Below are positions 1 through 59,968 of a stretch of 59,968 nucleotides of DNA, piece by piece. How positions within the stretch are numbered: position 1 is the first letter of the stretch; every line of letters begins with the position of its first letter. This DNA comes from an uncultured Planctomycetales bacterium (GTDB lineage Bacteria > Omnitrophota > Gorgyraeia > Zapsychrales > GWA2-47-8): positions 4,376-64,343 of the forward strand of contig CAYING010000004.1 of NCBI GenBank assembly GCA_964364715.1, given 5' to 3'. The translations under genes were made by a program, and so were the position numbers. The notes under the pieces were generated by a model that ran no database searches, was not told the DNA's origin, and saw only the letters and a list, made by a program, of their open reading frames with translations.

Positions 1-579
<579 letters not shown>

Positions 580-644
580 GTCACCAAGTCACCAAGACAC
601 CACGTCACCAGAATGTTTTCACTGGTGACCTGGCAACTGGTGAC
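580..644. repeat. Mirrored tandem 8-mer repeat (GTCACCAR x4, then inverted CTGGTGAC copies)
   Basis: GTCACCAA GTCACCAA GACACCAC GTCACCAG, a spacer, then CTGGTGAC CTGGCAA CTGGTGAC, read directly from the sequence. Confidence 0.85.
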
Positions 645-652
645 ATAACATT

Positions 653-2164
653 ATGAAACTCGACATCCTTTTTATCCATCCGAACGCCGCTGAGAAGATC
701 TATCAGGAATTGAGCAAGGATTTTTCCGCGATCGAACCGCCGATCTGGGCCGGGATGCTTTCCTCTCATTGCGAAAAAAACGGGTTCAGTTCCGAGATCC
801 TGGATACGGAAGCTTTGCATTTGACCGACCAGCAGGCCGCGGAAACGGTCGGAAAGTTTAATCCGCGCGTGGCCTGTTTTGTGGTGTATGGCCAGCAGCC
901 TTCGGCGAGTTCGCAGAATATGGAAGGGGCGGTGTCGCTCGCCCAGCTAGTAAAGGATCAATATCCTGAGATCAAGATCCTTTTTGTCGGCGGGCATGTG
1001 AGCGCTCTTTCGCAGGAAGTCCTGCAACGTCATGCCTGTATCGATATGGTATGCCAGAATGAAGGTGTTTATACGATCTCGAACCTTTTATGGACCAATT
1101 TGGAAGACAAGCTGGACATGGTGAAAGGGCTGGGATACCGCAAAGACGGCCGGGTCATTTTGAATCCTCCGTCGCCGATCGTGGATAAAAAAGACCTGCC
1201 CGCGGAGCTCCCGGGGGTTGCTTGGGATAAATTACCGATAAAAAATTATCGCACGGCGTTATGGCACGCGCTTCCCAATAATGCTAATCGCCAGCCCTTT
1301 GTTGCTTTATATACAAGCCTGGGCTGCCCCATGCGTTGTTCGTTCTGTATGATCAATATTATCAATCGCCAGGAGAATGAATATTCCGACGGCAGCGCGG
1401 TTTTCCGTTACTGGGACCCGGAGTTCATCATTAAAGAATTTGATTACTTTGCCAAGATGGGGATCAAGAACGTCAAGATCGCCGATGAGTTGTTTGTCCT
1501 CAACCCGAATCATTTTATGAAACTGTGCGAACTGATCATACAGCGCGGTTATAAATTCAATATTTGGTGTTATTCGCGCATCGATACCGTCAAGGAACAA
1601 TATCTCGAGACGCTAAAAAAAGCCGGAGTGAATTATCTCGCGCTCGGCATTGAAAGCGGGAACACCAAGGTGAGAAAAGACGTAACCAAGGGCCGTTTTG
1701 AAGATGTGGATATCCGCGATGTGGTCAAAAAGATCCGCGCTCACGGGATCAACGTCGCGGCGAATTATATTTTCGGACTTCCCGAAGATAATTATGAAAC
1801 CATGCAGGGAACTTTGGATTTGGCAATTGAGATGAATACCGAAATGACGAATTTTTATTCGGCTATGGCGTATCCGGGAAGCCCGTTGTACGGCATAGCA
1901 AAAAAAGAAGGCTGGAAGCTGCCCGCAACCTATGTCGGGTATTCGCAGCATTCGTTCTACACCCAGCCTCTGCCGACAAAGTATTTAACTTCTGAACAGG
2001 TCTTGGCTTTTCGTGACGAGGCCTGGATGAAGTATCACACCAATCCTAAATTCTTGAAGCTTCTCAAGGAAAAGTTCGGCCAAGTTGCCGTTGACCAGAC
2101 ATTGAAATCCACGCAGATCAAACTTCGCAGAAAGATCCTCGAAGAGAAAGCAGCCGCCAAATGA
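653..2164 (+). CDS. B12-binding-domain radical SAM protein (class B methyltransferase-like)
   Basis: N-terminal cobalamin-binding Rossmann domain (IEPPIW...VGGHVSAL...EG), CPMRCSFC cluster motif, LGIESG, YIFGLP and YPGSPLY. Confidence 0.9.
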   Translation: MKLDILFIHPNAAEKIYQELSKDFSAIEPPIWAGMLSSHCEKNGFSSEILDTEALHLTDQQAAETVGKFNPRVACFVVYGQQPSASSQNMEGAVSLAQLVKDQYPEIKILFVGGHVSALSQEVLQRHACIDMVCQNEGVYTISNLLWTNLEDKLDMVKGLGYRKDGRVILNPPSPIVDKKDLPAELPGVAWDKLPIKNYRTALWHALPNNANRQPFVALYTSLGCPMRCSFCMINIINRQENEYSDGSAVFRYWDPEFIIKEFDYFAKMGIKNVKIADELFVLNPNHFMKLCELIIQRGYKFNIWCYSRIDTVKEQYLETLKKAGVNYLALGIESGNTKVRKDVTKGRFEDVDIRDVVKKIRAHGINVAANYIFGLPEDNYETMQGTLDLAIEMNTEMTNFYSAMAYPGSPLYGIAKKEGWKLPATYVGYSQHSFYTQPLPTKYLTSEQVLAFRDEAWMKYHTNPKFLKLLKEKFGQVAVDQTLKSTQIKLRRKILEEKAAAK

Positions 2165-3156
2165 TCATCAGCCGGACACCGTTTCGTATCTCGTTTTTTG
2201 GCGGCGGGACCGATTATCCCGGATGGTACAAAGATCACCGGGGCGCGGTCTTGGCCACGACCATCGATAAATACTGCTGGATCACCTGCCGGTACCTGCC
2301 GCAGTTTTTTAAGCACCGTTCGCGGATCATTTATTCCGTCATTGAAGCAGTGCAAAATAATACAGAGATCGATCATCCCGCGGTGCGCGAGGTTTTGCGA
2401 TTTCTGAATATTCATGAAGGGATCGAGATCCATCACGACGGGGATCTTCCGGCGCGGACCGGCCTTGGTTCAAGCTCGTCGTTCACCGTCGGGCTTTTGA
2501 ACAGTATGTATGCTTTAAAGGGCGTTATGCCGACTAAAGAGCGGCTGGCCAGGGAAGCGATCACTGTCGAGCAGACAATGTGTAAAGAGAATGTCGGCTG
2601 TCAGGATCAAACATTAGCGGCCTACGGCGGGTTTAATTATATCGAATTCGGCGGCGATCAACACCTGAACGTCCGGAAAGTTACGATTTCTGAACAGAAA
2701 CTCAGAGATCTGCAGAATCATATGATGCTCTTTTTCACTGGATTCTCCCGGACAGCGTCCAAGATCGCCGCGCATCAGGTCAAAAATATTCCCAACAAGA
2801 CCAAAGAATTGTCCATTATGTACGGTATGGTTTCGGAGGCGATCAGTATTCTGAACAGCGGAAGGATCATTGATTTCGGAAGGCTTTTGAACGAGAGCTG
2901 GCAGTTGAAACGCAGCCTCTCCGGTAAGATCTCGACACCTTTGATCGATGATATTTATGAAACAGCCTGCCGCAATGGGGCGGCCGGCGGAAAATTGCTC
3001 GGCGCCGGCGGCGGCGGGTTCGTCCTGATCTTTGCGTCTCCGGAGAAACAGGCGAAGATCCGAGAGAAATTAAAGAAATTGCTCCTTGTCCCGTTCAAAT
3101 TTGAGTCGTTGGGAAGCCAGATCATCTTTTATCATCCGGACAGCGGTAAAGTTTAA
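2161..3156 (+). CDS. hddA: D-glycero-alpha-D-manno-heptose-7-phosphate kinase (GHMP kinase)
   Basis: RTPFRISFFGGGTD, PARTGLGSSSS, GCQDQ and GGKLLGAGGGG motifs. Adjacent to an hddC-like gene. Confidence 0.85.
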   Translation: MIISRTPFRISFFGGGTDYPGWYKDHRGAVLATTIDKYCWITCRYLPQFFKHRSRIIYSVIEAVQNNTEIDHPAVREVLRFLNIHEGIEIHHDGDLPARTGLGSSSSFTVGLLNSMYALKGVMPTKERLAREAITVEQTMCKENVGCQDQTLAAYGGFNYIEFGGDQHLNVRKVTISEQKLRDLQNHMMLFFTGFSRTASKIAAHQVKNIPNKTKELSIMYGMVSEAISILNSGRIIDFGRLLNESWQLKRSLSGKISTPLIDDIYETACRNGAAGGKLLGAGGGGFVLIFASPEKQAKIREKLKKLLLVPFKFESLGSQIIFYHPDSGKV

Positions 3157-3164
3157 TCCTGCGC

Positions 3165-3881
3165 GTGAACAAGCTTAAAAATATCGACATTGCTATTTTG
3201 TGCGGAGGCCTCGGGAAGCGGCTGCGGCCGGCCATCGGCGAATCCCAAAAGGTCATGGCGAATGTCAACGACGAGCCCTTTCTCAATATTCTTTTTAGAA
3301 GCATTGCCATCCAAGGCGGTAAGCGCGTTATTCTTTTAACCGGATATAAGGCCGAAACCGTCGAGGAATATTATAAAAAAAACAGCTTTGGGCTTGCGAT
3401 CGATTTCTCGCGGGAGGCCTCGCCGCTGGGGACAGGCGGCGCGCTTAAGAATGCCCGCTCTTTGATCAAGACCGATCCATTCATGATGATGAACGGCGAT
3501 TCGTTTTGCGCTGTTGATTTTCTGAAATTACTGAAATTTCATCGCAGCCAAAAGGCTTTAGCGACCATCGTTGTCCGAGAGATCGAAGATGCCAAGGATT
3601 ATGGGAGCATCACGCTGAACGCACAGAAAGAGATCGTTGGGTTTGAAGAAAAGGCCAAGGGCGGGAAGGCGTATATTAACGCAGGCGTATATTGTTTTAA
3701 TAACGGAATTTTTGGATTGATGCCGAAAGATAATGCTTTTTTTCTGGAGAGGGATTTCTTCCCTGGGATAGCCGGGAATAGATTTTTTGGTTTTGTCGTG
3801 AACAATGAGTTTATTGATGTCGGGGTGCCGCATCGGTACGAAAAAGCGAAAAAAATCTTTAAAGCCTTTAAAGCACGGTAG
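3165..3881 (+). CDS. hddC: Sugar-phosphate nucleotidyltransferase, probably heptose-1-phosphate guanylyltransferase
   Basis: ILCGGLGKRLR, EASPLGTGGAL, NGDS, INAGVY and FIDVG motifs. Follows hddA. Confidence 0.75.
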   Translation: MNKLKNIDIAILCGGLGKRLRPAIGESQKVMANVNDEPFLNILFRSIAIQGGKRVILLTGYKAETVEEYYKKNSFGLAIDFSREASPLGTGGALKNARSLIKTDPFMMMNGDSFCAVDFLKLLKFHRSQKALATIVVREIEDAKDYGSITLNAQKEIVGFEEKAKGGKAYINAGVYCFNNGIFGLMPKDNAFFLERDFFPGIAGNRFFGFVVNNEFIDVGVPHRYEKAKKIFKAFKAR

Positions 3882-3889
3882 AGGGAGTT

Positions 3890-5059
3890 ATGGCGCAGAA
3901 AGTATTAAGTGTTGAGGAGAAAACAAAATTCAAGGTCCCATTCGGGACTGTTTCCATCACGCCGGAAGCGCGTAGACTTATCGACGAGGCTTTGGATAAG
4001 AAACTCGTCACGCGCGGTAAATTGGTTGAAGAGTTTGAGAAGAAATTTGCCAAGCTGTTCGGGGTGAAATATGCGGCCGCGGTCAGCAGCGGCACTGATG
4101 CGGATGCGTTGGCTTGTGCGGTTCTCTATGATTACGGCGCTAAACGCGGGGACGAGATCATTATTCCGGCATTGACCTTTGTGGCGACGGGGAACGCGGT
4201 CCTGCAGGCAGGTTTTACACCGGTTTTTGTGGACGTTAACCGCGAAACGCTTAATATTGATCCGGATAAAATTGAGCAGGCCATCACCCCAAAAACACGC
4301 GGCATCATGCCGGTGCATTTGATGGGAAAGCCGGCTGAGATGGATAAGATCATGGCCATCGCCAAGAAGCATAAACTTTATGTGATCGAAGACGCCGCTG
4401 AAGCGCACGGCGCGGAATATAAAGGGAAATTGATCGGATCGATCGGCCATATGGCGGCGTTCAGCTTATATGCCGCGCACATTGTCACGACAATCGAGGG
4501 CGGGATCGTGATCACCAATGACGCGAAGATGGCGGAAGCGCTGCGCTCGCTGCGCAATCACGGGATCGTCGGGAAATTTGAATTCCGCCGGATCGGATTT
4601 TCCGCCAAAATGAACGAAATTGAGGCCGCCGTTGGGATCGGCAATATTGCGATTTTTCAAAAGATTCTCGATAAGCGCCGTCGGAATTTGCTTTATCTGA
4701 TCGATAAATTCAAGAAATTCGAAAAATATTTCATTACGATCAAGGAAGAAAAGGGCGAGAAGATCGGCCCGCACGCGTTTTCGATTATCGTCCGCGAAAA
4801 GGCCGGGTTCACCAAAGACGAATTTGTTTCCTTTATCGAAACTAACGGCGTTGATTCCAGAAATCTTTTTTATTCCATCCCGACGCAATGCCCGAGCTAT
4901 GCGTTTTTAAATAAGAAATTGGGTGATTTCCCCGAAGCCGAATATTGCAGCAACAACGGGACGCATATCGGTGTCCATCAGGACATTGAGCTCGAACAGA
5001 TGGGCCATATCGCCCAGGTCGTCGAGAAATTCCTGAAATCCAGAAGTCTGCGGATCTGA
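3890..5059 (+). CDS. DegT/DnrJ/EryC1/StrS-family PLP enzyme with His at the Schiff-base Lys position (ColD/E1-like dehydratase candidate)
   Basis: SSGTDA, IEDAAEAHG and FSLYAAHIVTTIEGG, with H where aminotransferases have K. Confidence 0.8.
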   Translation: MAQKVLSVEEKTKFKVPFGTVSITPEARRLIDEALDKKLVTRGKLVEEFEKKFAKLFGVKYAAAVSSGTDADALACAVLYDYGAKRGDEIIIPALTFVATGNAVLQAGFTPVFVDVNRETLNIDPDKIEQAITPKTRGIMPVHLMGKPAEMDKIMAIAKKHKLYVIEDAAEAHGAEYKGKLIGSIGHMAAFSLYAAHIVTTIEGGIVITNDAKMAEALRSLRNHGIVGKFEFRRIGFSAKMNEIEAAVGIGNIAIFQKILDKRRRNLLYLIDKFKKFEKYFITIKEEKGEKIGPHAFSIIVREKAGFTKDEFVSFIETNGVDSRNLFYSIPTQCPSYAFLNKKLGDFPEAEYCSNNGTHIGVHQDIELEQMGHIAQVVEKFLKSRSLRI

Positions 5060-5067
5060 TCCCGTCT

Positions 5068-6177
5068 ATGCGAGTGGCCATTAATTGCCGATCGTTCTTG
5101 AAGAAACAAAACACCGGGATCGGCCGTTACTCCTATCAGCTCATCCGGCATTTAAGTCAGATCGATTCCGTTAATCAATACACCCTCTATGCCCCGAAGT
5201 GGTTTTGGGACAGAAAGAGAGTTGCTCCCAAGGCGCCTGCGCCAAATTTCAGCATTCAATCCGATCCCTTTATGCAGGGCGCGCATAATGTTTTGAAGGG
5301 AATTGATATTTATCATACCCCGACGCCGGAGATCGTAACGATGAAGGATGCGAAGATCGTGGTGACGGTGCATGACCTGATCCATAAGGCGTATCCGCAA
5401 GGACATACGCCGGAAACGATCCGCCTGACGGAAGAATGCCTGCAATCCAGCCTTGCCAAGGCAGATTGTGTGATCTGCATTTCAAACAGTACGAAGGAAG
5501 ATCTTGTTAAATATTATCCGGTCGCTTCGGATAAAATCAAAGTTATTTATATGGGCGTTGACCGTGAGGTTTTTTACGAACTTTCCTCAAGCGAAAAGCA
5601 GGCGGCCCAAAGTGTGGTTTGCTCCAAAGGAATCGACGGGAAATATGTCCTGTTCATCGGGACGATCGAACCGAGGAAGAATCTTTCCAATCTCTTGAAG
5701 GCCTTGTCGATCCTCAAGCGCAAGACCGGGTCCATTCCCAAGTTGGTGGTGATCGGGATGAAAGGTTGGATGCACGAAGACTTGGCACGGTTGATCAAAG
5801 AATTGGATTTAAAAGACGATATTGCCTTTTTGGGATTTTTGACGGATGATGAGTTAAGATGTTTTTACAGCCTGGCGGAAGTTTTTGTGTTCCCTTCGTA
5901 TTATGAAGGGTTTGGCTTTCCGATCGTGGAGGCGTTCAGCTGCGGCGCGCCGGTCGTGACGTCGAATGTTTCCTCCTGCGCGGAGATCGCCGGGGAAGCG
6001 GCCCTGCAGGTCGCTCCTGACTCGGAGGCAGAGATCGCCGATGCGATAAGAAGACTTTTGGAAGACCCTGATCTTCGGAATACCCTGAAAGCTAAAGGAC
6101 TTGCCCGGGCAAAAGATTTTTCATTTACGAAAACAGCACAGGAAACTTTAAATATTTATCAACAACTTTATCGATAG
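5068..6177 (+). CDS. GT4 (group 1) glycosyltransferase, mannosyltransferase-like
   Basis: TGIGRY, TVHDL, GTIEPRKN and FVFPSYYEGFGFPIVEAF (EX7E). Confidence 0.9.
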   Translation: MRVAINCRSFLKKQNTGIGRYSYQLIRHLSQIDSVNQYTLYAPKWFWDRKRVAPKAPAPNFSIQSDPFMQGAHNVLKGIDIYHTPTPEIVTMKDAKIVVTVHDLIHKAYPQGHTPETIRLTEECLQSSLAKADCVICISNSTKEDLVKYYPVASDKIKVIYMGVDREVFYELSSSEKQAAQSVVCSKGIDGKYVLFIGTIEPRKNLSNLLKALSILKRKTGSIPKLVVIGMKGWMHEDLARLIKELDLKDDIAFLGFLTDDELRCFYSLAEVFVFPSYYEGFGFPIVEAFSCGAPVVTSNVSSCAEIAGEAALQVAPDSEAEIADAIRRLLEDPDLRNTLKAKGLARAKDFSFTKTAQETLNIYQQLYR

Positions 6178-6186
6178 GGATCCTCT

Positions 6187-7248
6187 ATGGCAAAAGATAA
6201 AAATTTATACGCGGTCATTTTGGCGGGAGGGGCCGGGACAAGGTTCTGGCCTTTGAGCCGCCGCTCTCAGCCGAAACAGTTTTTGAATATCCATGGAGAG
6301 AAATCGCTTTTTCAACAGACTTTGCTGCGCCTGCGCCCTAAAATTGACGGCACGAATATTATTATTGTTACTAATAAGGCATATACGGATAAGATCCGTC
6401 AACAGATCAAGGGTTTTAAGATCCCTCCGGGCAATATTTTACCGGAACCGGAAGGAAAGAACACTGCCCCTGCCGTTTGTTGGGCCGCTTCGGTCATCCA
6501 CCAGCGAAATCCGAAAGCCGTGATGGCGGTTCTGCCGTCGGACCATTTGATCACACAACCGCGGGAATACTTATCAACTCTTCAAAAAGCAGTCGATCTG
6601 GCCCAAACGCAGCATCTGGTCGTTTTTGGGATAACTCCCAGCCGCCCGGAGACCGGGTATGGGTATTTTAAAACTCACAGTATTTTAGAAGGTAAAAGGT
6701 CTGTTCTGAAGGTCATCAAGTTCATTGAAAAACCGTCGTTCGACCGGGCGATGAAATTTCTTCAGGAAGGGAATTATTATTGGAACAGCGGGATGTTTGT
6801 TTGGAAGACTGAGGTCATCCTAAGCGAATTAAAACGATACCAGCCTGCGATCTACGAGCTGTTGTCAGTAAAGAATTTAGCGAAGATCAAGAATGTTTGG
6901 AAGAAATTGCCGTCCATCTCGATCGATTGTGCGATCCTTGAGAAATCGCACAGGGTCGCAGCCGTGGCAGCTAAAAACATCGGATGGTCGGATGTGGGGA
7001 GCTGGCAGTCGTTGGCCGAAGTTTCAGAAAGGGATGAACGGAAAAATATTTTTAAAGGCGATGTTTTGGATATCGGCAGTCAAAATACATTTGTTTGGTC
7101 ATCAGCCCGATTAGTCGCGACAGTCGGACTTCAGGACATGGTCATTGTGGATACGCCTGACGCCCTTTTAGTCTGCCGGATGGACCAATGCCAAAAAGTT
7201 AAGGAGATCGTCGGTCTGTTGAACAAAGGAAAACGTAAAGAGGTTTAG
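6187..7248 (+). CDS. manC: Mannose-1-phosphate guanylyltransferase
   Basis: ILAGGAGTRFWPLSR, PKQF, EPEGKNTAPA, PSDH, ETGYGY, WNSGMF and WSDVGSW. Confidence 0.92.
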   Translation: MAKDKNLYAVILAGGAGTRFWPLSRRSQPKQFLNIHGEKSLFQQTLLRLRPKIDGTNIIIVTNKAYTDKIRQQIKGFKIPPGNILPEPEGKNTAPAVCWAASVIHQRNPKAVMAVLPSDHLITQPREYLSTLQKAVDLAQTQHLVVFGITPSRPETGYGYFKTHSILEGKRSVLKVIKFIEKPSFDRAMKFLQEGNYYWNSGMFVWKTEVILSELKRYQPAIYELLSVKNLAKIKNVWKKLPSISIDCAILEKSHRVAAVAAKNIGWSDVGSWQSLAEVSERDERKNIFKGDVLDIGSQNTFVWSSARLVATVGLQDMVIVDTPDALLVCRMDQCQKVKEIVGLLNKGKRKEV

Positions 7249-7280
7249 GGGAAGCGCTTCTCGGGTAGGGAATAATTTAT

Positions 7281-7309
7281 TTGTTTTGACGTTTTAAATT
7301 GGCTACAAT
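7281..7309 (+). promoter_or_regulatory. Putative sigma70 promoter for the small ORF-DUF115-radical SAM unit
   Basis: TTGTTT-N17-TACAAT in AT-rich intergenic DNA, upstream of a strong RBS (GAGGAGGAG). Confidence 0.4.
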
Positions 7310-7336
7310 AAACCTTCATTACAGAGGAGGAGCCAT

Positions 7337-7519
7337 ATGTCAGAAGAGATCTTAAAAGGTAATTTTAAGGTCAAGAACCCGGTCAAGGTTGAAGATAAAA
7401 AGGAAAATACCTCTATCCGCCAGGAATTAAAGAAAAGAGTCTTGGCCTCGATCGGCGGCAGTATGGTTTATATGGAGCGGACGGACTTGGTTTGGGATGG
7501 AGATAGTAAGTCACCGTGA
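7337..7519 (+). CDS. Small hypothetical protein (60 aa)
   Basis: Strong RBS AGAGGAGGAG before the ATG. Its stop overlaps the next start (GTGA), implying translational coupling. Confidence 0.65.
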   Translation: MSEEILKGNFKVKNPVKVEDKKENTSIRQELKKRVLASIGGSMVYMERTDLVWDGDSKSP

Positions 7520-8562
7520 CGTATTCGGATAATTTCCTTAATTTGCTCGAAGATGTTTCTGCCACAGCGCTAAGGGTCCATGGCGAAGTTCTTATTAAGC
7601 ATGCTAAAGCGAATTTAGCGGATACTAAGAGATCGATCAAACAGCTTCCGCCGTTAAGTTTTAAAAAGCAGAAGTCAGCGGTCATCATCAGCTCCGGCCC
7701 GAGTGTCCACCGCAAGAATATTGTCCCCAGGCTTAAGGAATCCGGTTTTGAAGGGACGTTGATCGTCGCCGATGGCGCATATCTTCCTTGCCTAAAGGCC
7801 GGTATTTTTCCGGATCATGTGATGACCTTAGACCCTCATCCGAAAAGAATGGTCCGGTTTTACGGTGATCCGAATTTGGAGAAGAATTTTGAAGGGGACG
7901 ATTACATTAAGCGTCAGGATCTGGATGTCAGTTTTCGGAAAATAAATTCCGAGCATAATAAGCATCATATTGATCTGGTCAATAAATATGCGCATCTGAC
8001 CAAAGCGGTCATGTGTACGTCAACACCGCCCAATGTCATTGAGCGTTTAAAGGAAGCAAAATTCGATATTTATTGGTGGAATCCGTTAGTCGATGATCCC
8101 GGCCAGCCTGACAGCCTGACCCGGCAGCTGTATGAGCTCAATAAAATGCCTTGTCTTAACACCGGCGGCACCGTGGGAACGGCGGCATGGGTGTTTGCCA
8201 GTTCCTTTTTAAAAATACCGCTCATCGGTTTGACCGGAATGGACCTCGGGTATTACAGCGACACATCTAAAGAAGATACACAGTGTTATTATGAGCTGAT
8301 CGAGCATTTGAAGGGCGAAGAAAAAATTGATGAGTGCTTTGTCGAGTTTGAGTTTCCATTGACCAAGGACAAGTTTTATACGGACCCGACGTATTTTTGG
8401 TACCGAAAGAATTTCCTGGAATTAGCACGAAAGTCAGCTGGCCGGACGTATAATTGTACCGAAGGCGGAACATTGTTCGCGGATAATATCCCGTGTATTT
8501 ATTTGGATGATTTTTTTAAGTTAGCGGCCAAGCCTGCCTCGCCGGCAGGCAGGGAGAAATAG
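7516..8562 (+). CDS. DUF115 / Maf (motility-associated factor, MptE-like) family protein
   Basis: AVIISSGPS, ADGA...GIFPDHVMTLDP, TGGTV, GLTGMDLGY and YNCTEGG motifs. Confidence 0.8.
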   Translation: MTYSDNFLNLLEDVSATALRVHGEVLIKHAKANLADTKRSIKQLPPLSFKKQKSAVIISSGPSVHRKNIVPRLKESGFEGTLIVADGAYLPCLKAGIFPDHVMTLDPHPKRMVRFYGDPNLEKNFEGDDYIKRQDLDVSFRKINSEHNKHHIDLVNKYAHLTKAVMCTSTPPNVIERLKEAKFDIYWWNPLVDDPGQPDSLTRQLYELNKMPCLNTGGTVGTAAWVFASSFLKIPLIGLTGMDLGYYSDTSKEDTQCYYELIEHLKGEEKIDECFVEFEFPLTKDKFYTDPTYFWYRKNFLELARKSAGRTYNCTEGGTLFADNIPCIYLDDFFKLAAKPASPAGREK

Positions 8563-10143
8563 ATGGCAAAAGTTCTGATGATCAACCCGGTGATCAGGGA
8601 AGAAGACGACCCAAAGCATATTCCGTACGGCATAAGCCAGCTGGCCGGGATCGCTTTGAAGAAAGGGCATTTCGTTCAGATCTACGATGAGAACGCTTGG
8701 CGTAAGGGGCCCGAGGTCATGACGCAGGTCTGCAGGGCAGATGATTGGGATGTTGTGGCGATCGGCGGCCTTTCGACGACGTACGGTTCCGTGAAAAGAA
8801 CTTTAAAGATCATCCGCGGCTGCTGTCCTAAGGCTTTGATCATCGCCGGCGGCGGATTTCTGACGAGTATGCCGCGGGAGATGATGACCTGGCTGCCGGA
8901 GATCGACCTAGGGATCATCGGGGAAGCTTATGTGACTTGGCCGGAAGTCCTGGAAAAGATCACCGCTAAGGATTTTGATTTTTCGGAAACGCTGGGTGTT
9001 TGCTATCGCGCCAAAGACCGTACCCCTGTTCTCAATAATGTCCGGCCGAATATTAAAGACCTCGACGTTCTCCCGCACCCTGCCTGGGATCTGTTACCTT
9101 TAGAGATTTATTTTAAGAATTCACGCTTGCTGTACAGCGAATCAGCCTATATGTCGAAACGCCGGATCGATATTGGCGGAAGTTTGGGCTGCGGGCTCGT
9201 GTGCAAATTTTGCTGGCACTTGGGTACGACCGGTGACATGGTGATCGAAAAGGATGAAGAAGGGAACAACGATGTCCGTTTTTCATACGGGCGCAACATC
9301 CGTTACCATAGCCCGCGGTATATCGTGGATATGGTCAAAACGCTTGTTAAAAAATACAATGTCGATTTTATCAATTTTATCGATGAGAATTTAATGACCA
9401 TGGACGTTTCCAGTGGGCGAAGCTGGCTTAAAGATCTGTGCGATCTGTGGATCAAGGAAGGCCTCCAGCCGACGTCCCGGAGGGACAGCGTCCCAGATGA
9501 ACAGAATACGGGCGGGGTTTTTTGGTCAGGAACCAGCCATGCCAGTTTAGCGAAAAAAGAAACGTTGGATATTATGTACCGGGCGGGTTGTTCCCATTTG
9601 GTCTATGGGATCGAATCCTTTGATCCGTATATCCTGAAGCACTTGGGAAAAGGTGTAACCCAGAAGCATAATGTGGAAGCGTTGAAGATCTGTATGAATT
9701 CCGGCATCATGCCTTTGCCGAACATCATTATTGGGTTTCCCGATGAAAGTTTTCAAAGCATCCGTACAACGATAGAGTGGCTGATCAAATTAGGTATCCA
9801 TTGCAAACCCCATTTTGCCACTCCGTATCCGGGTTCGGAATGGTATTACGCCTACAAAGATTCAATTATGGAGCAGTATAACGGCAATCTTGAAGCGTTC
9901 ATTGAGTCGTTAGGGGATGCCTCCAAGATCACAGCAGTCATTTCCCATAAATTTTCACCTCTGCAGCTTTTGGGGCTGCAGCAGATCGTAATGCAGAGGG
10001 ATCTCCGACTTCTGGATCTGGCAGAGAAACATTGGGGCAATGCGGACGCCTTGATTAAACCCTTGGCTGTTCCAAAAATTTCGTTCAATATGATTAATAA
10101 GAAGGTCAAAGCCCCTGTCGAAGAGGTCAGCAAACCTATTTAA
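8563..10143 (+). CDS. B12-binding-domain radical SAM protein
   Basis: VLMINP...PYGI...IAGGG...GEA B12-binding domain, GCGLVCKFC, FIDEN, YGIES and TPYPGSEWY. Confidence 0.9.
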   Translation: MAKVLMINPVIREEDDPKHIPYGISQLAGIALKKGHFVQIYDENAWRKGPEVMTQVCRADDWDVVAIGGLSTTYGSVKRTLKIIRGCCPKALIIAGGGFLTSMPREMMTWLPEIDLGIIGEAYVTWPEVLEKITAKDFDFSETLGVCYRAKDRTPVLNNVRPNIKDLDVLPHPAWDLLPLEIYFKNSRLLYSESAYMSKRRIDIGGSLGCGLVCKFCWHLGTTGDMVIEKDEEGNNDVRFSYGRNIRYHSPRYIVDMVKTLVKKYNVDFINFIDENLMTMDVSSGRSWLKDLCDLWIKEGLQPTSRRDSVPDEQNTGGVFWSGTSHASLAKKETLDIMYRAGCSHLVYGIESFDPYILKHLGKGVTQKHNVEALKICMNSGIMPLPNIIIGFPDESFQSIRTTIEWLIKLGIHCKPHFATPYPGSEWYYAYKDSIMEQYNGNLEAFIESLGDASKITAVISHKFSPLQLLGLQQIVMQRDLRLLDLAEKHWGNADALIKPLAVPKISFNMINKKVKAPVEEVSKPI

Positions 10144-10213
10144 ATTTTTTCCTGCCGATAAAATTTTAACAAATCATTCCTTCGCATTCCATCTTTAGGT
10201 ATACTAAATTTCG

Positions 10214-10310
10214 TGTACTTGTTTTCCTCAAATGAATATAGAGGAAACAAGCCTGCCTGCTCCCAATTTTATCCAGGCATAAATTGGGAATATTGAGGAA
10301 AATCGGGATG
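10214..10310 (+). repeat. ~95-nt double-hairpin element, copy A, ending in the RBS and ATG of the GT9 gene
   Basis: CTTGTTTTCCTC..GAGGAAACAAG hairpin, TCCCAATTT..AAATTGGGA hairpin, then AATATTGAGGAAAATCGGGATG. Aligns with 18510-18605. Confidence 0.75.
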
Positions 10311-11381
10311 ATTTTTTCCTATCAGAAAATCTTGATCATCAATCCATTCGGCATCGGCGATGTGCTGTTTACGACACCGCTGATCAGCGCGATCAGGTCG
10401 CATATTCCGTCGGGGAAAATCGGTTACCTGGCCAATGCCCGTACCGCGCCGGTCCTAAGAGCGAATCCCAAAATCGATAAGGTTTTTGTTTATGAACGGG
10501 ATGAATTTAACGCTGTTTATCGGCGTTCTAAAACTGAGTTTTGGCAGAGATCGCGCGACTTGCTGGGCGAGATCAAAAGGGAAGGGTTTGAATTGGTGAT
10601 TGATCTCTCTTTAAACGGCAACGCGTCCTTTTTAATGGCCTTGATCGGGATCCCGCACCGCATCGGATTCAATTACAAGAACCGCAGCCCGTTTTTAACG
10701 CAAAAGATCCCGCTGACGGGATATGAAGGCAAGCATGTCGTGGAATATTATTTGGGATTGCTGAAAGAATTGGGGATCAATGCGCGCAGCCGCAAAATGG
10801 AGATCAATGTCAGCGCTGAAGATAAATATTGGGCGGAAGAGATTTGGAAAAAACATAACCTGTCTTCTTCGCAAACCGTGATCGGGCTTGTTCCCGGCGG
10901 CGGAGGAAGCTGGGGAAAGGACGCATCGTACAAGCGCTGGCCGGCTGAAAGTTATGCAAAATTAGCTGACAAAATCGTTGAAATGTCAAAGGCGGCCATT
11001 ATACTAATGGGGAATCAGAAAGAGCGGGATCTGTGTCATAAGGTGGCGCAGATGATGCATCATCCCAGTGTACAGCTCGCCGGAGAAACCACCGTGACCC
11101 AGATGGCGGCTCTTTCCAAAGAATGTAAGTGTGTGGTCGTGAACGACGGCGGGCCCTTGCACGTGGCAGTGGCTGCGGGTGCAAGGACCGTTTCTATTTT
11201 TGGGCCGGTCGATGATGTTGTCTACGGACCTTATCCAAGAGAAAATCATATTGTCGTCAAGGCGAATTTAGCCTGCCGGCCGTGTTACCGCCGTTTCCGC
11301 CGGGCTGAATGCGCCCATGTCAGTTGTTTGAATAGTTTGACCGTAGAAGATGTATTTGAAAAGATGAAAGGGATTTTATGA
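10308..11381 (+). CDS. GT9 glycosyltransferase (heptosyltransferase WaaF-like)
   Basis: GIGDVLFTTP, KRWP, NDGGPLHVAVA, IFGP and a C-terminal CRPC...C...C motif. ATG at 10308 is preferred over TTG at 10284. Confidence 0.88.
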   Translation: MIFSYQKILIINPFGIGDVLFTTPLISAIRSHIPSGKIGYLANARTAPVLRANPKIDKVFVYERDEFNAVYRRSKTEFWQRSRDLLGEIKREGFELVIDLSLNGNASFLMALIGIPHRIGFNYKNRSPFLTQKIPLTGYEGKHVVEYYLGLLKELGINARSRKMEINVSAEDKYWAEEIWKKHNLSSSQTVIGLVPGGGGSWGKDASYKRWPAESYAKLADKIVEMSKAAIILMGNQKERDLCHKVAQMMHHPSVQLAGETTVTQMAALSKECKCVVVNDGGPLHVAVAAGARTVSIFGPVDDVVYGPYPRENHIVVKANLACRPCYRRFRRAECAHVSCLNSLTVEDVFEKMKGIL

Positions 11382-12478
11382 ACGTACAGTTTATCGATTT
11401 CAGCGAGCAGTACAAGATCATCAAAGATGAAATTGACACAGGGTTAAAACGCGTCTTTGAAAAAGGAAATTTCATCCTCGGCCAGGAAGCCAAGGATTTT
11501 GAGTCTGAATTCGCCCGCTACTGCGGCGTCAAATACGGCGTCGGCGTCAATTCCGGGACCGATGCTTTGTATTTGGCGGTGGCCGCGTTCGGCATCGAAG
11601 AAGGAGATGAGGTCATCGTTCCCACGTTCACATTTATCGCGACCGCGTTATGTATTTCGTATACCGGAGCCAAAGTGGTCTTCGCCGATATTGAGGAAGA
11701 CACCTACAATATCGATCCCCAAAAGCTTGAGAAATTAATTAACAAAAAAACCAAAGCGATCATCCCGGTCCATATTTACGGCCAGCCGGCGGATATGGAT
11801 GAGATCAATGCCATTGCCAAAAAACACAAACTGAAAGTCATTGAAGACGCGGCTCAGGCGCACGGAGCGACCTACCAGGGAAAGAAAGTCGGTTCGCTCG
11901 GCGACGCGGCGTGTTTCAGTTTTTATCCGACGAAAAGTTTGGGCGCTTTCGGCGACGCCGGGATGATCGTGACGAGCGATCCGAAAATTAATGAAGGCGC
12001 TTTGATGCTCCGTGATTACGGCCGGCAAGGGCGTTATGAGCATAAGATCAAAGGGTATAACTCCCGTCTGGATACGGTGCAGGCAGTGGTTTTGTCCGCT
12101 AAGTTGAAACGCCTGGATCAATGGAACAAGATGCGCAATGATAACGCGCTCTATTACAATAAAATCCTTGCCGGCGTTAAAGGCATTAAAACTCCGACGA
12201 TCAAATCCGGCCGCACGCATGTTTTTCAAACCTTTGCCATCCGAGTCAAGAACCGCGGCAAGGTTTTAGAAGGGTTAAAGGCAAAGAAGATCGATGCCCT
12301 GATCCATTACCCGATCCCGCTGCACCTTCAGGAAGCTTATAAAGAATTGAAATACAAATCCGGCGATTTCCCGGTCGCCGAGGCTGTGGCAAAGGATATT
12401 TTATCATTACCGATGTTCCCGCATATGACCAAAGAGCAGATCGAATACGTCTGTCAATCGGTGAAAGAGTTGCTTTAA
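11378..12478 (+). CDS. DegT/DnrJ/EryC1/StrS sugar aminotransferase
   Basis: NSGTDAL, IEDAAQAHGA, FSFYPTKSLGAFGDAG (Lys intact), NSRLD and LSLPMFP. Confidence 0.92.
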   Translation: MNVQFIDFSEQYKIIKDEIDTGLKRVFEKGNFILGQEAKDFESEFARYCGVKYGVGVNSGTDALYLAVAAFGIEEGDEVIVPTFTFIATALCISYTGAKVVFADIEEDTYNIDPQKLEKLINKKTKAIIPVHIYGQPADMDEINAIAKKHKLKVIEDAAQAHGATYQGKKVGSLGDAACFSFYPTKSLGAFGDAGMIVTSDPKINEGALMLRDYGRQGRYEHKIKGYNSRLDTVQAVVLSAKLKRLDQWNKMRNDNALYYNKILAGVKGIKTPTIKSGRTHVFQTFAIRVKNRGKVLEGLKAKKIDALIHYPIPLHLQEAYKELKYKSGDFPVAEAVAKDILSLPMFPHMTKEQIEYVCQSVKELL

Positions 12479-12479
12479 A

Positions 12480-13256
12480 ATGAGGCCGCCCATTTCCGTT
12501 GTTGTGATCACCAAGAACGAAGAGTTTAATATCGAGCCGTGTTTGCAAAGTGTCCACGGCTGGGCGGAAGAGATCCTTGTTGTGGACGATGAAAGCACGG
12601 ATCGCACGGTGGAGCTGGCGTCAAAATATGCCGCGCGTGTTTTGCGTCGTAAAATGGACAACGAGGGCCGGCATCGCAACTGGGCCTACGCCCAGGCCAA
12701 GTATGATTGGGTCCTCAGTTTGGATGCGGATGAACGCGCCACACCGGAGTTAAGGGATGAGATCGACGCGGTTTTATCCAAGACCCCGGAGTTTCCAGCG
12801 TACACGATCCCCCGCCGGAATTTTATCGGCGATTACTGGATCCGTCACGGCGGGCAATATCCGGCGGCGCAGCTGCGTTTGTTCTTGAAGAATAAATTTA
12901 AATATGAAGAGGTCGGCGTGCATCCGCGCGCATTCCTGGAAGGGAAGACCGGGCCGTTGACCAAAGATATTATCCATAAAAGTTACCGGAATTTTCCGCA
13001 TTTCCTCGCAAAAATGAACGGACAAACAACGCTCGAAGCTCAGAAATGGATCGAAACAAACCGGGAAATGTCGTTCGGCCGCGCGCTGTGGCGGACGCTG
13101 GACCGATTCCCTAGGACATATTTTCGTAAGCAAGGCCATAAGGACGGGTTCATCGGGTTCATGATGGCGTTTTTCGCTTCACTCTATCAGATCATCAGCT
13201 ATGCGAAGTATTGGGAAATGAAAGAGGCGATTAAAAAAAATGGGGCTCAAAAGTAA
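12480..13256 (+). CDS. GT2 glycosyltransferase (WaaE/KdtX-like)
   Basis: ISVVVITKNEE, VVDDESTDRT, WVLSLDADE, VH and C-terminal DGFIGF...KYWE. Confidence 0.88.
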   Translation: MRPPISVVVITKNEEFNIEPCLQSVHGWAEEILVVDDESTDRTVELASKYAARVLRRKMDNEGRHRNWAYAQAKYDWVLSLDADERATPELRDEIDAVLSKTPEFPAYTIPRRNFIGDYWIRHGGQYPAAQLRLFLKNKFKYEEVGVHPRAFLEGKTGPLTKDIIHKSYRNFPHFLAKMNGQTTLEAQKWIETNREMSFGRALWRTLDRFPRTYFRKQGHKDGFIGFMMAFFASLYQIISYAKYWEMKEAIKKNGAQK

Positions 13257-13866
13257 AAGAAATCCGCTTAAAGTCGTTTTCCTCGACCGTGACGGGGTCA
13301 TTAATGAATTCCCCGGCAACGGCAATTATGTCACCCGAGTTAAGAATTTTCATTTTATCCCGGGGTCGCTGGATGCTATCCGCCGTCTGACGGAAGCCGG
13401 GTTCACGATCTTTGTGGTTTCCAACCAGGCCGGCGTCGGCAAGGGGATCTACTCTCTTGATAAATTGAACCGCATCACTAAGAATATGATGGCCGCCGTC
13501 AAGAAAGCGGGCGGCAGGATCAAAAAAGTTTTTTACTGCATCCACCGCACGGAGCATGACTGTGATTGCCGTAAACCGGAGATCGGTTCGATCCTGCGGG
13601 CGATGAAAGCGATCAACACATCAATGCATCATATCGAGCATGCTTTCTTTGTCGGTGATACCAAGGTCGATATTCAAACCGGGCATAAAGCCGGTTGTAA
13701 AACTATTTTTGTTCTTTCCGGCCGGGATCAGTGCAGGGATATTAGGAAATGGCCGGTAAAACCGGATTATATTGTCAAGAATCTTCAGGCAGCGGCCCAA
13801 ATCATCGATCATGAAAATTCTCATCATCCACGCCTCGGCGGGCGCCGGGCATCAAAAAGCCGCTGA
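13240..13866 (+). CDS. gmhB: D,D-heptose 1,7-bisphosphate phosphatase (HAD IIIA)
   Basis: FLDRDGVIN, SNQAGV, CxH...CDCRKP and FVGD...D motifs. Confidence 0.88.
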   Translation: MGLKSKRNPLKVVFLDRDGVINEFPGNGNYVTRVKNFHFIPGSLDAIRRLTEAGFTIFVVSNQAGVGKGIYSLDKLNRITKNMMAAVKKAGGRIKKVFYCIHRTEHDCDCRKPEIGSILRAMKAINTSMHHIEHAFFVGDTKVDIQTGHKAGCKTIFVLSGRDQCRDIRKWPVKPDYIVKNLQAAAQIIDHENSHHPRLGGRRASKSR

Positions 13867-14896
13867 GGCCATCGCCAACGGCATTAAGACGTCAACCTCG
13901 TATGACGTGACGCTTGTCGACGCGCTCGACTATACCAGCCAAGCTTACAAATATCTTTACCGTCAAACATATACATTCCTGATCTCGAATTTTCCGCAGG
14001 TTTGGGGGATTTTCTTTGGATTGGCGGATGTCCCGTTGCTGCTGCCGCTGGTTAAATTCATCCGACGGACCCAGAACGGCCTGAACGGACAGCCGCTTAA
14101 TCGGTTTCTCCAGCAGGAACAGTTTGATTATATTATTTCCACACATTTCTTCCCGACGGAAGTCTCGGCCTATTTGAAAAGAACCGGCCGGATCCGTTCC
14201 AAGATCATTACGGTTGTTACGGATTTTGATGTGCACTCGATCTGGCTGGCGGACGGGGTGGACAAGTATACCGCGGCAAGTGAGTGGACGAAAAACAAAC
14301 TGCACCAGATCGGGATCAACGAAGACAAAGTTTTTGTGACCGGCATTCCAACGCACGAGAAGTTTTCGATCAAGCGCGATAAGAATGAGACCCGCCGGAA
14401 ATTGGGGCTCAAGGAGAATGTTTTTACCGTTCTGGTGGCCACGGGGTCCTTCGGCATCGGGCCGATCGAAGAGATCATCCGCGCCATCGATGGCATTCAG
14501 GCGGCGGTTGTGTGCGGGCATAATAAAGAATTATTTGAAAGGCTGGGTAAAATCGAAAGATTTTATCTGAAAATTTTCGGGTTGGTCAATAATATGGAAG
14601 AATTGATGGCAGCCAGTGATGCGATGGTGACCAAGCCCGGCGGATTGTCCATCTGCGAAGCCTTGGTCAGTCATCTGCCGATGATTTTTTTTAACGCGAT
14701 CCCGGGCCAGGAAACAGGGAACGTCAGCGTCCTCAAGGAACACGGCATCGGCATCAGCAATTGCAGTATCTTAGAGATCGCTCAGCAATTAAAGGCCTTT
14801 CAATCCTCTCCCGCCGAATTTCAAAAAGCCGTCGACCGGACAAAAATTCTGGCCAAACCCAACGCGGTTCAAGATATAATAAAATTGATAATATAG
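13811..14896 (+). CDS. MGDG synthase / UgtP-like GT28 glycosyltransferase
   Basis: HASAGAGHQKAA, STHF, VVTDF, TGIP, TKPGGLS and IPGQETGN. The ATG at 13811 gives the canonical N-terminus. Confidence 0.85.
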   Translation: MKILIIHASAGAGHQKAAEAIANGIKTSTSYDVTLVDALDYTSQAYKYLYRQTYTFLISNFPQVWGIFFGLADVPLLLPLVKFIRRTQNGLNGQPLNRFLQQEQFDYIISTHFFPTEVSAYLKRTGRIRSKIITVVTDFDVHSIWLADGVDKYTAASEWTKNKLHQIGINEDKVFVTGIPTHEKFSIKRDKNETRRKLGLKENVFTVLVATGSFGIGPIEEIIRAIDGIQAAVVCGHNKELFERLGKIERFYLKIFGLVNNMEELMAASDAMVTKPGGLSICEALVSHLPMIFFNAIPGQETGNVSVLKEHGIGISNCSILEIAQQLKAFQSSPAEFQKAVDRTKILAKPNAVQDIIKLII

Positions 14897-14898
14897 GC

Positions 14899-15027
14899 AA
14901 TTCTAAATCCTAATTTCTAAATTCTAAACAAGACCAAAATCCCAATGACCTAAACTCAAAACATTTGGAACATTTGGTTCTGGGAATTTGGATTTGTTTA
15001 GGATTTAGTGTTTAGAGTTTAGGATTA
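14899..15027. repeat. Mirrored degenerate 7-mer repeat (TTCTAAA-like units, then TTTAGGA-like inverted units)
   Basis: TTCTAAA TCCTAAT TTCTAAA TTCTAAA ... TTTAGGA TTTAGTG TTTAGAG TTTAGGA. Can fold into one long imperfect hairpin. Confidence 0.85.
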
Positions 15028-15032
15028 AATTT

Positions 15033-16877
15033 ATGTTGAACAAAGTTGCCCATATCGCCATTGCCTTACCTGTGCAAGGCCACTTCGATTACGCTGTCCC
15101 GGAATCCCTGCAAGACAAGATTCAGCCCGGCCAGCGCGTGGTTGTTCCTTTCCGGCGCGGGAAGAAAACCGGCTTTGTCGTCGGATTAGCGGCCTCAAGT
15201 ACTTTTAAGACCCTCAAGCCGATCATCAAAATCCTCGACATCAGCCCGTCGTTTTCGAGAGAATTCCTGGAATTGGGAAAAAGATTTGCCGGATATTACG
15301 GCTGTTCCATCGGTGAGGCGCTGGACACGATGCTGCCGGATTCGCTGCGGACTTCCCGGATGATGGCGGTGGAATTTGCCGATGCTGAAATCCCGGCGCA
15401 CCCACAAGCCGAGACACTTTTACTGCACGATCCTACATTTGCCGAACGCTGGGAAGTGATTGGCGAACAAATCGAAAATGTGCTTAGCGAGGGGAAAGGT
15501 GTAATCGTATTAACCCCGGAAGTATTCCAGGCCCAGCCGATCAGGGAGAGGCTGCAAAAAAGATTCAATGTCCCGGTTGTCGTTTTGGATAAGCAGTTGA
15601 AAGCCAAAGACGAAATGCGGGATTGGATTTTCTTGAGGCAGAACAAAGCTTCTCTGGCCGTCGGCACACGCTCCGCTGTTTTTGCGCCGGTAGTGAACTT
15701 GGGATTGATCGTTGTTCTGGACGAAGAGAACAGCGCTTACAAACAGGAGCAGTCACCGTCTTATCAGGCGGGTGATATTGCAAAATTGCGGGCCGAGGTC
15801 TGCGGCGCAAAATTGATCCTGGTGAGCGCTTCCCCTCGAGCGGAAATTTGGCAGGCGGCATTGGAAGGAAAAGCGCGTAAGATCTCACTGCCGGCTCAAC
15901 CGCACTCGCAGACGCAGATCGTTGATTTGAATAATTATAATCCGCAAAAGACTTCCATTTTTTCTTTTCCGCTGCGGAACATGATGGATAAAATTCTGGC
16001 GGACCGCGGGAGGGCTGTTTTGATCCTGAACCGCCGGGGGTTCAGTTCCATGACCCGCTGCAATCAATGCGGCCATTCGTTGAAATGCGGGCATTGCAAT
16101 ATCCCGCTGACATATCTTTTCTCAAAGAAGCAAATGGTCTGCCGGCGCTGTAATTTTGCAACGGACATTCCGAAGGTTTGTCCGTCCTGCAAAAGCTCTT
16201 ATCTGCGGTCGGTCGGGACCGGGATCGAAAAACTCGAGAGCGATCTGGCGCGCATTTATCCCGCGTCCAGGATCAGCCGGTTTGACCGTGACAGCGCGCG
16301 GTATCCGGCGGATGCGGACATTGTCGTCGCGACACAGGCAGCTTTCCGGTATTTGGAAAATTCTCCGCCGGATCTGATCGCTCTTCTGCAGTTCGATGAT
16401 GAATTGAACCGGGTTGATTTCCGCTCGGCGCAAAAAGCTTTTTCGATATTAATATTTTTACGGCACGCGGCTAAAAAGAAGCTCGTGGTGCAGACTTATC
16501 AGCCGAACAGTTATATTATTCAGAACGCGATTAAATTGGATTTTGATTCGTTTTACAGGGAAGAGTTGAAATTTCGCGAGGAACTTCAACTGCCGCCGTT
16601 CACGCATTTTGTGGCGATCGGCCTGCGCGGCGTCAAAGAAGAGGATGTCCTTAAGCAGGCGAATGATTTGTATGAGGCGTTGGCGCAGCAGCAGCTAAAG
16701 AGCGTTGAGGTCAGCGAGCCGCAGCCCAGCGCCGTCGCCAAACTGCGGGATAAATTTCGTTTTACGATCATGTTGAAAGCCGCCTCGCAGGCTGATATTC
16801 TATCTTTAGCCAAAGCTGTTTTAAGTGATTTTAAGCGTAAAAAAGATGTTGTGATAACGGTGCAGGTGAACCCATGA
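15033..16877 (+). CDS. priA: Primosomal protein N' (PriA) with degenerate helicase motifs
   Basis: FDYAVP...GQRVVVPF 3'-binding domain, VGTRSAVFAP, YKQ, LNRRGF, four CxxC pairs and C-terminal LPPF...VNP. Upstream of fmt. Confidence 0.9.
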   Translation: MLNKVAHIAIALPVQGHFDYAVPESLQDKIQPGQRVVVPFRRGKKTGFVVGLAASSTFKTLKPIIKILDISPSFSREFLELGKRFAGYYGCSIGEALDTMLPDSLRTSRMMAVEFADAEIPAHPQAETLLLHDPTFAERWEVIGEQIENVLSEGKGVIVLTPEVFQAQPIRERLQKRFNVPVVVLDKQLKAKDEMRDWIFLRQNKASLAVGTRSAVFAPVVNLGLIVVLDEENSAYKQEQSPSYQAGDIAKLRAEVCGAKLILVSASPRAEIWQAALEGKARKISLPAQPHSQTQIVDLNNYNPQKTSIFSFPLRNMMDKILADRGRAVLILNRRGFSSMTRCNQCGHSLKCGHCNIPLTYLFSKKQMVCRRCNFATDIPKVCPSCKSSYLRSVGTGIEKLESDLARIYPASRISRFDRDSARYPADADIVVATQAAFRYLENSPPDLIALLQFDDELNRVDFRSAQKAFSILIFLRHAAKKKLVVQTYQPNSYIIQNAIKLDFDSFYREELKFREELQLPPFTHFVAIGLRGVKEEDVLKQANDLYEALAQQQLKSVEVSEPQPSAVAKLRDKFRFTIMLKAASQADILSLAKAVLSDFKRKKDVVITVQVNP

Positions 16878-17812
16878 ACATAATTTTTTTCGGAAGCGAT
16901 GATTTTGCGCTGGTCAGTTTGGAGCGGTTATTCCGTTCTAACAATAAGGTTTTGGCGTGCGTGACCCAGCCGGATAAACCCAAAGGCCGGGGGATGAAGC
17001 TTCAGCCGTCGGTCATCAAGGAATTTGCCGTTAGAAGCAAGATCCCTGTTCTGCAGCCGGATTTCCTGCGTTACGACGATGTCATTGAGCAATTAAAAGC
17101 TTTTCAAGCGGATCTTTTTATTGTGATCGCTTACGGAAAGATCCTTCCGCCGGAGATCCTTTTACTTCCCAATATATTCTGCGTTAATGTCCACGGCTCG
17201 CTTCTTCCAAAATACCGCGGCGCGGCGCCGATCAATTGGGCTATCATAAACGGCGATAAAAAGACCGGCGTGACCGTAATGAAATTGAACGAGATGATGG
17301 ACGCCGGTGAGATCATCAGCCAGCAGGAGATAGACATTGCGGAGGAAGATACTGCAATTTCTTTAAGAATGAAAATGGCGCAGATCGGGGCTGAACTGTT
17401 GGCGGAAACGATCGCGACGATCGAGAACAAAACATTTAAACTGACCAAACAGGATTTTTCCATGGTCACCAACGCGTCCAAACTCACAAAGGAGTTGGGT
17501 ATTATCAGGTGGACTGAGAAAGCGCAAACCATCCATGATCTGGCGCGCGGGCTTTTGCCGTGGCCAGGGGCGTTTACATTTTATAAAGGGAAGCGTTTGA
17601 AGGTTTTGGAAACCCGTATTAAAGATGATAAACTGCCTTCCGCAGCAATGAGCGGATGCATTTTAGAGATCGGTAAGAATGGTTTTGTTGTCGCGGCCTC
17701 CGATAAGCCGATCCTGGTCACTCAAGTGCATTACGAAGACGGTAAACCGATGAACGCGTATAGTTTTGCCCAGGGGCATCGGCTTGTTCCGGGGCATTGT
17801 TTCGAAAGTTGA
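16874..17812 (+). CDS. fmt: Methionyl-tRNA formyltransferase
   Basis: TQPDKPKGRG, AYGKIL, NVHGSLLPKYRGAAPI, MDAG and PWPGAF. Confidence 0.95.
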   Translation: MNIIFFGSDDFALVSLERLFRSNNKVLACVTQPDKPKGRGMKLQPSVIKEFAVRSKIPVLQPDFLRYDDVIEQLKAFQADLFIVIAYGKILPPEILLLPNIFCVNVHGSLLPKYRGAAPINWAIINGDKKTGVTVMKLNEMMDAGEIISQQEIDIAEEDTAISLRMKMAQIGAELLAETIATIENKTFKLTKQDFSMVTNASKLTKELGIIRWTEKAQTIHDLARGLLPWPGAFTFYKGKRLKVLETRIKDDKLPSAAMSGCILEIGKNGFVVAASDKPILVTQVHYEDGKPMNAYSFAQGHRLVPGHCFES

Positions 17813-17821
17813 GGGTGCAGT

Positions 17822-17938
17822 ATGCAGACAATTATCGTAATGGTCATTATAGGATTAAGCGTTGTTTATTTGGTCAGATATTGTCTTCGATCTCCGCGAG
17901 GGAAGAAACATAACTGTTCAGGCTGCGGGAAGGAATAG
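17822..17938 (+). CDS. FeoB-associated Cys-rich small membrane protein (38 aa; not in the ORF track)
   Basis: Translates as MQTIIVMVIIGLSVVYLVRYCLRSPRGKKHNCSGCGKE*: one TM helix plus a basic CxxC tail. RBS GAGGG, directly before feoA. Confidence 0.75.
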   Translation: MQTIIVMVIIGLSVVYLVRYCLRSPRGKKHNCSGCGKE

Positions 17939-17940
17939 AT

Positions 17941-18495
17941 ATGACAACCGAATCCACAGCCTGGTGGAAAAGATTATTCAATATTAAAGAGCATAAATGC
18001 GCCTGCCAGTCGGAGATTAAATCTTTGAGTCAGGCAGATACCGGCCAGCACGTTCGCATCGAATGCCTGCGCGGAGAAGAAGGCGTTTGCCAAAGGTTAC
18101 GCGAGATGGGTTTTTGCGAATCTTCGGTCGTTGAGAAGATCGCCGATACCGGAGCCCTCATCTGCAAAGTGTGTGACGCCAAAGTGGTCATCAGCAAGGA
18201 TCTTGGAAAAAATATTATTGTGAAAGAAGTGTGTGAATGCAAGGGGCATACTATGGAGGGTAAAAATTTTCTTTTAAGCCAGATGCCGATCGGGCAGCCG
18301 GGGATCATCAAGGGTTTTACTATTGAGAGCGATGACTGCGAACGCATCGCAGAGATGGGCCTGACCCCCGGCGAAAGGGTCGAGGTCATTCGCTACGCGC
18401 CGCTGGGGGACCCGGTCGAGATTAAGATCCGCGGTTATTGCCTTTCGTTGCGTAAAGAAGAAGCGGACATGATCATGGTCACTCTTGCTTCCTAA
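17941..18495 (+). CDS. feoA: Ferrous iron transport protein A with two tandem FeoA domains
   Basis: RLREMGF in the first SH3-like domain and RIAEMGLTPG...APLGDPVEIKIRGYCLSLRKEEA in the second. Confidence 0.9.
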   Translation: MTTESTAWWKRLFNIKEHKCACQSEIKSLSQADTGQHVRIECLRGEEGVCQRLREMGFCESSVVEKIADTGALICKVCDAKVVISKDLGKNIIVKEVCECKGHTMEGKNFLLSQMPIGQPGIIKGFTIESDDCERIAEMGLTPGERVEVIRYAPLGDPVEIKIRGYCLSLRKEEADMIMVTLAS

Positions 18496-18509
18496 GATAA
18501 GGAAATTTA

Positions 18510-18605
18510 TGTACTTGCTTTCTCTAGTGTTTTATTTAGAGGTAGCAAGTACTTATCCCGATTTCATCTAATTGAAATCGGGCAATATAGAGGAAAATCG
18601 GGATG
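18510..18605 (+). repeat. ~95-nt double-hairpin element, copy B, ending in the RBS and ATG of feoB
   Basis: GTACTTGCT..AGCAAGTAC and CCCGATTTCA..TGAAATCGGG hairpins, then AATATAGAGGAAAATCGGGATG. Confidence 0.75.
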
Positions 18606-20720
18606 CCCGCAGAAATTTCTTCCACCGAGCCAAGGTCGGATATTAAAACAGTCGCTCTTGCCGGCAATCCCAATTCAGGGAAAACAACCCTCTTTAACGC
18701 CTTCACGAAGCTCCGCCAAAAGGTCGGTAATTATCCCGGCGTGACCGTCGAGAAAAAAAGCGGTACGCTTGTCCTCGCTCATGACCGCGTGGTCAACGTC
18801 ATCGATCTTCCGGGAACGTATAGCCTGGCTGTCCGTTCTCCGGATGAACAGATTGCCAGGGATGTTTTGCTCGGCCGCGCCGCCGATACCCCTAAAGCGG
18901 ATGTTATCGTTTGTGTCGTCGATGCCGGAAATTTGGAAAGGAATTTATATTTGGTCAGTCAGATCCAGGATCTCGGCATCCCGATGATCATTGCTCTGAA
19001 TATGATGGATGAAGTTAGCCGTCAGGGGCGCGAGATTGATGTCGAAAAATTGTCTCAAAAACTGGGAGTTCCTTTGGTCCCGACCGTGGCGAATCAAAAT
19101 CAAGGGATCGAAGAGTTGAAGAAATTGATCGCGCAGGGTGTTGAGAAGAAATATAAGCGCGTCTGGCGTATGGCGCCGGATATGGAAGAAGAAGTTCAGC
19201 ATTTGGTGCGCCTGCTGATGCAGCACCAAAAAATGGACGCCAATGAAGCTTTTGCCGAGGCGCTGATCCTGATGTCTTTGGGCGCGAAATTGAAGAACGA
19301 TGAAAAATCCAACACGACTAAAAGATTTTATAAAGAAGAACTGATCAGCCATATCCATCTGATCCAGGAACGCCTGCGTCAGAAAGGCCTGCGGGCCCGC
19401 ACTGCCGCGATCGAAGCGCGGTATGACTGGATCAAATCCATCTTGAAAGATTGCGTCCGCGATAAAAATAAAAAAGGGCCGGATCTGACCGAAAAGATCG
19501 ACGCTGTGGTGACGCACAAAATTTTTGGCTGGGCGTTCTTTCTCGGGATCATGACGTTCATGTTTTATATGATCTTTACATTTGCTTCGATCCCGATGGG
19601 TTGGATCGACGCTATGTTTGGAAAGATGGGGAATTGGGTGATGGCTGTCATGCCAGCCGGCGATCTAAGGGATTTGATCGTCAATGGTATCATTGCCGGA
19701 GTGGGCGGTGTTGTGATATTTTTGCCGCAAATCTTGATCTTATTTTTTTTTATAGGGCTCTTACAGGACACCGGATATATGGCGCGCGCGGCTTTTATCA
19801 TGGACCGGGTGATGAATAAAGTAGGTTTGCACGGGAAATCTTTTATCCCGCTTTTGAGTTCCTTCGCCTGCGCGATCCCCGGGATTATGTCGGCGCGGAC
19901 AATCGAAAGTCCGAAAGACCGTTTGGTGACGATCCTGGTGGCGCCTTTAATGAGCTGTTCGGCGCGTTTGCCGGTGTACGCGATTATGATCGCGGTTTTG
20001 ATGCCGGGAGCCTCAGGCCTGCAAAAGGCCGGAATATTGCTGATCATGTATCTGATCGGCATCATCGGGGCTTGTCTGATGGCATGGTTTTTTAAATCAA
20101 CTCTGCTGCGTTCACAGAAACCGGTATTTATCATGGAACTGCCGCCGTACCGTTTGCCGTCGTGGAATGCGGTCGTGATCCAGATGTGGGAACGCAGCCG
20201 GCTTTTTTTAAAACGCGCCGGGACGATCATTCTGGCGATTTCGATCATCCTGTGGGCGCTGATGACATTTCCGAAGTCCTCGGGTTCAGAACCCGCAGAA
20301 GCGTTGAAGAAAAGTTTTGCCGGGCAGGCGGGAGCAATTTTGGAGCCGATCATCAAACCATTGGGCTACGACTGGCGGATCGGGATCGGTTTGATCGGGT
20401 CGTTCGCCGCGCGGGAAGTTTTTGTTTCAACGATGAGCATTGTTTTTAATCTCGGGGATGAAGCAAAAGAAGATTCTCTGCGGGAAGCATTTTCCAAAGC
20501 GCAATGGCCGGATGGAAGGCCTTTGTTTACGCCGCTCGTGTGTTTAAGTTTAATGATTTTTTATGTTTTTGCTTTGCAATGCGTCAGTACGATCGCGATC
20601 GTCACCCGCGAGACCAATTCCTGGCAGTGGCCGCTTTTTCAATTCGTTTATATGGCCATCCTTGCGTATGCGGCGGCTTTTGCGGTGTATCAGGGTGGAA
20701 GGTTAATGGGTTTTTCTTAA
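18603..20720 (+). CDS. feoB: Ferrous iron transport protein B
   Basis: GNPNSGKT, VGNYPGVTVEKK, DLPGTYSL, NMMD, GYMARAAF, MSCSARLPVY and AAREVFVST. Confidence 0.96.
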   Translation: MPAEISSTEPRSDIKTVALAGNPNSGKTTLFNAFTKLRQKVGNYPGVTVEKKSGTLVLAHDRVVNVIDLPGTYSLAVRSPDEQIARDVLLGRAADTPKADVIVCVVDAGNLERNLYLVSQIQDLGIPMIIALNMMDEVSRQGREIDVEKLSQKLGVPLVPTVANQNQGIEELKKLIAQGVEKKYKRVWRMAPDMEEEVQHLVRLLMQHQKMDANEAFAEALILMSLGAKLKNDEKSNTTKRFYKEELISHIHLIQERLRQKGLRARTAAIEARYDWIKSILKDCVRDKNKKGPDLTEKIDAVVTHKIFGWAFFLGIMTFMFYMIFTFASIPMGWIDAMFGKMGNWVMAVMPAGDLRDLIVNGIIAGVGGVVIFLPQILILFFFIGLLQDTGYMARAAFIMDRVMNKVGLHGKSFIPLLSSFACAIPGIMSARTIESPKDRLVTILVAPLMSCSARLPVYAIMIAVLMPGASGLQKAGILLIMYLIGIIGACLMAWFFKSTLLRSQKPVFIMELPPYRLPSWNAVVIQMWERSRLFLKRAGTIILAISIILWALMTFPKSSGSEPAEALKKSFAGQAGAILEPIIKPLGYDWRIGIGLIGSFAAREVFVSTMSIVFNLGDEAKEDSLREAFSKAQWPDGRPLFTPLVCLSLMIFYVFALQCVSTIAIVTRETNSWQWPLFQFVYMAILAYAAAFAVYQGGRLMGFS

Positions 20721-20721
20721 A

Positions 20722-21372
20722 TTATTTCCCGATTTTTCCGGCGCGTTTGTGGTTGTATATTTCGATCGCTGCCGGGAGGATCGAGATGACGATGATCAGG
20801 TAAATGACCGCCGTGAAATTTTTTTCAACGATGGGAATATTGCCGAAGAAATATCCAGCCAAGGTCAGCGAAACCACCCATAAAGCAGCTCCAGCCACGT
20901 TGTAGATAATGAACGTCAGGTATTTCATACTGCCCACGCCGGCCAGGAACGGCGCAAAGGTGCGGACGATCGGCACGAACCGGGCGATGATGATGGTTTT
21001 GCCGCCGTATTTTTCATAAAACTGTTTGGTGCGTTCCAGGTATTCGCGCTTAATAAACGGGATTTTTTCATTGTTAAAGACTTTCGGCGCCAAGCGGTGG
21101 CCGATGTAATAATTCACCGAGTCGCCTAAAATAGCGGCGATCAAAAGCACACTCAAAAGAACCCAGATATTGAGCGGGCCGTTGGAAGCAAATGTCCCCA
21201 GAACGAACAGCAGCGAATCGCCGGGCAAAAATGGGGTAACGACCAAGCCTGTTTCGCAGAAGATAATTAAAAAGACGATCAGGTAGACCCATGCCCCATA
21301 GTGATCGATGAGGGTGTTGATATGATGGTCAAGGTGGATAAAGAAATCAAGAATACCGAGCAGCCATTCCAT
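20722..21372 (-). CDS. dedA: DedA family membrane protein
   Basis: FCETGLVVTPFLPGDSLLF, GDSVNY and YGGKTIIIARFVPIVRTFAPFLAG. Confidence 0.95.
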   Translation of the reverse strand: MEWLLGILDFFIHLDHHINTLIDHYGAWVYLIVFLIIFCETGLVVTPFLPGDSLLFVLGTFASNGPLNIWVLLSVLLIAAILGDSVNYYIGHRLAPKVFNNEKIPFIKREYLERTKQFYEKYGGKTIIIARFVPIVRTFAPFLAGVGSMKYLTFIIYNVAGAALWVVSLTLAGYFFGNIPIVEKNFTAVIYLIIVISILPAAIEIYNHKRAGKIGK

Positions 21373-21462
21373 ACATTTTCTCCCGAGGGTTGTAAATTAC
21401 AAATATCTTAACATTATCGTTTGAGAAATCTATAAGAAAAGGGGATTTTTGGTTAAAATGTT

Positions 21463-21490
21463 TTGCAGTCAATACCGTCTGTGATATAAT
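21463..21490 (+). promoter_or_regulatory. Putative sigma70 promoter of galT-galT
   Basis: TTGCAG-N16-TATAAT with an extended -10 TG (TGATATAAT), 30 nt upstream of the ATG. Confidence 0.55.
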
Positions 21491-21520
21491 CGAACGTTCA
21501 TTAACTTAGAAAGTTTAATT

Positions 21521-22537
21521 ATGCCAGAACTCCGCAAAGACCCGGTCGTAGGGCGATGGGTGATCATCGCCACCGAGCGCGCCCGCCGGCCAGGCAATTT
21601 CGTCGATTCCAGCGAAAATATTTTCAACGGGAAACAGGACTGCCCTTTTTGCCACAATAAAGAGCAGGTCATCTATTCTTTTAAAAATTCTGCAGCCAAT
21701 CATCGCGATTGGAGTGTCTTGGTCGTCCCGAGCGGCGCCCCGACGTTAAAGCCTTACGGACAGTGTAACCGTACCGGACAAGGGCTTTATGATATCATCA
21801 ACGGCTACGGCGCCCACGAAGTCGTGATTGAAACCCCGGACCATACGGCCAATATGGCGGATCTGGATGTTGAGCAGATCAAGCTTGTTCTCAATACCTA
21901 TGTTATCCGGATGAATGATCTTGAGAAGGACATTAAATTCAAACATGTTTTTCCCTATAAAAATTACGGCGTGGTCGCCGGCGGAAGGGCGATCGGGCAT
22001 TCGCGTTCGCAGATAATTGCGGCTCCGGTTAATCCGATGCGGGTCAAAGAAAAAATGACCGGCGCTAAGAAATATTATGATTTTCATGAACGCTGCATCT
22101 ATTGCGATTTGATCCGTCAGGAACAGCAATTCAAAGACCGGGTCATTGTTGAGAACGACCATTTTATAGCCGTCACTCCTTTTGCGGCGCGATTTCTTTT
22201 TGAGGTCTGGATCATCCCGAAAAGGCATTCCTGCGATTTTGCCAAGGGGGTCATGGGCGTTGAAAAAGAGCTGGCCTCGATCCTGAAAGACATGCTGACC
22301 CGCATCAAGATCGGGTTGAACGATCCGGCTTATAATTATGTCATTCACACGGCGCCTTTCCGCCGGGAAGAAGATCTGAAAAAACAGTATAAAACGATCG
22401 AGGAAGATTATCACTGGCACATCGAACTGATGCCGCGTTTGACGCGGGTCGCCGGATTTGAAAAAGGGACCGGGTTCTACATTTGCGCGGTTCCGCCTGA
22501 AAAGATGGCAGAATTTTTAAGAGAGGTTGAAATTTAA
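21521..22537 (+). CDS. galT: Galactose-1-phosphate uridylyltransferase-like paralog lacking the nucleophilic His
   Basis: MPELRKDP, ERARRP, CPFC, GAHEVVIETP, YHWHIE and AGFEKGTG. The HxHxQ motif reads HSRSQ. Confidence 0.85.
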   Translation: MPELRKDPVVGRWVIIATERARRPGNFVDSSENIFNGKQDCPFCHNKEQVIYSFKNSAANHRDWSVLVVPSGAPTLKPYGQCNRTGQGLYDIINGYGAHEVVIETPDHTANMADLDVEQIKLVLNTYVIRMNDLEKDIKFKHVFPYKNYGVVAGGRAIGHSRSQIIAAPVNPMRVKEKMTGAKKYYDFHERCIYCDLIRQEQQFKDRVIVENDHFIAVTPFAARFLFEVWIIPKRHSCDFAKGVMGVEKELASILKDMLTRIKIGLNDPAYNYVIHTAPFRREEDLKKQYKTIEEDYHWHIELMPRLTRVAGFEKGTGFYICAVPPEKMAEFLREVEI

Positions 22538-23538
22538 TGGCTGAATTGCGAAGAGATCCGATCGTCGGCCAATGGGTCATTGTGAATACCAATGATTCCA
22601 TGCATCCGAAGGAGTTTACCAGGGAAGAGCATGTTTACCTGCAGGGTGATGTTTGCCAATTCTGTCCCGGACGGGAAAAGAATACCCCTCTGGAAGTTGA
22701 CGTGGTCCGTCACGGGAATAGCTCTCCGAATTCTCCGGGCTGGTCGGTGCGGGTCGTTCCCAATAAATTCCCTGCCCTGCGTATCGAAGGCAATCTGGAT
22801 AAAAGAGGCATGGGGATCTTTGATTTGGCCAACGGTGTCGGCGCCCATGAGATCGTTATCGAGACGCCGGACCATTGCCGGCAGTTTGCCGATTTTTCGG
22901 AAAACGAGATCTTGGATGTTCTGCGTAAATATCAATCCAGATTTTTATCTCTTGCCAGGGACAAACGTTTTAAGTATATTATGATATTCAAAAATTTCGG
23001 GGAATCGGCCGGGGCTTCGATGGAACATGAGCACAGCCAGATCATCGCTTTACCGATGATCCCGAAATATGTTTTGGAAGAGCTGGAAGGCGCCAAAAGT
23101 TATTATGATTTCCGCGGGCGATGTATCTTCTGCGACATCATCCACCAGGAATATCAGGATAAAGAGCGGATCATTACGGAAAATGTGGATTTTTTGACGT
23201 TTTGCCCGTTCGTGCCGCGGTTCCCGTTCGAAAGCTGGATCCTTCCGAAAAAGCACAGCCTGGATTTTGGTTCTTTGACCGAAGAGGAGATGCGGAATTT
23301 AGCCCGTATCTTAAAGGAAATTCTGACGCGCATCAAAAATTGCTTGTCGAACCCGTCGTATAATTTTTACCTGCACTTGGCGCCGATCAACACGGACCAG
23401 GGGCAGCAGTATCATTGGCATATTGAGATCGTTCCGAACCTCACGCGTGCGGCCGGATTTGAGTGGGGGACGGGATTTTATATTGTCCGTACGTCGCCGT
23501 CGGTAGCGGCCGGGCATCTTAGAGAAGTTAAAATTTAA
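22537..23538 (+). CDS. galT: Galactose-1-phosphate uridylyltransferase
   Basis: CQFCPG, VVPNKFPAL, GAHEIVIETP, FKNFGESAGASMEHEHSQ (HxHxQ intact), YHWHIE and AGFEWGTG. Confidence 0.9.
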   Translation: MAELRRDPIVGQWVIVNTNDSMHPKEFTREEHVYLQGDVCQFCPGREKNTPLEVDVVRHGNSSPNSPGWSVRVVPNKFPALRIEGNLDKRGMGIFDLANGVGAHEIVIETPDHCRQFADFSENEILDVLRKYQSRFLSLARDKRFKYIMIFKNFGESAGASMEHEHSQIIALPMIPKYVLEELEGAKSYYDFRGRCIFCDIIHQEYQDKERIITENVDFLTFCPFVPRFPFESWILPKKHSLDFGSLTEEEMRNLARILKEILTRIKNCLSNPSYNFYLHLAPINTDQGQQYHWHIEIVPNLTRAAGFEWGTGFYIVRTSPSVAAGHLREVKI

Positions 23539-23650
23539 AGTCAAAAGTCAAAAGTTAAAAGTGAAAAGTCAAAAGTACAACGCAAAAATCAAAAGTTTAG
23601 AGTCGCGCCAGCGACACCACACTTTTGACCTTTGATTTTTAACTTTTGAG
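23537..23650. repeat. Mirrored 7-mer repeat (TCAAAAG x5-6, then CTTTTGA x4)
   Basis: TCAAAAG TCAAAAG TTAAAAG TGAAAAG TCAAAAG ... GTCGC-GCCA-GCGAC mini-hairpin ... CTTTTGA CCTTTGA TTTTTAA CTTTTGA. Confidence 0.9.
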
Positions 23651-23657
23651 TTATTAA

Positions 23658-24680
<1,023 letters not shown>

Positions 24681-24705
24681 AGTTTTTTGACTGACCCGAA
24701 GTTTC

Positions 24706-24745
24706 CCCGCCCCGGGAGTGGATCCACCCCCGGGGTGGGTTTTTT
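24706..24745 (+). terminator. Intrinsic terminator between convergent gap and metF
   Basis: CCCGCCCCGGGAGTG-GATC-CACCCCCGGGGTGGG stem followed by TTTTTT. Confidence 0.8.
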
Positions 24746-25616
24746 ATTGTCTTATTTTCGAGAGGATCGTATCGACCGGGCTTAATTTGTTGAGGGTGTA
24801 GAAATGGATGCCGGGGGCTCCGCTCTTTAAAAGTTCGCGGCACTGGCGCACGGCAAAGTCGATGCCGGCTTTTAGTGTCGCTTCCTTATCATTTTGAATC
24901 GGCTCAAATATTTGCTGCAGTTCATCCGTAACCGTTGCTCCGCACAACGCGCCGAAACGCAGTAACCCCGGATAATCCGTGACCGGAATGATCCCCGGGA
25001 TCACGCGTGCGTTGATCCCAAGTTTGCGCAGCCGCCCGACGTAATCAATATAATCTTGATTATTGAAGAATAGCTGGGTGATGACAAAATCCGCGCCGTT
25101 ATCGATTTTTATTTTTAAAAATTGCGCGTCGCGGTCGCGGTCCCGGCACAAGAGGTGCCCTTCCGGAAAACCGGCCACCCCGATCCCGAAATAATCGCCG
25201 AAATTCTTACGGATAAAAGCGCATAATTCACTGCTGTATTTGAAATTCTCCGGCCCCGGCTGCCGGTCGGGATTTTCCTTCGGCGGATCCCCGCGCAAAG
25301 CCAGGACATTTTGAATGCCGCGTTTTTTAACGTCGGTGAGAATATGCTTAATTTCTTTTTTTGTGTGTAAGACACAGGTCAAATGCGCGACACCGGTGAT
25401 GTGATGTTTCTCCTCGATATGCTGAACGATGTCAAACGTTTTATCCCGGCCGCCGCCGCCCGCGCCGTAGGTGACCGATATGAAATCCGGCTTCAGGGCC
25501 GCCAGTCCTTCAATAGTGTTTAAAAGTTTTTGGTAACCTTCATCGGTCTTGGGCGGGAAAAGTTCGAAGGAGAACGTCGGTTTTCCGGTTTTAAATAGTT
25601 CGGTGAGTTTTTTCAT
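24744..25616 (-). CDS. metF: 5,10-methylenetetrahydrofolate reductase
   Basis: SFELFPPK, FISVTYGAGG, AHLTC, LALRGDPP, VAGFPEGH, ITQLFF and HFYTLN. Confidence 0.95.
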   Translation of the reverse strand: MKKLTELFKTGKPTFSFELFPPKTDEGYQKLLNTIEGLAALKPDFISVTYGAGGGGRDKTFDIVQHIEEKHHITGVAHLTCVLHTKKEIKHILTDVKKRGIQNVLALRGDPPKENPDRQPGPENFKYSSELCAFIRKNFGDYFGIGVAGFPEGHLLCRDRDRDAQFLKIKIDNGADFVITQLFFNNQDYIDYVGRLRKLGINARVIPGIIPVTDYPGLLRFGALCGATVTDELQQIFEPIQNDKEATLKAGIDFAVRQCRELLKSGAPGIHFYTLNKLSPVDTILSKIRQ

Positions 25617-25695
25617 AAACAGTTATTGTCCCGTGTTATAATGTCTTCGCCATTTTACGGTAAAATCATTGAAAATTGAAGTTAATATTTTTAAA

Positions 25696-26754
25696 ATGAA
25701 TATCGCGCTTATAACCGGTTCCGGCGGGCTTGTGGGTTCAGAATCAGCCCGGTTCTTTGCCGGGAAAAAATTTAAAGTCGTCGGGATCGACAATGACCTC
25801 CGGAAATATTTTTTCGGCAGGGAAGCTTCTACCCGTTGGAACGTTGACCGCCTCAAGAAAGAACTCCCTCATTATATCCATAAATCGATCGATATCCGCG
25901 GCCAGAAGAAACTTGAGAAGATCTTTAAGGAATACGGCAAATCTATCAAGTTAATCATCCATGCCGCGGCCCAGCCTTCCCATGATTGGGCCGCCAAGGA
26001 GCCGTTTACGGATTTTTCCGTCAACGCCAACGGCACTCTGAATCTTCTGGAAATGTCCCGCCGTCATTGTCCCAAAGCGGTGTTCATTTTTTTAAGTACC
26101 AACAAGGTTTATGGCGACCTTCCGAATTTTTTACCGTTGGTTGAGCTCGATAAACGCTGGGAATTGCCGGAAGCGCATCACTTTTATCCTGGCATCAATG
26201 AAACGATGAGCATTGATGCGTCCAAACATTCTCTATTTGGGGCATCGAAGGTGGCGGCGGATATTTTGGTACAGGAATATGGACGGTATTTTGGGATGAA
26301 AACTGTTTGTTTTCGCGGCGGATGCTTGACCGGTCCTAACCATTCGGGCGCGCAGCTGCACGGGTTTTTGGCTTATCTGATGAAATGCTGCATCACCGGG
26401 AAAGAATACACAATTTTCGGCTACAAGGGTAAACAGGTGCGGGACAACATCCATAGCTTTGATCTGGTGAATGCTTTTGAACAATTTTACCGCAACCCGA
26501 GAAGCGGAGAAGTTTATAATATGGGCGGCGCCCGGCAGAACAATTGTTCGATCCTTGAGGCGGTCGAGATCTGCGAAGAGATCACCGGCAAAAAAATGAA
26601 CTACAAATACAGCGGCCAGAACCGAAGCGGCGATCATATCTGGTACGTCAGTTCCGTCAAGAAATTCCAATCCCATTATCCGCAGTGGACGCAGAAATAT
26701 ACCTTGAAAGAAACATTGCTCGAGATGTATGAAGGGCTAAAAGGCCGCAAATAG
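25696..26754 (+). CDS. NAD-dependent epimerase (CDP-paratose 2-epimerase/RfbE-like)
   Basis: [37 protein letters not shown] and R.GDH. Extended -10 TGTTATAAT at ~25634. Confidence 0.85.
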
Positions 26755-26766
26755 AAGAAATCACTT

Positions 26767-26817
26767 GTCCCAATTTTCCCTTAATATTCAGTCTGAATGT
26801 CAGAGGAAATTGGGGAC
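26767..26817. repeat. Hairpin related to the 10214/18510 element (possible terminator)
   Basis: GTCCCAATTTTCCCTTAATATT..GAGGAAATTGGGGAC. The left arm approximates the reverse complement of AATATTGAGGAAAATCGGGA. Confidence 0.55.
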
Positions 26818-26870
26818 TAATCCCTTTTTCTTCTGGATGATGAAGTTTTTTATGTTAAGGAAAAAAGGGA

Positions 26871-26898
26871 TTGACTTTAAGCTTTAAATCAACATAAT
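26871..26898 (+). promoter_or_regulatory. Putative sigma70 promoter of the B12 riboswitch leader
   Basis: TTGACT-N16-CATAAT, about 40 nt upstream of the aptamer. Confidence 0.55.
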
Positions 26899-26934
26899 AA
26901 GTCCAGATTTACTGAAGTTCCGTTCTTTACAATT

Positions 26935-27105
26935 CATATTGGTTCTCTGTCTTTCCGTTATAATAGGGAAGACGGCAGATCATCAAAGCTGCCGAGGAAA
27001 CTCAGAGATGAAATGGGAAAGGCCTGCGAAAATCAGGCGCGGTCCCGCCGCTGTAATCCAGACGCTTCGTAAACGCCTGGGGAGCCAGAACACCTGCCAA
27101 TATTA
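26935..27105 (+). ncRNA. Cobalamin (B12) riboswitch aptamer
   Basis: P1 ATATTGG/CCAATAT, GGTTC, TGAAATGGGAA, P4 CCTG-CGAAAAT-CAGG, GCGG-TCCCG-CCGC-TGTAA and B12 box GAGCCAGAACACCTGCC. Lies upstream of an ECF/DUF4430 operon. Confidence 0.92.
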
Positions 27106-27168
27106 AAATCATTGATTACTGCGCAAGACAGTGAGCGATGGATATTTTGGGACTAAGAAACAGGGTGC

Positions 27169-27210
27169 ACTCCCAATCGTCCGCCTCAGGCGGAGGTTGG
27201 GAGTTTTTTT
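27169..27210 (+). terminator. Riboswitch expression-platform terminator (attenuator)
   Basis: ACTCCCAA-TC-GTCCGCC-TCA-GGCGGA-GG-TTGGGAGT followed by a T-run, between the aptamer and the first gene. Confidence 0.88.
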
Positions 27211-27246
27211 ATTTGCCTACCATAATTTCAGAGAAGGCAAATAGAT

Positions 27247-27340
27247 ACCCCGCAAAGCGGGGTTTATTTTAGAAGGCCTAAATTTATGGAGCGAAGCGAA
27301 CATAAATCATAGGCACGAAATAATCCCGCGCAGCGGGATT
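27247..27340. repeat. Cluster of GC-rich triloop palindromes (REP-like)
   Basis: ACCCCGC-AAA-GCGGGGT, CCTAAATTTATG..CATAAATCATAGG and AATCCCGC-GCA-GCGGGATT. Confidence 0.6.
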
Positions 27341-27348
27341 GGCGAAAT

Positions 27349-30300
27349 ATGGTATCAAGGCAGAAAAAAAATTTTATCACCATCGGTTTAGGCGTGCTGC
27401 TGATCGCCGGCGCAGCCGCGGTGATCATGTCCAATGCGAGGGAAGACGGACTTTCGCCGAAGTGGGTGCAGCCGATCTTGGATAATCCGCTCATCCGTCT
27501 GACCGCGATCAAAAGTCCGGTTTATGCGCTGGAAGATCAAGCTGATTCAGAATTGAATTCAGACTCATCCGAAAAGGCAGGCAAGAGCGGTCTTCCTCAA
27601 GCGTCTTCCCGTCAAGGCCGCGTTGCCGATCCGCTCTCCGGCAGCAATTCTGCGCCCCCGCAAGCCGGAAAAAAGCAAAATAAGAACGGTAACGCGCCGG
27701 AAGACCAGGAAAAAGATTACGGGAATAAAAATTCGCAGGGAGCGTATGCGCGTGATTTGCCGGCGGGATTGGTGGACCAAGAATACTGCCGGTATCTTAA
27801 TCCGCAATGGGGAAGGGCGCCGTATCAATGGCAGCGTGCCGGAGGAAATTCTCCCACGGGAATTAATCTGGATACAGCCAGCGGTTATTTTTGCGGGACG
27901 CCGAGGGCGGCGGGCGTTTTTGCGTTCGATATTAAAATCAGCGATGGTTCCAGAAATTTTATCACGGTCCGTTACAATCTGGCCGTTGCCGCGTTCCTGC
28001 CGCCGGAAAGCTCGGGACCATTTAATATTACCACGGAGCGTATTCCGGGCGGTTTAGTGGGGGCCGATTACTTGATACAGTTTTCCACGACCGGCGGAGC
28101 GCTGCCGCATTCCTGGAATATTTCCTTTATCCCGCCGGGTTTAAATTTTGAATCTCGCTACGGGATGCTTTATGGAATTCCGCTGAGCGAAGGCCGGTAT
28201 TCTTTTAATGTGAGTGTGAGAGATGGGCACTCCATCCCGGCCGGTAAAGCTTTTGTTTTGCCGGTTCAAACGTCGCCTTTGTATGTCACGACCGGTTCGT
28301 TGGCGGCGGGAACCGTGGGCCGAAATTATTTTGAACAACTGCGCGCGCAGGGAGGAAGGCCGCCTTACAGCTGGCAGGTGATCGCGGGGATTATTCCGGC
28401 CGGATTGACCTTTAACAGCCTGGGAATTCTGACTGGAACGGCGTTGAATGCCGAGGCGCAGACGTTACGTTTTCAGGTGACTGATCGCGACGACAGTTCT
28501 GACAGTGTTGAATTAAGACTCAACGTTGTTAGCGGAGTTTTAAAGATTGATTCTGAGAATTTGACCGCGGGCGCCGTCGGTGTTCTCTATTATACGCAAT
28601 TATTGGCCAGCGGGGGTGTGCCGCCGTATCAATGGCAGATTTTAGCGGGTCAGCTGCCCGATGGATTGAATTTTCAAAATTCGGGAGTGATTTTAGGAAC
28701 ACCGGCGCAGTCGGGAGATTTTCCTTTGCAAGTGGAAGCGGCCGATCAAACCAACAGCCGCATACAAAAAAATTTAAATGTGCGGATCAATGCCTCGCCG
28801 TTACAAATCACCACTTTCAGCTTGCCCGACGCGCATGTGGCCATTGAGTATTTTCAGCAGCTGCAAGCCCAGGGGGGAAATCCTCCTTATCACTGGCAGC
28901 TTCAGTCGGGTCAATTACCCGTCGGGATATCGCTCAGCCCGGCCGGGGTCCTCTTTGGAACACCGCAGAATACGGCGGTGGAATCTTTTACCATGCTTGT
29001 TACAGACAGTCAGGAGCACTCGGATTCCGAGCCGTATACTTTGGTGGTCAATACCGAAACATTAACCGTATTAACCGATATTTTGCCCACGGCGCGTTTG
29101 ACGCAAAATTATCAACATCAGTTACAAGCTCAGGGCGGAGTCCCGCCTTATACCTGGATAATCACGTCGGGAAATCTCCCGCGGAACTTAATTTTTGTTC
29201 CGGATGGCACTCTGTCCGGAGCGCCGGAACAAACCGGGATTTTTCCTTTTAACGTCCAAGTGACCGATGCGCAAAATCATTTAGGAACAAAAATGCTGCA
29301 CCTGGATGTTATTGAACGAGATTTAACCATCACGACGACGGCGTTTCCGGATGCCACTGTGGGAGTTCCTTATAATTTGCAAGTCAACGCCGAGGGGGGA
29401 ATTTCTCCTTATGAATGGTCGATTGTCAGCGGCGGACTTCCCAACGGATTATTGCTGGACAGCAACAGCGGTATTATTTCGGGAACATCGGCGCAAGCGG
29501 GGAATTTTCCGATTTCATTGATGGTCACGGATACACTGAATAATGAATATCCGCGCGCGTTTACTTTGCGCGTGCTCGGCGCGCCGCTTTTGCTGACAAC
29601 GGTCGCTCTTTCCGGCGCGCAAGTCGCGGTCCCTTATCAAGATACTTTAACCGCGCAGGGCGGAACTCCGCCTTATATCTGGACGATTATTCCCGGAAAT
29701 CTTCCGATAGGATTAGGTTTAGATGCCAACCGCGGCATAATCAGCGGAACTCCGACGCTGGTGCAAACCGCGGCGTTTACCGTCCGGGTGGAAGATCAAG
29801 AGCAGAATCAGGATGTAAAACTTTTGAGCATCCGCGTTGATCCGCAGCCGTTGACTATTACCACTCAGAGTTTGCCCAATGGAGAAGTGGGGATTAATTA
29901 TAATTTTCTTTTAGCGGCCAGCGGAGGAAATCCGCCGTATGCCTGGCAGATCACGCAGGGACAACTTCCTGCGGGATTGCTTTTCGACGGCCAAACCGCT
30001 GCGATTTCCGGAACGCCCACGGCGGCCGTCACGAATCTGGCCTTGACGTTTAGGGCGACGGATGCGGCGAATAATTTTACGACGAGGAATCTGAATTTAA
30101 CCATTGATCCGGCGGGGCTGGGGCCGGTGACCGGATTCATCGCTCAAGCGTCAAATCAAAAGGCCGGTTTAGCCTGGGTCAATCCTTCCTCACCGCAATT
30201 TCATCACGCGCTGATTGTCCGTAACACGACGGGATTCCCGCAAACGCCGAATGACGGCACGGTTGTTTATTCCGGAACCGGAAATAATATGGTGGATGCC

Positions 30301-31122
30301 AATTTGGCGAATGACTCAACCGTTTATTACCGGGCCTTTGCCTATGATCAGGCGAATAATGTTGTTCCTCCCGGAACCAGCGGCCAGGGTTTGGCGGCAC
30401 CGCATGCGGTAACACTCAGCGGGCCGAATGATCCGTTTGCCGATGAGGTTATGAGTTTTACTCCTTTGAATCCCGGCAATTGTTTTGGGCTGGCTAATAT
30501 GCCGAATGTCGTGTTGGGCCCGCCGCGCGGCGCCGGGGAGTACGCGGGGTCGCTGGATGTTGTTTCTTTTCATGCCAAGGTCAACAACGATAGCGGAGCC
30601 GCGGCCCCGTACGGGGGGAGTGTTGTTTTAAAATTTAACAACAATATTGTCGTCAATGGCCCGGGGGTGGATTTTACAATTTTTGAGAACGCGCTTCATG
30701 CCTTCAGTACAACGAATTATTTTATCGAACCGGCGGTCGTGGATGTCAGTTATGACGGGGTGAATTTTTACCGTTTCCCGTTTGATTTTGTTCCGCACTA
30801 TACTCCGCAAAATCAATTGGATCTGCAGAATCCTTTTGCCTATCCCACCGGCTTTGCCGGGGTTAAACCGGTTTTAAGCAATAATTTGGTCCCTGACCCG
30901 ACGGACCCGGCGGTGTCGGGCGGTGACTCATTTGACTTGAATAATATTTCGCCCAATTTAACCTGGATCCAATATGTCCGGATTACCTCGACGGGAGATA
31001 ATTGGCTGCAGGATATGAACGGCGATTTTGTCCGGCACACGCATGGAAGTCCGACGTGGGGAGCAAGCGGGACGGGGAATTCGGGATTTGATTTAGATGC
31101 CGTTGCGGCGGTGAACTATTAA
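27349..31122 (+). CDS. Large surface protein: N-terminal membrane anchor, 9 putative-Ig (He_PIG-like) repeats, FN3-like domain and C-terminal BtuH-like domain; candidate cobalamin-capture protein
   Basis: Hydrophobic IGLGVLLIAGAAAVIM, nine ~88-aa repeats (GGxPPYxW..GxLPxGL...GTP), VTGFIAQ..LAWVNP..YYRAFAYD, and a C-terminal domain DPFADEV..DFTIFEN..EPA..GGDSFDL..GFDLDAV. First gene after the B12 riboswitch. Confidence 0.75.
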   Translation: MVSRQKKNFITIGLGVLLIAGAAAVIMSNAREDGLSPKWVQPILDNPLIRLTAIKSPVYALEDQADSELNSDSSEKAGKSGLPQASSRQGRVADPLSGSNSAPPQAGKKQNKNGNAPEDQEKDYGNKNSQGAYARDLPAGLVDQEYCRYLNPQWGRAPYQWQRAGGNSPTGINLDTASGYFCGTPRAAGVFAFDIKISDGSRNFITVRYNLAVAAFLPPESSGPFNITTERIPGGLVGADYLIQFSTTGGALPHSWNISFIPPGLNFESRYGMLYGIPLSEGRYSFNVSVRDGHSIPAGKAFVLPVQTSPLYVTTGSLAAGTVGRNYFEQLRAQGGRPPYSWQVIAGIIPAGLTFNSLGILTGTALNAEAQTLRFQVTDRDDSSDSVELRLNVVSGVLKIDSENLTAGAVGVLYYTQLLASGGVPPYQWQILAGQLPDGLNFQNSGVILGTPAQSGDFPLQVEAADQTNSRIQKNLNVRINASPLQITTFSLPDAHVAIEYFQQLQAQGGNPPYHWQLQSGQLPVGISLSPAGVLFGTPQNTAVESFTMLVTDSQEHSDSEPYTLVVNTETLTVLTDILPTARLTQNYQHQLQAQGGVPPYTWIITSGNLPRNLIFVPDGTLSGAPEQTGIFPFNVQVTDAQNHLGTKMLHLDVIERDLTITTTAFPDATVGVPYNLQVNAEGGISPYEWSIVSGGLPNGLLLDSNSGIISGTSAQAGNFPISLMVTDTLNNEYPRAFTLRVLGAPLLLTTVALSGAQVAVPYQDTLTAQGGTPPYIWTIIPGNLPIGLGLDANRGIISGTPTLVQTAAFTVRVEDQEQNQDVKLLSIRVDPQPLTITTQSLPNGEVGINYNFLLAASGGNPPYAWQITQGQLPAGLLFDGQTAAISGTPTAAVTNLALTFRATDAANNFTTRNLNLTIDPAGLGPVTGFIAQASNQKAGLAWVNPSSPQFHHALIVRNTTGFPQTPNDGTVVYSGTGNNMVDANLANDSTVYYRAFAYDQANNVVPPGTSGQGLAAPHAVTLSGPNDPFADEVMSFTPLNPGNCFGLANMPNVVLGPPRGAGEYAGSLDVVSFHAKVNNDSGAAAPYGGSVVLKFNNNIVVNGPGVDFTIFENALHAFSTTNYFIEPAVVDVSYDGVNFYRFPFDFVPHYTPQNQLDLQNPFAYPTGFAGVKPVLSNNLVPDPTDPAVSGGDSFDLNNISPNLTWIQYVRITSTGDNWLQDMNGDFVRHTHGSPTWGASGTGNSGFDLDAVAAVNY

Positions 31123-31135
31123 GGAAGGAAGAATT

Positions 31136-32068
31136 ATGAGTCAGAAAAAAAGAAATTATTTATTTTTTGAAATAATCTTTTTTGCCGTGTTGATGGTGAG
31201 TGCCGGCAACGCTCAAGAAAATGCGCAATTGTGGGTTACTAAAGATTTTTCACAAGAGACTCTCGTGAATAAAACCGTCAGCGTTAACGACGATTCGGTG
31301 ATGAGCATTTTGAACAATAACGCCCGGCTGGATACGGCCTTCGGCGGCGGTTTTGTCACCGGCATTAATGGGATTTTGTCGGATAGCGTTAACGGCGAAC
31401 AGAAAGATTGGTTTTATTATGTGAATGGTTTGTTGGCCAACGTCGGAGCTCTGCAATATTTTCCCAAGGCGGGAGACAACGTGTGGTGGGATTATCATCG
31501 TTGGAATGATGCCGTCTATGTCGCAGCGGTGATTGGCGCTTACCCGCAGCCGTTTTTAAGTGGAATCTCGGGAAAGGTTGAGCCGACGATCATTATTGTT
31601 TCCCCCCGGCTCATCGATACCGCCCGGGCGTTACAGCAAAGTTTAAAGGATCAAAACATCGCCGTGGTGGATGTCGCTGAATACACACCCCAAGCGGTGC
31701 AGGATAATCAATCTTATCGAATTCTCATCGGCGCATGGGCGGATTTAGAAAATGATCCGCAGATTAAAGATATCGTGAAAAATTCCCATAAGTCCGGATT
31801 CTTTATTCGATTCGACGGCGATGGGCTGCATCCGCTGGATATGTCGGGGAATCCTGCGCAGGCGTTTAAAAATGCGGCGGCGATTCTGGCCATCGGCGGC
31901 GGGTTTGCTCAAATCCCTCCTCGGTGGATCGTCACCGGCACCAGCGACGAGGAAGTGAAGAAGGCAGTGGACTTATTGATTTCGCACAGTGAACGTATTC
32001 AGTTTTATTCCGGCGCTGTTGTCGCCGGCAATGAGGTTGTGAATGTCCCGGTTATCGGTAAAAAATAA
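31136..32068 (+). CDS. Secreted DUF4430 (transcobalamin C-terminal-like) domain protein, probable cobalamin binder
   Basis: Sec-type signal peptide (..VSAGNA|Q) and GGGFVTGINGI..DWFYYVNG..VGA..Y..GDNVWWDY. Directly upstream of ecfT. Confidence 0.8.
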   Translation: MSQKKRNYLFFEIIFFAVLMVSAGNAQENAQLWVTKDFSQETLVNKTVSVNDDSVMSILNNNARLDTAFGGGFVTGINGILSDSVNGEQKDWFYYVNGLLANVGALQYFPKAGDNVWWDYHRWNDAVYVAAVIGAYPQPFLSGISGKVEPTIIIVSPRLIDTARALQQSLKDQNIAVVDVAEYTPQAVQDNQSYRILIGAWADLENDPQIKDIVKNSHKSGFFIRFDGDGLHPLDMSGNPAQAFKNAAAILAIGGGFAQIPPRWIVTGTSDEEVKKAVDLLISHSERIQFYSGAVVAGNEVVNVPVIGKK

Positions 32069-32963
32069 TAGTTTTTTGGAAAACATGCACACCGGCGTGT
32101 TGATTTTTTATTTTGTCACGCTGCTGGCGCTGTCGATGATTTATACCAATCTTCTCTATCTTTTTTTCCTTTTTGGGATGGTCGCCTTGGGCATTTGTTC
32201 CTGCGGTAAGGTCAAGGAATGGAGGCGCACGCTCCGCTTTGGTTTGGTCATGATCCTTTTTATTATTCTGATCAACATTCTGGTTTCGCGCGCCGGGCAG
32301 ACGATTCTTTGGGAGGGGCCAAAACTGCCGGTTTTTGGAAAATTATCCATTTCGCAAGAGGCGATAATCTTTGGTTTTACCATGGCGTTTAAATTGAGCC
32401 TTATCCTCAGCATTTTTTGCTGGTATGAAGCAGTCCTGCCGATTGATAAAACATTTTCTTTTTTTTCACGATGGGCCTCTAAATCAACCCTGGTGATGAT
32501 TCTCACCGCCATGTTAATCCCGCAGCTTAAGCGGCGTTTACACGACGCGGCCTGGGCCATGCAGGCGCGCGGGTATGAATTGCAGCCGGGCCGTTTAGGG
32601 AAAACGATTCGGCAAAGTTCGCCTATCCTGAAAATTATTCTGCTTTCGGCGCTGGAAGATTCGTGGCAGATTGCCGAGGCGCTTGAAGCCCGCGCTTTTG
32701 GCGCCGGGGCAAGAACATATTATTGCCGCACTATTTGGCGGCGGCGCGATACCTTGACGCTGTTTGTCCTGGGATTAATTTGGGCAAGTTTTTCAATGGG
32801 CCTTTTACAGCACAAAGGGTTTTGGGATTTTTATCCACAAACAGAATTTGTCTTTGACGCGGCAGATAGGAAACTAATTTCCGGGATATGTGCAGGTTTT
32901 TCAGTGATACCGTTTTTAAATGAATTGGGGAAACGATGGAATTATTTAAAATTCATCATCTGA
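32043..32963 (+). CDS. ecfT: ECF transporter transmembrane T component (CbrV-like)
   Basis: Multiple TM helices and two conserved Ala-Arg-Gly-type motifs (AMQARG, ALEARAFG). Confidence 0.9.
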   Translation: MSRLSVKNNSFLENMHTGVLIFYFVTLLALSMIYTNLLYLFFLFGMVALGICSCGKVKEWRRTLRFGLVMILFIILINILVSRAGQTILWEGPKLPVFGKLSISQEAIIFGFTMAFKLSLILSIFCWYEAVLPIDKTFSFFSRWASKSTLVMILTAMLIPQLKRRLHDAAWAMQARGYELQPGRLGKTIRQSSPILKIILLSALEDSWQIAEALEARAFGAGARTYYCRTIWRRRDTLTLFVLGLIWASFSMGLLQHKGFWDFYPQTEFVFDAADRKLISGICAGFSVIPFLNELGKRWNYLKFII

Positions 32964-34576
32964 CGTATTCTTATCCCGGGCAGAAGCAGGAAGCGTTAAA
33001 AGATATTTCCCTCACTATTCGGGAAGGGGAGTTTATTCTTTTAACCGGGCCGTCGGGAGGAGGGAAAACGACCCTCGCGCGTTTTTTGGGTGGTTTTATT
33101 CCTGAATTTTACGGCGGTTCGATTAAGGGGGAAGTTCATTTTCGGAATGAATCTATGTTTGAGCGTGATCATCGTAAAATTCGCCAAAGCATCGGCATGG
33201 TTTTTCAAGATCCGGAAAAGCAAATTATTATGAGCGAGGTGGAGCGGGACTTGGCGTTGGGTTTGGAAAATTTAGGCATTGAAAATTCTTTAATGAACCG
33301 CCGCGTTATCGAAACACTTCATTATCTTGGATTGATGCATTTGCGCAATCGTATGACTTCGGAATTATCATCGGGCGAAAAGCAAAAAGTGGCGATTGGT
33401 TCTATTTTGGCGATGCTGCCGCATATTTTGATTCTCGATGAGCCGACGTCGCAATTGGACCCGCTGGCCGCGAAAGAAATTTTCGAGATTTTACGCCGTT
33501 TAAACCGTGAACATGGGTTTACGATTATTCTCATCGAGCAGCGGTTGGAAGAATGTCTGGCCCTGGCCGGCCGGGTGATTATGCTCAGCGACGGCCGTAT
33601 CGTGGCTGATGAAAATCCGAAAGAATTTGCCGCTAAAGTTTTTGCCGAATACGAAGAATTGCTGCCGGTGATTCCGCGGTTGTTTTGTCGGCTCAAGGAA
33701 AAAGAGATTCCGCTAACGGTGGCTGAGGCCCGGCCGCAAATTCTTAAGGGAAGTTGGAAAGAAAATATTGCTCAACGGCAAAAAGAAAATAGCGTCAGCT
33801 CCTCGCCGCTTATTGAGATAAAAAATTTGAGTTTTTCTTATCAGCAAGACAATGTTCCGATCATTGAAAATTTAAATTGTTCTTTTGAGGAAGGCAGATT
33901 GGTTGCGATCCTCGGAGAAAATGGGGCCGGGAAAAGTACATTACTCAAACTTTTAGCCGGCCTGTTGCAGCCTTCGTACGGCAAGATTTTATTTGCGGGA
34001 AAAGATGTTTCCCTCCTTAGTATTAAAGAACGGGCCCAAAGAATTGCTTATCTGTCACAAAATCCCAGCGACTATTTATTTAATGAAACGGTGGAAGATG
34101 AGTTGTTGTTCACCATGAAAAATTTGGACATGAATTTCGATGAAAATACGATAACGCAAATGTTAAGCGAACTTAGCATCGGTCATCATCGCCGTCATTA
34201 TCCTCGAGACTTGAGCGCCGGAGAAAGGCAGCGGGCGGCGCTGGCCTCCATTTTAGTGGCGCAGCCGCGGGTCTTGATATTAGATGAACCCACGCGCGGC
34301 CTTGACGGTTCTCTCAAGCGAAAATTAGGTGAGTTGTTTAAACAGCTTCAGCAGCAAAAGAAAACCGCTATACTTTTGGTCACGCAGGATGTGGAATTTA
34401 CGGCCAATTATGCGGATCAAATTATTTTATTTTCTCAGGGAAAAATTGTAGACCAGGGGCAGCCAGAGCAGATACTGGACGGAAATCTTTTTTATTCTAC
34501 TGCGATCAATCGAATGTTCCGCGGCGTTGTCAATAACGTCATTAATTTAAAACACGCTGAGGCCTTGTTAAGATGA
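32936..34576 (+). CDS. ecfA: ECF transporter fused A-A' ATPase (CbrU-like)
   Basis: Two ABC domains: GPSGGGKT/VFQDPEKQ/LSSGEKQ/LDEPTSQLDP and GENGAGKS/QNP/LSAGERQ/LDEPTRGLD. Confidence 0.92.
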   Translation: MELFKIHHLTYSYPGQKQEALKDISLTIREGEFILLTGPSGGGKTTLARFLGGFIPEFYGGSIKGEVHFRNESMFERDHRKIRQSIGMVFQDPEKQIIMSEVERDLALGLENLGIENSLMNRRVIETLHYLGLMHLRNRMTSELSSGEKQKVAIGSILAMLPHILILDEPTSQLDPLAAKEIFEILRRLNREHGFTIILIEQRLEECLALAGRVIMLSDGRIVADENPKEFAAKVFAEYEELLPVIPRLFCRLKEKEIPLTVAEARPQILKGSWKENIAQRQKENSVSSSPLIEIKNLSFSYQQDNVPIIENLNCSFEEGRLVAILGENGAGKSTLLKLLAGLLQPSYGKILFAGKDVSLLSIKERAQRIAYLSQNPSDYLFNETVEDELLFTMKNLDMNFDENTITQMLSELSIGHHRRHYPRDLSAGERQRAALASILVAQPRVLILDEPTRGLDGSLKRKLGELFKQLQQQKKTAILLVTQDVEFTANYADQIILFSQGKIVDQGQPEQILDGNLFYSTAINRMFRGVVNNVINLKHAEALLR

Positions 34577-35253
34577 TGGTCGATAAAGGGTTATTATTTT
34601 TTGCGGGAGCAGCAATCTTTATGGGAGGGTATTTGCTATTTTTTGAGCGCAAAGCGGTTTCGAGTAAAGAGATTGTCTTGATTTCTGTTTTAGCCGCGAT
34701 GGCTGCGTTAGGGCGAGTCCCTTTTGCGGTTATTCCCGGCGCTCAACCCACAACTTTTATGATCATCATCAGCGGTTATATTTTTGGCCCTATGGTTGGT
34801 TTTATCGTCGGTATTGCAGCCCCGCTGGTTTCGAATATTTTCTTGGGGCAAGGGCCGTGGACGATTGTGCAGATGTTTACCTGGGGACTGTGCGGTATTT
34901 CGGCAGGATTCTTAGGGAAAATTTATCCCCATGCCCCGCGGTGGTTATTGATCGTTTTTGGTTTTTTCTGGGGATATCTTTTTGGCTGGATTATGAATGT
35001 CTGGTACTGGCTGTCGTTTATTTACCCGTTGAATTTCAAGACGTGGATTTATACTTATGCGGCTTCGTTTTGGTTTGACACGGTTCATGCGGTTACCAAT
35101 TTTATTTTCTTTTATTTCTTGGGAAGCGATTTTATCGTTATTCTGCGGCGGTTTAAACAAAAGTTAAGTTATTCGCATCAAAAAGTTTTTTTTAAATCAC
35201 CAGCCCCGCCTTTGGCGGAGCGGAGAGGAGTTGAAGATGAAATGTTTTATTAA
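34573..35253 (+). CDS. cbrT: ECF transporter S component, CbrT-like (cobalamin)
   Basis: FFERK..KEIVLISVLAAMAALGRVPFA.IPGAQP, VSNIFLGQGPWT..QM..WG and FD..HAVTN. In an operon under a B12 riboswitch. Confidence 0.8.
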   Translation: MMVDKGLLFFAGAAIFMGGYLLFFERKAVSSKEIVLISVLAAMAALGRVPFAVIPGAQPTTFMIIISGYIFGPMVGFIVGIAAPLVSNIFLGQGPWTIVQMFTWGLCGISAGFLGKIYPHAPRWLLIVFGFFWGYLFGWIMNVWYWLSFIYPLNFKTWIYTYAASFWFDTVHAVTNFIFFYFLGSDFIVILRRFKQKLSYSHQKVFFKSPAPPLAERRGVEDEMFY

Positions 35254-37870
35254 GCAATCAGTTTTGATTTTGGGATTTTTGGGCATGGGGATTCTCTCGA
35301 ATATCCCGGAGGCCGCTGCGGTTAATCTCACCGTCAAAACAGGGTATGCCGATCAACAATCCACCGTGAATGCCGACGGCGGTTTTGATTATCTGCCTAA
35401 CGGCGATGTTGTTATTATTCGTAATGGTATTGCTCTAACGCCGTTCATTTATATTGTTGATGCCAACGGAGATAATGTCCCGGCTGCGCCGCAGCTCATC
35501 GGCAGTATGCCTTCCGGAACGTTTAGTTCCTTTATTAAAGTTTCCCCAAACGGAACTTTTGCGGTTTTTGGGGCGACCGGATCGACAAACCCGATCAGCA
35601 AAATTAATCTATCAACTTTTGCGATCACAAATATTACCAGCATTAGCGGAAACCAAAGCCTTGCTTTTCTCAGCAACAACGAGGTTTTAATCAGTTACAA
35701 TGCCAGTTTTAGCCCTGCTTCCCCCAATCAAATTGCGTACCTTCAATTAAGTAATCCAAGCTCTCAACGGGTTCTTGCCGATATTGCCAATACTCCTTCC
35801 GGCCCCATTGCTCTCAAGGGAGGAAATCTTTATTATGTTAAAAGTACTTGGGCATTTCCGGCTCCGCCGAACAGCCATCGCCTTTTAAAGTTTCCCAAGG
35901 CAAAAATGGATCAGGCTTTATCAACGGGAATTATTTTGCGCGAGTCTGACGCGCAATTGATTACCACTCTCGACGGCGGATATGAGCTGGCGGTGAATGA
36001 ATTTAGCGATATTCTTGTCACGGATTTGAGCGGCAGAGTTTTTAAAGTCAATGAGTTGACCGGCGCGAAGGAGAACTTTTGTATAACTCAGAATTTTCCC
36101 AATGACGGGAGTTTCACACACCTCACATTTTATAAACGTAACCGGTTTTTTAATCCTTTTGAAAAATCAGAGTCGAAATTAGGAACACTTTTTGCGGATA
36201 TTACTTACAGTAATTTCACTTTAGTTCAATTAAGCCCGGTGGTTTCTGATCCATGGGCCGATAATATTATATCGTTTCAGCCGGGGCAGGGCGGGAGCGC
36301 GAATGCTGCCTTGGCTTTAGGGGCGCCCATCGGGGGCGGAACAGCCGTTCCCAATAACAGTTCTCTAGTTTTATTAGGCGATCGGGATAATCCAACGACG
36401 GCCAGTCCGGCAGCGTTGACACTTGGTTTTAATAATTCTATTCGAGATAATGCTCAAGATCTCTATGGCCTGGATTTCACGGCTTTTGGGAATTCATTTT
36501 GGGCTGGAGGAAACTCCCAGAATCGTTTTGCCGAACCGGCTATTATGGAAGTCAGCGCCGATCTCAATCACAACGGCCTGCCCGATGATGAATGGTTTAT
36601 GATTAATCCGAATACTTTACCGGCGAACTTAGGGCCGGCTAATCCGGTGCAATATAACACGCTGACCTTACGCGGTTACGCGGATTATTCTCCGACGCTG
36701 ATTTTGGGCGATACGGATGGAAATAATATTGTTAATAATCCCAATATGCCGCCGGAAGATTTTTATACGGTTCCGGACCGATTATGTGTGCCAGGCGATG
36801 CCCAAAGTTATCTGGTGGACAATAATTCCGGCGGCGGGGATTCGGCTGATATTCGGGATGGTGTGGTGCAAACTTCACCCGGTGTTCCGTTGGTTGATTT
36901 TGCCGGCCGCAATCGGTTTGTTCATCTTGATCGAGTTGATTTTGTCCGGCTGCGCGATGCCCGTAACAGCGATATTTATACGGGGATCGGTTTATCAGCG
37001 GCGGATATTGATGCGGTGGCCGCGACCAAACCCAAATTGCGCGGCACTACCACGACGGTGAGTAACGTGAGCCAGCTGATAGCAGCTTTAGCGGCCGCTG
37101 TCCCAGGGGATGAAGTTATTATGAACCCGGGAGTTTATCCGGTTACCGCGGCGCTGGTCGTTCCTCGCGGCGTCAGTTTAAAAGGAAATGCCGGTTTATG
37201 GACTCCGGATGATCCCAGCGATGACACTGTTATCCGTGGCGCCGGCCTTCCTTTAGGAGCACCGGCGATCAGCCTTTCCGATCCAGCCGGAACATTTTCC
37301 TATGAGCAGGGCTATGAAATTTCCGGAATTCATTTTGAAAAACTCGCCATCGGCATTCAGATCGATCGTCTCTATCCGGCGATTCAGTATAATTTTTTCA
37401 AAACCGCTTCGCAGTCGGTTGTGATCACGAATGCCTCCGCCAATAAAACCGTTATCCGTTACAATGTTTTTGGCGATGTCCGTCAGCGCCCTTCGATCGG
37501 CATTGACGCGGATAACAGCAAATTAGTCATCGTTCATAACACATTCGTCAATCATTCGGCGGCAGCGGCTTTTTTTCGAAATAATACGGCGGAAGGTTAT
37601 TTGAGAGATAATATTTTTTATGGTAATCAACTTGGTGTCTCCGCCGCCAACAGCGGATATGTTTATGGGCATTACAATGATTTCTTTAGAAATGGGATCA
37701 AGGCTAATCTCTCGGCGAGCGGTCTCATGGAAAATGATGTTTTATCTAAACCTTCTTTTGCGGCGGAGAAAGAAGGTGATTACCGCCTCCAAGTTAATTC
37801 ACCGGTACGCACTCTGGGCATGGGAGGGGCTGACCCGGGTGTTTACGATGGACCGAATTTTTATCCATAA
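35237..37870 (+). CDS. Large secreted protein: beta-rich (propeller-like) N-domain, central BtuH-like domain, C-terminal right-handed beta-helix
   Basis: Signal peptide (..PEAAA|V) and RBS GAGGAG. Central DPWADNIISF..DFTAFGNSF..EPAIMEVSADLNHNGLPDDEWF..GYAD..GGGDSADI..VDFVRL..DIDAV. C-terminal PGDEVIMNPGVY, Asn-ladder repeats and DYRLQ..SP. Confidence 0.65.
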   Translation: MKCFIKQSVLILGFLGMGILSNIPEAAAVNLTVKTGYADQQSTVNADGGFDYLPNGDVVIIRNGIALTPFIYIVDANGDNVPAAPQLIGSMPSGTFSSFIKVSPNGTFAVFGATGSTNPISKINLSTFAITNITSISGNQSLAFLSNNEVLISYNASFSPASPNQIAYLQLSNPSSQRVLADIANTPSGPIALKGGNLYYVKSTWAFPAPPNSHRLLKFPKAKMDQALSTGIILRESDAQLITTLDGGYELAVNEFSDILVTDLSGRVFKVNELTGAKENFCITQNFPNDGSFTHLTFYKRNRFFNPFEKSESKLGTLFADITYSNFTLVQLSPVVSDPWADNIISFQPGQGGSANAALALGAPIGGGTAVPNNSSLVLLGDRDNPTTASPAALTLGFNNSIRDNAQDLYGLDFTAFGNSFWAGGNSQNRFAEPAIMEVSADLNHNGLPDDEWFMINPNTLPANLGPANPVQYNTLTLRGYADYSPTLILGDTDGNNIVNNPNMPPEDFYTVPDRLCVPGDAQSYLVDNNSGGGDSADIRDGVVQTSPGVPLVDFAGRNRFVHLDRVDFVRLRDARNSDIYTGIGLSAADIDAVAATKPKLRGTTTTVSNVSQLIAALAAAVPGDEVIMNPGVYPVTAALVVPRGVSLKGNAGLWTPDDPSDDTVIRGAGLPLGAPAISLSDPAGTFSYEQGYEISGIHFEKLAIGIQIDRLYPAIQYNFFKTASQSVVITNASANKTVIRYNVFGDVRQRPSIGIDADNSKLVIVHNTFVNHSAAAAFFRNNTAEGYLRDNIFYGNQLGVSAANSGYVYGHYNDFFRNGIKANLSASGLMENDVLSKPSFAAEKEGDYRLQVNSPVRTLGMGGADPGVYDGPNFYP

Positions 37871-37973
37871 ATATTCGATGAAATACTTTATCCCGCACAT
37901 TTTTCTTTTGGCCACCGCGGCCAGGCGTGGGAAATCCTTTAAGCGCGGCCTACTTCTCACACTCAATTAATCC

Positions 37974-38001
37974 TTGACACTTTTTGCCGATTCTTTATAA
38001 T
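37974..38001 (+). promoter_or_regulatory. Consensus sigma70 promoter of the nonulosonate cluster
   Basis: TTGACA-N16-TATAAT, both hexamers perfect. Confidence 0.8.
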
Positions 38002-38006
38002 TATCG

Positions 38007-38023
38007 TGTTCATTTATTGAACA
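38007..38023. promoter_or_regulatory. Palindromic operator TGTTCA-N5-TGAACA at the predicted transcription start, probably bound by the adjacent MarR
   Basis: Perfect 6-bp inverted repeat 5 nt downstream of the -10 box. Confidence 0.7.
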
Positions 38024-38068
38024 TCATAAGTCTAATAATATTAATAACTTTCATTCTTAGAGCAGATT

Positions 38069-38641
38069 ATGTCTGGTGAATTTTTAGACGAGCGGGAATT
38101 CGAGTTGGTCAACATTATCGGTGCCAAATTAGGCTCTAACCAGCGCGAGCTGTCCCGCCAAATGGAGCTGTCTTTGGGCCAAACCAACATGCTCATCCGC
38201 CGGCTCGTGGCCAAAGGCTATATCCGCATTACCCAGCTGAATAAAAAAAAGATTCAATACCTGCTCACCCCCAAAGGGTTTGCCGAGAAAATGCGCAAGT
38301 CGGTCAAATACACCATCAAAACCATCACCTCGATCGAACTCATCACCGATAAAGTTAAAGAAGTGGTAAAAAGTTTATACGCGCAGGGCGAACGCGATTT
38401 TCTCGTGTTAGGCCGTTCGGATTTTGCGCTTTTGATCGAAATGATCATCAAGAGAGAGGGCTTCTTGGACTGCCGCGTCAGCTATCTGGACGACGTGCCG
38501 CCGTCCGAAATGAAAGGGACGCTGTTGGTCTGCAAAGAAGGTGTGTCTTCTGAAAATTTTAACGGCCGGCGGGTCATTGATTTTATTCACGAATTATCAA
38601 AGGATGATTATCTCGCGAGCCCGCGGGAGGAGAAAGGATAG
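38069..38641 (+). CDS. MarR-family EPS-associated winged-helix regulator with a C-terminal Rossmann-like domain
   Basis: NQRELSRQMELSLGQTN..L.RLVAKGYI and YLLTPKGFAEK, characteristic of polysaccharide-locus MarR regulators. Confidence 0.85.
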   Translation: MSGEFLDEREFELVNIIGAKLGSNQRELSRQMELSLGQTNMLIRRLVAKGYIRITQLNKKKIQYLLTPKGFAEKMRKSVKYTIKTITSIELITDKVKEVVKSLYAQGERDFLVLGRSDFALLIEMIIKREGFLDCRVSYLDDVPPSEMKGTLLVCKEGVSSENFNGRRVIDFIHELSKDDYLASPREEKG

Positions 38642-38643
38642 TT

Positions 38644-39627
38644 ATGTTCGATAAGAAAACAATTCTCATTACCGGCGGGACAGGGTCTTTCGGGCAGAAA
38701 TTCACCGAGATCCTTTTTAAAAAGCACAACCCCAAGAAGGTCATTATCCTGAGCCGCGATGAATATAAACAATATGAAATGGCGAAGACATTTCCCGATG
38801 ACAAGTATGAGATCCGCTATTTTTTGGGGGATATCCGCGATCGAGGGCGGCTTTTCCGCGCGTTTGAAGGGGTGGATTATGTGGTCCATGCCGCGGCGCT
38901 TAAGCAGGTTCCGGCTTTGGAGTATAACCCGATGGAAGCGGTCAAAACCAACGTCATCGGCGCGGACAATATCATTGATGCGGCGATCGACGCCGGAGTA
39001 AAAAAAGTCGTGGCGCTTTCGACGGATAAAGCGGTCAATCCGATCAATCTGTACGGCGCGACAAAACTTGTCGCGGAGAAGACCTTTGTCGCCGCCAACG
39101 CCTACGCCGGCGGGAAGGTGAAATTTTCCGTTGTCCGTTACGGCAATGTTGTGGGATCCCGCGGAAGCGTGATCCCGTTTTTTATGGGCCTTAAGGAAAA
39201 AGGAGCGAAAGAATTTCCAATTACCGATGAGCGTATGACGCGTTTTTGGATCACACTGGAAGAAGGAGTTGCGCTGGTCATCCGGGCGCTGGAAGAAGCG
39301 GTCGGCGGAGAAATATTTGTACCGAAGATCCCGTCGATGAAGGTGACGGACCTGGCCAAGGCGATCGAACCGAGATGCACCTTCCGGGCGATCGGCATCC
39401 GTCCCGGAGAAAAGATCCACGAGACGCTCGTTTCCGAAGATGAGGCACGAAAAACGAAACTCGCCAAAGGCTGTTACATTATTTTGCCGCAATTTGAAAT
39501 GATCAAGGACGCCTTCAAATCATATGATTCCGTCAAGAACGCTCCGACGGATTTTGTCTACCGCAGCGACACGAATGATCAGTGGCTGAAGGTGGAAGAC
39601 CTCAAAAAATTAATGAAGAGCCTATGA
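38644..39627 (+). CDS. pseB: UDP-N-acetylglucosamine 4,6-dehydratase (inverting)
   Basis: ITGGTGSFG, SRDEYKQ, HAAALKQVP, LSTDKAVNPINLYGATK, RYGNVVGSRGSV, MTRFWI and GIRPGEKIHE. Confidence 0.95.
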   Translation: MFDKKTILITGGTGSFGQKFTEILFKKHNPKKVIILSRDEYKQYEMAKTFPDDKYEIRYFLGDIRDRGRLFRAFEGVDYVVHAAALKQVPALEYNPMEAVKTNVIGADNIIDAAIDAGVKKVVALSTDKAVNPINLYGATKLVAEKTFVAANAYAGGKVKFSVVRYGNVVGSRGSVIPFFMGLKEKGAKEFPITDERMTRFWITLEEGVALVIRALEEAVGGEIFVPKIPSMKVTDLAKAIEPRCTFRAIGIRPGEKIHETLVSEDEARKTKLAKGCYIILPQFEMIKDAFKSYDSVKNAPTDFVYRSDTNDQWLKVEDLKKLMKSL

Positions 39628-40802
39628 AAAAAATTCCTTACGGCCTTCAGTCCATCGACCGCCGGGATATCCGCGAGGTCGTAAAAGTTTTGAAGTCCGA
39701 CCGGCTGACCCAGGGCCCGGCGGTCAGAAAATTTGAAGAGGCGCTGTGCCGTTCCACCGGAGCGAAATACGCCGTCGCGGTCGCGAACGGAACTGCGGCG
39801 CTGCATTTGGCGGCATTGGCCGCCGGAATCAAAGACGGTGATGAAGCGATCACCTCGCCGATCACGTTCGCAGCCTCGGCGAATTGTGTTTTGTACGCCG
39901 GCGGGCGGGTCGTTTTTGCGGATATCGAAGAAAAAACGCAGAACATCGACGCGTATGAAGTTGAGAAAAAGATCACGGCAAAGACCAGGGCCGTTATTCC
40001 GATTGATTATGCCGGGCACACGTGCGACCTTGAAAAATTATCCCAGCTTGCAAGGCAGCATAATTTAATTGTGATCGAAGATGCCTGCCACGCGATCGGC
40101 GGAGAGTATAAGGTCGGGAACCGCTGGTACAAGGTCGGCTCCTGCAGCCACAGCGATATGGCGACGTTAAGTTTTCATCCGGTGAAGACGATCACGACAG
40201 CCGAAGGCGGCGCTGTTTTGACGAACCGAAAGGATCTTTACGAAAAATTATCTCTTCTGCGCACGCACGGCATCACCAAAGACGTGTCCTGTTTTCAAAC
40301 ACCCTCTCCGGGCGAGCCGGGCGAGCAGGGCGAGTGGTATTACGAAATGCATGAGCTTGGGTTTAATTACCGGCTGAGCGATATGCAGGCCGCGCTGGGG
40401 ATTTCCCAGTTGAAGAAGCTGAACCGTTTTATTAAGCGCCGGACGCAGATCGCGCAGAAATACCAAAAGGCCTTTGCCGGAAATCCTTATTTCGACATTC
40501 CGGTTTCGCTCGACGATGAGACAGTGAAATCCGGCTGGCATTTGTATCCCATCCGCCTGAAAGATAAAGCAAGGCGGAGAAATATTTTTGACTGGTTGCG
40601 GCAAGAAGGGATCGGCGTGCAGGTGCATTATATCCCGGTGTATTGGCAGCCGTATTATCAGCGTTTGGGATTTTCCAAAGGTCTTTGTCCAAAGGCGGAG
40701 GATTTTTATGAACGCGAGATCAGCCTGCCGATGTTCCCGGCGATGAGCGCGGCGGACGTGAAACGGGTGATCAAAATTGTTTTGGAAAGTTTTAAGAGAT
40801 GA
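39624..40802 (+). CDS. pseC: UDP-4-amino-4,6-dideoxy-N-acetyl-beta-L-altrosamine transaminase
   Basis: IPYG.QSI, LTQGP, NGTAALH, SFHPVKTITTAEGG, LGFNYRLSD and QVHYIPV. The ATG at 39624 overlaps the pseB stop. Confidence 0.92.
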   Translation: MKKIPYGLQSIDRRDIREVVKVLKSDRLTQGPAVRKFEEALCRSTGAKYAVAVANGTAALHLAALAAGIKDGDEAITSPITFAASANCVLYAGGRVVFADIEEKTQNIDAYEVEKKITAKTRAVIPIDYAGHTCDLEKLSQLARQHNLIVIEDACHAIGGEYKVGNRWYKVGSCSHSDMATLSFHPVKTITTAEGGAVLTNRKDLYEKLSLLRTHGITKDVSCFQTPSPGEPGEQGEWYYEMHELGFNYRLSDMQAALGISQLKKLNRFIKRRTQIAQKYQKAFAGNPYFDIPVSLDDETVKSGWHLYPIRLKDKARRRNIFDWLRQEGIGVQVHYIPVYWQPYYQRLGFSKGLCPKAEDFYEREISLPMFPAMSAADVKRVIKIVLESFKR

Positions 40803-41683
40803 GCCCGGCCGCCTCCCAATTAGCGCTTGGCACAGCCCAATTCGGTTTAAAATACGGCATCAATAACAAGGCCGGCAGGGTTTCGCTGAATCAGGCGTTC
40901 CAGATTCTGCACTTCGCGGCGCGAAACGGTTTAAACACTTTGGATACCGCGTCGGCCTACGGGACCAGCGAAGAGGTGATCGGAGAATTTATCAAAAGAA
41001 GCGGAGCGGGTTTTAAGATCGTTTCGAAATTCTCGAAGACCGAGGATGAAGAATTTGATCTTCCGCAAAAATTCGAGCGGACCCTCCGACGGCTGGGCGC
41101 AAAAAGTATTTATGGATATTTGATCCATCATTTTAAAGATTATAAAAATAAATCAAGAATTTGGGAAGAGCTGAAAGATCTAAAAAAGAACAAGAAGGTT
41201 CAGAAGATCGGGTTTTCGCTGTATTCTCCTGATGAGTTGAAGGCGCTTTTGAAAGAAAAGATCAAGTTCGATCTGGTCCAGGTTCCGTACAGCGTTTTTG
41301 ACCGCCGATTCGAGAAAGAATTTACGAAACTTAAAAAATTGAAAGTGGAGGTCCATGTCCGTTCAGTATTTTTGCAAGGCGCGGCCTTTATGCTTCCGTC
41401 GGATCTTCCGGCGCATTTATTGAAATTGAAGGAGAGCCTGACAAAATTAAGAGACGCAGCGCTTGCGCATCGGGCGTCGGTGAGCGCGCTGTGTTTGAAT
41501 TTTGTTTCCGCGAACCCGAACGTCGGCCGAATTGTTATCGGCGTGGACAGTTTGGCGCAATTCAATGAAAATTTGGCAGATGCCCGCCCGATCGCGGGAT
41601 TTAAAAAGATCCTTCCGAGACTGAAGGAGTTGGCGGTCGAGGACGAAGATGTGCTTTTGCCGTACCGGTGGCCAACGAGATGA
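40799..41683 (+). CDS. Aldo/keto reductase (glycan-locus type)
   Basis: LALGTAQFG..YG, DTASAYGTSE, IGFSLYSP, QVPYSVFDRR and RSVFLQG. Confidence 0.88.
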   Translation: MSPAASQLALGTAQFGLKYGINNKAGRVSLNQAFQILHFAARNGLNTLDTASAYGTSEEVIGEFIKRSGAGFKIVSKFSKTEDEEFDLPQKFERTLRRLGAKSIYGYLIHHFKDYKNKSRIWEELKDLKKNKKVQKIGFSLYSPDELKALLKEKIKFDLVQVPYSVFDRRFEKEFTKLKKLKVEVHVRSVFLQGAAFMLPSDLPAHLLKLKESLTKLRDAALAHRASVSALCLNFVSANPNVGRIVIGVDSLAQFNENLADARPIAGFKKILPRLKELAVEDEDVLLPYRWPTR

Positions 41684-42219
41684 AGACGCTGGATAAAGGA
41701 ACGATCAAACTCGAGGGGAAACGCATCACTCTGCGGATCCTGAAGATCGCCGACGTCGGGGAAGAATATTTGAAGTGGATGAACGATGAAGAGATCTTAC
41801 GGTACACCGAATGCCGGGGGCGTAGTTTTACGGCGCAGGATCTTAAAGATTATGTCCAGGAAAGATATGACAACCCGGCGGATTATTTTTTCGGGATTTT
41901 TCTCAAGGACAGCCGGGTCCATGCCGGCAACATTAAGGCCGGGAACATCAAGCCGGGCGATCTCTCAGCGGATGTCGGGTTGATCATCAGCAAGGAACAC
42001 TGGAACAACGGCTACGCGTCGGAATCGATCGGCCTTGTCACGCGGTTTGCTTTTGATGAATTAGGATTGAACCGGCTGTGGGCCGGGATGTTCGAGGAAA
42101 ATCAGGGTTCTTATAAAGCGTTTGTGAAAAGCGGTTATAAAAAATTTAATTACGATGCAGCCAAAAAGATCATTCAGGTTGAGGCGTTAAAGAAAGATCA
42201 TGACAAGAAAAAGAAATAG
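41680..42219 (+). CDS. GNAT (RimJ/RimL-like) N-acyltransferase, PseH-like role
   Basis: YLKWMND, HAGNIK, WNNGYASE, AFDELGL.RL.AG and N.GS.KAF.KSGY. Confidence 0.8.
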   Translation: MKTLDKGTIKLEGKRITLRILKIADVGEEYLKWMNDEEILRYTECRGRSFTAQDLKDYVQERYDNPADYFFGIFLKDSRVHAGNIKAGNIKPGDLSADVGLIISKEHWNNGYASESIGLVTRFAFDELGLNRLWAGMFEENQGSYKAFVKSGYKKFNYDAAKKIIQVEALKKDHDKKKK

Positions 42220-43519
42220 CGGCATTGCTCTTTGGCAGAAGGCCAAGAAGATCATTCCCGGCGGGAATCAGCTTTTGTCCAAACGCGCCGAAATGTTCTT
42301 GCCCGACCAATGGCCGGCGTATTACAAAAAAGCCAAAGGTGTTTTTGTCTGGGACATCGACGATAATAAGTATATTGATATGTCGATTATGGGCATGGGG
42401 ACGTGTATGCTCGGCTATGCCGACGACAAAGTGAACGCGGCGGTCACGAAAGCGGTTGATGACGGTTCCATGGCAACGCTCAATTGTCCGGAAGAAGTTG
42501 CACTCGCGGAGAAATTGATTAAACTTCACCCGTGGGCTCAGATGGCGCGTTTTGCCCGTTCCGGCGGGGAAGCGACCGCGATCGCGGTCCGGATCGCCCG
42601 GGCGTTCTCGAAAAAAGATAAGATCGCCTTCTGCGGTTATCACGGATGGAACGATTGGTATTTGGCAGCCAATCTGGCCGACGGCAAGAATCTGGACGGA
42701 CAGCTTTTACCGGGGCTCTTGCCGGCCGGTGTCCCGCGCGCCTTAAAAGACAGCGTCCTGCCGTTCCATTACGGGAAGATCGAGGAGTTTAAAAATATTG
42801 CCGCCAAATACGGCGATTCTCTGGGTGTGGTTATTATGGAAGTGGGACGCAATACTCCGGATGTGAGTTTTCTGAAAGAAGTTCAAACCCTTGCCAAAAA
42901 GATCGGGGCGGTCTTGATCTTTGATGAGGTTTCGTCGGGATTCCGCCTGCGGACGGGGGGGATGCATATTTTGTATGGATTGGAGCCGGATATGACCATC
43001 CTCGGGAAAGCGATGGGCAATGGTTTTCCGATCACCGCGGTGTTGGGGAAACAGAATGTGATGCAGGCAGCGCAGGATTCATTTATCAGCAGCACGTTTT
43101 GGTCGGAAAAAGTCGGCTTTGCCGCTGCCTTGGCAACGATCGCGCAATATGAGCAGTTGAACGTCCCAAAACATTTAACTGAGATCGGAGAATATCTCGG
43201 GCAGGGGCTTAAGAAAATATTTTTAAAATATAAATTGAACATCGACATCGTCGGATTGGCGCCGGTCCCGACGCTTGCGATCAAAGAGAAAGATGCTTTG
43301 CTGATCAAGACGGTATTTACACAGGAAATGCTGAAGCGGGGGTTTTTGGCATCGACGGTGATCTATGTGTCCTATGCGCATACGAAAAAGATCGTTGACC
43401 AGTATTTAGAGCAGACCGACGAAGTTCTTAAGACTATCGCAGCAGCGTATCAGAAAAAAGAGCTGGAGAAAATGCTGGAGGGGCCGGTGTGCCACAGCGG
43501 TTTCAGCCGGTTGACCTGA
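42200..43519 (+). CDS. Class III aminotransferase (GSA-aminomutase-like, glycan-locus type)
   Basis: IPGGNQLLSKR, DIDDNKYID, SGGEA, GYHGWNDW, LIFDEVSSGFR and LGKAMGNGFP. Confidence 0.88.
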   Translation: MTRKRNSGIALWQKAKKIIPGGNQLLSKRAEMFLPDQWPAYYKKAKGVFVWDIDDNKYIDMSIMGMGTCMLGYADDKVNAAVTKAVDDGSMATLNCPEEVALAEKLIKLHPWAQMARFARSGGEATAIAVRIARAFSKKDKIAFCGYHGWNDWYLAANLADGKNLDGQLLPGLLPAGVPRALKDSVLPFHYGKIEEFKNIAAKYGDSLGVVIMEVGRNTPDVSFLKEVQTLAKKIGAVLIFDEVSSGFRLRTGGMHILYGLEPDMTILGKAMGNGFPITAVLGKQNVMQAAQDSFISSTFWSEKVGFAAALATIAQYEQLNVPKHLTEIGEYLGQGLKKIFLKYKLNIDIVGLAPVPTLAIKEKDALLIKTVFTQEMLKRGFLASTVIYVSYAHTKKIVDQYLEQTDEVLKTIAAAYQKKELEKMLEGPVCHSGFSRLT

Positions 43520-43520
43520 T

Positions 43521-44279
43521 ATGATCCTGGCCATTATTCAGGCGAGAATGTCGTCCACCCGGCTTCCGGGGAAAGTGATGAAAGAGATCCTGGGAAAGCC
43601 CCTGATCGGCTATTTGCTTGAGCGGGTCGCCGGGGCCAAGATGATTTCAAGGATTATTTTGGCGACGTCGACGGATAAATCGAACGATGCCTTGGCGGAA
43701 TATGTGAGTTCTTTGGGAATCGAGGTTTTTCGCGGCAGTGAGAATGACGTCCTGGACCGGTATTACCGGGCGGCCGCACGGTATATGCCGCAGGCCGTGG
43801 TGCGCATCACCGGCGATTGTCCGATCCTGGACCCGCGGGTGATCGATCAGGTCGTAAAATTTTTTACGGACCGGAATTTTGATTATGTCTCGAACATTGA
43901 ACCGCCGACTTTCCCGGATGGTATGGACATCGAAGTATTTTCCTTTCGGCTTTTGAAGGCAGCCCGGGAAAAAGCGAACCTGCCTTCGGAGCGGGAACAT
44001 GTCACGCCGTATATGCGTAACCGTGACGGCATCAAGCGGGGGAATGTGACGAATAAGGAAGACCTTTCTGCCGAACGCTGGACCGTGGATAACAAGGAGG
44101 ATTTTTCTTTGATCAAAAAGATCATCGAGGAGATTTATCCGCGCAAGAAAATATTTTCGATGCAGGATGTCCTGGACTATAAAAAGAAGAACCCGCGGGC
44201 TTTTAAAGCGAATAAGAAGTATCAACGTAACGAAGGCTTAAAACGTTCTTTGAAAAATGATCGTGTGGTCAAAAAATGA
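43521..44279 (+). CDS. spsF: SpsF-like cytidylyltransferase (CTP_transf_3)
   Basis: IIQARMSSTRLPGKV, RGSENDVLDRY, RITGDCP, PDGMDIE, REHVTPY and RWTVD. Confidence 0.88.
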   Translation: MILAIIQARMSSTRLPGKVMKEILGKPLIGYLLERVAGAKMISRIILATSTDKSNDALAEYVSSLGIEVFRGSENDVLDRYYRAAARYMPQAVVRITGDCPILDPRVIDQVVKFFTDRNFDYVSNIEPPTFPDGMDIEVFSFRLLKAAREKANLPSEREHVTPYMRNRDGIKRGNVTNKEDLSAERWTVDNKEDFSLIKKIIEEIYPRKKIFSMQDVLDYKKKNPRAFKANKKYQRNEGLKRSLKNDRVVKK

Positions 44280-45280
44280 AAGTTTTTATTCGCGCGGATG
44301 GTTCGGAGGTGATCGGAACGGGACACATCATGCGCACGCTGGTTTTGGCAGAGAAGCTGAAGGAAAAAGGGAATGATGTGATCTTCCTCTGCCGTAAGCT
44401 GCCGGGAGCGCCGTTCGCGCGCATTCAACGATGCGGATTTAAGATCGAGACGATTGCCAACGTCTGGCCGTTCGGGATGGAACTTGTGCAGATCCGTTCG
44501 CTGATCGCAAAGTATAAGCCGAAATGGATCGTGGTTGATCATTATGAAGCGAAAGAAAATTATTACCTCGCGTTAAAGGAATTTGGCGTCAAAGTGATGG
44601 CGGTTGATGACATTAACCAGACAAAATTTCCGGTCGATATTTTATTTAACCAGAATATCAACGCAAAAAATTTGAAGTATAAATGCAGCGTACGGACAAA
44701 AAAGATATTTGGCCCCAAATACGCCTTAGTAAAAGATGTTTATGCACAATTAAGAAGCAAGGCACAGGTCCGTACGAATTTTAACCGTGTGTTGGTCTTT
44801 ATGGGAGGAGCTGACCCGGATAATCAGACGCTGAAGGTTTTACACGGGATCGTCCGCTCGGGGCGCATGCTTAAAGTCGATGTGGTTCTGGGCAGCGCGT
44901 TTAAATATTCGAAAAGCATTGAAGCGGAAATAAAGAAACACGGAACAGCCTGGAAGATTCATCGCGACGTTCCGGATTTGGCGGCATTGATGCTGAAGTC
45001 GGATGTGGCGATCGGCGCCGGCGGTTCGGTGTCGTGGGAAATGTGTACTCTTAAGTTGCCGATGATTTTAATGTCGATCGCGGATAACCAATTGGGCATT
45101 GCGAAAGGATTGGCGAAGGCAAAAGCCGCGGTCAATTTCGGGAAGTTTAACAAAGTGAAAGAATCGGATTTGGCAAAAGTTATTAAGAGTTTAACAGCAC
45201 GAAAAGTGCAAAGACTCTCACAGAACGCCGCCCGAATATGTGACGGTTTAGGCGCTGGACGGACCGTGCGTTATTTTTAA
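44276..45280 (+). CDS. pseG: UDP-2,4-diacetamido-2,4,6-trideoxy-beta-L-altropyranose hydrolase
   Basis: IRADGS..IGTGHIMR, VDHY, DD, GPKYAL, MGGADP, GAGGSVSWE and ADNQ. Confidence 0.9.
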   Translation: MKVFIRADGSEVIGTGHIMRTLVLAEKLKEKGNDVIFLCRKLPGAPFARIQRCGFKIETIANVWPFGMELVQIRSLIAKYKPKWIVVDHYEAKENYYLALKEFGVKVMAVDDINQTKFPVDILFNQNINAKNLKYKCSVRTKKIFGPKYALVKDVYAQLRSKAQVRTNFNRVLVFMGGADPDNQTLKVLHGIVRSGRMLKVDVVLGSAFKYSKSIEAEIKKHGTAWKIHRDVPDLAALMLKSDVAIGAGGSVSWEMCTLKLPMILMSIADNQLGIAKGLAKAKAAVNFGKFNKVKESDLAKVIKSLTARKVQRLSQNAARICDGLGAGRTVRYF

Positions 45281-45284
45281 AAAT

Positions 45285-45929
45285 ATGAAGATCACCTTAT
45301 TGATTGATAATCTGGGGGGTTGGATAGTGCCTTACGCACAAAATTGGGCCAAGGAACTGCGAGGGTATGGACACAAGGTTGCGGTGGTGCATAAACATTC
45401 AAAAATTCAGAAGGGCGATGTTCTCTTCCTTTTGAATTGTGAAAAAAGACTTCTAGCCCGAAGTGCTGCGTTGAATCGTTTTAATCTCGTGATCCATGCG
45501 AGTGATTTGCCGAAAGGCAAGGGATGGAGCCCGATGACGTGGCAGATCCTGCAGGGTAAGACTAGGATCCCCCTCACAGTGTTCAAAGCCGCCGAGAAAA
45601 TTGACAGCGGGGAAATCTATAAGAAAGAAGTGATGCATTTTCGCGGGGATGAACTTATTGATGAGTTACGCGAGGTTCTTGCGAGGCATATGCGAAGCTT
45701 GATGTTTGATTTTATAAAAAATAATAAAAAGGCAAAGTTTCACTCGCAGAAAGGAAGGAGTGCTTATTACCTGAGACGGAGGCCAGAAGATAGCTGTTTG
45801 GATATCAATAAAAGTATCAAAGCCCAGTTCAATCTTTTTCGGGTCGCGGATAATGTGAGGTATCCTGTTTATTTTAATTATAGGGGGCATGAATATATTC
45901 TGAAGATTTATAAAAAGAAAACTGCGTGA
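45285..45929 (+). CDS. Sugar N-formyltransferase-like protein
   Basis: VIHASDLPKGKGWSP..WQIL, IDSG.IY, RRRPEDS and FNLFRVADNVRYP. Confidence 0.8.
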   Translation: MKITLLIDNLGGWIVPYAQNWAKELRGYGHKVAVVHKHSKIQKGDVLFLLNCEKRLLARSAALNRFNLVIHASDLPKGKGWSPMTWQILQGKTRIPLTVFKAAEKIDSGEIYKKEVMHFRGDELIDELREVLARHMRSLMFDFIKNNKKAKFHSQKGRSAYYLRRRPEDSCLDINKSIKAQFNLFRVADNVRYPVYFNYRGHEYILKIYKKKTA

Positions 45930-45971
45930 TCGAAAAGTCGTTGAGAGCGGGGATTTTTGGAAAAAAATCAG

Positions 45972-47030
45972 ATGTATAAAAATGTAATCAAAATAGGACA
46001 TCGGAAGATCGGGGCGGAGTATCCGCCGTTCATTATCGCGGAGATGTCGGGCAACCACAATCAGTCGCTGAAACGCGCGCTGGCGATCGTCGAAGCAGCC
46101 GCACGCGCCGGCTGCGATGCGCTAAAGATCCAGACGTATACCGCAGACACGATGACTATCCGTGTGAAGCGGAAGGAATTTTTTATTGAGGACAAAAAGA
46201 GTTTGTGGAAAGGTTTTTATCTGCATGATCTTTATAAAAAGGCTTTTACCCCGTGGGAATGGCACAAAGCAATATTTACGCGATGCAAAGAGCTGGGGAT
46301 GATCGGTTTTAGTACGCCGTTCGATGAAAGCGCGGTGGATTTTCTGGAATCGCTCAAAATTCCGGCGTATAAGATCGCTTCGTTTGAAAATAATCATTTG
46401 CCTTTGATCAGCAAAGTTGCCAAAACCGGAAAACCGCTGATCATGTCGACGGGGATGGCGACACGGGAAGAGTTGGACCTGGCGGTTAAGACGGCACGTC
46501 AATCCGGATGTAAAGATTTGATCTTGCTCAAGTGTACCAGTGCTTATCCGAGTTTGCCTCAGGACGCGAATTTGCTTACCATCCCGGATATAGCCAAGCG
46601 TTTTGATTGTGTCGTAGGGATTTCCGATCATACGCTAGGTGTTGGAGTAGCTGTCGCAAGCGTGGCGTTGGGCGCGCGGGTGATCGAAAAGCATTTTACT
46701 CTGCGCCGCAATGACGGCGGAGTTGATGCCGCGTTCTCTCTTGAGCCGCAGGAAATGAAAGAGCTCGTCGAGGAAAGTAAAAAAGCTTTTTACGGGATGG
46801 GAAAGGTTAGTTATGGCCGTACGGATGCCGAGAAAAAAAGTTTACGTTTTCGGCGGTCGATTTTTACCGTTGAGGACATCCTGGCGGGAGAAAGGTTCAC
46901 AGAAAAAAATATCCGTATCATCCGTCCCGGCAACGGTATGGCGCCAAGATACTTGAATGATATTTTGGGGAAGAAGGCCAAAAAGAAAATTGTGCGAGGA
47001 ACGCCGCTTCAGTGGAAGCATGTGCGATAA
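45972..47030 (+). CDS. pseI: Pseudaminic acid synthase (NeuB family)
   Basis: IIAEMSGNHNQS, KIQTYTADTMT, TPWEWH, KIASFE, LKCTSAYP, SDHT, IEKHFT and a C-terminal SAF domain. Confidence 0.93.
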   Translation: MYKNVIKIGHRKIGAEYPPFIIAEMSGNHNQSLKRALAIVEAAARAGCDALKIQTYTADTMTIRVKRKEFFIEDKKSLWKGFYLHDLYKKAFTPWEWHKAIFTRCKELGMIGFSTPFDESAVDFLESLKIPAYKIASFENNHLPLISKVAKTGKPLIMSTGMATREELDLAVKTARQSGCKDLILLKCTSAYPSLPQDANLLTIPDIAKRFDCVVGISDHTLGVGVAVASVALGARVIEKHFTLRRNDGGVDAAFSLEPQEMKELVEESKKAFYGMGKVSYGRTDAEKKSLRFRRSIFTVEDILAGERFTEKNIRIIRPGNGMAPRYLNDILGKKAKKKIVRGTPLQWKHVR

Positions 47031-47069
47031 CATTGAACATGATATCGAAGTGTGGTTTGGTTTTTTAAA

Positions 47070-47088
47070 GCCCCGCCTGTGGCGGGGC
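47070..47088. repeat. GC-rich triloop palindrome immediately before an RBS
   Basis: GCCCCGCC-TGT-GGCGGGGC followed by AGGGAGAAAATT-ATG. Confidence 0.6.
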
Positions 47089-47100
47089 AGGGAGAAAATT

Positions 47101-48246
47101 ATGAAAGTATGCTCAAAGTGTGTGACGCCCGAAACCCATGAGACGATTGCCTTTGACGATCATGGTACGTGCAATATCTGCCGGCAGATCGAATTTAAAC
47201 AGGAAAAGATCGATTGGGTTCAAAAGCGGAAAGAATTTGAGAATTTGGCTGATCAATACCGCGGCAAAGGGCAATATGACTGTATCATCCCGTTCAGCGG
47301 CGGAAAAGACAGCACGTTCACGTTGTACGCTATTGTGAAATGGTTCAATTTGAAACCGCTCGTCGTGAGTTTTGACCACGGATTTTTTCGGCCGAACCTT
47401 TTGGCCAATACCGAGCGGACGATGAACCGTTTGGGCTGTGATTTTCTGAAATTTAAGGTCAATCCGCAAGTAGTTAAAAGAACGATGGCCGAATCATTGA
47501 TCCGCAAGGGCGATTTTTGCTGGCATTGCCATACGGGTATTTATGCGTATCCGATGCAGATTGCGGTGAAATTCAAGATTCCGCTTCTGGTGTGGGGCGA
47601 GCCCAGCGCCGAATATACTGCGTACTACGGTTACGGCGACGTTGAGGAAGCGGATGAAAAAAGATTTAACCGCTGGATCAATCTGGGGATCACCGCCGAG
47701 GATATGGCCGGGATGCTGGGAAGCGGCGTGACCCTGAGGGATCTGGAGCCTTTTAAATATCCTTCGTTCCAGGAACTTCGCGCGTTGAAATGCCGCTCGG
47801 TATTTTTAGGCAGTTATATCCCTTGGGATGTTAAGAAGCAATCACAGCTGATCCACGAGGAACTTGGTTGGGAAGGTGATGAGGTCGAAGGCGTTCCGCC
47901 GGGGTACGCATATGAGAAGATCGAATGCGCGTTTCAAGGTATCCGGGATTATTGTAAGTACATCAAGCGCGGTTTTGCCCGTGTGACACATTTGACCAGT
48001 ATAGATATCCGTAACGGACGCTTAAGCCGCGAAGAGGCTGCAAAATTAGTCAAACAATATGAAGGCAAACGTCCGGCGAGTTTGGATATTTTTCTTAAGT
48101 ACGCGGGTATCACGGAAGAGGAATTTAACAGTATCTTGATCAAGCAGGCGATCAGTCCGTATACGCACGATTTTGCAAAAACAGAGACCGGTAAGCCTGT
48201 GCACGATATGGGGCAGTGGGAATTGTTGAACAGTATTGATAAATAG
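47101..48246 (+). CDS. N-acetyl sugar amidotransferase (WbuX/PseA-like)
   Basis: CSKC..CNIC, YDCIIPFSGGKDS PP-loop, WGE and DIRNGRLSREEA. Followed by HisH/HisF-like genes. ATG at 47101 has an RBS. Confidence 0.9.
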   Translation: MKVCSKCVTPETHETIAFDDHGTCNICRQIEFKQEKIDWVQKRKEFENLADQYRGKGQYDCIIPFSGGKDSTFTLYAIVKWFNLKPLVVSFDHGFFRPNLLANTERTMNRLGCDFLKFKVNPQVVKRTMAESLIRKGDFCWHCHTGIYAYPMQIAVKFKIPLLVWGEPSAEYTAYYGYGDVEEADEKRFNRWINLGITAEDMAGMLGSGVTLRDLEPFKYPSFQELRALKCRSVFLGSYIPWDVKKQSQLIHEELGWEGDEVEGVPPGYAYEKIECAFQGIRDYCKYIKRGFARVTHLTSIDIRNGRLSREEAAKLVKQYEGKRPASLDIFLKYAGITEEEFNSILIKQAISPYTHDFAKTETGKPVHDMGQWELLNSIDK

Positions 48247-48259
48247 GACGAGGTTTGAC

Positions 48260-48880
48260 GTGATCGCGGTCATTGATTATGAAATGGGAAATCTCCGCTC
48301 GGTCGCCAAAGCCCTCGAATGTGTCGGCGGTCAGGTGACGGTGACGAATGACCGAACTGTAATTGAACAGGCGGACAGGATCGTGCTCCCTGGCGTGGGG
48401 GCATTCCCAGACGGGATAAAAAATTTACGGGAGCATCATTTGACCGGTCTTTTGCATCAGCAGGTCATTGAAATGAAAAAACCTTTTTTGGGGATCTGTT
48501 TGGGGATGCAATTGTTAGCCAAAAAGAGTTATGAATTCGGCGAAACCGAAGGGCTTGGTTGGATCGATGCGGAGATCGTACGATTCGAATTCGCGGATCC
48601 GCAGCTGAGAGTTCCTCACGTTGGGTGGAATGATGTTGAGATCGTAAAACCCGGGTCTATTTTCTCAAAAACGAAGTCAGGCGACAATTTTTATTTTGTG
48701 CACAGTTATTATATGAAAAACAATGACCCTTCTGATGTGGCGGCGACCTGCGATTACGGCGGTAACTTCACCGCAGCGATCCAAAGGGGAAATATTTTTG
48801 CCACACAGTTCCATCCGGAAAAAAGCCAAAGCAAGGGGCTGGATATTTTGGAACAGTTTGTCGAATGGAACGGACGATGA
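48260..48880 (+). CDS. hisH: HisH-like glutamine amidotransferase (WbuY-type, glycan modification)
   Basis: IDYEMGNLRSV, LPGVGAF, LGICLGMQ, PHVGWN, YFVHSY and QFHPEKS. Confidence 0.9.
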   Translation: MIAVIDYEMGNLRSVAKALECVGGQVTVTNDRTVIEQADRIVLPGVGAFPDGIKNLREHHLTGLLHQQVIEMKKPFLGICLGMQLLAKKSYEFGETEGLGWIDAEIVRFEFADPQLRVPHVGWNDVEIVKPGSIFSKTKSGDNFYFVHSYYMKNNDPSDVAATCDYGGNFTAAIQRGNIFATQFHPEKSQSKGLDILEQFVEWNGR

Positions 48881-49641
48881 CCTTAAAGACGCGGATTATT
48901 CCAGCCTTGCTGTTAAAGAACGGGCGTTGTATCAAGACACAGCAGTTTGAAGGGGCGCGTGATACGGGTGACCCGGTGACCGCCTCGAAGATCTATGACG
49001 CCCAAGGCGCGGACGAGCTGCTTTTCTTGGACATTACGGCGAGCAATGAGAAGCGCGATATCTTATTTAATATCATTCAGCGCGTGGCTGAACAATGTTT
49101 TATGCCGTTGACCGTTGGGGGCGGCATCCGGACGACCGAGGATATTCGCACATTATTAAAGATCGGCGCCGACAAAGTGGCGGTGTGTTCGGAATTTGTC
49201 CAGCGGCCGGAGTTTATCGATGAAGCGGTGAAGATTTTCGGCTCATCGACGATCGTAGGGATCATTACCTATCATTCGGTGAACGGAAAGAATTTGGTCT
49301 TTATCCATGGGAAAGAGACTCAGACGGACCGTGAGGTCATCAGTTGGGCCAAGGAATTGGAAGATCGCGGGGTGGGGGAAATATTCCTCTATTCGATCGA
49401 CCGCGACGGGATGATGACCGGTTATGATGTCGAACTGATCCGTGAATTGAATCAGCATATCCGCGTTCCGCTCATTGTCTGCGGGGGCTGCGGGAAATTA
49501 AGCGATTTTGTGGATGTTGTGCGCGAGACGAACGTTTCCGCGGTGTCGGCAGCCAGTATTTTTCATTTTACGGATCAGAATTTGATCAAGACCCGCTGGC
49601 ATATGAAGAACCAGGGAATAACTGTCAGGAGTGTTTTTTAA
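48877..49641 (+). CDS. hisF: HisF-like cyclase (WbuZ-type)
   Basis: RIIPALL, GADEL.FLDI, FMPLTVGGGI, GADKV, SIDRDG and AASIFHF. Confidence 0.88.
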   Translation: MTLKTRIIPALLLKNGRCIKTQQFEGARDTGDPVTASKIYDAQGADELLFLDITASNEKRDILFNIIQRVAEQCFMPLTVGGGIRTTEDIRTLLKIGADKVAVCSEFVQRPEFIDEAVKIFGSSTIVGIITYHSVNGKNLVFIHGKETQTDREVISWAKELEDRGVGEIFLYSIDRDGMMTGYDVELIRELNQHIRVPLIVCGGCGKLSDFVDVVRETNVSAVSAASIFHFTDQNLIKTRWHMKNQGITVRSVF

Positions 49642-49649
49642 GGAAGAAT

Positions 49650-51257
49650 ATGCGTTTCTTTTTTGAATCATCAACGATCAATTACAAAATGCGGCACGCC
49701 TTGGCGGTCGAGCTGAACAAGCTTTATCCGGAGAGCAAGTTCGCCGCGATCGACACTTCGCATAGTCATGAGGTGACTAGATATCTCAAGGCGCAGGAAG
49801 ATATTCACTATGAATTCATCGATGATTATGTCAATTTATGCAATGGCAGCCTCAAAGAGGAAGCAGACTATGGGTTGCTGGCGGAATTTGAGAAAACCGC
49901 TCCGGAGAAAAGTCTTTGGTTCTTTGTCGCGATGGACCGGGAGTGGGGGTATCAGTTCTGCAAGGGTGTCTATTTGCCGGCTTCCTATATTCAACAGATC
50001 AACTCGCCGGAAAATATCTGGCGCGTGGCGTCAGGGCTGATCAAATATTATAAAAAAGTTCTGGTGGATTTTAAGCCGGATGTTTTTATCCCCGCGAACG
50101 GACAGAATTCGATGTCTTGTCCGATCATATACCAGTTGTGTGATAATCATAATGTCCTCTGTGTGGTGCCGGAGATCGTGCGGACGCAGAACTATATGGT
50201 TTTGACGGGGAATCGACAGTATCTTTTCGAACAGGTTGATAACACATGCCGGAAATTGATCAGGAAAGAGATGGCCATGGACATGTCGGCAGGGGAGAAA
50301 ATTTATAATGAATTAATGGCCGATTTAGAAAATGAGAAATATTTCAACGTTTCGCGCATTGATCACTTTAAATTCAATTCCCCGTGGCTCCAGTTTTTAT
50401 TCTTGTCCGTGAAGTCAATCGTCAGTCAATTGAAACGCTGGTTTAGCGAAGCGCCGCGCCGAAAGAGCGACACCATTTTTAAACAAACCGGCGGGATCAG
50501 GACACTTTTTCATAATATTTTCTTTTCAGTTTTAATTCATTTTCGCCGGGTCCAGCTGATGAACCCAAAATTTTATCAGCTTTTCGATCAGAAGGAGAAA
50601 TATATTTATTTTCCGCTGCACAGCACGAACGAATATTCTACGCAAGTCCAGGGGACGATGTGGATCGATCAGCTGCAGATTGCGCAGGCCTTGGCGAAAA
50701 GTATTCCGTATGATTGGAAGGTCATTGTCAAAGAGCATCCTGGGATCCTCTTGTGGCGCGTTCGACCAAGTTTGTTTTACGAAGAGATCAAAAAATATTC
50801 TAATGTGAAATTAGTGAAAACAGACCTGAGCAGTAATAGGCTGATCTCGCATGCCCAGATGATCTTTACGATCGTGGGAACGACGGGCTGGGAGGCGATC
50901 ATGCGCGGCAAACCGGTCGTGTCCATGGAGAGGAATATGTTTGATGTTTTGGGATTAAACAGGATCTGTACGGATCTTAAAGAATTGTCCCGCGCGATCT
51001 ACGAAGAGAACGAGCGCATCAAAACGATACCCACACAGGAACGCCGGCGCCGGATTATTTGTTTATTAACGGCTATCGCCAAACATGGGATTTGGATCGA
51101 TGATCCGATCAAGTTTATCGGAGAAAAGGAATCCACTCCTGAGGAACGCCGGCCTATGGCTGAATTATTGGCGCAGGGATATAAAAATTATATTGAATTC
51201 AGGAAAATAAATTCGTCGCAGAAGAACGAAAGGTTCGAATACGATGGGATCCGATAG
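49650..51257 (+). CDS. Capsule_synth/KpsS-like protein, candidate ulosonic-acid transferase
   Basis: YIYFPLH..E.S, VKEHP and TIVGTTGWEAIMRGKPV, typical of KpsS/KpsC-like GT-B proteins. Located in a Pse cluster. Confidence 0.7.
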   Translation: MRFFFESSTINYKMRHALAVELNKLYPESKFAAIDTSHSHEVTRYLKAQEDIHYEFIDDYVNLCNGSLKEEADYGLLAEFEKTAPEKSLWFFVAMDREWGYQFCKGVYLPASYIQQINSPENIWRVASGLIKYYKKVLVDFKPDVFIPANGQNSMSCPIIYQLCDNHNVLCVVPEIVRTQNYMVLTGNRQYLFEQVDNTCRKLIRKEMAMDMSAGEKIYNELMADLENEKYFNVSRIDHFKFNSPWLQFLFLSVKSIVSQLKRWFSEAPRRKSDTIFKQTGGIRTLFHNIFFSVLIHFRRVQLMNPKFYQLFDQKEKYIYFPLHSTNEYSTQVQGTMWIDQLQIAQALAKSIPYDWKVIVKEHPGILLWRVRPSLFYEEIKKYSNVKLVKTDLSSNRLISHAQMIFTIVGTTGWEAIMRGKPVVSMERNMFDVLGLNRICTDLKELSRAIYEENERIKTIPTQERRRRIICLLTAIAKHGIWIDDPIKFIGEKESTPEERRPMAELLAQGYKNYIEFRKINSSQKNERFEYDGIR

Positions 51258-53028
51258 TCTCTTCGGGAAAATATCCCTGATCATTCATTTGATCCGGACG
51301 ACACCACGCTATCCGCTCATCATCGGCGCGCAATTAGTGAGCGGGTTTGCCAGTGTTCTGGGATTGCCATTGTTAGTGCCCGTCTTGAATTTCATGAACC
51401 CGGATCCCGCAGGTGCAATTTCACAGCAAGTTTATTTGGGGCCCGTAAAATATATTTTAGATGCCTTTAATGTTGAGCCGAACTTTTATTTACTTTTGAT
51501 CGTTGCGTTCATTTTGATCGTCACGGGACAATGCCTGCTCTTTATCTCGTCGCTCTTGGCGAACAATGCGCAAACTGACGCCCTTGCCGAATACCGCAAG
51601 AAAATCTTTACCGCCTATAGTAAAGCTGACTGGTTATGGCTGTGCGAGAACCGTTCCGGCGAAATGAATTATTCTGTCCTGCGGGAGGCGGAGTTGGCGA
51701 GCGTGGCGCACTTAAATGCTCAGCGTGTACTTATTTATACAGTGCAGGTCTGCGCGCTTTTATTCGTGACGATTCAGTTGTCGTGGCCGATAACAGTATT
51801 AGCGATTTTCGTCTACGGGATCGTGGCTTGGCTCAGCACATATAATTCTTCACAGGTGCAAAAGTTTTCCTATCAATACAATGAACAGCATAAGGCCATG
51901 AGCAATGAATTCGCCGGGATGCAGCAGAACAAAAAATTTCTTAAAACATCGCTGCTGAGCGAGAAATCTCTCCGGCGGATTTTCGGGCAGGTCGAGAATA
52001 TTACCACTAATGTGAAAATTCAGAACGTTCGCATCGAAATGCAGAATACGCTGACCGCCAGCGCCACGTTGATCTTTTTGATGGGATTAATGTTTTTCCA
52101 TCAGCAGTTGTCGCTCAATTATTCCGAATTGTTCCTTATTTTATTTGTTTTCTTGCGGTTAGCCCCGCAGTTCTCCTCGTTGTCAACGGCCTATGTGTCC
52201 TTGGACGGGAATATTCCGATGTACCGGTCAATGCATGAGCGGCTTAAGAGTTTGCTTGAACATCAGGAAAAGAACGGGACAAAAGTTTTTGACCCCGGCA
52301 AAATTATTCGATTTGATGATGTGAAATTCAGTTATCCGAACGGTAAGAAAATTTTTGAATCCTTGGACGTTTCCGTTGAGCCCCGGCAAACGACAGCCTT
52401 TATCGGCGGTTCCGGAGTGGGGAAATCCACGATTTTGGACCTGATCCTCGGGCTTTTGACGCCGCAGGGCGGGCAGATCCTGTACGGAGATGTCCGTCAT
52501 ACGGATCTGGACAAAGATTCATTGCGCAGTAAGGTTGCCTATGTGAGCCAGGAAACAACTTTAGTCGACGGCACATTGAGGGATAATTTGCTGATCGGCG
52601 GGATGGATATTTTAGAGGATAAGGTTTGGGATATATTGCAGAAGGTCGGCCTGGACCAGTCGGTGCGCGAGATGCCGCAAGGGTTAGAGACACCCGTGGG
52701 GGAGAACGGGATCAAGCTGTCCGGCGGACAGCGTCAGCGTGTGGCTTTGGCGCGGGCGCTTTTTATGGACCCCAAGATCCTTGTTTTGGATGAAGCGACG
52801 AGTTCGCTGGATGTGGAAACGGAATCCTTTATTCAGGAGACGATCAAGAAATTAAAATCGGAATTGACCATCATCATCGTCACACACCGTTTGTCTTCAG
52901 TGCGGATCGCGGATAAGATCTACGTTCTGGAAGAAGGGAAGGTCATAGAGTCGGGCAGTTATCAGGATCTTCTGAGACAAGAGGGAAAATTTCAACTGTT
53001 ATTGACCTTTGCACAACCAAAGCAATAA
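51244..53028 (+). CDS. ABC exporter, fused TMD+NBD (MsbA/PglK-like glycan flippase)
   Basis: N-terminal TM helices, GGSGVGKST, YVSQE, LSGGQRQR, LDEATSSLD and THRLS. Confidence 0.9.
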   Translation: MGSDSLFGKISLIIHLIRTTPRYPLIIGAQLVSGFASVLGLPLLVPVLNFMNPDPAGAISQQVYLGPVKYILDAFNVEPNFYLLLIVAFILIVTGQCLLFISSLLANNAQTDALAEYRKKIFTAYSKADWLWLCENRSGEMNYSVLREAELASVAHLNAQRVLIYTVQVCALLFVTIQLSWPITVLAIFVYGIVAWLSTYNSSQVQKFSYQYNEQHKAMSNEFAGMQQNKKFLKTSLLSEKSLRRIFGQVENITTNVKIQNVRIEMQNTLTASATLIFLMGLMFFHQQLSLNYSELFLILFVFLRLAPQFSSLSTAYVSLDGNIPMYRSMHERLKSLLEHQEKNGTKVFDPGKIIRFDDVKFSYPNGKKIFESLDVSVEPRQTTAFIGGSGVGKSTILDLILGLLTPQGGQILYGDVRHTDLDKDSLRSKVAYVSQETTLVDGTLRDNLLIGGMDILEDKVWDILQKVGLDQSVREMPQGLETPVGENGIKLSGGQRQRVALARALFMDPKILVLDEATSSLDVETESFIQETIKKLKSELTIIIVTHRLSSVRIADKIYVLEEGKVIESGSYQDLLRQEGKFQLLLTFAQPKQ

Positions 53029-53136
53029 GGTAGTCAATATAAGGTCTTTTATCTAGATGACAAAGGTCGTTATATTGGACTTCCATAATATTTTATAAGG
53101 AAAAGACCAATAAACTCGTTACAAAGGTGAGGGAAT

Positions 53137-53862
53137 ATGCATAAGGGAAAAACAATTTTAGCGTTTATCGGTGCTCGGGGAGGCTCCAAAGGACTAAAGA
53201 ATAAGAATATTATCGATTTTGCCGGAGGGCCGTTGCTCGTCTGGAGCATTGAGGCTGCGCGTGAATCAAAATATGTCGACCGCACCATTGTTTCAACCGA
53301 TTCGGAAGCTATCGCGGAAGTCGCCAAGCAAGCGGGAGCGGATGTGCCTTTTTTGCGTCCGGCAAAAATCGCCCGGGATACTTCCCGGATCGAAGAAGCG
53401 ATCGAGCATTCACTCCTCTGGATTCGGGAATATGAAGGCCGCACCTATGATTATATTCTGCTTTTGCAGCCGACATCGCCTCTACGTACGGTCAAGCACG
53501 TGGATGCCGCGATCGAGCATTTTTTTAAATACAAAAAAACAAAACGCGATACGCTGGTCTCGGTCAATGAGCTGCCGGCCAAGGTCGGATGGCTGATGAG
53601 TAAGGATAAGAAGGGATACATTCAGTTCTGTATTAAAGCCGCCGAGAAACAACACCGGAGACAGGATATCCCTGAATATTATTTGCCGAACGGGTCGATC
53701 TATTTGATGCCGACAGCGGGGGTTGCCAAGGATGGACTTTTCCCTGAGTGCACCATTCCTTTTGTTATGGAAGAGGAGGTTTCGGTCGATATCGATTCTC
53801 AGGAAGATCTGCGCCGCGCACTGGATATTTTCAAGAAGCGGAAAGAAATGGTTAATATATAG
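53137..53862 (+). CDS. neuA: Acylneuraminate (CMP-nonulosonate) cytidylyltransferase
   Basis: ARGGSKGLKNKN, VSTDS, PFLRP, LLQPTSPLR, RRQD, NGSIY and SVDID. Confidence 0.9.
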   Translation: MHKGKTILAFIGARGGSKGLKNKNIIDFAGGPLLVWSIEAARESKYVDRTIVSTDSEAIAEVAKQAGADVPFLRPAKIARDTSRIEEAIEHSLLWIREYEGRTYDYILLLQPTSPLRTVKHVDAAIEHFFKYKKTKRDTLVSVNELPAKVGWLMSKDKKGYIQFCIKAAEKQHRRQDIPEYYLPNGSIYLMPTAGVAKDGLFPECTIPFVMEEEVSVDIDSQEDLRRALDIFKKRKEMVNI

Positions 53863-53871
53863 ATCAAGGAA

Positions 53872-53941
53872 ATCCCGCTTCGCGGGATCAATTCGCACGT
53901 CTGACTTACGTCGCCTTTCGGCTTCCGTAAGTCAGGCGCTC
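53872..53941. repeat. Palindrome pair in the neuA-legB spacer
   Basis: ATCCCGC-TTC-GCGGGAT and CGTCTGACTTACG..CGTAAGTCAGGCG long hairpin just before the RBS GAGGAG. Confidence 0.65.
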
Positions 53942-53956
53942 ATTGAGGAGCATAAA

Positions 53957-54955
53957 ATGGAATTGAAGGGAAAAAAAATTTTAGTCACGGGCGCCGATGG
54001 CTTTATCGGATCGCATCTGGTGGAAGCCCTGGTTGATGCCGGCTGCCTGGTCACAGCATTTGTTTTTTATAATTCATTTAACAGCTGGGGCTGGCTGGAT
54101 ACTTTTTCTCAGGCAAAGCTGAAGAAGATTAGGGTGGTTCCCGGAGATGTCCGTGATTCTCATGCTGTGCGGGAAGTGATGAAGGGACAGGATATCGTCT
54201 TTCATCTGGCGGCATTGATCGGCATTCCATTCAGCTATCATTCCCCGGACCTCTATTTGGATACCAATGTTAAAGGGACGGTCAATATTCTACAAGCTGC
54301 CAAGGATCTGGCAACACGGAAAGTATTGATTACATCGACGTCGGAAGTGTACGGAACGGCGTTGCGAGTTCCTATCGATGAAACGCATCCTCGTCAGGGA
54401 CAATCTCCATATTCAGCGACCAAGATCGCGGCTGACGCGCTCACCGAGGCCTTTTACTGCAGTTTCAATTTGCCGGTTACGACCGTCCGGCCGTTCAATA
54501 CTTACGGACCGAGACAGTCGGCACGGGCGATCATTCCAACGATCATCACGCAATTACTGGCCGGTAAACGCGAGATACAATTGGGCGCGTTGAACCCCGT
54601 CCGGGATTTTATATTTGTAAAGGATACTGTTGCCGGATTTTTGGCGATAGCAAGGTCCGAGAAAGTGATAGGACAGGAGATCAATGTCGCTCGGCAGATG
54701 GAAATTTCCGTTGAAGAATTGGCAAAAAAGATCATCAGGAAGATCAATCCTAAGGCAAAAATTGTCAGCGATCGATCGAGGTTCAGGCCTTCCAAAAGCG
54801 AGGTAACACGGCTGCTGGGTGATAACACAAAGCTGCGGATATTGACCGATTGGGAACCGCGTTATGACTACGAAAAAGGGCTGGATGAAACGATCGTGTG
54901 GTTCAGAAAGAAGGAAAATTTGCTGCGTTATAAAACAGACATCTATAATTTATAA
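53957..54955 (+). CDS. legB: NAD-dependent 4,6-dehydratase, LegB-like
   Basis: VTGADGFIGSHL, YNSFNSWGWLD, HLAALIGIPFSY, TSTSEVYGTA, QSPYSATK and RPFNTYGPRQSARA. Confidence 0.8.
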   Translation: MELKGKKILVTGADGFIGSHLVEALVDAGCLVTAFVFYNSFNSWGWLDTFSQAKLKKIRVVPGDVRDSHAVREVMKGQDIVFHLAALIGIPFSYHSPDLYLDTNVKGTVNILQAAKDLATRKVLITSTSEVYGTALRVPIDETHPRQGQSPYSATKIAADALTEAFYCSFNLPVTTVRPFNTYGPRQSARAIIPTIITQLLAGKREIQLGALNPVRDFIFVKDTVAGFLAIARSEKVIGQEINVARQMEISVEELAKKIIRKINPKAKIVSDRSRFRPSKSEVTRLLGDNTKLRILTDWEPRYDYEKGLDETIVWFRKKENLLRYKTDIYNL

Positions 54956-54975
54956 TCTCATAATAGGGAAGATTT

Positions 54976-55962
54976 ATGGAAAAAACAGTTTTGGTGACAG
55001 GCGGAGCCGGCTATGTGGGGTCACGGTTGGTGGGGGTTCTTTTGGAGCACGGTTATCGTGTGGTCGTTTTTGATAACTTGAGCTTCGGGGGAGAGGCTCT
55101 GCTCAGTTTCTGGCATAATCCCCATTTTAAGTTTGTGTGCGGTGATATCGCCTCCAAAAAAAATATGAACGCCCTTTTCCGTGATCAGAAAATTAATGCG
55201 GTTGTACACCTGGCTGCCATCGTCGGTGATCCGGCGTGCGCCAAACATTCGGATTTGGCACGGCGGGTGAATTGGGAGGGATCATCCCTGCTGCTGGAAT
55301 TGTCCAAAAAAAATCATGTAGAGCGGTTCATCTTTGCTTCGACCTGCAGCAATTATGGAAAAATGTCGGATCCTTACGGATATGTGGATGAGACATCAAA
55401 GCTGGCGCCGGTTTCCCTCTATGCCGAGCTGAAAGTTAAGTTCGAGAACATCATTTTGAATGAAATGAAGAAAGACGATGCATTCTGCCCGACGTCGCTG
55501 CGTTTCGCCACTGTTTACGGAATATCTCCGCGGATGCGTTTTGATCTGACCATCAACGAGTTCACCAAGGACCTCGTCCTCGGCCGTGAGTTGGAGGTCT
55601 TTGGGGAACAATTCTGGCGGCCGTATTGCCATGTGTATGATTTTGCCCGCGCCATGATGCTCGTTTTGGAGAGCGATAAACGGAAGATCGCCTACAATGT
55701 TTTTAACGTCGGAGATACGCAAGAGAACTATCAGAAGAAAATGATTTTTGACGAGATCCAAAAAGTGATCCCTTCGGCGAAGGTAAAATTCGTGCAGAAA
55801 GGCGAGGATCCGCGCGATTACCGTGTTTCTTTTGAAAAGATCAAGCGGGAGCTTGGATTTAAGATTTCCAAACGTGTGTCAGACGGGATAAAGGAGATCA
55901 AATATGCGATTGAAAACAAGATCGTCATTAACCCGGATGATCCCAAATACCGTAATAGTTGA
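54976..55962 (+). CDS. NAD-dependent epimerase/dehydratase
   Basis: VTGGAGYVG, HLAAIVGDPAC, ASTCSNYG, YAELK, LRFATVYG.SPRMRFDL and DPRDY. Same subfamily as 1..579. Confidence 0.9.
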   Translation: MEKTVLVTGGAGYVGSRLVGVLLEHGYRVVVFDNLSFGGEALLSFWHNPHFKFVCGDIASKKNMNALFRDQKINAVVHLAAIVGDPACAKHSDLARRVNWEGSSLLLELSKKNHVERFIFASTCSNYGKMSDPYGYVDETSKLAPVSLYAELKVKFENIILNEMKKDDAFCPTSLRFATVYGISPRMRFDLTINEFTKDLVLGRELEVFGEQFWRPYCHVYDFARAMMLVLESDKRKIAYNVFNVGDTQENYQKKMIFDEIQKVIPSAKVKFVQKGEDPRDYRVSFEKIKRELGFKISKRVSDGIKEIKYAIENKIVINPDDPKYRNS

Positions 55963-55980
55963 AACCGGGAGGAGAAATTC

Positions 55981-57741
55981 ATGAGGCGTGTTGTGAGCAG
56001 CAGGATCCTGAATTTCCTTTTTTTTGCTCTCTTCGTTCTTCTTTTTTTCAGCATTGGTCCGAATTTTCGCGAGGATGATTGGGGCGCCATCCGCAAAGTC
56101 ATTCATCCGGAATATTACAGCACCGGTGAATTCTTCCACATCGACCTGACTAAATACAATCCCTATTATAATCATTACTACCTTTCCGGTTTTGTCATTA
56201 AGTTATTGAACTGTGAGGAGAATTTTGCGGTTGCCGGGAAGTTGTTCTGGCTCTTGGAACACGGCATTATCGCGATCTTATTTTTAGTGTTGGCGAATCA
56301 TCTTTTCCGCAGGGATCAGTTCATTACGATTTTAACTTTTTTATGGGTCATCTTTAATTCGCCCACTCCGTGGGCGGAGCCGAAGTTTGCTGCCGCTATT
56401 TTTATGATGCTGGCGATCCTTTTTTATCTTAAGGAAAAATTTTTTGCATCCGCTTTTTTTGGGGCCGCCATGTTTTATTTTCACATCGGTTTTGCGACAT
56501 GGTGGTTGCTGACTTTTTTCTTCGCCCTCGCGTGGCTGTGGCTGAAAGATAGGAAAATTTCCTTTAAACAGTGCGCGCAATATGCCTCAGCTCTTATTAT
56601 TTTTGCATCTCCGATCTTATGGGTATATTTTCAGCGATTAACAGACTCAAAGGTTGATCCTTTTACCAATCTTTACGCTTATTATGCCCTAGGCTATCAG
56701 GCGTCCCCTCTCTTGGCTTTTCAAGAGGCTCCGGGGTTCATTGTGAACCGGATTTTATCTGTTATCTTGGTGCTGTTCGGAGTAGAAAAGGCTGTTGCCG
56801 TTGGATTTACTAGCCAGAAAATTCGGCCCATCGCCTGGGGGGTTATCACGCTTATATTTGTACAGTTTATTTTCGGTGATCTTCTTGGGATCATGGCGGT
56901 CAGTAAAACTCAGCTTGTACGCGCACCTGTTATTACTGATGTGCTTTGGCCGATATTTGTCAGTTTCTTGGTGGTCTTTCAGGCAAGACAGAAAAGGTAT
57001 TTTGGGTTGGTCTTTGCTCTCTTAATTATGTGGGGGTATAATCTTGTTCCCTCGATCTTAGGTTTTGATATTTATGCAGCACAGAATATTTTCTTTGTGC
57101 TTCTTATTCTTAATGAAATATTTGAGGTGAAAATTTATGCATGGTTGAATAAAACCAATATCCGCATTCCCCGATCCGTTGACCGGTTCGCGCAACGGGC
57201 ATTCAATCCTGTGATAATCCTTCTCTTGGCTGTCGGTGTGATGGCCATTAAATTGCCGGTGGTAAAGCCGGTCATAAAAGCCGTATTAAAGCGCCCGGAT
57301 AACCCCGAGAAAGTAAGGCAGGTTAAAGTAAAGGAGGCATTTTTAGATACTTTCCGGTATTTTGACGAAAATGTTCCTTATGATGGTAAAGCGCTTCTTT
57401 CATATCCGTTTATTTATAGTTATATCTTCAATTACACGCATCATGAAATTTTTAATATTAACTCGGAGACGCCCATCCACAGCCTTTTTTATAACAATGA
57501 GCCTTCTTATAAGTTTCAGGAGATCTTCGAAAATGACCTAAAATGTACTATTGAGAAGACTTTTGTCACAAAAGACCCGCGTTGTTCCTGGGATAATCTT
57601 TGGGAAAACTTGAATGAAGAAACGATCAGGCAATGGCATGAGAAATACCAGCTGACCCATGTGGTGCGGGAGAAGGATCTCCCGCTCAATTTTCCTATTC
57701 TTTACGCGAATGAATTCTACGTAGTCTATGCGGTGCAATAA
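55981..57741 (+). CDS. Polytopic membrane protein with a C-terminal soluble domain (possible GT-C fold or glycan polymerase)
   Basis: Many hydrophobic segments, an acidic EDD after TM1, and a C-terminal Y..THVV..YANEFYVVY tail. Glycan-locus context. Confidence 0.5.
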   Translation: MRRVVSSRILNFLFFALFVLLFFSIGPNFREDDWGAIRKVIHPEYYSTGEFFHIDLTKYNPYYNHYYLSGFVIKLLNCEENFAVAGKLFWLLEHGIIAILFLVLANHLFRRDQFITILTFLWVIFNSPTPWAEPKFAAAIFMMLAILFYLKEKFFASAFFGAAMFYFHIGFATWWLLTFFFALAWLWLKDRKISFKQCAQYASALIIFASPILWVYFQRLTDSKVDPFTNLYAYYALGYQASPLLAFQEAPGFIVNRILSVILVLFGVEKAVAVGFTSQKIRPIAWGVITLIFVQFIFGDLLGIMAVSKTQLVRAPVITDVLWPIFVSFLVVFQARQKRYFGLVFALLIMWGYNLVPSILGFDIYAAQNIFFVLLILNEIFEVKIYAWLNKTNIRIPRSVDRFAQRAFNPVIILLLAVGVMAIKLPVVKPVIKAVLKRPDNPEKVRQVKVKEAFLDTFRYFDENVPYDGKALLSYPFIYSYIFNYTHHEIFNINSETPIHSLFYNNEPSYKFQEIFENDLKCTIEKTFVTKDPRCSWDNLWENLNEETIRQWHEKYQLTHVVREKDLPLNFPILYANEFYVVYAVQ

Positions 57742-57839
57742 GTAACGGCTCTCAATTAAAAAATAAAAAACTTCTGTTTTTGCAGAATCTTGTTACAATA
57801 AAACCAAATCAAAAACACTCTAAAAGGGGTCGGTTCGGT

Positions 57840-59447
57840 ATGGAATCTACGGTTGTTGACGAGTCAAAGTCTGACACAACTCTCTGCAGTATCTCTGATT
57901 TCAGGGTCATGGTCATTAATCCGCCGCAGGCATTTTCGAAGTTCGAAGTCGCGGCCGGTATCTCGCCGCCTCTCAATGTTATGTATTTAGGGGCGGTTTG
58001 CGAGAGAAAAGGTTATCAGATAAAGTGTTTGGACGCTTTGGTGGAGGCCCCTGCGCAAGTTACCGAATTAAAACCGACCTATTGCGCCCGCAGTTTAAAA
58101 TATGATGAGATCGTAGGCCGCATTGATCCGGCAACGCATGTGGTCGGCATCACTAATCTTTTTTCCGTTGCTTTCCCGATCGTTTTAGACCTTACCAAAC
58201 ATATTCGCGCAGACTATCCGCATATAAAGATCGTTGTCGGCGGGGCGCATCCTTCGGGGACACCGAAGGAAACGTTGAAACACCCTTCCATTGATTTTGT
58301 TATTTTAAGCGAGGGCGAAGATACTTTTATTGAACTGTGTGAATCTATCCGCACCAATCATTATGAAAATTTGCCCGCGATGGACGGGATCGCGTTCCGT
58401 AAGGGTGAAGAGATCATTGTTAAGCCTAAAACTAAATTTAATCAGAACCTGGACGCGATGCCGTTCCCGGCCAGGCATTTGCTTCCGCACAACCGTTATT
58501 CCGAATTGCACGAAGCGCACGGCCCGACGCAGGCGAAATATACGACGATGCTGTCATCCCGCGGCTGCCCGTACCGCTGCACATTTTGTACGCCGCAGTT
58601 GTGGAATTTTTCCTGGAGGATCCGTTCCGCCCAGAACGTCGTTGATGAAATGGAATTTTGCGTCAAAGAATACGGCGTTACCGAATTTCATTTTGAAGAT
58701 GAAAATTTGACGATCGACAAGCGAAGGATCTTGGAGATGTGCAACGAGATCAAAAGGCGCGGCCTGAAGGTCAAGTGGCAGACCCCGAACGGGATCCGGG
58801 CGAGCGTCACTGATTTTGAAATGCTTAAGGCGATGAAGGACTCGGGATGTTACCACATTACCGTCGCTCCGGAATCAGGTTCGCAGCGTGTCCTTAAGGA
58901 TATTGTCCAGAAAACTCAAAAGCTTGAGCAGGTTAATCTGGTTATTGAACGTGCTTCCAAACTTGGCATTAATGTGGCAGCCTATATGATGCTTGGCCTG
59001 CCGGGTGAAACTAAAGACGATGTCGAACAATCGATCCAATATATCAAACATATGGCCAGGATCGGGCTCGATGAATTCGCCTATGCGGTTTTCACGCCTC
59101 ATCCGGGGTCTGCGCTTTATACAAAATTGAAGGCGGAAGGCAAAGTTCCACAGACTTGGGAAGAATTGGCCAATGTCAGCGATATGACCAAGGCAAAATC
59201 CTGGTCGGAGTTTATGACTGATGACGAAGTTTATCAGTTAAGAAATCGCGCCTACCGTGAATTCTTTTTCACCCGTTTAAGGTATCATCCGTTGAAAATT
59301 CTTAAAAGCGTTTGGAATATCTTAAGAGGAAAGGAAACGCTTAAAGGCGAACGCGTTATTTTGACGTTCATCCGGCGGACGATCCTTGGGAAACTCAAAT
59401 ACAACAAATCAGAAAATAAAGCAGAACCTCATTTGGCGGCAGTTTAA
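57840..59447 (+). CDS. B12-binding-domain radical SAM protein
   Basis: VINPP..PPLN..YLGA, VGGAHPS, SEGE, SRGCPYRCTFC, FEDEN, APESGSQRVL and PHPGSALY. Start position is uncertain. Confidence 0.9.
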   Translation: MESTVVDESKSDTTLCSISDFRVMVINPPQAFSKFEVAAGISPPLNVMYLGAVCERKGYQIKCLDALVEAPAQVTELKPTYCARSLKYDEIVGRIDPATHVVGITNLFSVAFPIVLDLTKHIRADYPHIKIVVGGAHPSGTPKETLKHPSIDFVILSEGEDTFIELCESIRTNHYENLPAMDGIAFRKGEEIIVKPKTKFNQNLDAMPFPARHLLPHNRYSELHEAHGPTQAKYTTMLSSRGCPYRCTFCTPQLWNFSWRIRSAQNVVDEMEFCVKEYGVTEFHFEDENLTIDKRRILEMCNEIKRRGLKVKWQTPNGIRASVTDFEMLKAMKDSGCYHITVAPESGSQRVLKDIVQKTQKLEQVNLVIERASKLGINVAAYMMLGLPGETKDDVEQSIQYIKHMARIGLDEFAYAVFTPHPGSALYTKLKAEGKVPQTWEELANVSDMTKAKSWSEFMTDDEVYQLRNRAYREFFFTRLRYHPLKILKSVWNILRGKETLKGERVILTFIRRTILGKLKYNKSENKAEPHLAAV

Positions 59448-59466
59448 AGTGAAGCCGGAGTCCACT

Positions 59467-59968
59467 ATGAACGAAACAACATTAACCAAGCATGAGCATG
59501 TGGAACGCGAACCTGTCCAGCCGCTTAAGGCCATCAAGGAACGCTACCCAAGCTATAAATCCGTAAAGGAAGATAAAACCCGCCGTCCGACAGGCGCGAC
59601 GGTCGTATTCATCCATCCGGGGCCCACCATCGGCGGGAAAGAAGAAAAGGATCGTCTGTATGGAGCTTTAGCTAAGGCAGGGAGTTCGATCCCTCCGCAG
59701 GGGATATGTTCAATTGCAGCTATCCTGCGAAAGAATGGATATATTTCTTATGTTATTGACGCGGAACCTTTGGGTTTAGGCGCGGATGAGGTTGCCGAAG
59801 AAGCAATGAAATTTAACCCGAAGTATGTTGGTTTAACTTCTTACACGGTTTCGATCCGCGTGGCTGCCAGGATCGCTCAGCGAGTAAAAGCAATTGCCAA
59901 AGAGCGCGGCGTTGAAGTGAAAACGATCATCGGCGGGCCGCATATTACTTTTATGGAAAAGTCGACGC
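59467..59968 (+). CDS. B12-binding-domain (radical SAM) protein, 3'-truncated by window edge; not in the ORF track
   Basis: Translates as MNETT...VVFIHP...PPQGICSIAAILRKNGY..VIDAE..VGLTSYT..IIGGPHIT, the N-terminal B12-binding domain pattern. RBS GGAG. Confidence 0.8.
   Translation, partial: MNETTLTKHEHVEREPVQPLKAIKERYPSYKSVKEDKTRRPTGATVVFIHPGPTIGGKEEKDRLYGALAKAGSSIPPQGICSIAAILRKNGYISYVIDAEPLGLGADEVAEEAMKFNPKYVGLTSYTVSIRVAARIAQRVKAIAKERGVEVKTIIGGPHITFMEKST

Follow-up and report, generated by a model that had tools for sequence, protein, structure and literature searches.

P0001, the protein encoded directly behind a cobalamin riboswitch in the window (the whole stretch of 59,968 nucleotides analysed here), is best explained as an exported cobamide-capture protein that feeds an ECF importer in a B12-repressed operon, a reading to which we assign a probability of about three in four. 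The original prediction had described a stalk carrying a B12-binding head, with a role in B12 use rather than in general adhesion, and it is supported, at the level of models and sequence comparisons, by the BtuH fold of the modelled head, by a profile match to BtuH domains and by linkage to riboswitches and import genes. The features on which this reading is based are collected in Table 1.

Table 1. Features of the P0001 operon and of the region upstream of it (nucleotide positions in the window; residues refer to the respective protein).
Feature	Residues	Nucleotides	Strand	Basis or remark
Sigma-70-like promoter match, TTGACT, 16 nt, CATAAT		26871..26898	+	10/12 positions; consensus match only
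Cobalamin riboswitch aptamer, RF00174		26923..27115	+	64.6 bits, E 1e-13
Expression platform, hairpin and U7 run		27169..27211	+	read as intrinsic terminator
P0001, stalked BtuH-like protein	1257 aa	27349..31122	+	open ORF; coordinates include stop
P0001 N-terminal hydrophobic segment	9-27	27373..27429	+	signal anchor or signal-peptide h-region
P0001 low-complexity linker	28-127	27430..27729	+	composition
P0001 nine He_PIG Ig-like repeats	128-919	27730..30105	+	Pfam
P0001 connector module	920-1021	30106..30411	+	FN3-like by lead only
P0001 BtuH-like head	1022-1257	30412..31119	+	putative cobamide-binding domain
Exported DUF4430 protein	310 aa	31136..32068	+	Pfam, E 1.1e-17
ECF T component, CbiQ family		32043..32963	+	CbiQ, E 3.7e-10
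Fused double ECF ATPase, A-A'		32936..34576	+	TIGR04520, 405 bits vs cut-off 315; two stretches
ECF S component, CbrT-like		34573..35253	+	ECF_trnsprt; 6fnp_A, E 3e-13
P0002: signal peptide, propeller, BtuH-like domain, NosD-type beta-helix	879 aa	35231..37870	+	
P0002 six-bladed-type beta-propeller	34-337			
P0002 second BtuH-like domain	339-598	36245..37024	+	

The N-terminus of P0001, for which a transmembrane or signal segment had been claimed, holds one hydrophobic segment at residues 9-27; this single strong stretch (Kyte-Doolittle 2.5 over 19 aa) is preceded by a basic n-region. No cysteine was seen in or after this segment, and P0001 is therefore taken to lack a lipobox. The majority of the long P0001 homologs likewise carry a single hydrophobic N-terminal segment, and a lipobox-like LALSC was found in one of them, P0023. 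The N-terminal 140 aa gave no Pfam match at E<=10, and the low-complexity linker reported for this region corresponds to some 100 aa enriched in A, S, G, P, D and K. Nine repeats had been placed at approximately 27745-30110 and nine were found, at nt 27730-30105: Pfam He_PIG (PF05345) matched in 9 stretches (E 2.8e-81, 268.5 bits vs a gathering score of 24), and the motif G..P[YH].W recurs at aa 155, 249, 335, 422, 509, 596, 683, 771 and 859, with a spacing of 86-94 aa and a pairwise identity between repeats of 23-43%. Tandem Repeats Finder detected no tandem repeat at the DNA level in the stalk, and the repeats are therefore old. The connector (aa ~920-1021) matched no Pfam family at E<=10, and thus not PF00041; its look-alikes in a language-model Atlas search, which provides a lead rather than a test, include fn3 clusters (0.90-0.93), so that the module may tentatively be called FN3-like. 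The distinct C-terminal domain announced for the protein was recovered as aa 1022-1257, a head of 236 aa ending GFDLDAVAAVNY.

Comparison of the AF2 model of the head (pLDDT 95.4, pTM 0.92) with 48,161 representative PDB chains placed two BtuH domains at the top: that of BtuG1 (8blw_B, residues 388-660) aligned with a Z of 14.2 and an rmsd of 3.5 over 173 aa, and its paralog in B12-bound BtuH2 (7biz_B, residues 315-593) with a Z of 14.1 and an rmsd of 3.6 over 169 aa. The third-best match reached a Z of only 8.8. At E<=1e-3 Foldseek returned 7BIZ and 8BLW, with three chains in all, and nothing else, the E values of the two BtuH entries being 7.3e-4 and 3e-5. A profile of 50 head sequences matched 8blw_B (E 1.4e-5) and, marginally, 7biz_A (E 0.028), both at the start of the BtuH domain. 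The relation is remote, since a single-sequence phmmer search with the head found no match among PDB sequences; the head shares just 17-20% identity with the solved BtuH domains, and neither the head alone nor connector plus head matched a Pfam family at E<=10. Head and BtuH domains nevertheless have three motif blocks in common. Six B12 contacts are named for BtuH2 (Gln333, Asn399, His476, Tyr510, Trp511 and Trp577; PMC8941943), whose B12-bound structure is 7BIZ and whose KD was given as 6.4e-12 M by SPR (PMC8941943) and as 2.3e-8 M by stopped-flow (table of PMC13616437). The invariant Asn of the head motif DFT[IV]FEN is the counterpart of Asn399 in the alignment, Gln333 aligns to a non-conserved stretch, and the remaining four lie outside the profile alignment. 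From model and profile we infer that the head has a BtuH-type fold and is a putative cobamide binder. According to the excerpted PMC13616437, BtuK2, a Bacteroides paralog of another relay protein, does not bind B12, so membership in a family is no guarantee of binding. DUF4465/BtuJ (PF14717) was also considered and rejected, as it matched neither P0001 nor any of the 50 head-family members.

The position of P0001 as first gene after the riboswitch, as originally described, was borne out: RF00174 lies upstream and no plausible gene intervenes, the sole ORF of at least 80 aa being one of 82 aa on the opposite strand. It is the only cobalamin riboswitch of the genome (1 match in a 2.16-Mb, 94%-complete assembly). 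Downstream of the aptamer, a 16-bp hairpin at 27169-27204 is followed by a run of seven U; the region has a folding energy of -40.3 kcal/mol (z -4.4, equalled by 0/200 shuffles) and probably functions as an intrinsic terminator, i.e. as an OFF switch.

The operon headed by P0001 is tightly packed, without gaps. The N-terminus of the DUF4430 protein looks like a signal peptide, and nothing credible turned up for this protein among PDB sequences (best E 0.097); DUF4430 is known as the C-terminal domain of transcobalamins (PMC4350170, in excerpt). The S component matches chain A of 6FNP, which is labelled just 'Membrane protein' and which we assume to be CbrT; the entry as a whole is the B12 importer ECF-CbrT from Lactobacillus delbrueckii (Santos et al. 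2018, PMC5997447). The operon thus encodes what an ECF-CbrT-type importer comprises, a CbrT-related S component together with T and A components. P0002 contains a head domain paralogous to that of P0001 (BLASTP E 4e-10), its six-bladed propeller is NHL-type, and the best PDB match of its model is BtuG1 (E 1.4e-16; runner-up 1.1e-9). The genes flanking the operon on the window make sugars and polysaccharides.

The head family comprises 1206 representative clusters (50% identity) at E<=1e-3. Its named loci lie in MAGs labelled Omnitrophota, Verrucomicrobiota, Deltaproteobacteria, Caldithrix and Cytophagia, and the nearest named relatives of P0001 are Omnitrophota MAGs. The head is the best-conserved part of the family and its motifs are invariant across phyla; the stalk ranges from absent to nine or more domains. 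The check suggested with the original prediction, whether homologous tip domains sit behind B12 riboswitches elsewhere, gave a same-strand cobalamin riboswitch upstream at 7/8 genome loci and at 39/80 metagenome loci (the best 80 of 333 relatives); of the 43 among these 80 for which 4 kb or more of upstream DNA exist, 32 had one. No riboswitch match near a head homolog lay on the opposite strand and one lay downstream. The metagenome relatives were collected by a pattern scan built on the closer alignment A2, and the scan therefore leans to closer relatives. Of the 24 long-stalk loci that have 4 kb or more of upstream DNA, 10 had no riboswitch match above the gathering score. When Rfam was run in permissive mode on six riboswitch-negative loci, L036 was added (32.7 bits), L035 gave a sub-threshold match (27.6 bits) and L032, L040, L014 and L023 gave none; in L032, the closest relative at 67% head identity, the 1.9 kb of upstream DNA gave no riboswitch match, permissive mode included.

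The partner genes of head homologs are either BtuB-like TonB receptors with BtuF/C/D and BtuR, or DUF4430 with ECF components (the Pfam scans of neighbours covered loci of at least 5 kb and stalk proteins of up to 650 aa, after removal of six near-duplicate loci). A P0001-type gene stands directly before DUF4430 and ECF genes in the window and in all six relatives whose downstream DNA was scanned (L001, L013, L014, L015, L032 and L040; head identity 57-67%), although in L015 the DUF4430 gene and the ATPase are present and no T or S component was recognised. This constant arrangement argues for a single pathway.

The genome contains 13 matches to B12-binding domains, 11 of them above the cut-off, and neither CbiC nor CobS was found in it at 94% completeness; the host is a probable B12 auxotroph. 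Omp85 is present, hence the cell has an outer membrane. BtuB is not evident in the genome, in which the single TonB receptor is FecA-like and stands beside an iron permease. With B12 plentiful, the riboswitch would stop transcription at the hairpin upstream of P0001, and with B12 scarce, the stalked catcher, the DUF4430 protein, P0002 and the ECF importer with its CbrT-like S component would all be made. An Ig domain is roughly 4 nm long, and at this length per domain the nine He_PIG domains and the connector could hold the head some tens of nanometres from the N-terminal anchor or signal sequence. A captured corrinoid may then pass to the S component, directly or via the DUF4430 protein and P0002, and be pumped inside. 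We further put forward, as a possible but doubtful extension, that the ECF importer depends on an extracytoplasmic capture relay of P0001, P0002 and the DUF4430 protein, which in a diderm without evident BtuB would carry external B12 to the S component in the inner membrane, a stalk of about 40 nm spanning or passing the envelope.

Capture for an importer was weighed against three other roles. P0001 may bind corrinoids and yet feed no importer: it could hoard or sequester extracellular B12, whether as a reservoir or as a weapon in competition, or take it from neighbours or the host, as the original prediction also proposed. The length of the stalk suggests reach past the cell's own envelope, the genome has no evident BtuB, and the excerpted PMC13616437 describes Bacteroides BtuJ as an extracellular reservoir and still calls the role of BtuH unknown. 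We consider hoarding unlikely, in view of the invariable position of the gene directly before DUF4430 and ECF genes in the window and in 6/6 scanned relatives, and since efficient uptake in Bacteroides requires BtuH2 (PMC8941943, in excerpt). Alternatively, P0001 could be a general adhesin or glycan-binding fibre, its head a CBM32/discoidin-like lectin for polysaccharide or host matrix and the riboswitch incidental. He_PIG repeats are common in adhesins, the head has a fold of the broad CBM32/discoidin beta-sandwich group, in which many sugar binders, including CBM32, F5/8-type C and lectin domains, match it at Z 7-8.8, sugar- and polysaccharide-making genes flank the operon, and LIC_13355, an NCBIfam relative, is reported to bind laminin, plasminogen and endothelial cells (PMC11891782). 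The BtuH domains, however, score Z 14 against at most 8.8 for lectin modules, P0001 stands in a gapless operon with an ECF-CbrT-type importer, and across many phyla the head family is linked with riboswitches and B12 importers; PMC11891782, in its excerpted part, did not examine B12 and reported no related domain. An adhesin is thus quite improbable. A third possibility is a head that no longer binds corrinoids and instead acts as scaffold or docking module for the operon's other exported proteins; the single contact residue of six shown to be conserved, the non-binding BtuK2 and the two head copies in the operon could be cited for it. We consider this very improbable, since the head is conserved best, with motifs invariant across phyla, while the stalk varies.

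The preferred reading, capture for import, has a close counterpart in BtuH2 (BT1956) of Bacteroides thetaiotaomicron (7BIZ; Putnam et al. 2022, PMC8941943), which shares the head fold with Asn399 conserved and, like P0001, belongs to an uptake locus controlled by a B12 riboswitch. The two differ in that identity between the heads is 17% and is missed by a single-sequence search, in their stalks (nine He_PIG domains and a connector in P0001, three PKD domains in BtuH2), in anchoring (BtuH2 is a surface lipoprotein, P0001 has no lipoprotein signal), in the importer (ECF vs BtuB-BtuG) and in the host, which lies outside Bacteroidota for P0001. EUBSIR_01285 of Eubacterium siraeum, a Gram-positive gut species, is a predicted btuH homolog (PMC8941943, PMC13616437) and was compared by description only; the excerpts of these sources do not describe a nine-Ig-domain stalk for it. 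BtuJ (DUF4465) and the BtuG/BtuK propellers capture cobamides at the surface under riboswitch control, the same putative job as that of P0001, and have folds that differ from its head. These comparisons suggest that BtuH-type B12 catching is used far beyond Bacteroides, with P0001 and its relatives forming a remote, riboswitch-tied branch of the BtuH fold that has no Pfam family, counts >1000 clusters at 50% identity and, depending on the lineage, is paired with importers of the BtuB type or of the ECF type. The family could help to locate corrinoid-scavenging genes in uncultured bacteria.

The only curated model that matched the head is NCBIfam NF033170 (LIC_13355 family lipoprotein, Leptospira; E 1.2e-16), which aligned over model positions 53-218 of 273 with 60.8 bits; this is below the cut-off of 120, and P0001 is therefore not a member. 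Members of NF033170 are short lipoproteins published as adhesins, for which the excerpted source draws no link to B12, and we suggest this Leptospira family as a candidate B12 binder worth examining.

ECF importers are generally considered to need no extracytoplasmic binding proteins. The P0001 operon resembles ECF-CbrT (6FNP) in its related S component and in its T and A components, and differs from usual ECF importers in that three exported putative binders are co-encoded, which raises the question of how a 1.3-kDa vitamin is supplied to an ECF importer in a diderm. In BtuG1/BtuGH (BT1490, 8BLW chain B), whose BtuH domain is the best structural and profile match of the head, a propeller precedes the BtuH domain. 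P0001 has no propeller and no evident BtuB partner in its genome; P0002 repeats the BtuG1 order of propeller and BtuH-like domain, with the differences that its propeller is NHL-type rather than a recognised BtuG homolog and that it carries an additional beta-helix. L005, a locus from Bacteroidota, encodes a fusion of a BtuG-type propeller (E 2.9e-10 to 8blw_B) with a P0001-type head, which sits where BtuG1 carries its BtuH domain.

The reading frame of P0001, the 1257-residue protein under study, is open throughout and bears out the predicted architecture of a hydrophobic N-terminus, a linker, nine repeats and a separate C-terminal domain. The sole hydrophobic segment (aa 9-27) is preceded by a basic start and contains no cysteine, and the sequence permits an S-N-A cleavage site after aa 30; the segment may serve as a signal anchor or belong to a signal peptide that is cleaved off. 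It is followed by a linker of about 100 residues enriched in A, S, G, P, D and K and by nine repeats carrying the motif G..P[YH].W at a spacing of 86-94 residues (aa 155 to aa 859), which correspond to He_PIG in Pfam (E 2.8e-81, 9 stretches) and share 23-43% pairwise identity (mean 34%). No tandem repeat was detected in the stalk DNA, indicating that the repeats are old and not recent duplicates. At about 4 nm per Ig domain, the nine domains would span an estimated 35-40 nm if extended; the stalk may be located in the periplasm or at the cell surface. No Pfam family was found for the connector (aa 920-1021) or the head (aa 1022-1257), even at E<=10; the FN3-like nature predicted for the connector is suggested by language-model look-alikes only (0.90-0.93).

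The head was modeled with AlphaFold from a 50-sequence alignment (mean pLDDT 95.4, pTM 0.92) and compared with 48,161 representative PDB chains using VIA-align. The best matches were residues 388-660 of 8blw_B (Z 14.2, rmsd 3.5 over 173 aa) and residues 315-593 of 7biz_B (Z 14.1, rmsd 3.6 over 169 aa); the third reached Z 8.8, with CBM32, discoidin and lectin modules forming a long tail behind it (Z 6-8.5). In Foldseek 8BLW and 7BIZ also led and were the sole entries (three chains) at E<=1e-3, and a sequence profile of the 50 heads matched 8blw_B (E 1.4e-5) and 7biz_A (E 0.028) at the starts of their BtuH domains. 7BIZ is described as Bacteroides thetaiotaomicron BtuH2 with B12, which has Ig-like PKD domains and, at its C-terminus, a B12-binding domain 'with no known structural homologs' (PMC8941943), and 8BLW chain B as BtuG1, a propeller protein ending in a BtuH domain (bioRxiv 10.1101/2022.11.17.516869). 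The relevant passage of a review likewise presents the BtuH fold as lacking recognizable structural homologs (PMC13616437). The KD given for BtuH2 is 6.4e-12 M by SPR (PMC8941943) and 2.3e-8 M by stopped-flow (table in PMC13616437).

Judged from sequence and model, a BtuH-type domain that binds cobamides is the most likely identity of the head. The core of the original prediction, a stalk with a B12-linked head, is supported by these fold matches together with the riboswitch linkage of the family, B12 binding itself being predicted. That the head has lost binding is less likely. Counted along the printed alignment, BtuH2 Asn399, a named B12 contact, is the invariant Asn of the head motif DFT[IV]FEN; Gln333 maps to a variable stretch of the head alignment and the remaining four named contacts lie beyond the aligned part of the profile. 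The invariant columns of the 50-sequence alignment are P40, G87, D89, F93, N95, E108, G172, G173 and D177 (head numbering).

A lectin or adhesin function of the head would fit the lectin modules in the structural tail and the only curated model that matched, NCBIfam NF033170 (LIC_13355 family lipoprotein, E 1.2e-16). In print, LIC_13355 of Leptospira is an adhesin for laminin and plasminogen, and the accessible text of that paper reports neither a domain nor a link to B12 (PMC11891782). A model named after a known adhesin thus does match the tip, yet at 60.8 bits it stays below the cut-off of 120, and the best structural matches are BtuH domains instead. With lectin-type modules no higher than Z 8.8 against Z 14.1-14.2 for the BtuH chains, and with a family linked to riboswitches, this alternative is less likely, and the modeled fold favors the proposed tie to B12 over general adhesion. 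Members of the Leptospira LIC_13355 family may themselves be B12 binders.

An exhaustive HMMER search returned head relatives in 1206 representative clusters at E<=1e-3, of which 514 reach E<=1e-10 and 75 reach E<=1e-30. Many are stand-alone proteins of 220-310 aa. There were 165 matches among proteins of 691-2200 aa, and He_PIG was present in all 120 listed; where named, these are called 'putative Ig domain-containing protein' or 'hypothetical protein', and their source MAGs carry the labels Omnitrophota, Aureabacteria, Kiritimatiellia, Verrucomicrobiae, Chlamydiota, Bdellovibrionota and Deltaproteobacteria. Among the matches listed in a full-text search for BtuH, the papers on the protein all concern Bacteroides or Bacteroidetes, and the homolog search described in the 2022 paper covered 313 gut genomes by BLASTX (PMC8941943).

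P0001 had been predicted to be the first gene after a cobalamin riboswitch, and Rfam places the only such riboswitch found in the genome (2.16 Mb, 94% complete) directly upstream. A promoter-like site lies 5' of it, and together with the hairpin and U run that follow, the riboswitch would act as a transcription-terminating OFF switch. Past this terminator and ahead of the start codon, another hairpin with a T-run, also resembling a terminator, was seen at 27247-27263, and a promoter-like match at 27197-27226 overlaps the region. The genes after P0001 overlap or lie at most 14 nt apart and end with P0002, an exported protein of 879 aa, which is separated by 199 nt from an HTH regulator and sugar-nucleotide genes.

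Features of the stretch (positions in the window)
Feature	Position	Remarks
PF02310 match	about 731-1087	converted from contig positions
PF02310 match	about 8611-8949	converted from contig positions
Cobalamin riboswitch	26923-27115	Rfam, 64.6 bits
16-bp hairpin	27169-27204	3' of riboswitch, with a run of seven U
P0001	27349-31122	+ strand
Exported DUF4430 protein		directly after P0001
T component		CbiQ-type, after the DUF4430 gene
Fused double ECF ATPase		TIGR04520, 405 bits (cut-off 315)
P0002	35231-37870	last gene of the operon
PF02310 match	about 57948-58337	converted from contig positions
PF02310 match	about 59665 to window end	converted from contig positions

The S component of the operon matched PDB 6FNP chain A (E 3e-13), which we take to be CbrT, so that the component would be CbrT-like. 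6FNP is ECF-CbrT, a vitamin B12 importer (PMC5997447). DUF4430 is described as the C-terminal domain of transcobalamins (PMC4350170); judged from titles and abstract starts, the literature on DUF4430 contains nothing on bacterial B12 uptake. In the most likely reading, P0001 would serve to capture cobamide in concert with the ECF importer and two other exported proteins. It is less likely that P0001 hoards B12 without delivery, next to genes for such an importer. The protein is otherwise of a known kind; what sets it apart is that a predicted, remotely related BtuH-type head is combined with a stalk of nine He_PIG domains and with an ECF importer, outside the Bacteroidota.

P0002 contains a second copy of the head: its aa 339-598 match the P0001 head with E 4e-10 and 29% identity, with identical start and end motifs. 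A structure model of residues 1-600 (pLDDT 87.3) had BtuG1 as its top Foldseek match (E 1.4e-16), followed by generic propellers at about 1e-9. Since a propeller (aa 34-337) precedes the BtuH-like domain, P0002 repeats the domain order of BtuG1 in the model. It has a signal peptide and adds a NosD-type beta-helix. The structures nearest to its propeller are NHL and Pizza types with six blades (Z about 25); homology of the propeller to BtuG is putative.

The original prediction suggested looking for homologous tip domains behind B12 riboswitches elsewhere, and such linkage was found in genomes and metagenomes. Among eight loci with a head relative on one-genome-per-species contigs, seven are preceded by a same-strand cobalamin riboswitch, and the eighth has just 304 nt of upstream sequence. 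In metagenome contigs a relative is encoded in 333/597 pattern matches, and the best 80 of these 333 were used. At the Rfam gathering score 38 of the 80 have an upstream same-strand riboswitch (8/14, 11/15, 12/17, 7/20 and 0/14 by batch, the last comprising short contigs), and a permissive mode adds L036, and a sub-threshold match in L035, giving 39/80. When at least 4 kb lies upstream of the head, 32/43 metagenome loci are positive: 18/19 short forms and 14/24 stalked forms (>=650 aa). Of the 39 positive loci, 10 have at most 300 nt between riboswitch and head gene; elsewhere one or two genes intervene. The gathering-score scan of both strands (~667 kb) gave cobalamin riboswitches as the sole Rfam family, none of them on the opposite strand and a single one downstream, in L053; in the permissive scan other families matched weakly twice (E 0.28 and 0.53), once on the opposite strand. 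In L053 two same-strand cobalamin riboswitches (4440-4615 and 6121-6284) flank the head-domain gene, recalling Bacteroides operon 1 with its double riboswitch.

The organism fits a B12 user unable to make the vitamin, since CbiC and CobS were not found in the genome (94% complete) and the B12-binding domain PF02310 has 13 matches, 11 of them over the cut-off. Their frames include one of 1255 aa and many of about 500 aa. The four matches in the window lie in frames of about 500-580 aa among sugar and polysaccharide genes, placing the B12 uptake operon among likely B12-dependent enzymes. Omp85 proteins are present, so that the organism is probably diderm. Its single TonB-dependent receptor (L093:5941-8073, contig C7) is closest to FecA (E 2.4e-23) and adjoins ExbB, ExbD, TonB and an FTR1 iron permease; with this sole receptor FecA-like, no BtuB is evident in the genome.

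Related loci differ in their partner genes. BtuB-like TonB receptors occur in L003, L004, L005, L007, L008, L045, L049, L058, L061, L069, L071, L073, L074, L077 and L084, and BtuF, FecCD and ABC genes in L005, L067, L074, L084 and L088. In L005, a MAG labelled 'uncultured Cytophagia bacterium', a riboswitch is followed by a BtuB-like gene, a propeller-head fusion, BtuF, ABC, FecCD and BtuR. The fusion (L005:4963-6876) joins a BtuG-type propeller, matching the BtuG1 propeller (8blw_B) by sequence with E 2.9e-10, to a domain of the head type and a T9SS tail, so that the head occupies the position of the BtuH domain of BtuG1.

DUF4430 and ECF genes directly 3' of the stalk gene, as in the window, were found in L001, L013, L014, L015, L032 and L040, loci with 57-67% head identity whose downstream DNA was scanned; in L015 DUF4430 and the ATPase are present and a T or S component was not recognized. 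L014 has a P0002 homolog (41% identity over 656 aa) 5' of the stalk gene and L040 the end of one, the operon start there probably lying beyond the fetched DNA. In L032, the closest relative, two unrelated genes stand directly 5', and no riboswitch was found in the 1.9 kb upstream.

Other stalked forms were observed. Those of about 760-820 aa (L020, L021, L022, L025, where the end of the contig truncates the gene, and L002, a Verrucomicrobiota MAG) have 49-52% head identity and are each followed by an FG-GAP repeat protein, which may be another propeller partner. Those of about 705-745 aa (L034, L035, L036, L039, L041, L042, L046 and L051) have 5' a gene for a protein of 780-1140 aa with Calx-beta in seven loci, three of which (L034, L035 and L041) also show He_PIG, and with only He_PIG in L042; a riboswitch precedes this gene in L034, L036, L041 and L051 and, sub-threshold, in L035. 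In L013 (1815-5711) the stalk gene is divided into two ORFs, a He_PIG part and a head part, through a frameshift, an error of the assembly or a genuine split.

Follow-up and report, generated by a model that had tools for sequence, protein, structure and literature searches.

BtuH-homologous domains in the first and last genes of a cobalamin-riboswitch operon with an ECF importer from an uncultured Omnitrophota bacterium

Layout of the operon

The window analysed here, a stretch of DNA of 59,968 nucleotides, comes from an uncultured Omnitrophota bacterium whose 2.16-Mb genome is 94% complete. Six co-directional genes, overlapping or closely spaced, occupy 27349-37870 behind a cobalamin riboswitch at 26923-27115, in agreement with the original prediction that a shared unusual domain lies in the first and last genes of a B12 operon. 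The features are as follows.

26871..26898, + strand: promoter-like site (TTGACT, 16 nt, CATAAT) 5' of the riboswitch; consensus scan, 10/12 matches
26923..27115, + strand: cobalamin riboswitch aptamer RF00174, 64.6 bits (gathering score 31.5)
27169..27210, + strand: terminator-like hairpin and T run, from the RNA fold of 27100-27360
27349..31122, + strand: gene 1, a 1257-aa ORF with copy 1 in frame as its C-terminal end
27349..30426, + strand: N-terminal part of gene 1, with putative signal peptide or anchor, low-complexity linker and nine He_PIG Ig-like repeats
30427..31119, + strand: copy 1, short-type (d1) BtuH-like domain; residues 1027-1257 (231 residues), the C-terminal tip of gene 1
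31136..32068, + strand: gene 2, exported protein with DUF4430 at residues 52-121 (Pfam PF14478, 64.6 bits, cut-off 23.8)
32043..32963, + strand: gene 3, ECF transporter T component; Pfam CbiQ E 3.7e-10, TIGR02454 32.9 bits, below cut-off
32936..34576, + strand: gene 4, fused double ECF ATPase (A-A'); two ABC_tran stretches, TIGR04520 ECF_ATPase_1 405 bits (cut-off 315)
34573..35253, + strand: gene 5, ECF S component, CbrT-related; Pfam ECF_trnsprt E 1.1e-12
35231..37870, + strand: gene 6, an 879-aa ORF holding copy 2 in frame
35231..36244, + strand: N-terminal part of gene 6, with signal peptide and beta-propeller (residues about 34-338) from the predicted model
36245..37024, + strand: copy 2, long-type (d2) BtuH-like domain; gene 6 residues 339-598
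37025..37870, + strand: C-terminal part of gene 6, right-handed beta-helix (NosD-like); Pfam NosD E 6.2e-8, Beta_helix E 8.5e-5

The riboswitch match (E 1e-13) spans model positions 1-189 of 189 and is the sole RF00174 match across the whole 2.16-Mb assembly. The hairpin that follows, a long G+C-rich stem and then U7 (z-score -6.2 for the whole 27100-27360 fold), is likely its expression platform, read out by transcription attenuation. The promoter-like site is a pattern match only, and such sites are no more numerous in the region than in shuffles.

Genes 3 to 5 make up an importer core of T component, fused A-A' ATPase and CbrT-like S component. The sole PDB sequence match of gene 5 was 6fnp_A (E 3e-13, residues 32-201), a chain of the ECF-CbrT vitamin B12 transporter (PMC5997447); its length of 182 residues and its name, 'Membrane protein', lead us to infer that this chain is CbrT, the S component specific for B12. 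Gene 2 had no match among PDB sequences, and DUF4430 also occurs at the C-terminus of transcobalamin-type (TCN) B12 carriers, according to the accessible part of PMC4350170. The hydrophobic N-terminal segment of gene 1 reads as a putative export signal, either signal peptide or anchor, with no lipobox Cys in the N-terminal sequence, and is followed by a stalk of He_PIG repeats (nine stretches, Pfam E 2.8e-81). In the predicted model of gene 6 residues 1-598 (pLDDT 88.1, pTM 0.74), residues 34-338, which have no Pfam match, match Pizza6, PknD, SMP-30/lactonase-type and related propellers at Z 24-25 and rmsd 2.3-3.2.

Elsewhere in the window we found three B12-binding radical SAM genes. CbiC, CobS and CbiB were not found in the 94%-complete genome, and its sole Plug-domain receptor looks siderophore-type, which fits poorly with B12 uptake across an outer membrane.

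Two ancient paralogues homologous to BtuH

The reported likeness between the two stretches proved real, both lying in frame inside genuine ORFs, with one correction to the proposed boundaries: the second domain is in frame over 36245-37024, and the end at 37025 lies one base beyond the codon boundary. Pairwise BLASTP aligned the copies at E 8e-12 with 28% identity over 274 columns, a tblastn search of the window with copy 1 recovered copy 2 at E 9.6e-9, and HMM-HMM comparison of the d1 and d2 family profiles, the check originally proposed, gave a probability of 99.6% (E 1.4e-23, 107 columns). A joint-type profile run on the 2.16-Mb genome hit both places and no third; because both copies were in the profile, the absence of a third is the only informative part of that search.

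The shared motif order and the common operon could also be read as a recent tandem-type duplication with redundant function. This is very improbable: identity between the copies is just 28%, large insertions set the d1 type apart from the d2 type, and the reading is contradicted by the tree, in which the d1 and d2 types separate at 100/100 support and copy 1 and copy 2 each fall among their own type, beside orthologues from other contigs. Copy 1 and copy 2 are ancient paralogues. Proteins of both types are also paired in six other contigs. Five of these carry the same transporter, with both proteins, the DUF4430 gene and the ECF genes recurring together (L017, L019, L024, L028 and L067); the sixth, L001, has both proteins without the transporter within its available sequence.

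Both copies belong to a large superfamily of 5778 clusters without a Pfam model. Among its relatives, structures have been solved for just two domains: in Bacteroides thetaiotaomicron BtuH2 the one that binds B12 (7BIZ), and in BtuG1 the BtuH domain (8BLW). A domain-only profile of both types, built from 29 sequences (A4), reached just two PDB sequences at E<=1, namely 8blw_B (1.2e-18, chain 393-656) and 7biz_A (1.2e-12, chain 222-485). Copy 2 found the same chains directly with phmmer (8blw_B 3.6e-7, 7biz_A 1.6e-4), and the d2-type family profile (A6) did so at 1.6e-30 for 8blw_B and 3.8e-19 for 7biz_A (chain positions 222-485). With hhalign this type matched 21 Bacteroidota BtuH/BtuG1-like proteins at a probability of 99.95% (E 9.8e-39, 238 columns), and the best Foldseek match of the gene 6 1-598 model was 8blw_B (E 4.9e-16). 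The motifs that the original prediction ascribed to BtuH (GNAF, EPG, NGLPDD.W, GYAD, IDFV) can be seen where the domain is aligned with 7biz_A and 8blw_B.

Copy 1 lies further out. Alone as a sequence query it had no PDB match, nor any Pfam match at E<=10, and it scored 60.8 bits (E 1.2e-16), below the cut-off of 120, against NCBIfam NF033170 (LIC_13355 family). A small d1-type profile reached 8blw_B only at E 0.0021, and HMM-HMM comparison with the Bacteroidota BtuH-like proteins gave a probability of 93.8% (E 1.8e-7, 105 columns). The predicted model of copy 1 (pLDDT 96.4), when compared with 48,161 representative chains, superposed best on 7BIZ (Z 14.4, rmsd 3.3-3.4, 165-167 aligned) and 8BLW chain B (Z 14.1), the third-best chain reaching only Z 9.2. 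Collectively, these data, which include the HMM-HMM and structural comparisons originally proposed, show that both domains are homologous to the B12-binding domain of BtuH.

The original prediction also held that such proteins would extend BtuH-like binders beyond Bacteroidetes. Homologues do occur there, though not as something new in principle, since the available text of Putnam et al. 2022 (PMC8941943) reports three Firmicutes BtuH homologues, one of them adjoining an ECF-like cobamide transporter. The breadth over Omnitrophota, Planctomycetota and other environmental groups was not found in the literature searched.

Predicted corrinoid binding and B12 context

As reference we took the eight contact residues of BtuH2, among them the phosphate contact Asn399, given in the available part of PMC8941943. 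Asn399 alone is kept in both copies, and its counterpart is Asn in 261/268 domain instances, including both in the window; four acidic positions are likewise nearly invariant in the d1 and d2 types. In place of Trp511 both copies have Ala, neither retains Trp577 or Leu578, and His476 sits in a Bacteroides-specific insertion missing from both. Copy 2 has Phe at the Phe401 position and Tyr at that of Tyr510, where copy 1 has Leu and Phe; Gln333 corresponds to Asn in copy 1 and is shifted by two alignment columns in copy 2. The placement of Tyr510 and Trp511 depends on the alignment: the A4-versus-PDB and hhalign alignments agree and the A6 profile alignment differs. A GGD.FD motif, nearly invariant in the superfamily, is absent from BtuH2 and BtuG1, and the D.N.NGLPDDEW loop common to copy 2 and BtuH is missing from copy 1.

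Among the relatives, RF00174 lies upstream of d2-type genes on the same strand in 13/13 genome loci, and d1-type genes have a riboswitch in 26/39 metagenome loci with at least 2000 nt upstream; all 23 nhmmer riboswitch matches re-tested with Rfam were confirmed. The other 13/39 show none in the available flank, and the closest relative of the operon (L028) has no riboswitch, with 44 nt between its first gene and an unrelated upstream gene. In an even sample of Planctomycetota the domain occurs in 10/100 genomes, with a riboswitch at 8/10 places; one without (L108) has none within 6 kb. Among five loci examined, four place d1 genes with TonB-dependent receptors in riboswitch operons (L045, L065, L029 and L046, not L076), with BtuF-like binding proteins in L045 and L065; L065 also encodes FecCD and an ABC ATPase. 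The domain is in addition found fused to DUF4465 (the BtuJ family) and to DUF4430, and these fusions point to B12.

Copy 2 might be the only corrinoid binder, with copy 1 keeping the fold for another job, such as docking to a partner protein or the cell surface, ligand hand-on or binding of another molecule. Copy 2 keeps the NGLPDDEW loop as well as Asn399, Phe401 and Tyr510, and its matches to BtuH have E values of 1e-19 to 1e-39, whereas copy 1 retains only the Asn, lacks the loop and has a weak sequence reach to BtuH (E 0.0021, 1.8e-7); its short-type Leptospira relative LIC_13355 was studied as a host-binding lipoprotein (PMC11891782). We nevertheless regard this division as unlikely, given that short-type genes carry riboswitches often without a long-type copy and also inside BtuB/BtuF-type operons, and that short and long types alike show almost no variation at the phosphate-contact Asn and the four acidic positions.

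Less probable still is that both domains are carbohydrate- or surface-binding modules in the attachment adhesins of a host-dependent nanobacterium, which the B12 riboswitch merely co-regulates with the importer. The fold is a galactose-binding-like jelly roll common to CBM32 and discoidin modules (Z about 7-8), the domains are fused to Ig-like stalks, to a beta-helix and, in relatives, to dockerin-like repeats, and the available part of PMC10066038 portrays Omnitrophota as dependent on hosts and rich in adhesin-like proteins. Against this, BtuH scores about 5 Z units over every CBM, BtuH chains are the sole significant PDB sequence matches, the riboswitch association spans unrelated phyla and operon types, and the BtuJ-type and DUF4430 fusions suggest B12.

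We favour corrinoid binding by both domains as a prediction, and consider it probable that this is a B12-repressed scavenging and import operon in an Omnitrophota bacterium that is probably unable to make cobamides. Each domain would bind corrinoid mainly via the nucleotide-loop phosphate region, and the original prediction adds that the two may be tuned to different cobamides. The exported products of genes 1, 2 and 6 may catch scarce cobamide outside the cytoplasmic membrane and hand it to the S component, in a relay resembling BtuJ/BtuH/BtuG of B. thetaiotaomicron but supplying an ECF importer in place of BtuB-BtuG. An ample supply of B12 would make the riboswitch terminate transcription. 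An importer flanked by two BtuH-type exported proteins points to a Bacteroides-style scavenging relay built around a different kind of transporter.

Comparison with known systems

BtuH2 (BT1956 of B. thetaiotaomicron, 7BIZ), as described in the available text of PMC8941943, has the homologous globular domain, with the phosphate-contact Asn kept here, and shares with gene 1 both a layout (export signal at the N-terminus, then an Ig-like stalk, with a binding-type domain as the C-terminal tip) and a place in a B12-riboswitch-controlled uptake locus. It differs in being a lipoprotein with three PKD domains, where gene 1 has no lipobox and nine He_PIG repeats, in serving the BtuB-BtuG outer-membrane transporter where the partner here is an ECF importer, in its corrin-ring contacts His476, Trp511 and Trp577, which are not kept here, and in lacking GGD.FD. 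For copy 2, the top match both by sequence and by Foldseek is BtuG1 (BT1490, a BtuG-BtuH fusion, 8BLW chain B; Abellon-Ruiz et al. 2023, PMC10404256), which shares with gene 6 the order beta-propeller, then BtuH-type domain. The gene 6 propeller is, however, not demonstrably BtuG-like (family profile against BtuG1-like proteins, probability 17.7%), its best structural matches being Pizza6, PknD and lactonase-type propellers; gene 6 has an extra C-terminal beta-helix, and a BtuB partner is absent here.

Two further families enter the comparison. LIC_13355 proteins (Leptospira lipoproteins, NF033170), whose profile copy 1 matches below cut-off over positions 53-218, have been studied for binding of host components, and none of the terms 'B12', 'cobalamin', 'riboswitch' and 'BtuH' occurs in the text of PMC11891782. 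BtuJ/DUF4465 proteins (PMC13398666) are exported beta-jelly-roll B12 binders, riboswitch-controlled in many phyla and, in relatives, fused or adjacent to the BtuH-like domain; they form a separate family, neither copy matching PF14717 even at E<=10.

On the importer side, EUBSIR_01285 of Eubacterium siraeum, a btuH homologue outside Bacteroidota that adjoins an ECF-like cobamide transporter, is likened to the operon by description only, from a one-line mention of a BLAST match in the available parts of PMC8941943 and the 2026 review PMC13616437. ECF-CbrT of Lactobacillus delbrueckii (6FNP; Santos et al. 2018) has an S component homologous to gene 5 and, like the operon, T and ATPase components, the ATPases being one fused chain here. 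Compared with that system, for which the available text of PMC5997447 contains neither 'riboswitch' nor 'DUF4430', the Omnitrophota operon is dedicated, riboswitch-controlled and equipped with three exported accessory proteins.

Layout of the operon and probable cobamide need of the host

Downstream of a cobalamin riboswitch and a terminator-like hairpin we observed six genes on the same strand, overlapping or narrowly spaced, of which the first and last carry the two BtuH-like domains: copy 1 (residues 1027-1257 of gene 1; 30427-31119) and copy 2 (residues 339-598 of gene 6; 36245-37024).

Features of the operon and its surroundings (window positions)
26923-27115, +: cobalamin riboswitch RF00174 (64.6 bits, the gathering score being 31.5; full-length, model positions 1-189 of 189)
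27169-27210, +: long, G+C-rich terminator-like hairpin followed by a U-run, from RNA folding; putative expression platform
27349-31122, +: gene 1, 1257 aa; hydrophobic N-terminus, low-complexity linker, He_PIG repeats, then copy 1
30439-30957: NF033170 match within copy 1
31136-32068, +: gene 2, exported DUF4430 protein (PF14478, 64.6 bits against a gathering score of 23.8)
Gene 3: ECF T component (CbiQ Pfam match)
Gene 4: fused double ECF ATPase (TIGR04520 ECF_ATPase_1, 405 bits against a cut-off of 315)
Gene 5: ECF S component (6fnp_A, E 3e-13)
35231-37870, +: gene 6, 879 aa; signal peptide, about 300 residues without Pfam assignment, copy 2, NosD-like beta-helix
653-2164, 8563-10143 and 57780-59447: three radical SAM genes whose products have a B12-binding domain at the N-terminus, located amid polysaccharide and nucleotide-sugar genes

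Among PDB sequences the S component matched one chain only, chain A of the B12 transporter ECF-CbrT, and together with the T component and the ECF ATPases this CbrT homologue forms an importer of the ECF-CbrT type, its substrate being predicted. Riboswitch and importer in one operon place the locus among B12-riboswitch-controlled cobamide uptake loci. The stalk of gene 1 is built of nine He_PIG Ig-like repeats (Pfam E 2.8e-81), and its C-terminal 231 residues, which have no Pfam assignment, are copy 1. On reading of the sequence, Cys is absent after the signal sequences of both gene 1 and gene 6, which leaves the two proteins outside the surface lipoproteins. The end of the operon is marked by a perfect sigma-70 consensus (TTGACA, 16 nt, TATAAT; 37974-38001) that lies ahead of a small unrelated HTH gene (38069-38641).

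CbiC, CobS and CbiB were not found in the 94%-complete genome, control genomes having given the expected matches, and the riboswitch in the window is the single RF00174 match of the whole genome; cobamide auxotrophy without salvage of cobinamide is probable for this organism. The three B12-binding radical SAM genes are B12 consumers near the uptake operon. No TonB-dependent receptor lies within the operon, and the genome's one TonB-dependent receptor with a Plug domain (locus L099 1-1986, minus strand; G000:C7) matched siderophore/FecA-type models best, at 143 bits, as against 34 bits for BtuB models, so a BtuB-like outer-membrane route for B12 is not apparent.

Homology to BtuH and the predicted binding site

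The original prediction that the first and last genes share one unusual domain was borne out by both pairwise comparison (E 8e-12, 28% identity) and HMM-HMM comparison of the family profiles (probability 99.6%, E 1.4e-23), and a domain profile search of the 2.16-Mb genome returned the two places and no third copy. Even at E<=10, a Pfam scan assigned neither of the two copies nor the N-terminus of gene 6. The likeness to BtuH was confirmed by profile, HMM-HMM and structure comparison. When searched alone against PDB sequences, copy 2 had two matches, 8blw_B (3.6e-7) and 7biz_A (1.6e-4), spanning the EP.I..V..D.N.NGLPDDEW stretch, and copy 1 had none at E<=10. The first of these is BtuG1, a protein extended at its C-terminus by a BtuH domain of about 250 residues (PMC10404256), and the second is B. 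thetaiotaomicron BtuH2 with B12 bound (PMC8941943). A domain-only profile of 29 sequences of both types (A4) matched 8blw_B at 1.2e-18 (chain 393-656) and 7biz_A at 1.2e-12 (chain 222-485) over the whole domain, with no other PDB match at E<=1. With hmmsearch, the copy-2-type profile alone reached 1.6e-30 and 3.8e-19 for these two chains; the small copy-1-type profile found 8blw_B at just 0.0021, and a profile of 116 sequences, mostly of copy-1 type, gave 1.3e-7.

We assembled 21 Bacteroidota BtuH/BtuG1-like proteins as an HMM-HMM reference set, labelled by their sources as, for example, 'YncE family protein [Mediterranea sp.]' or 'Ig-like domain-containing protein [Tannerella sp.]'. Against this set, hhalign aligned the copy-2 type over 238 columns with an E of 9.8e-39, and the copy-1 type over 105 columns of the N-terminal half only (probability 93.8%, E 1.8e-7); copy 1 is tied to BtuH also through copy 2, by the family-profile match between them.

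An AlphaFold2 model of copy 1, built without templates from a 116-row alignment, reached a mean pLDDT of 96.4 and a pTM of 0.93. Its top PDB match by Foldseek was 8blw_B (E 1.1e-5), and by VIA-align 7BIZ came first (Z 14.4, rmsd 3.3-3.4 over 165-167 residues; entry residues 317-593) and 8blw_B second (Z 14.1). VIA-align was run both on the re-ranked Foldseek list and as a Foldseek-independent search of 48,161 representative chains, with the same top two. The matches that followed were PAPP-A (9.2-9.8) and CBM32-type jelly rolls (about 8), the latter including the CBM32 module of AlyQ, which Putnam et al. name as a remote structural neighbour of BtuH2 (PMC8941943). The fold of copy 2 was seen only in a two-domain model of gene 6 residues 1-598 (pLDDT 88.1, pTM 0.74), for which Foldseek returned 8blw_B as best match (E 4.9e-16, 721 alignment columns) and 7biz_B at E 9.2e-9; since the TM to 8blw_B is only 0.27, the model's domains are oriented otherwise than those of BtuG1. 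Collectively, homology of both domains to BtuH is established.

Residues 34-338 of gene 6 form a beta-propeller in this model, with Z of 24-25 to Pizza6, PknD and lactonase-type propellers, and a propeller followed by a BtuH-type domain gives gene 6 the architecture of BtuG1. The propeller occupies the Z-score list of the two-domain model, which is thereby uninformative on copy 2, and 8BLW is absent among its 50 best rows. Compared with the propeller part of BtuG1-like proteins, the gene 6 propeller gave a non-significant hhalign result (probability 17.7%, E 0.0014), and its Atlas features, at 0.87 for NHL/YncE-type clusters, offer a lead only. For the DUF4430 protein we found no meaningful match among PDB sequences, Atlas features of its C-terminal half were too low to use (<=0.79), and the papers found on DUF4430 with cobalamin did not concern this system.

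Closer inspection of the binding site relied on the BtuH2 contacts with B12 described in PMC8941943 (Gln333, Asn399, Phe401, His476, Tyr510, Trp511, Trp577 and Leu578), which we mapped onto 7biz_A by sequence alignment, chain index + 100 fitting all eight. Asn399 alone is kept in both copies; the counterpart of this phosphate contact is Asn in 261/268 aligned domain instances, both window copies included, as the Asn of FEN in copy 1 and of FGN in copy 2. Phe401 and Tyr510 are retained in copy 2 and replaced by Leu and Phe, respectively, in copy 1, Trp511 is Ala in each, His476 falls within a Bacteroides-specific insertion that neither copy has, and Trp577 and Leu578 are retained in neither. 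Gln333, part of PAPGQF, is retained in Planctomycetota long-type proteins; copy 1 has Asn in its place, and copy 2 reads PGQGG there, its Gln lying two alignment columns earlier. Near-invariant across the superfamily are the Asp of G.DF, the Glu of EP, the Ala of G.A and both Asp of GGD.FD (256/268 and 264/268; about 36830-36850 in copy 2 and 30919-30939 in copy 1). The GGD.FD motif is absent from BtuH2 and BtuG1, which read QRNGFK (7BIZ) and EFSQFK (8BLW_B) at that place. This pattern of conservation fits with Putnam et al., who state that BtuH is conserved on its surface at a pocket by the phosphate, with Ca2+ and Na+ bridging to the ligand (PMC8941943). The contact-residue pattern means that the corrin-ring contacts of 7BIZ are not simply transferable to these domains. 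Corrinoid binding by them appears likely.

Two curated families were compared with the copies. DUF4465 (PF14717) was ruled out as a BtuH equivalent, because DUF4465 is the BtuJ family (PMC13398666) and neither copy matched it at E<=10. NCBIfam NF033170 (LIC_13355 lipoprotein) scored 60.8 bits for copy 1 and 19.5 bits for copy 2 against a cut-off of 120; both copies are related to the LIC_13355 family but lie outside it as curated. LIC_13355 of Leptospira has been studied as a host-binding protein (PMC11891782), in a paper without the terms B12, cobalamin, riboswitch or BtuH; the family may be worth considering for B12 binding. Relatives of the domain carry the precomputed accessions PF22842 and PF26182, neither of which was returned by Pfam scans (E<=0.01, E<=0.001), and PF26182 might be a newer model covering part of the Bacteroidota proteins.

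Two domain types, their pairing and their riboswitches

An alignment of 29 domains separates two forms. The long form, comprising copy 2 and its Planctomycetota and Omnitrophota relatives, has the NGLPDDEW loop in common with BtuH and a form-specific insertion, LGD.DGDN..D...PEDFYTVPD. The short form, to which copy 1 belongs along with small exported proteins numbering in the hundreds, has neither. The long-type insertion (about 36686-36720 in copy 2) resembles an EF-hand or dockerin-type calcium loop, and Bacteroidota BtuH is without it. In a maximum-likelihood tree of 28 domains the two forms stand apart with 100/100 support, the copy of locus L028 being sister to copy 1 and copy 2 grouping with the domains of L002, L017, L024 and L001. 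Local duplication as the origin of the two copies is therefore rejected, the tree making them old paralogues.

A tblastn search with nine operon parts revealed further contigs that hold both proteins. Loci L019 and L028 have both, together with DUF4430, T, A-A' and S genes, in the gene order of the window; L017, L024 and L067 have the same set with gene 6 first, and in L001 the two proteins adjoin each other. L017, from another family of the same phylum, has a riboswitch in front. The joint retention of two old subtypes in six or more further contigs speaks for separate jobs, which may differ in ligand range, affinity or place in a relay. A separate metagenome contig, L047, holds two short-type domains about 650 nt apart (412-972 and 1621-2172), a pairing unlike the short and long pair of the window.

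We then assessed the riboswitch link among relatives. For the long type, RF00174 lies upstream on the gene's strand at 13/13 genome loci. For the short type we sampled 80 metagenome loci, chosen by conserved peptides rather than riboswitches, and screening these by nhmmer with a 15-riboswitch profile gave 31 matches, every one upstream on the gene's strand. Rfam confirmed all 23 of the matches re-tested, the other eight resting on nhmmer alone, and found one further riboswitch among 14 nhmmer-negative loci. Where at least 2000 nt of upstream sequence was present, 26 of 39 short-type loci had a riboswitch and 13 had none; in two of these 13 (L024 and L067) a gene-6 homologue lies upstream, so any riboswitch would be beyond the flank examined. 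No cobalamin riboswitch stands in front of the module in L028, its closest relative; the upstream part (L028 1-1875) contains a short-chain dehydrogenase gene and an unrelated methyltransferase gene, the latter lying only 44 nt from the module's first gene. In the Planctomycetota sample a riboswitch was found at eight of ten places, and of the other two, one meets the contig end 2 nt past the match on the upstream side and one has none within 6 kb. At one Planctomycetota locus, tandem cobalamin riboswitches (L109 4061-4270 and 5282-5476) stand upstream of a single BtuH-like gene.

The neighbours of short-type genes, scanned at five loci, included TonB-dependent receptors in four, with TonB-B12 models among the best NCBIfam matches of these receptors, below cut-off; BtuF-like binding proteins occurred in two loci and FecCD with an ABC ATPase in one. 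In Omnitrophota, Planctomycetota and metagenomic lineages alike, members of the superfamily are tied to cobalamin riboswitches, alongside both TonB-type and ECF-type importers.

The superfamily is large. A profile search of 1.84 billion representatives returned 5778 clusters (50% identity) at E<=0.001, 2939 at E<=1e-10 and 673 at E<=1e-30, with source names including Planctomycetes, Phycisphaerae, Chthoniobacterales, Kiritimatiellia, Myxococcales, Binatia and Dormibacteraeota. Within the phylum of the window the domain was present in only two of the 150 other genomes searched and is thus no general Omnitrophota trait, and an even sample of Planctomycetota had it in 10 of 100 other genomes. Domain combinations also vary. 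P0383, a 1550-aa metagenomic protein, contains cadherin-like domains, DUF4430, three SLH repeats and a long-type BtuH-like domain, uniting two accessory modules that are separate genes in the window operon. At L007 7171-8040 (Planctomycetota), behind a riboswitch, a DUF4465 (BtuJ-type) gene lies immediately 5' of a BtuH-like gene, and the proteins P0296, P0299, P0300, P0314 and P0385 each have DUF4465 and a BtuH-like domain in one chain; a scan confirmed DUF4465 in P0296 and at L007, precomputed annotation being the source for the other four.

A candidate relay and its relation to known systems

We propose that low B12 would lead to transcription of the operon, whereupon its exported proteins would catch cobamide, gene 1 at the tip of its long Ig stalk and gene 6 with the DUF4430 protein nearer the cell. 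The cobamide would then be handed to the CbrT-like S component for ATP-driven import, and B12 bound to the leader RNA would favour the terminator. A bolder reading, which we regard as possible and on balance doubtful, is that the operon amounts to a full extracellular cobamide relay rebuilt on an ECF importer, in which the BtuH-like types differ in ligand range or affinity. Such a relay would comprise three to four binding modules, none replacing another: the short-type tip on the Ig stalk for distal capture, the long-type domain on its propeller, DUF4430 and the S component. The types might then differ, for example, in the lower ligands accepted or in what Ca2+ does at the phosphate, and the short type, which has neither a segment like the BtuH Ca-loop nor the ring-contact residues, would bind corrinoids in a mode unseen in 7BIZ.

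As to distribution, the original prediction held that these domains would extend BtuH-like binders beyond Bacteroidetes. This stands for homologues in Omnitrophota and Planctomycetota, with binding predicted from sequence; its novelty does not, since three Firmicutes are already in print. PMC8941943 and the 2026 review PMC13616437 give BtuH homologues as predominantly from Bacteroidota, with those three Firmicutes, one of them by an ECF-like transporter. Our literature search found no paper joining BtuH and Planctomycetes, and among the matches listed for BtuH the protein-related papers were all on Bacteroides or BtuJ; Table S3 of Putnam et al. may name further non-Bacteroidota.

In print, BtuH is treated as a speciality of gut Bacteroidota; here it appears as a single branch within a large superfamily lacking a Pfam model. 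The window offers a specific, testable case, in which a small-genome bacterium, where genes for cobamide synthesis or salvage were not found, keeps two ancient subtypes around an ECF importer of the CbrT type and a DUF4430 protein. If binding holds true, it would give a function to thousands of 'hypothetical' exported proteins, a natural experiment on the minimal B12-binding core of the fold, and a lead on competition for B12 by host-dependent, poorly understood environmental bacteria.

Among known proteins, gene 1 comes nearest to BtuH2 and gene 6 to BtuG1. Compared with these, the operon of the window has no lipid anchor, lacks the ring-contact residues, has another partner transporter and carries the GGD.FD motif in addition.
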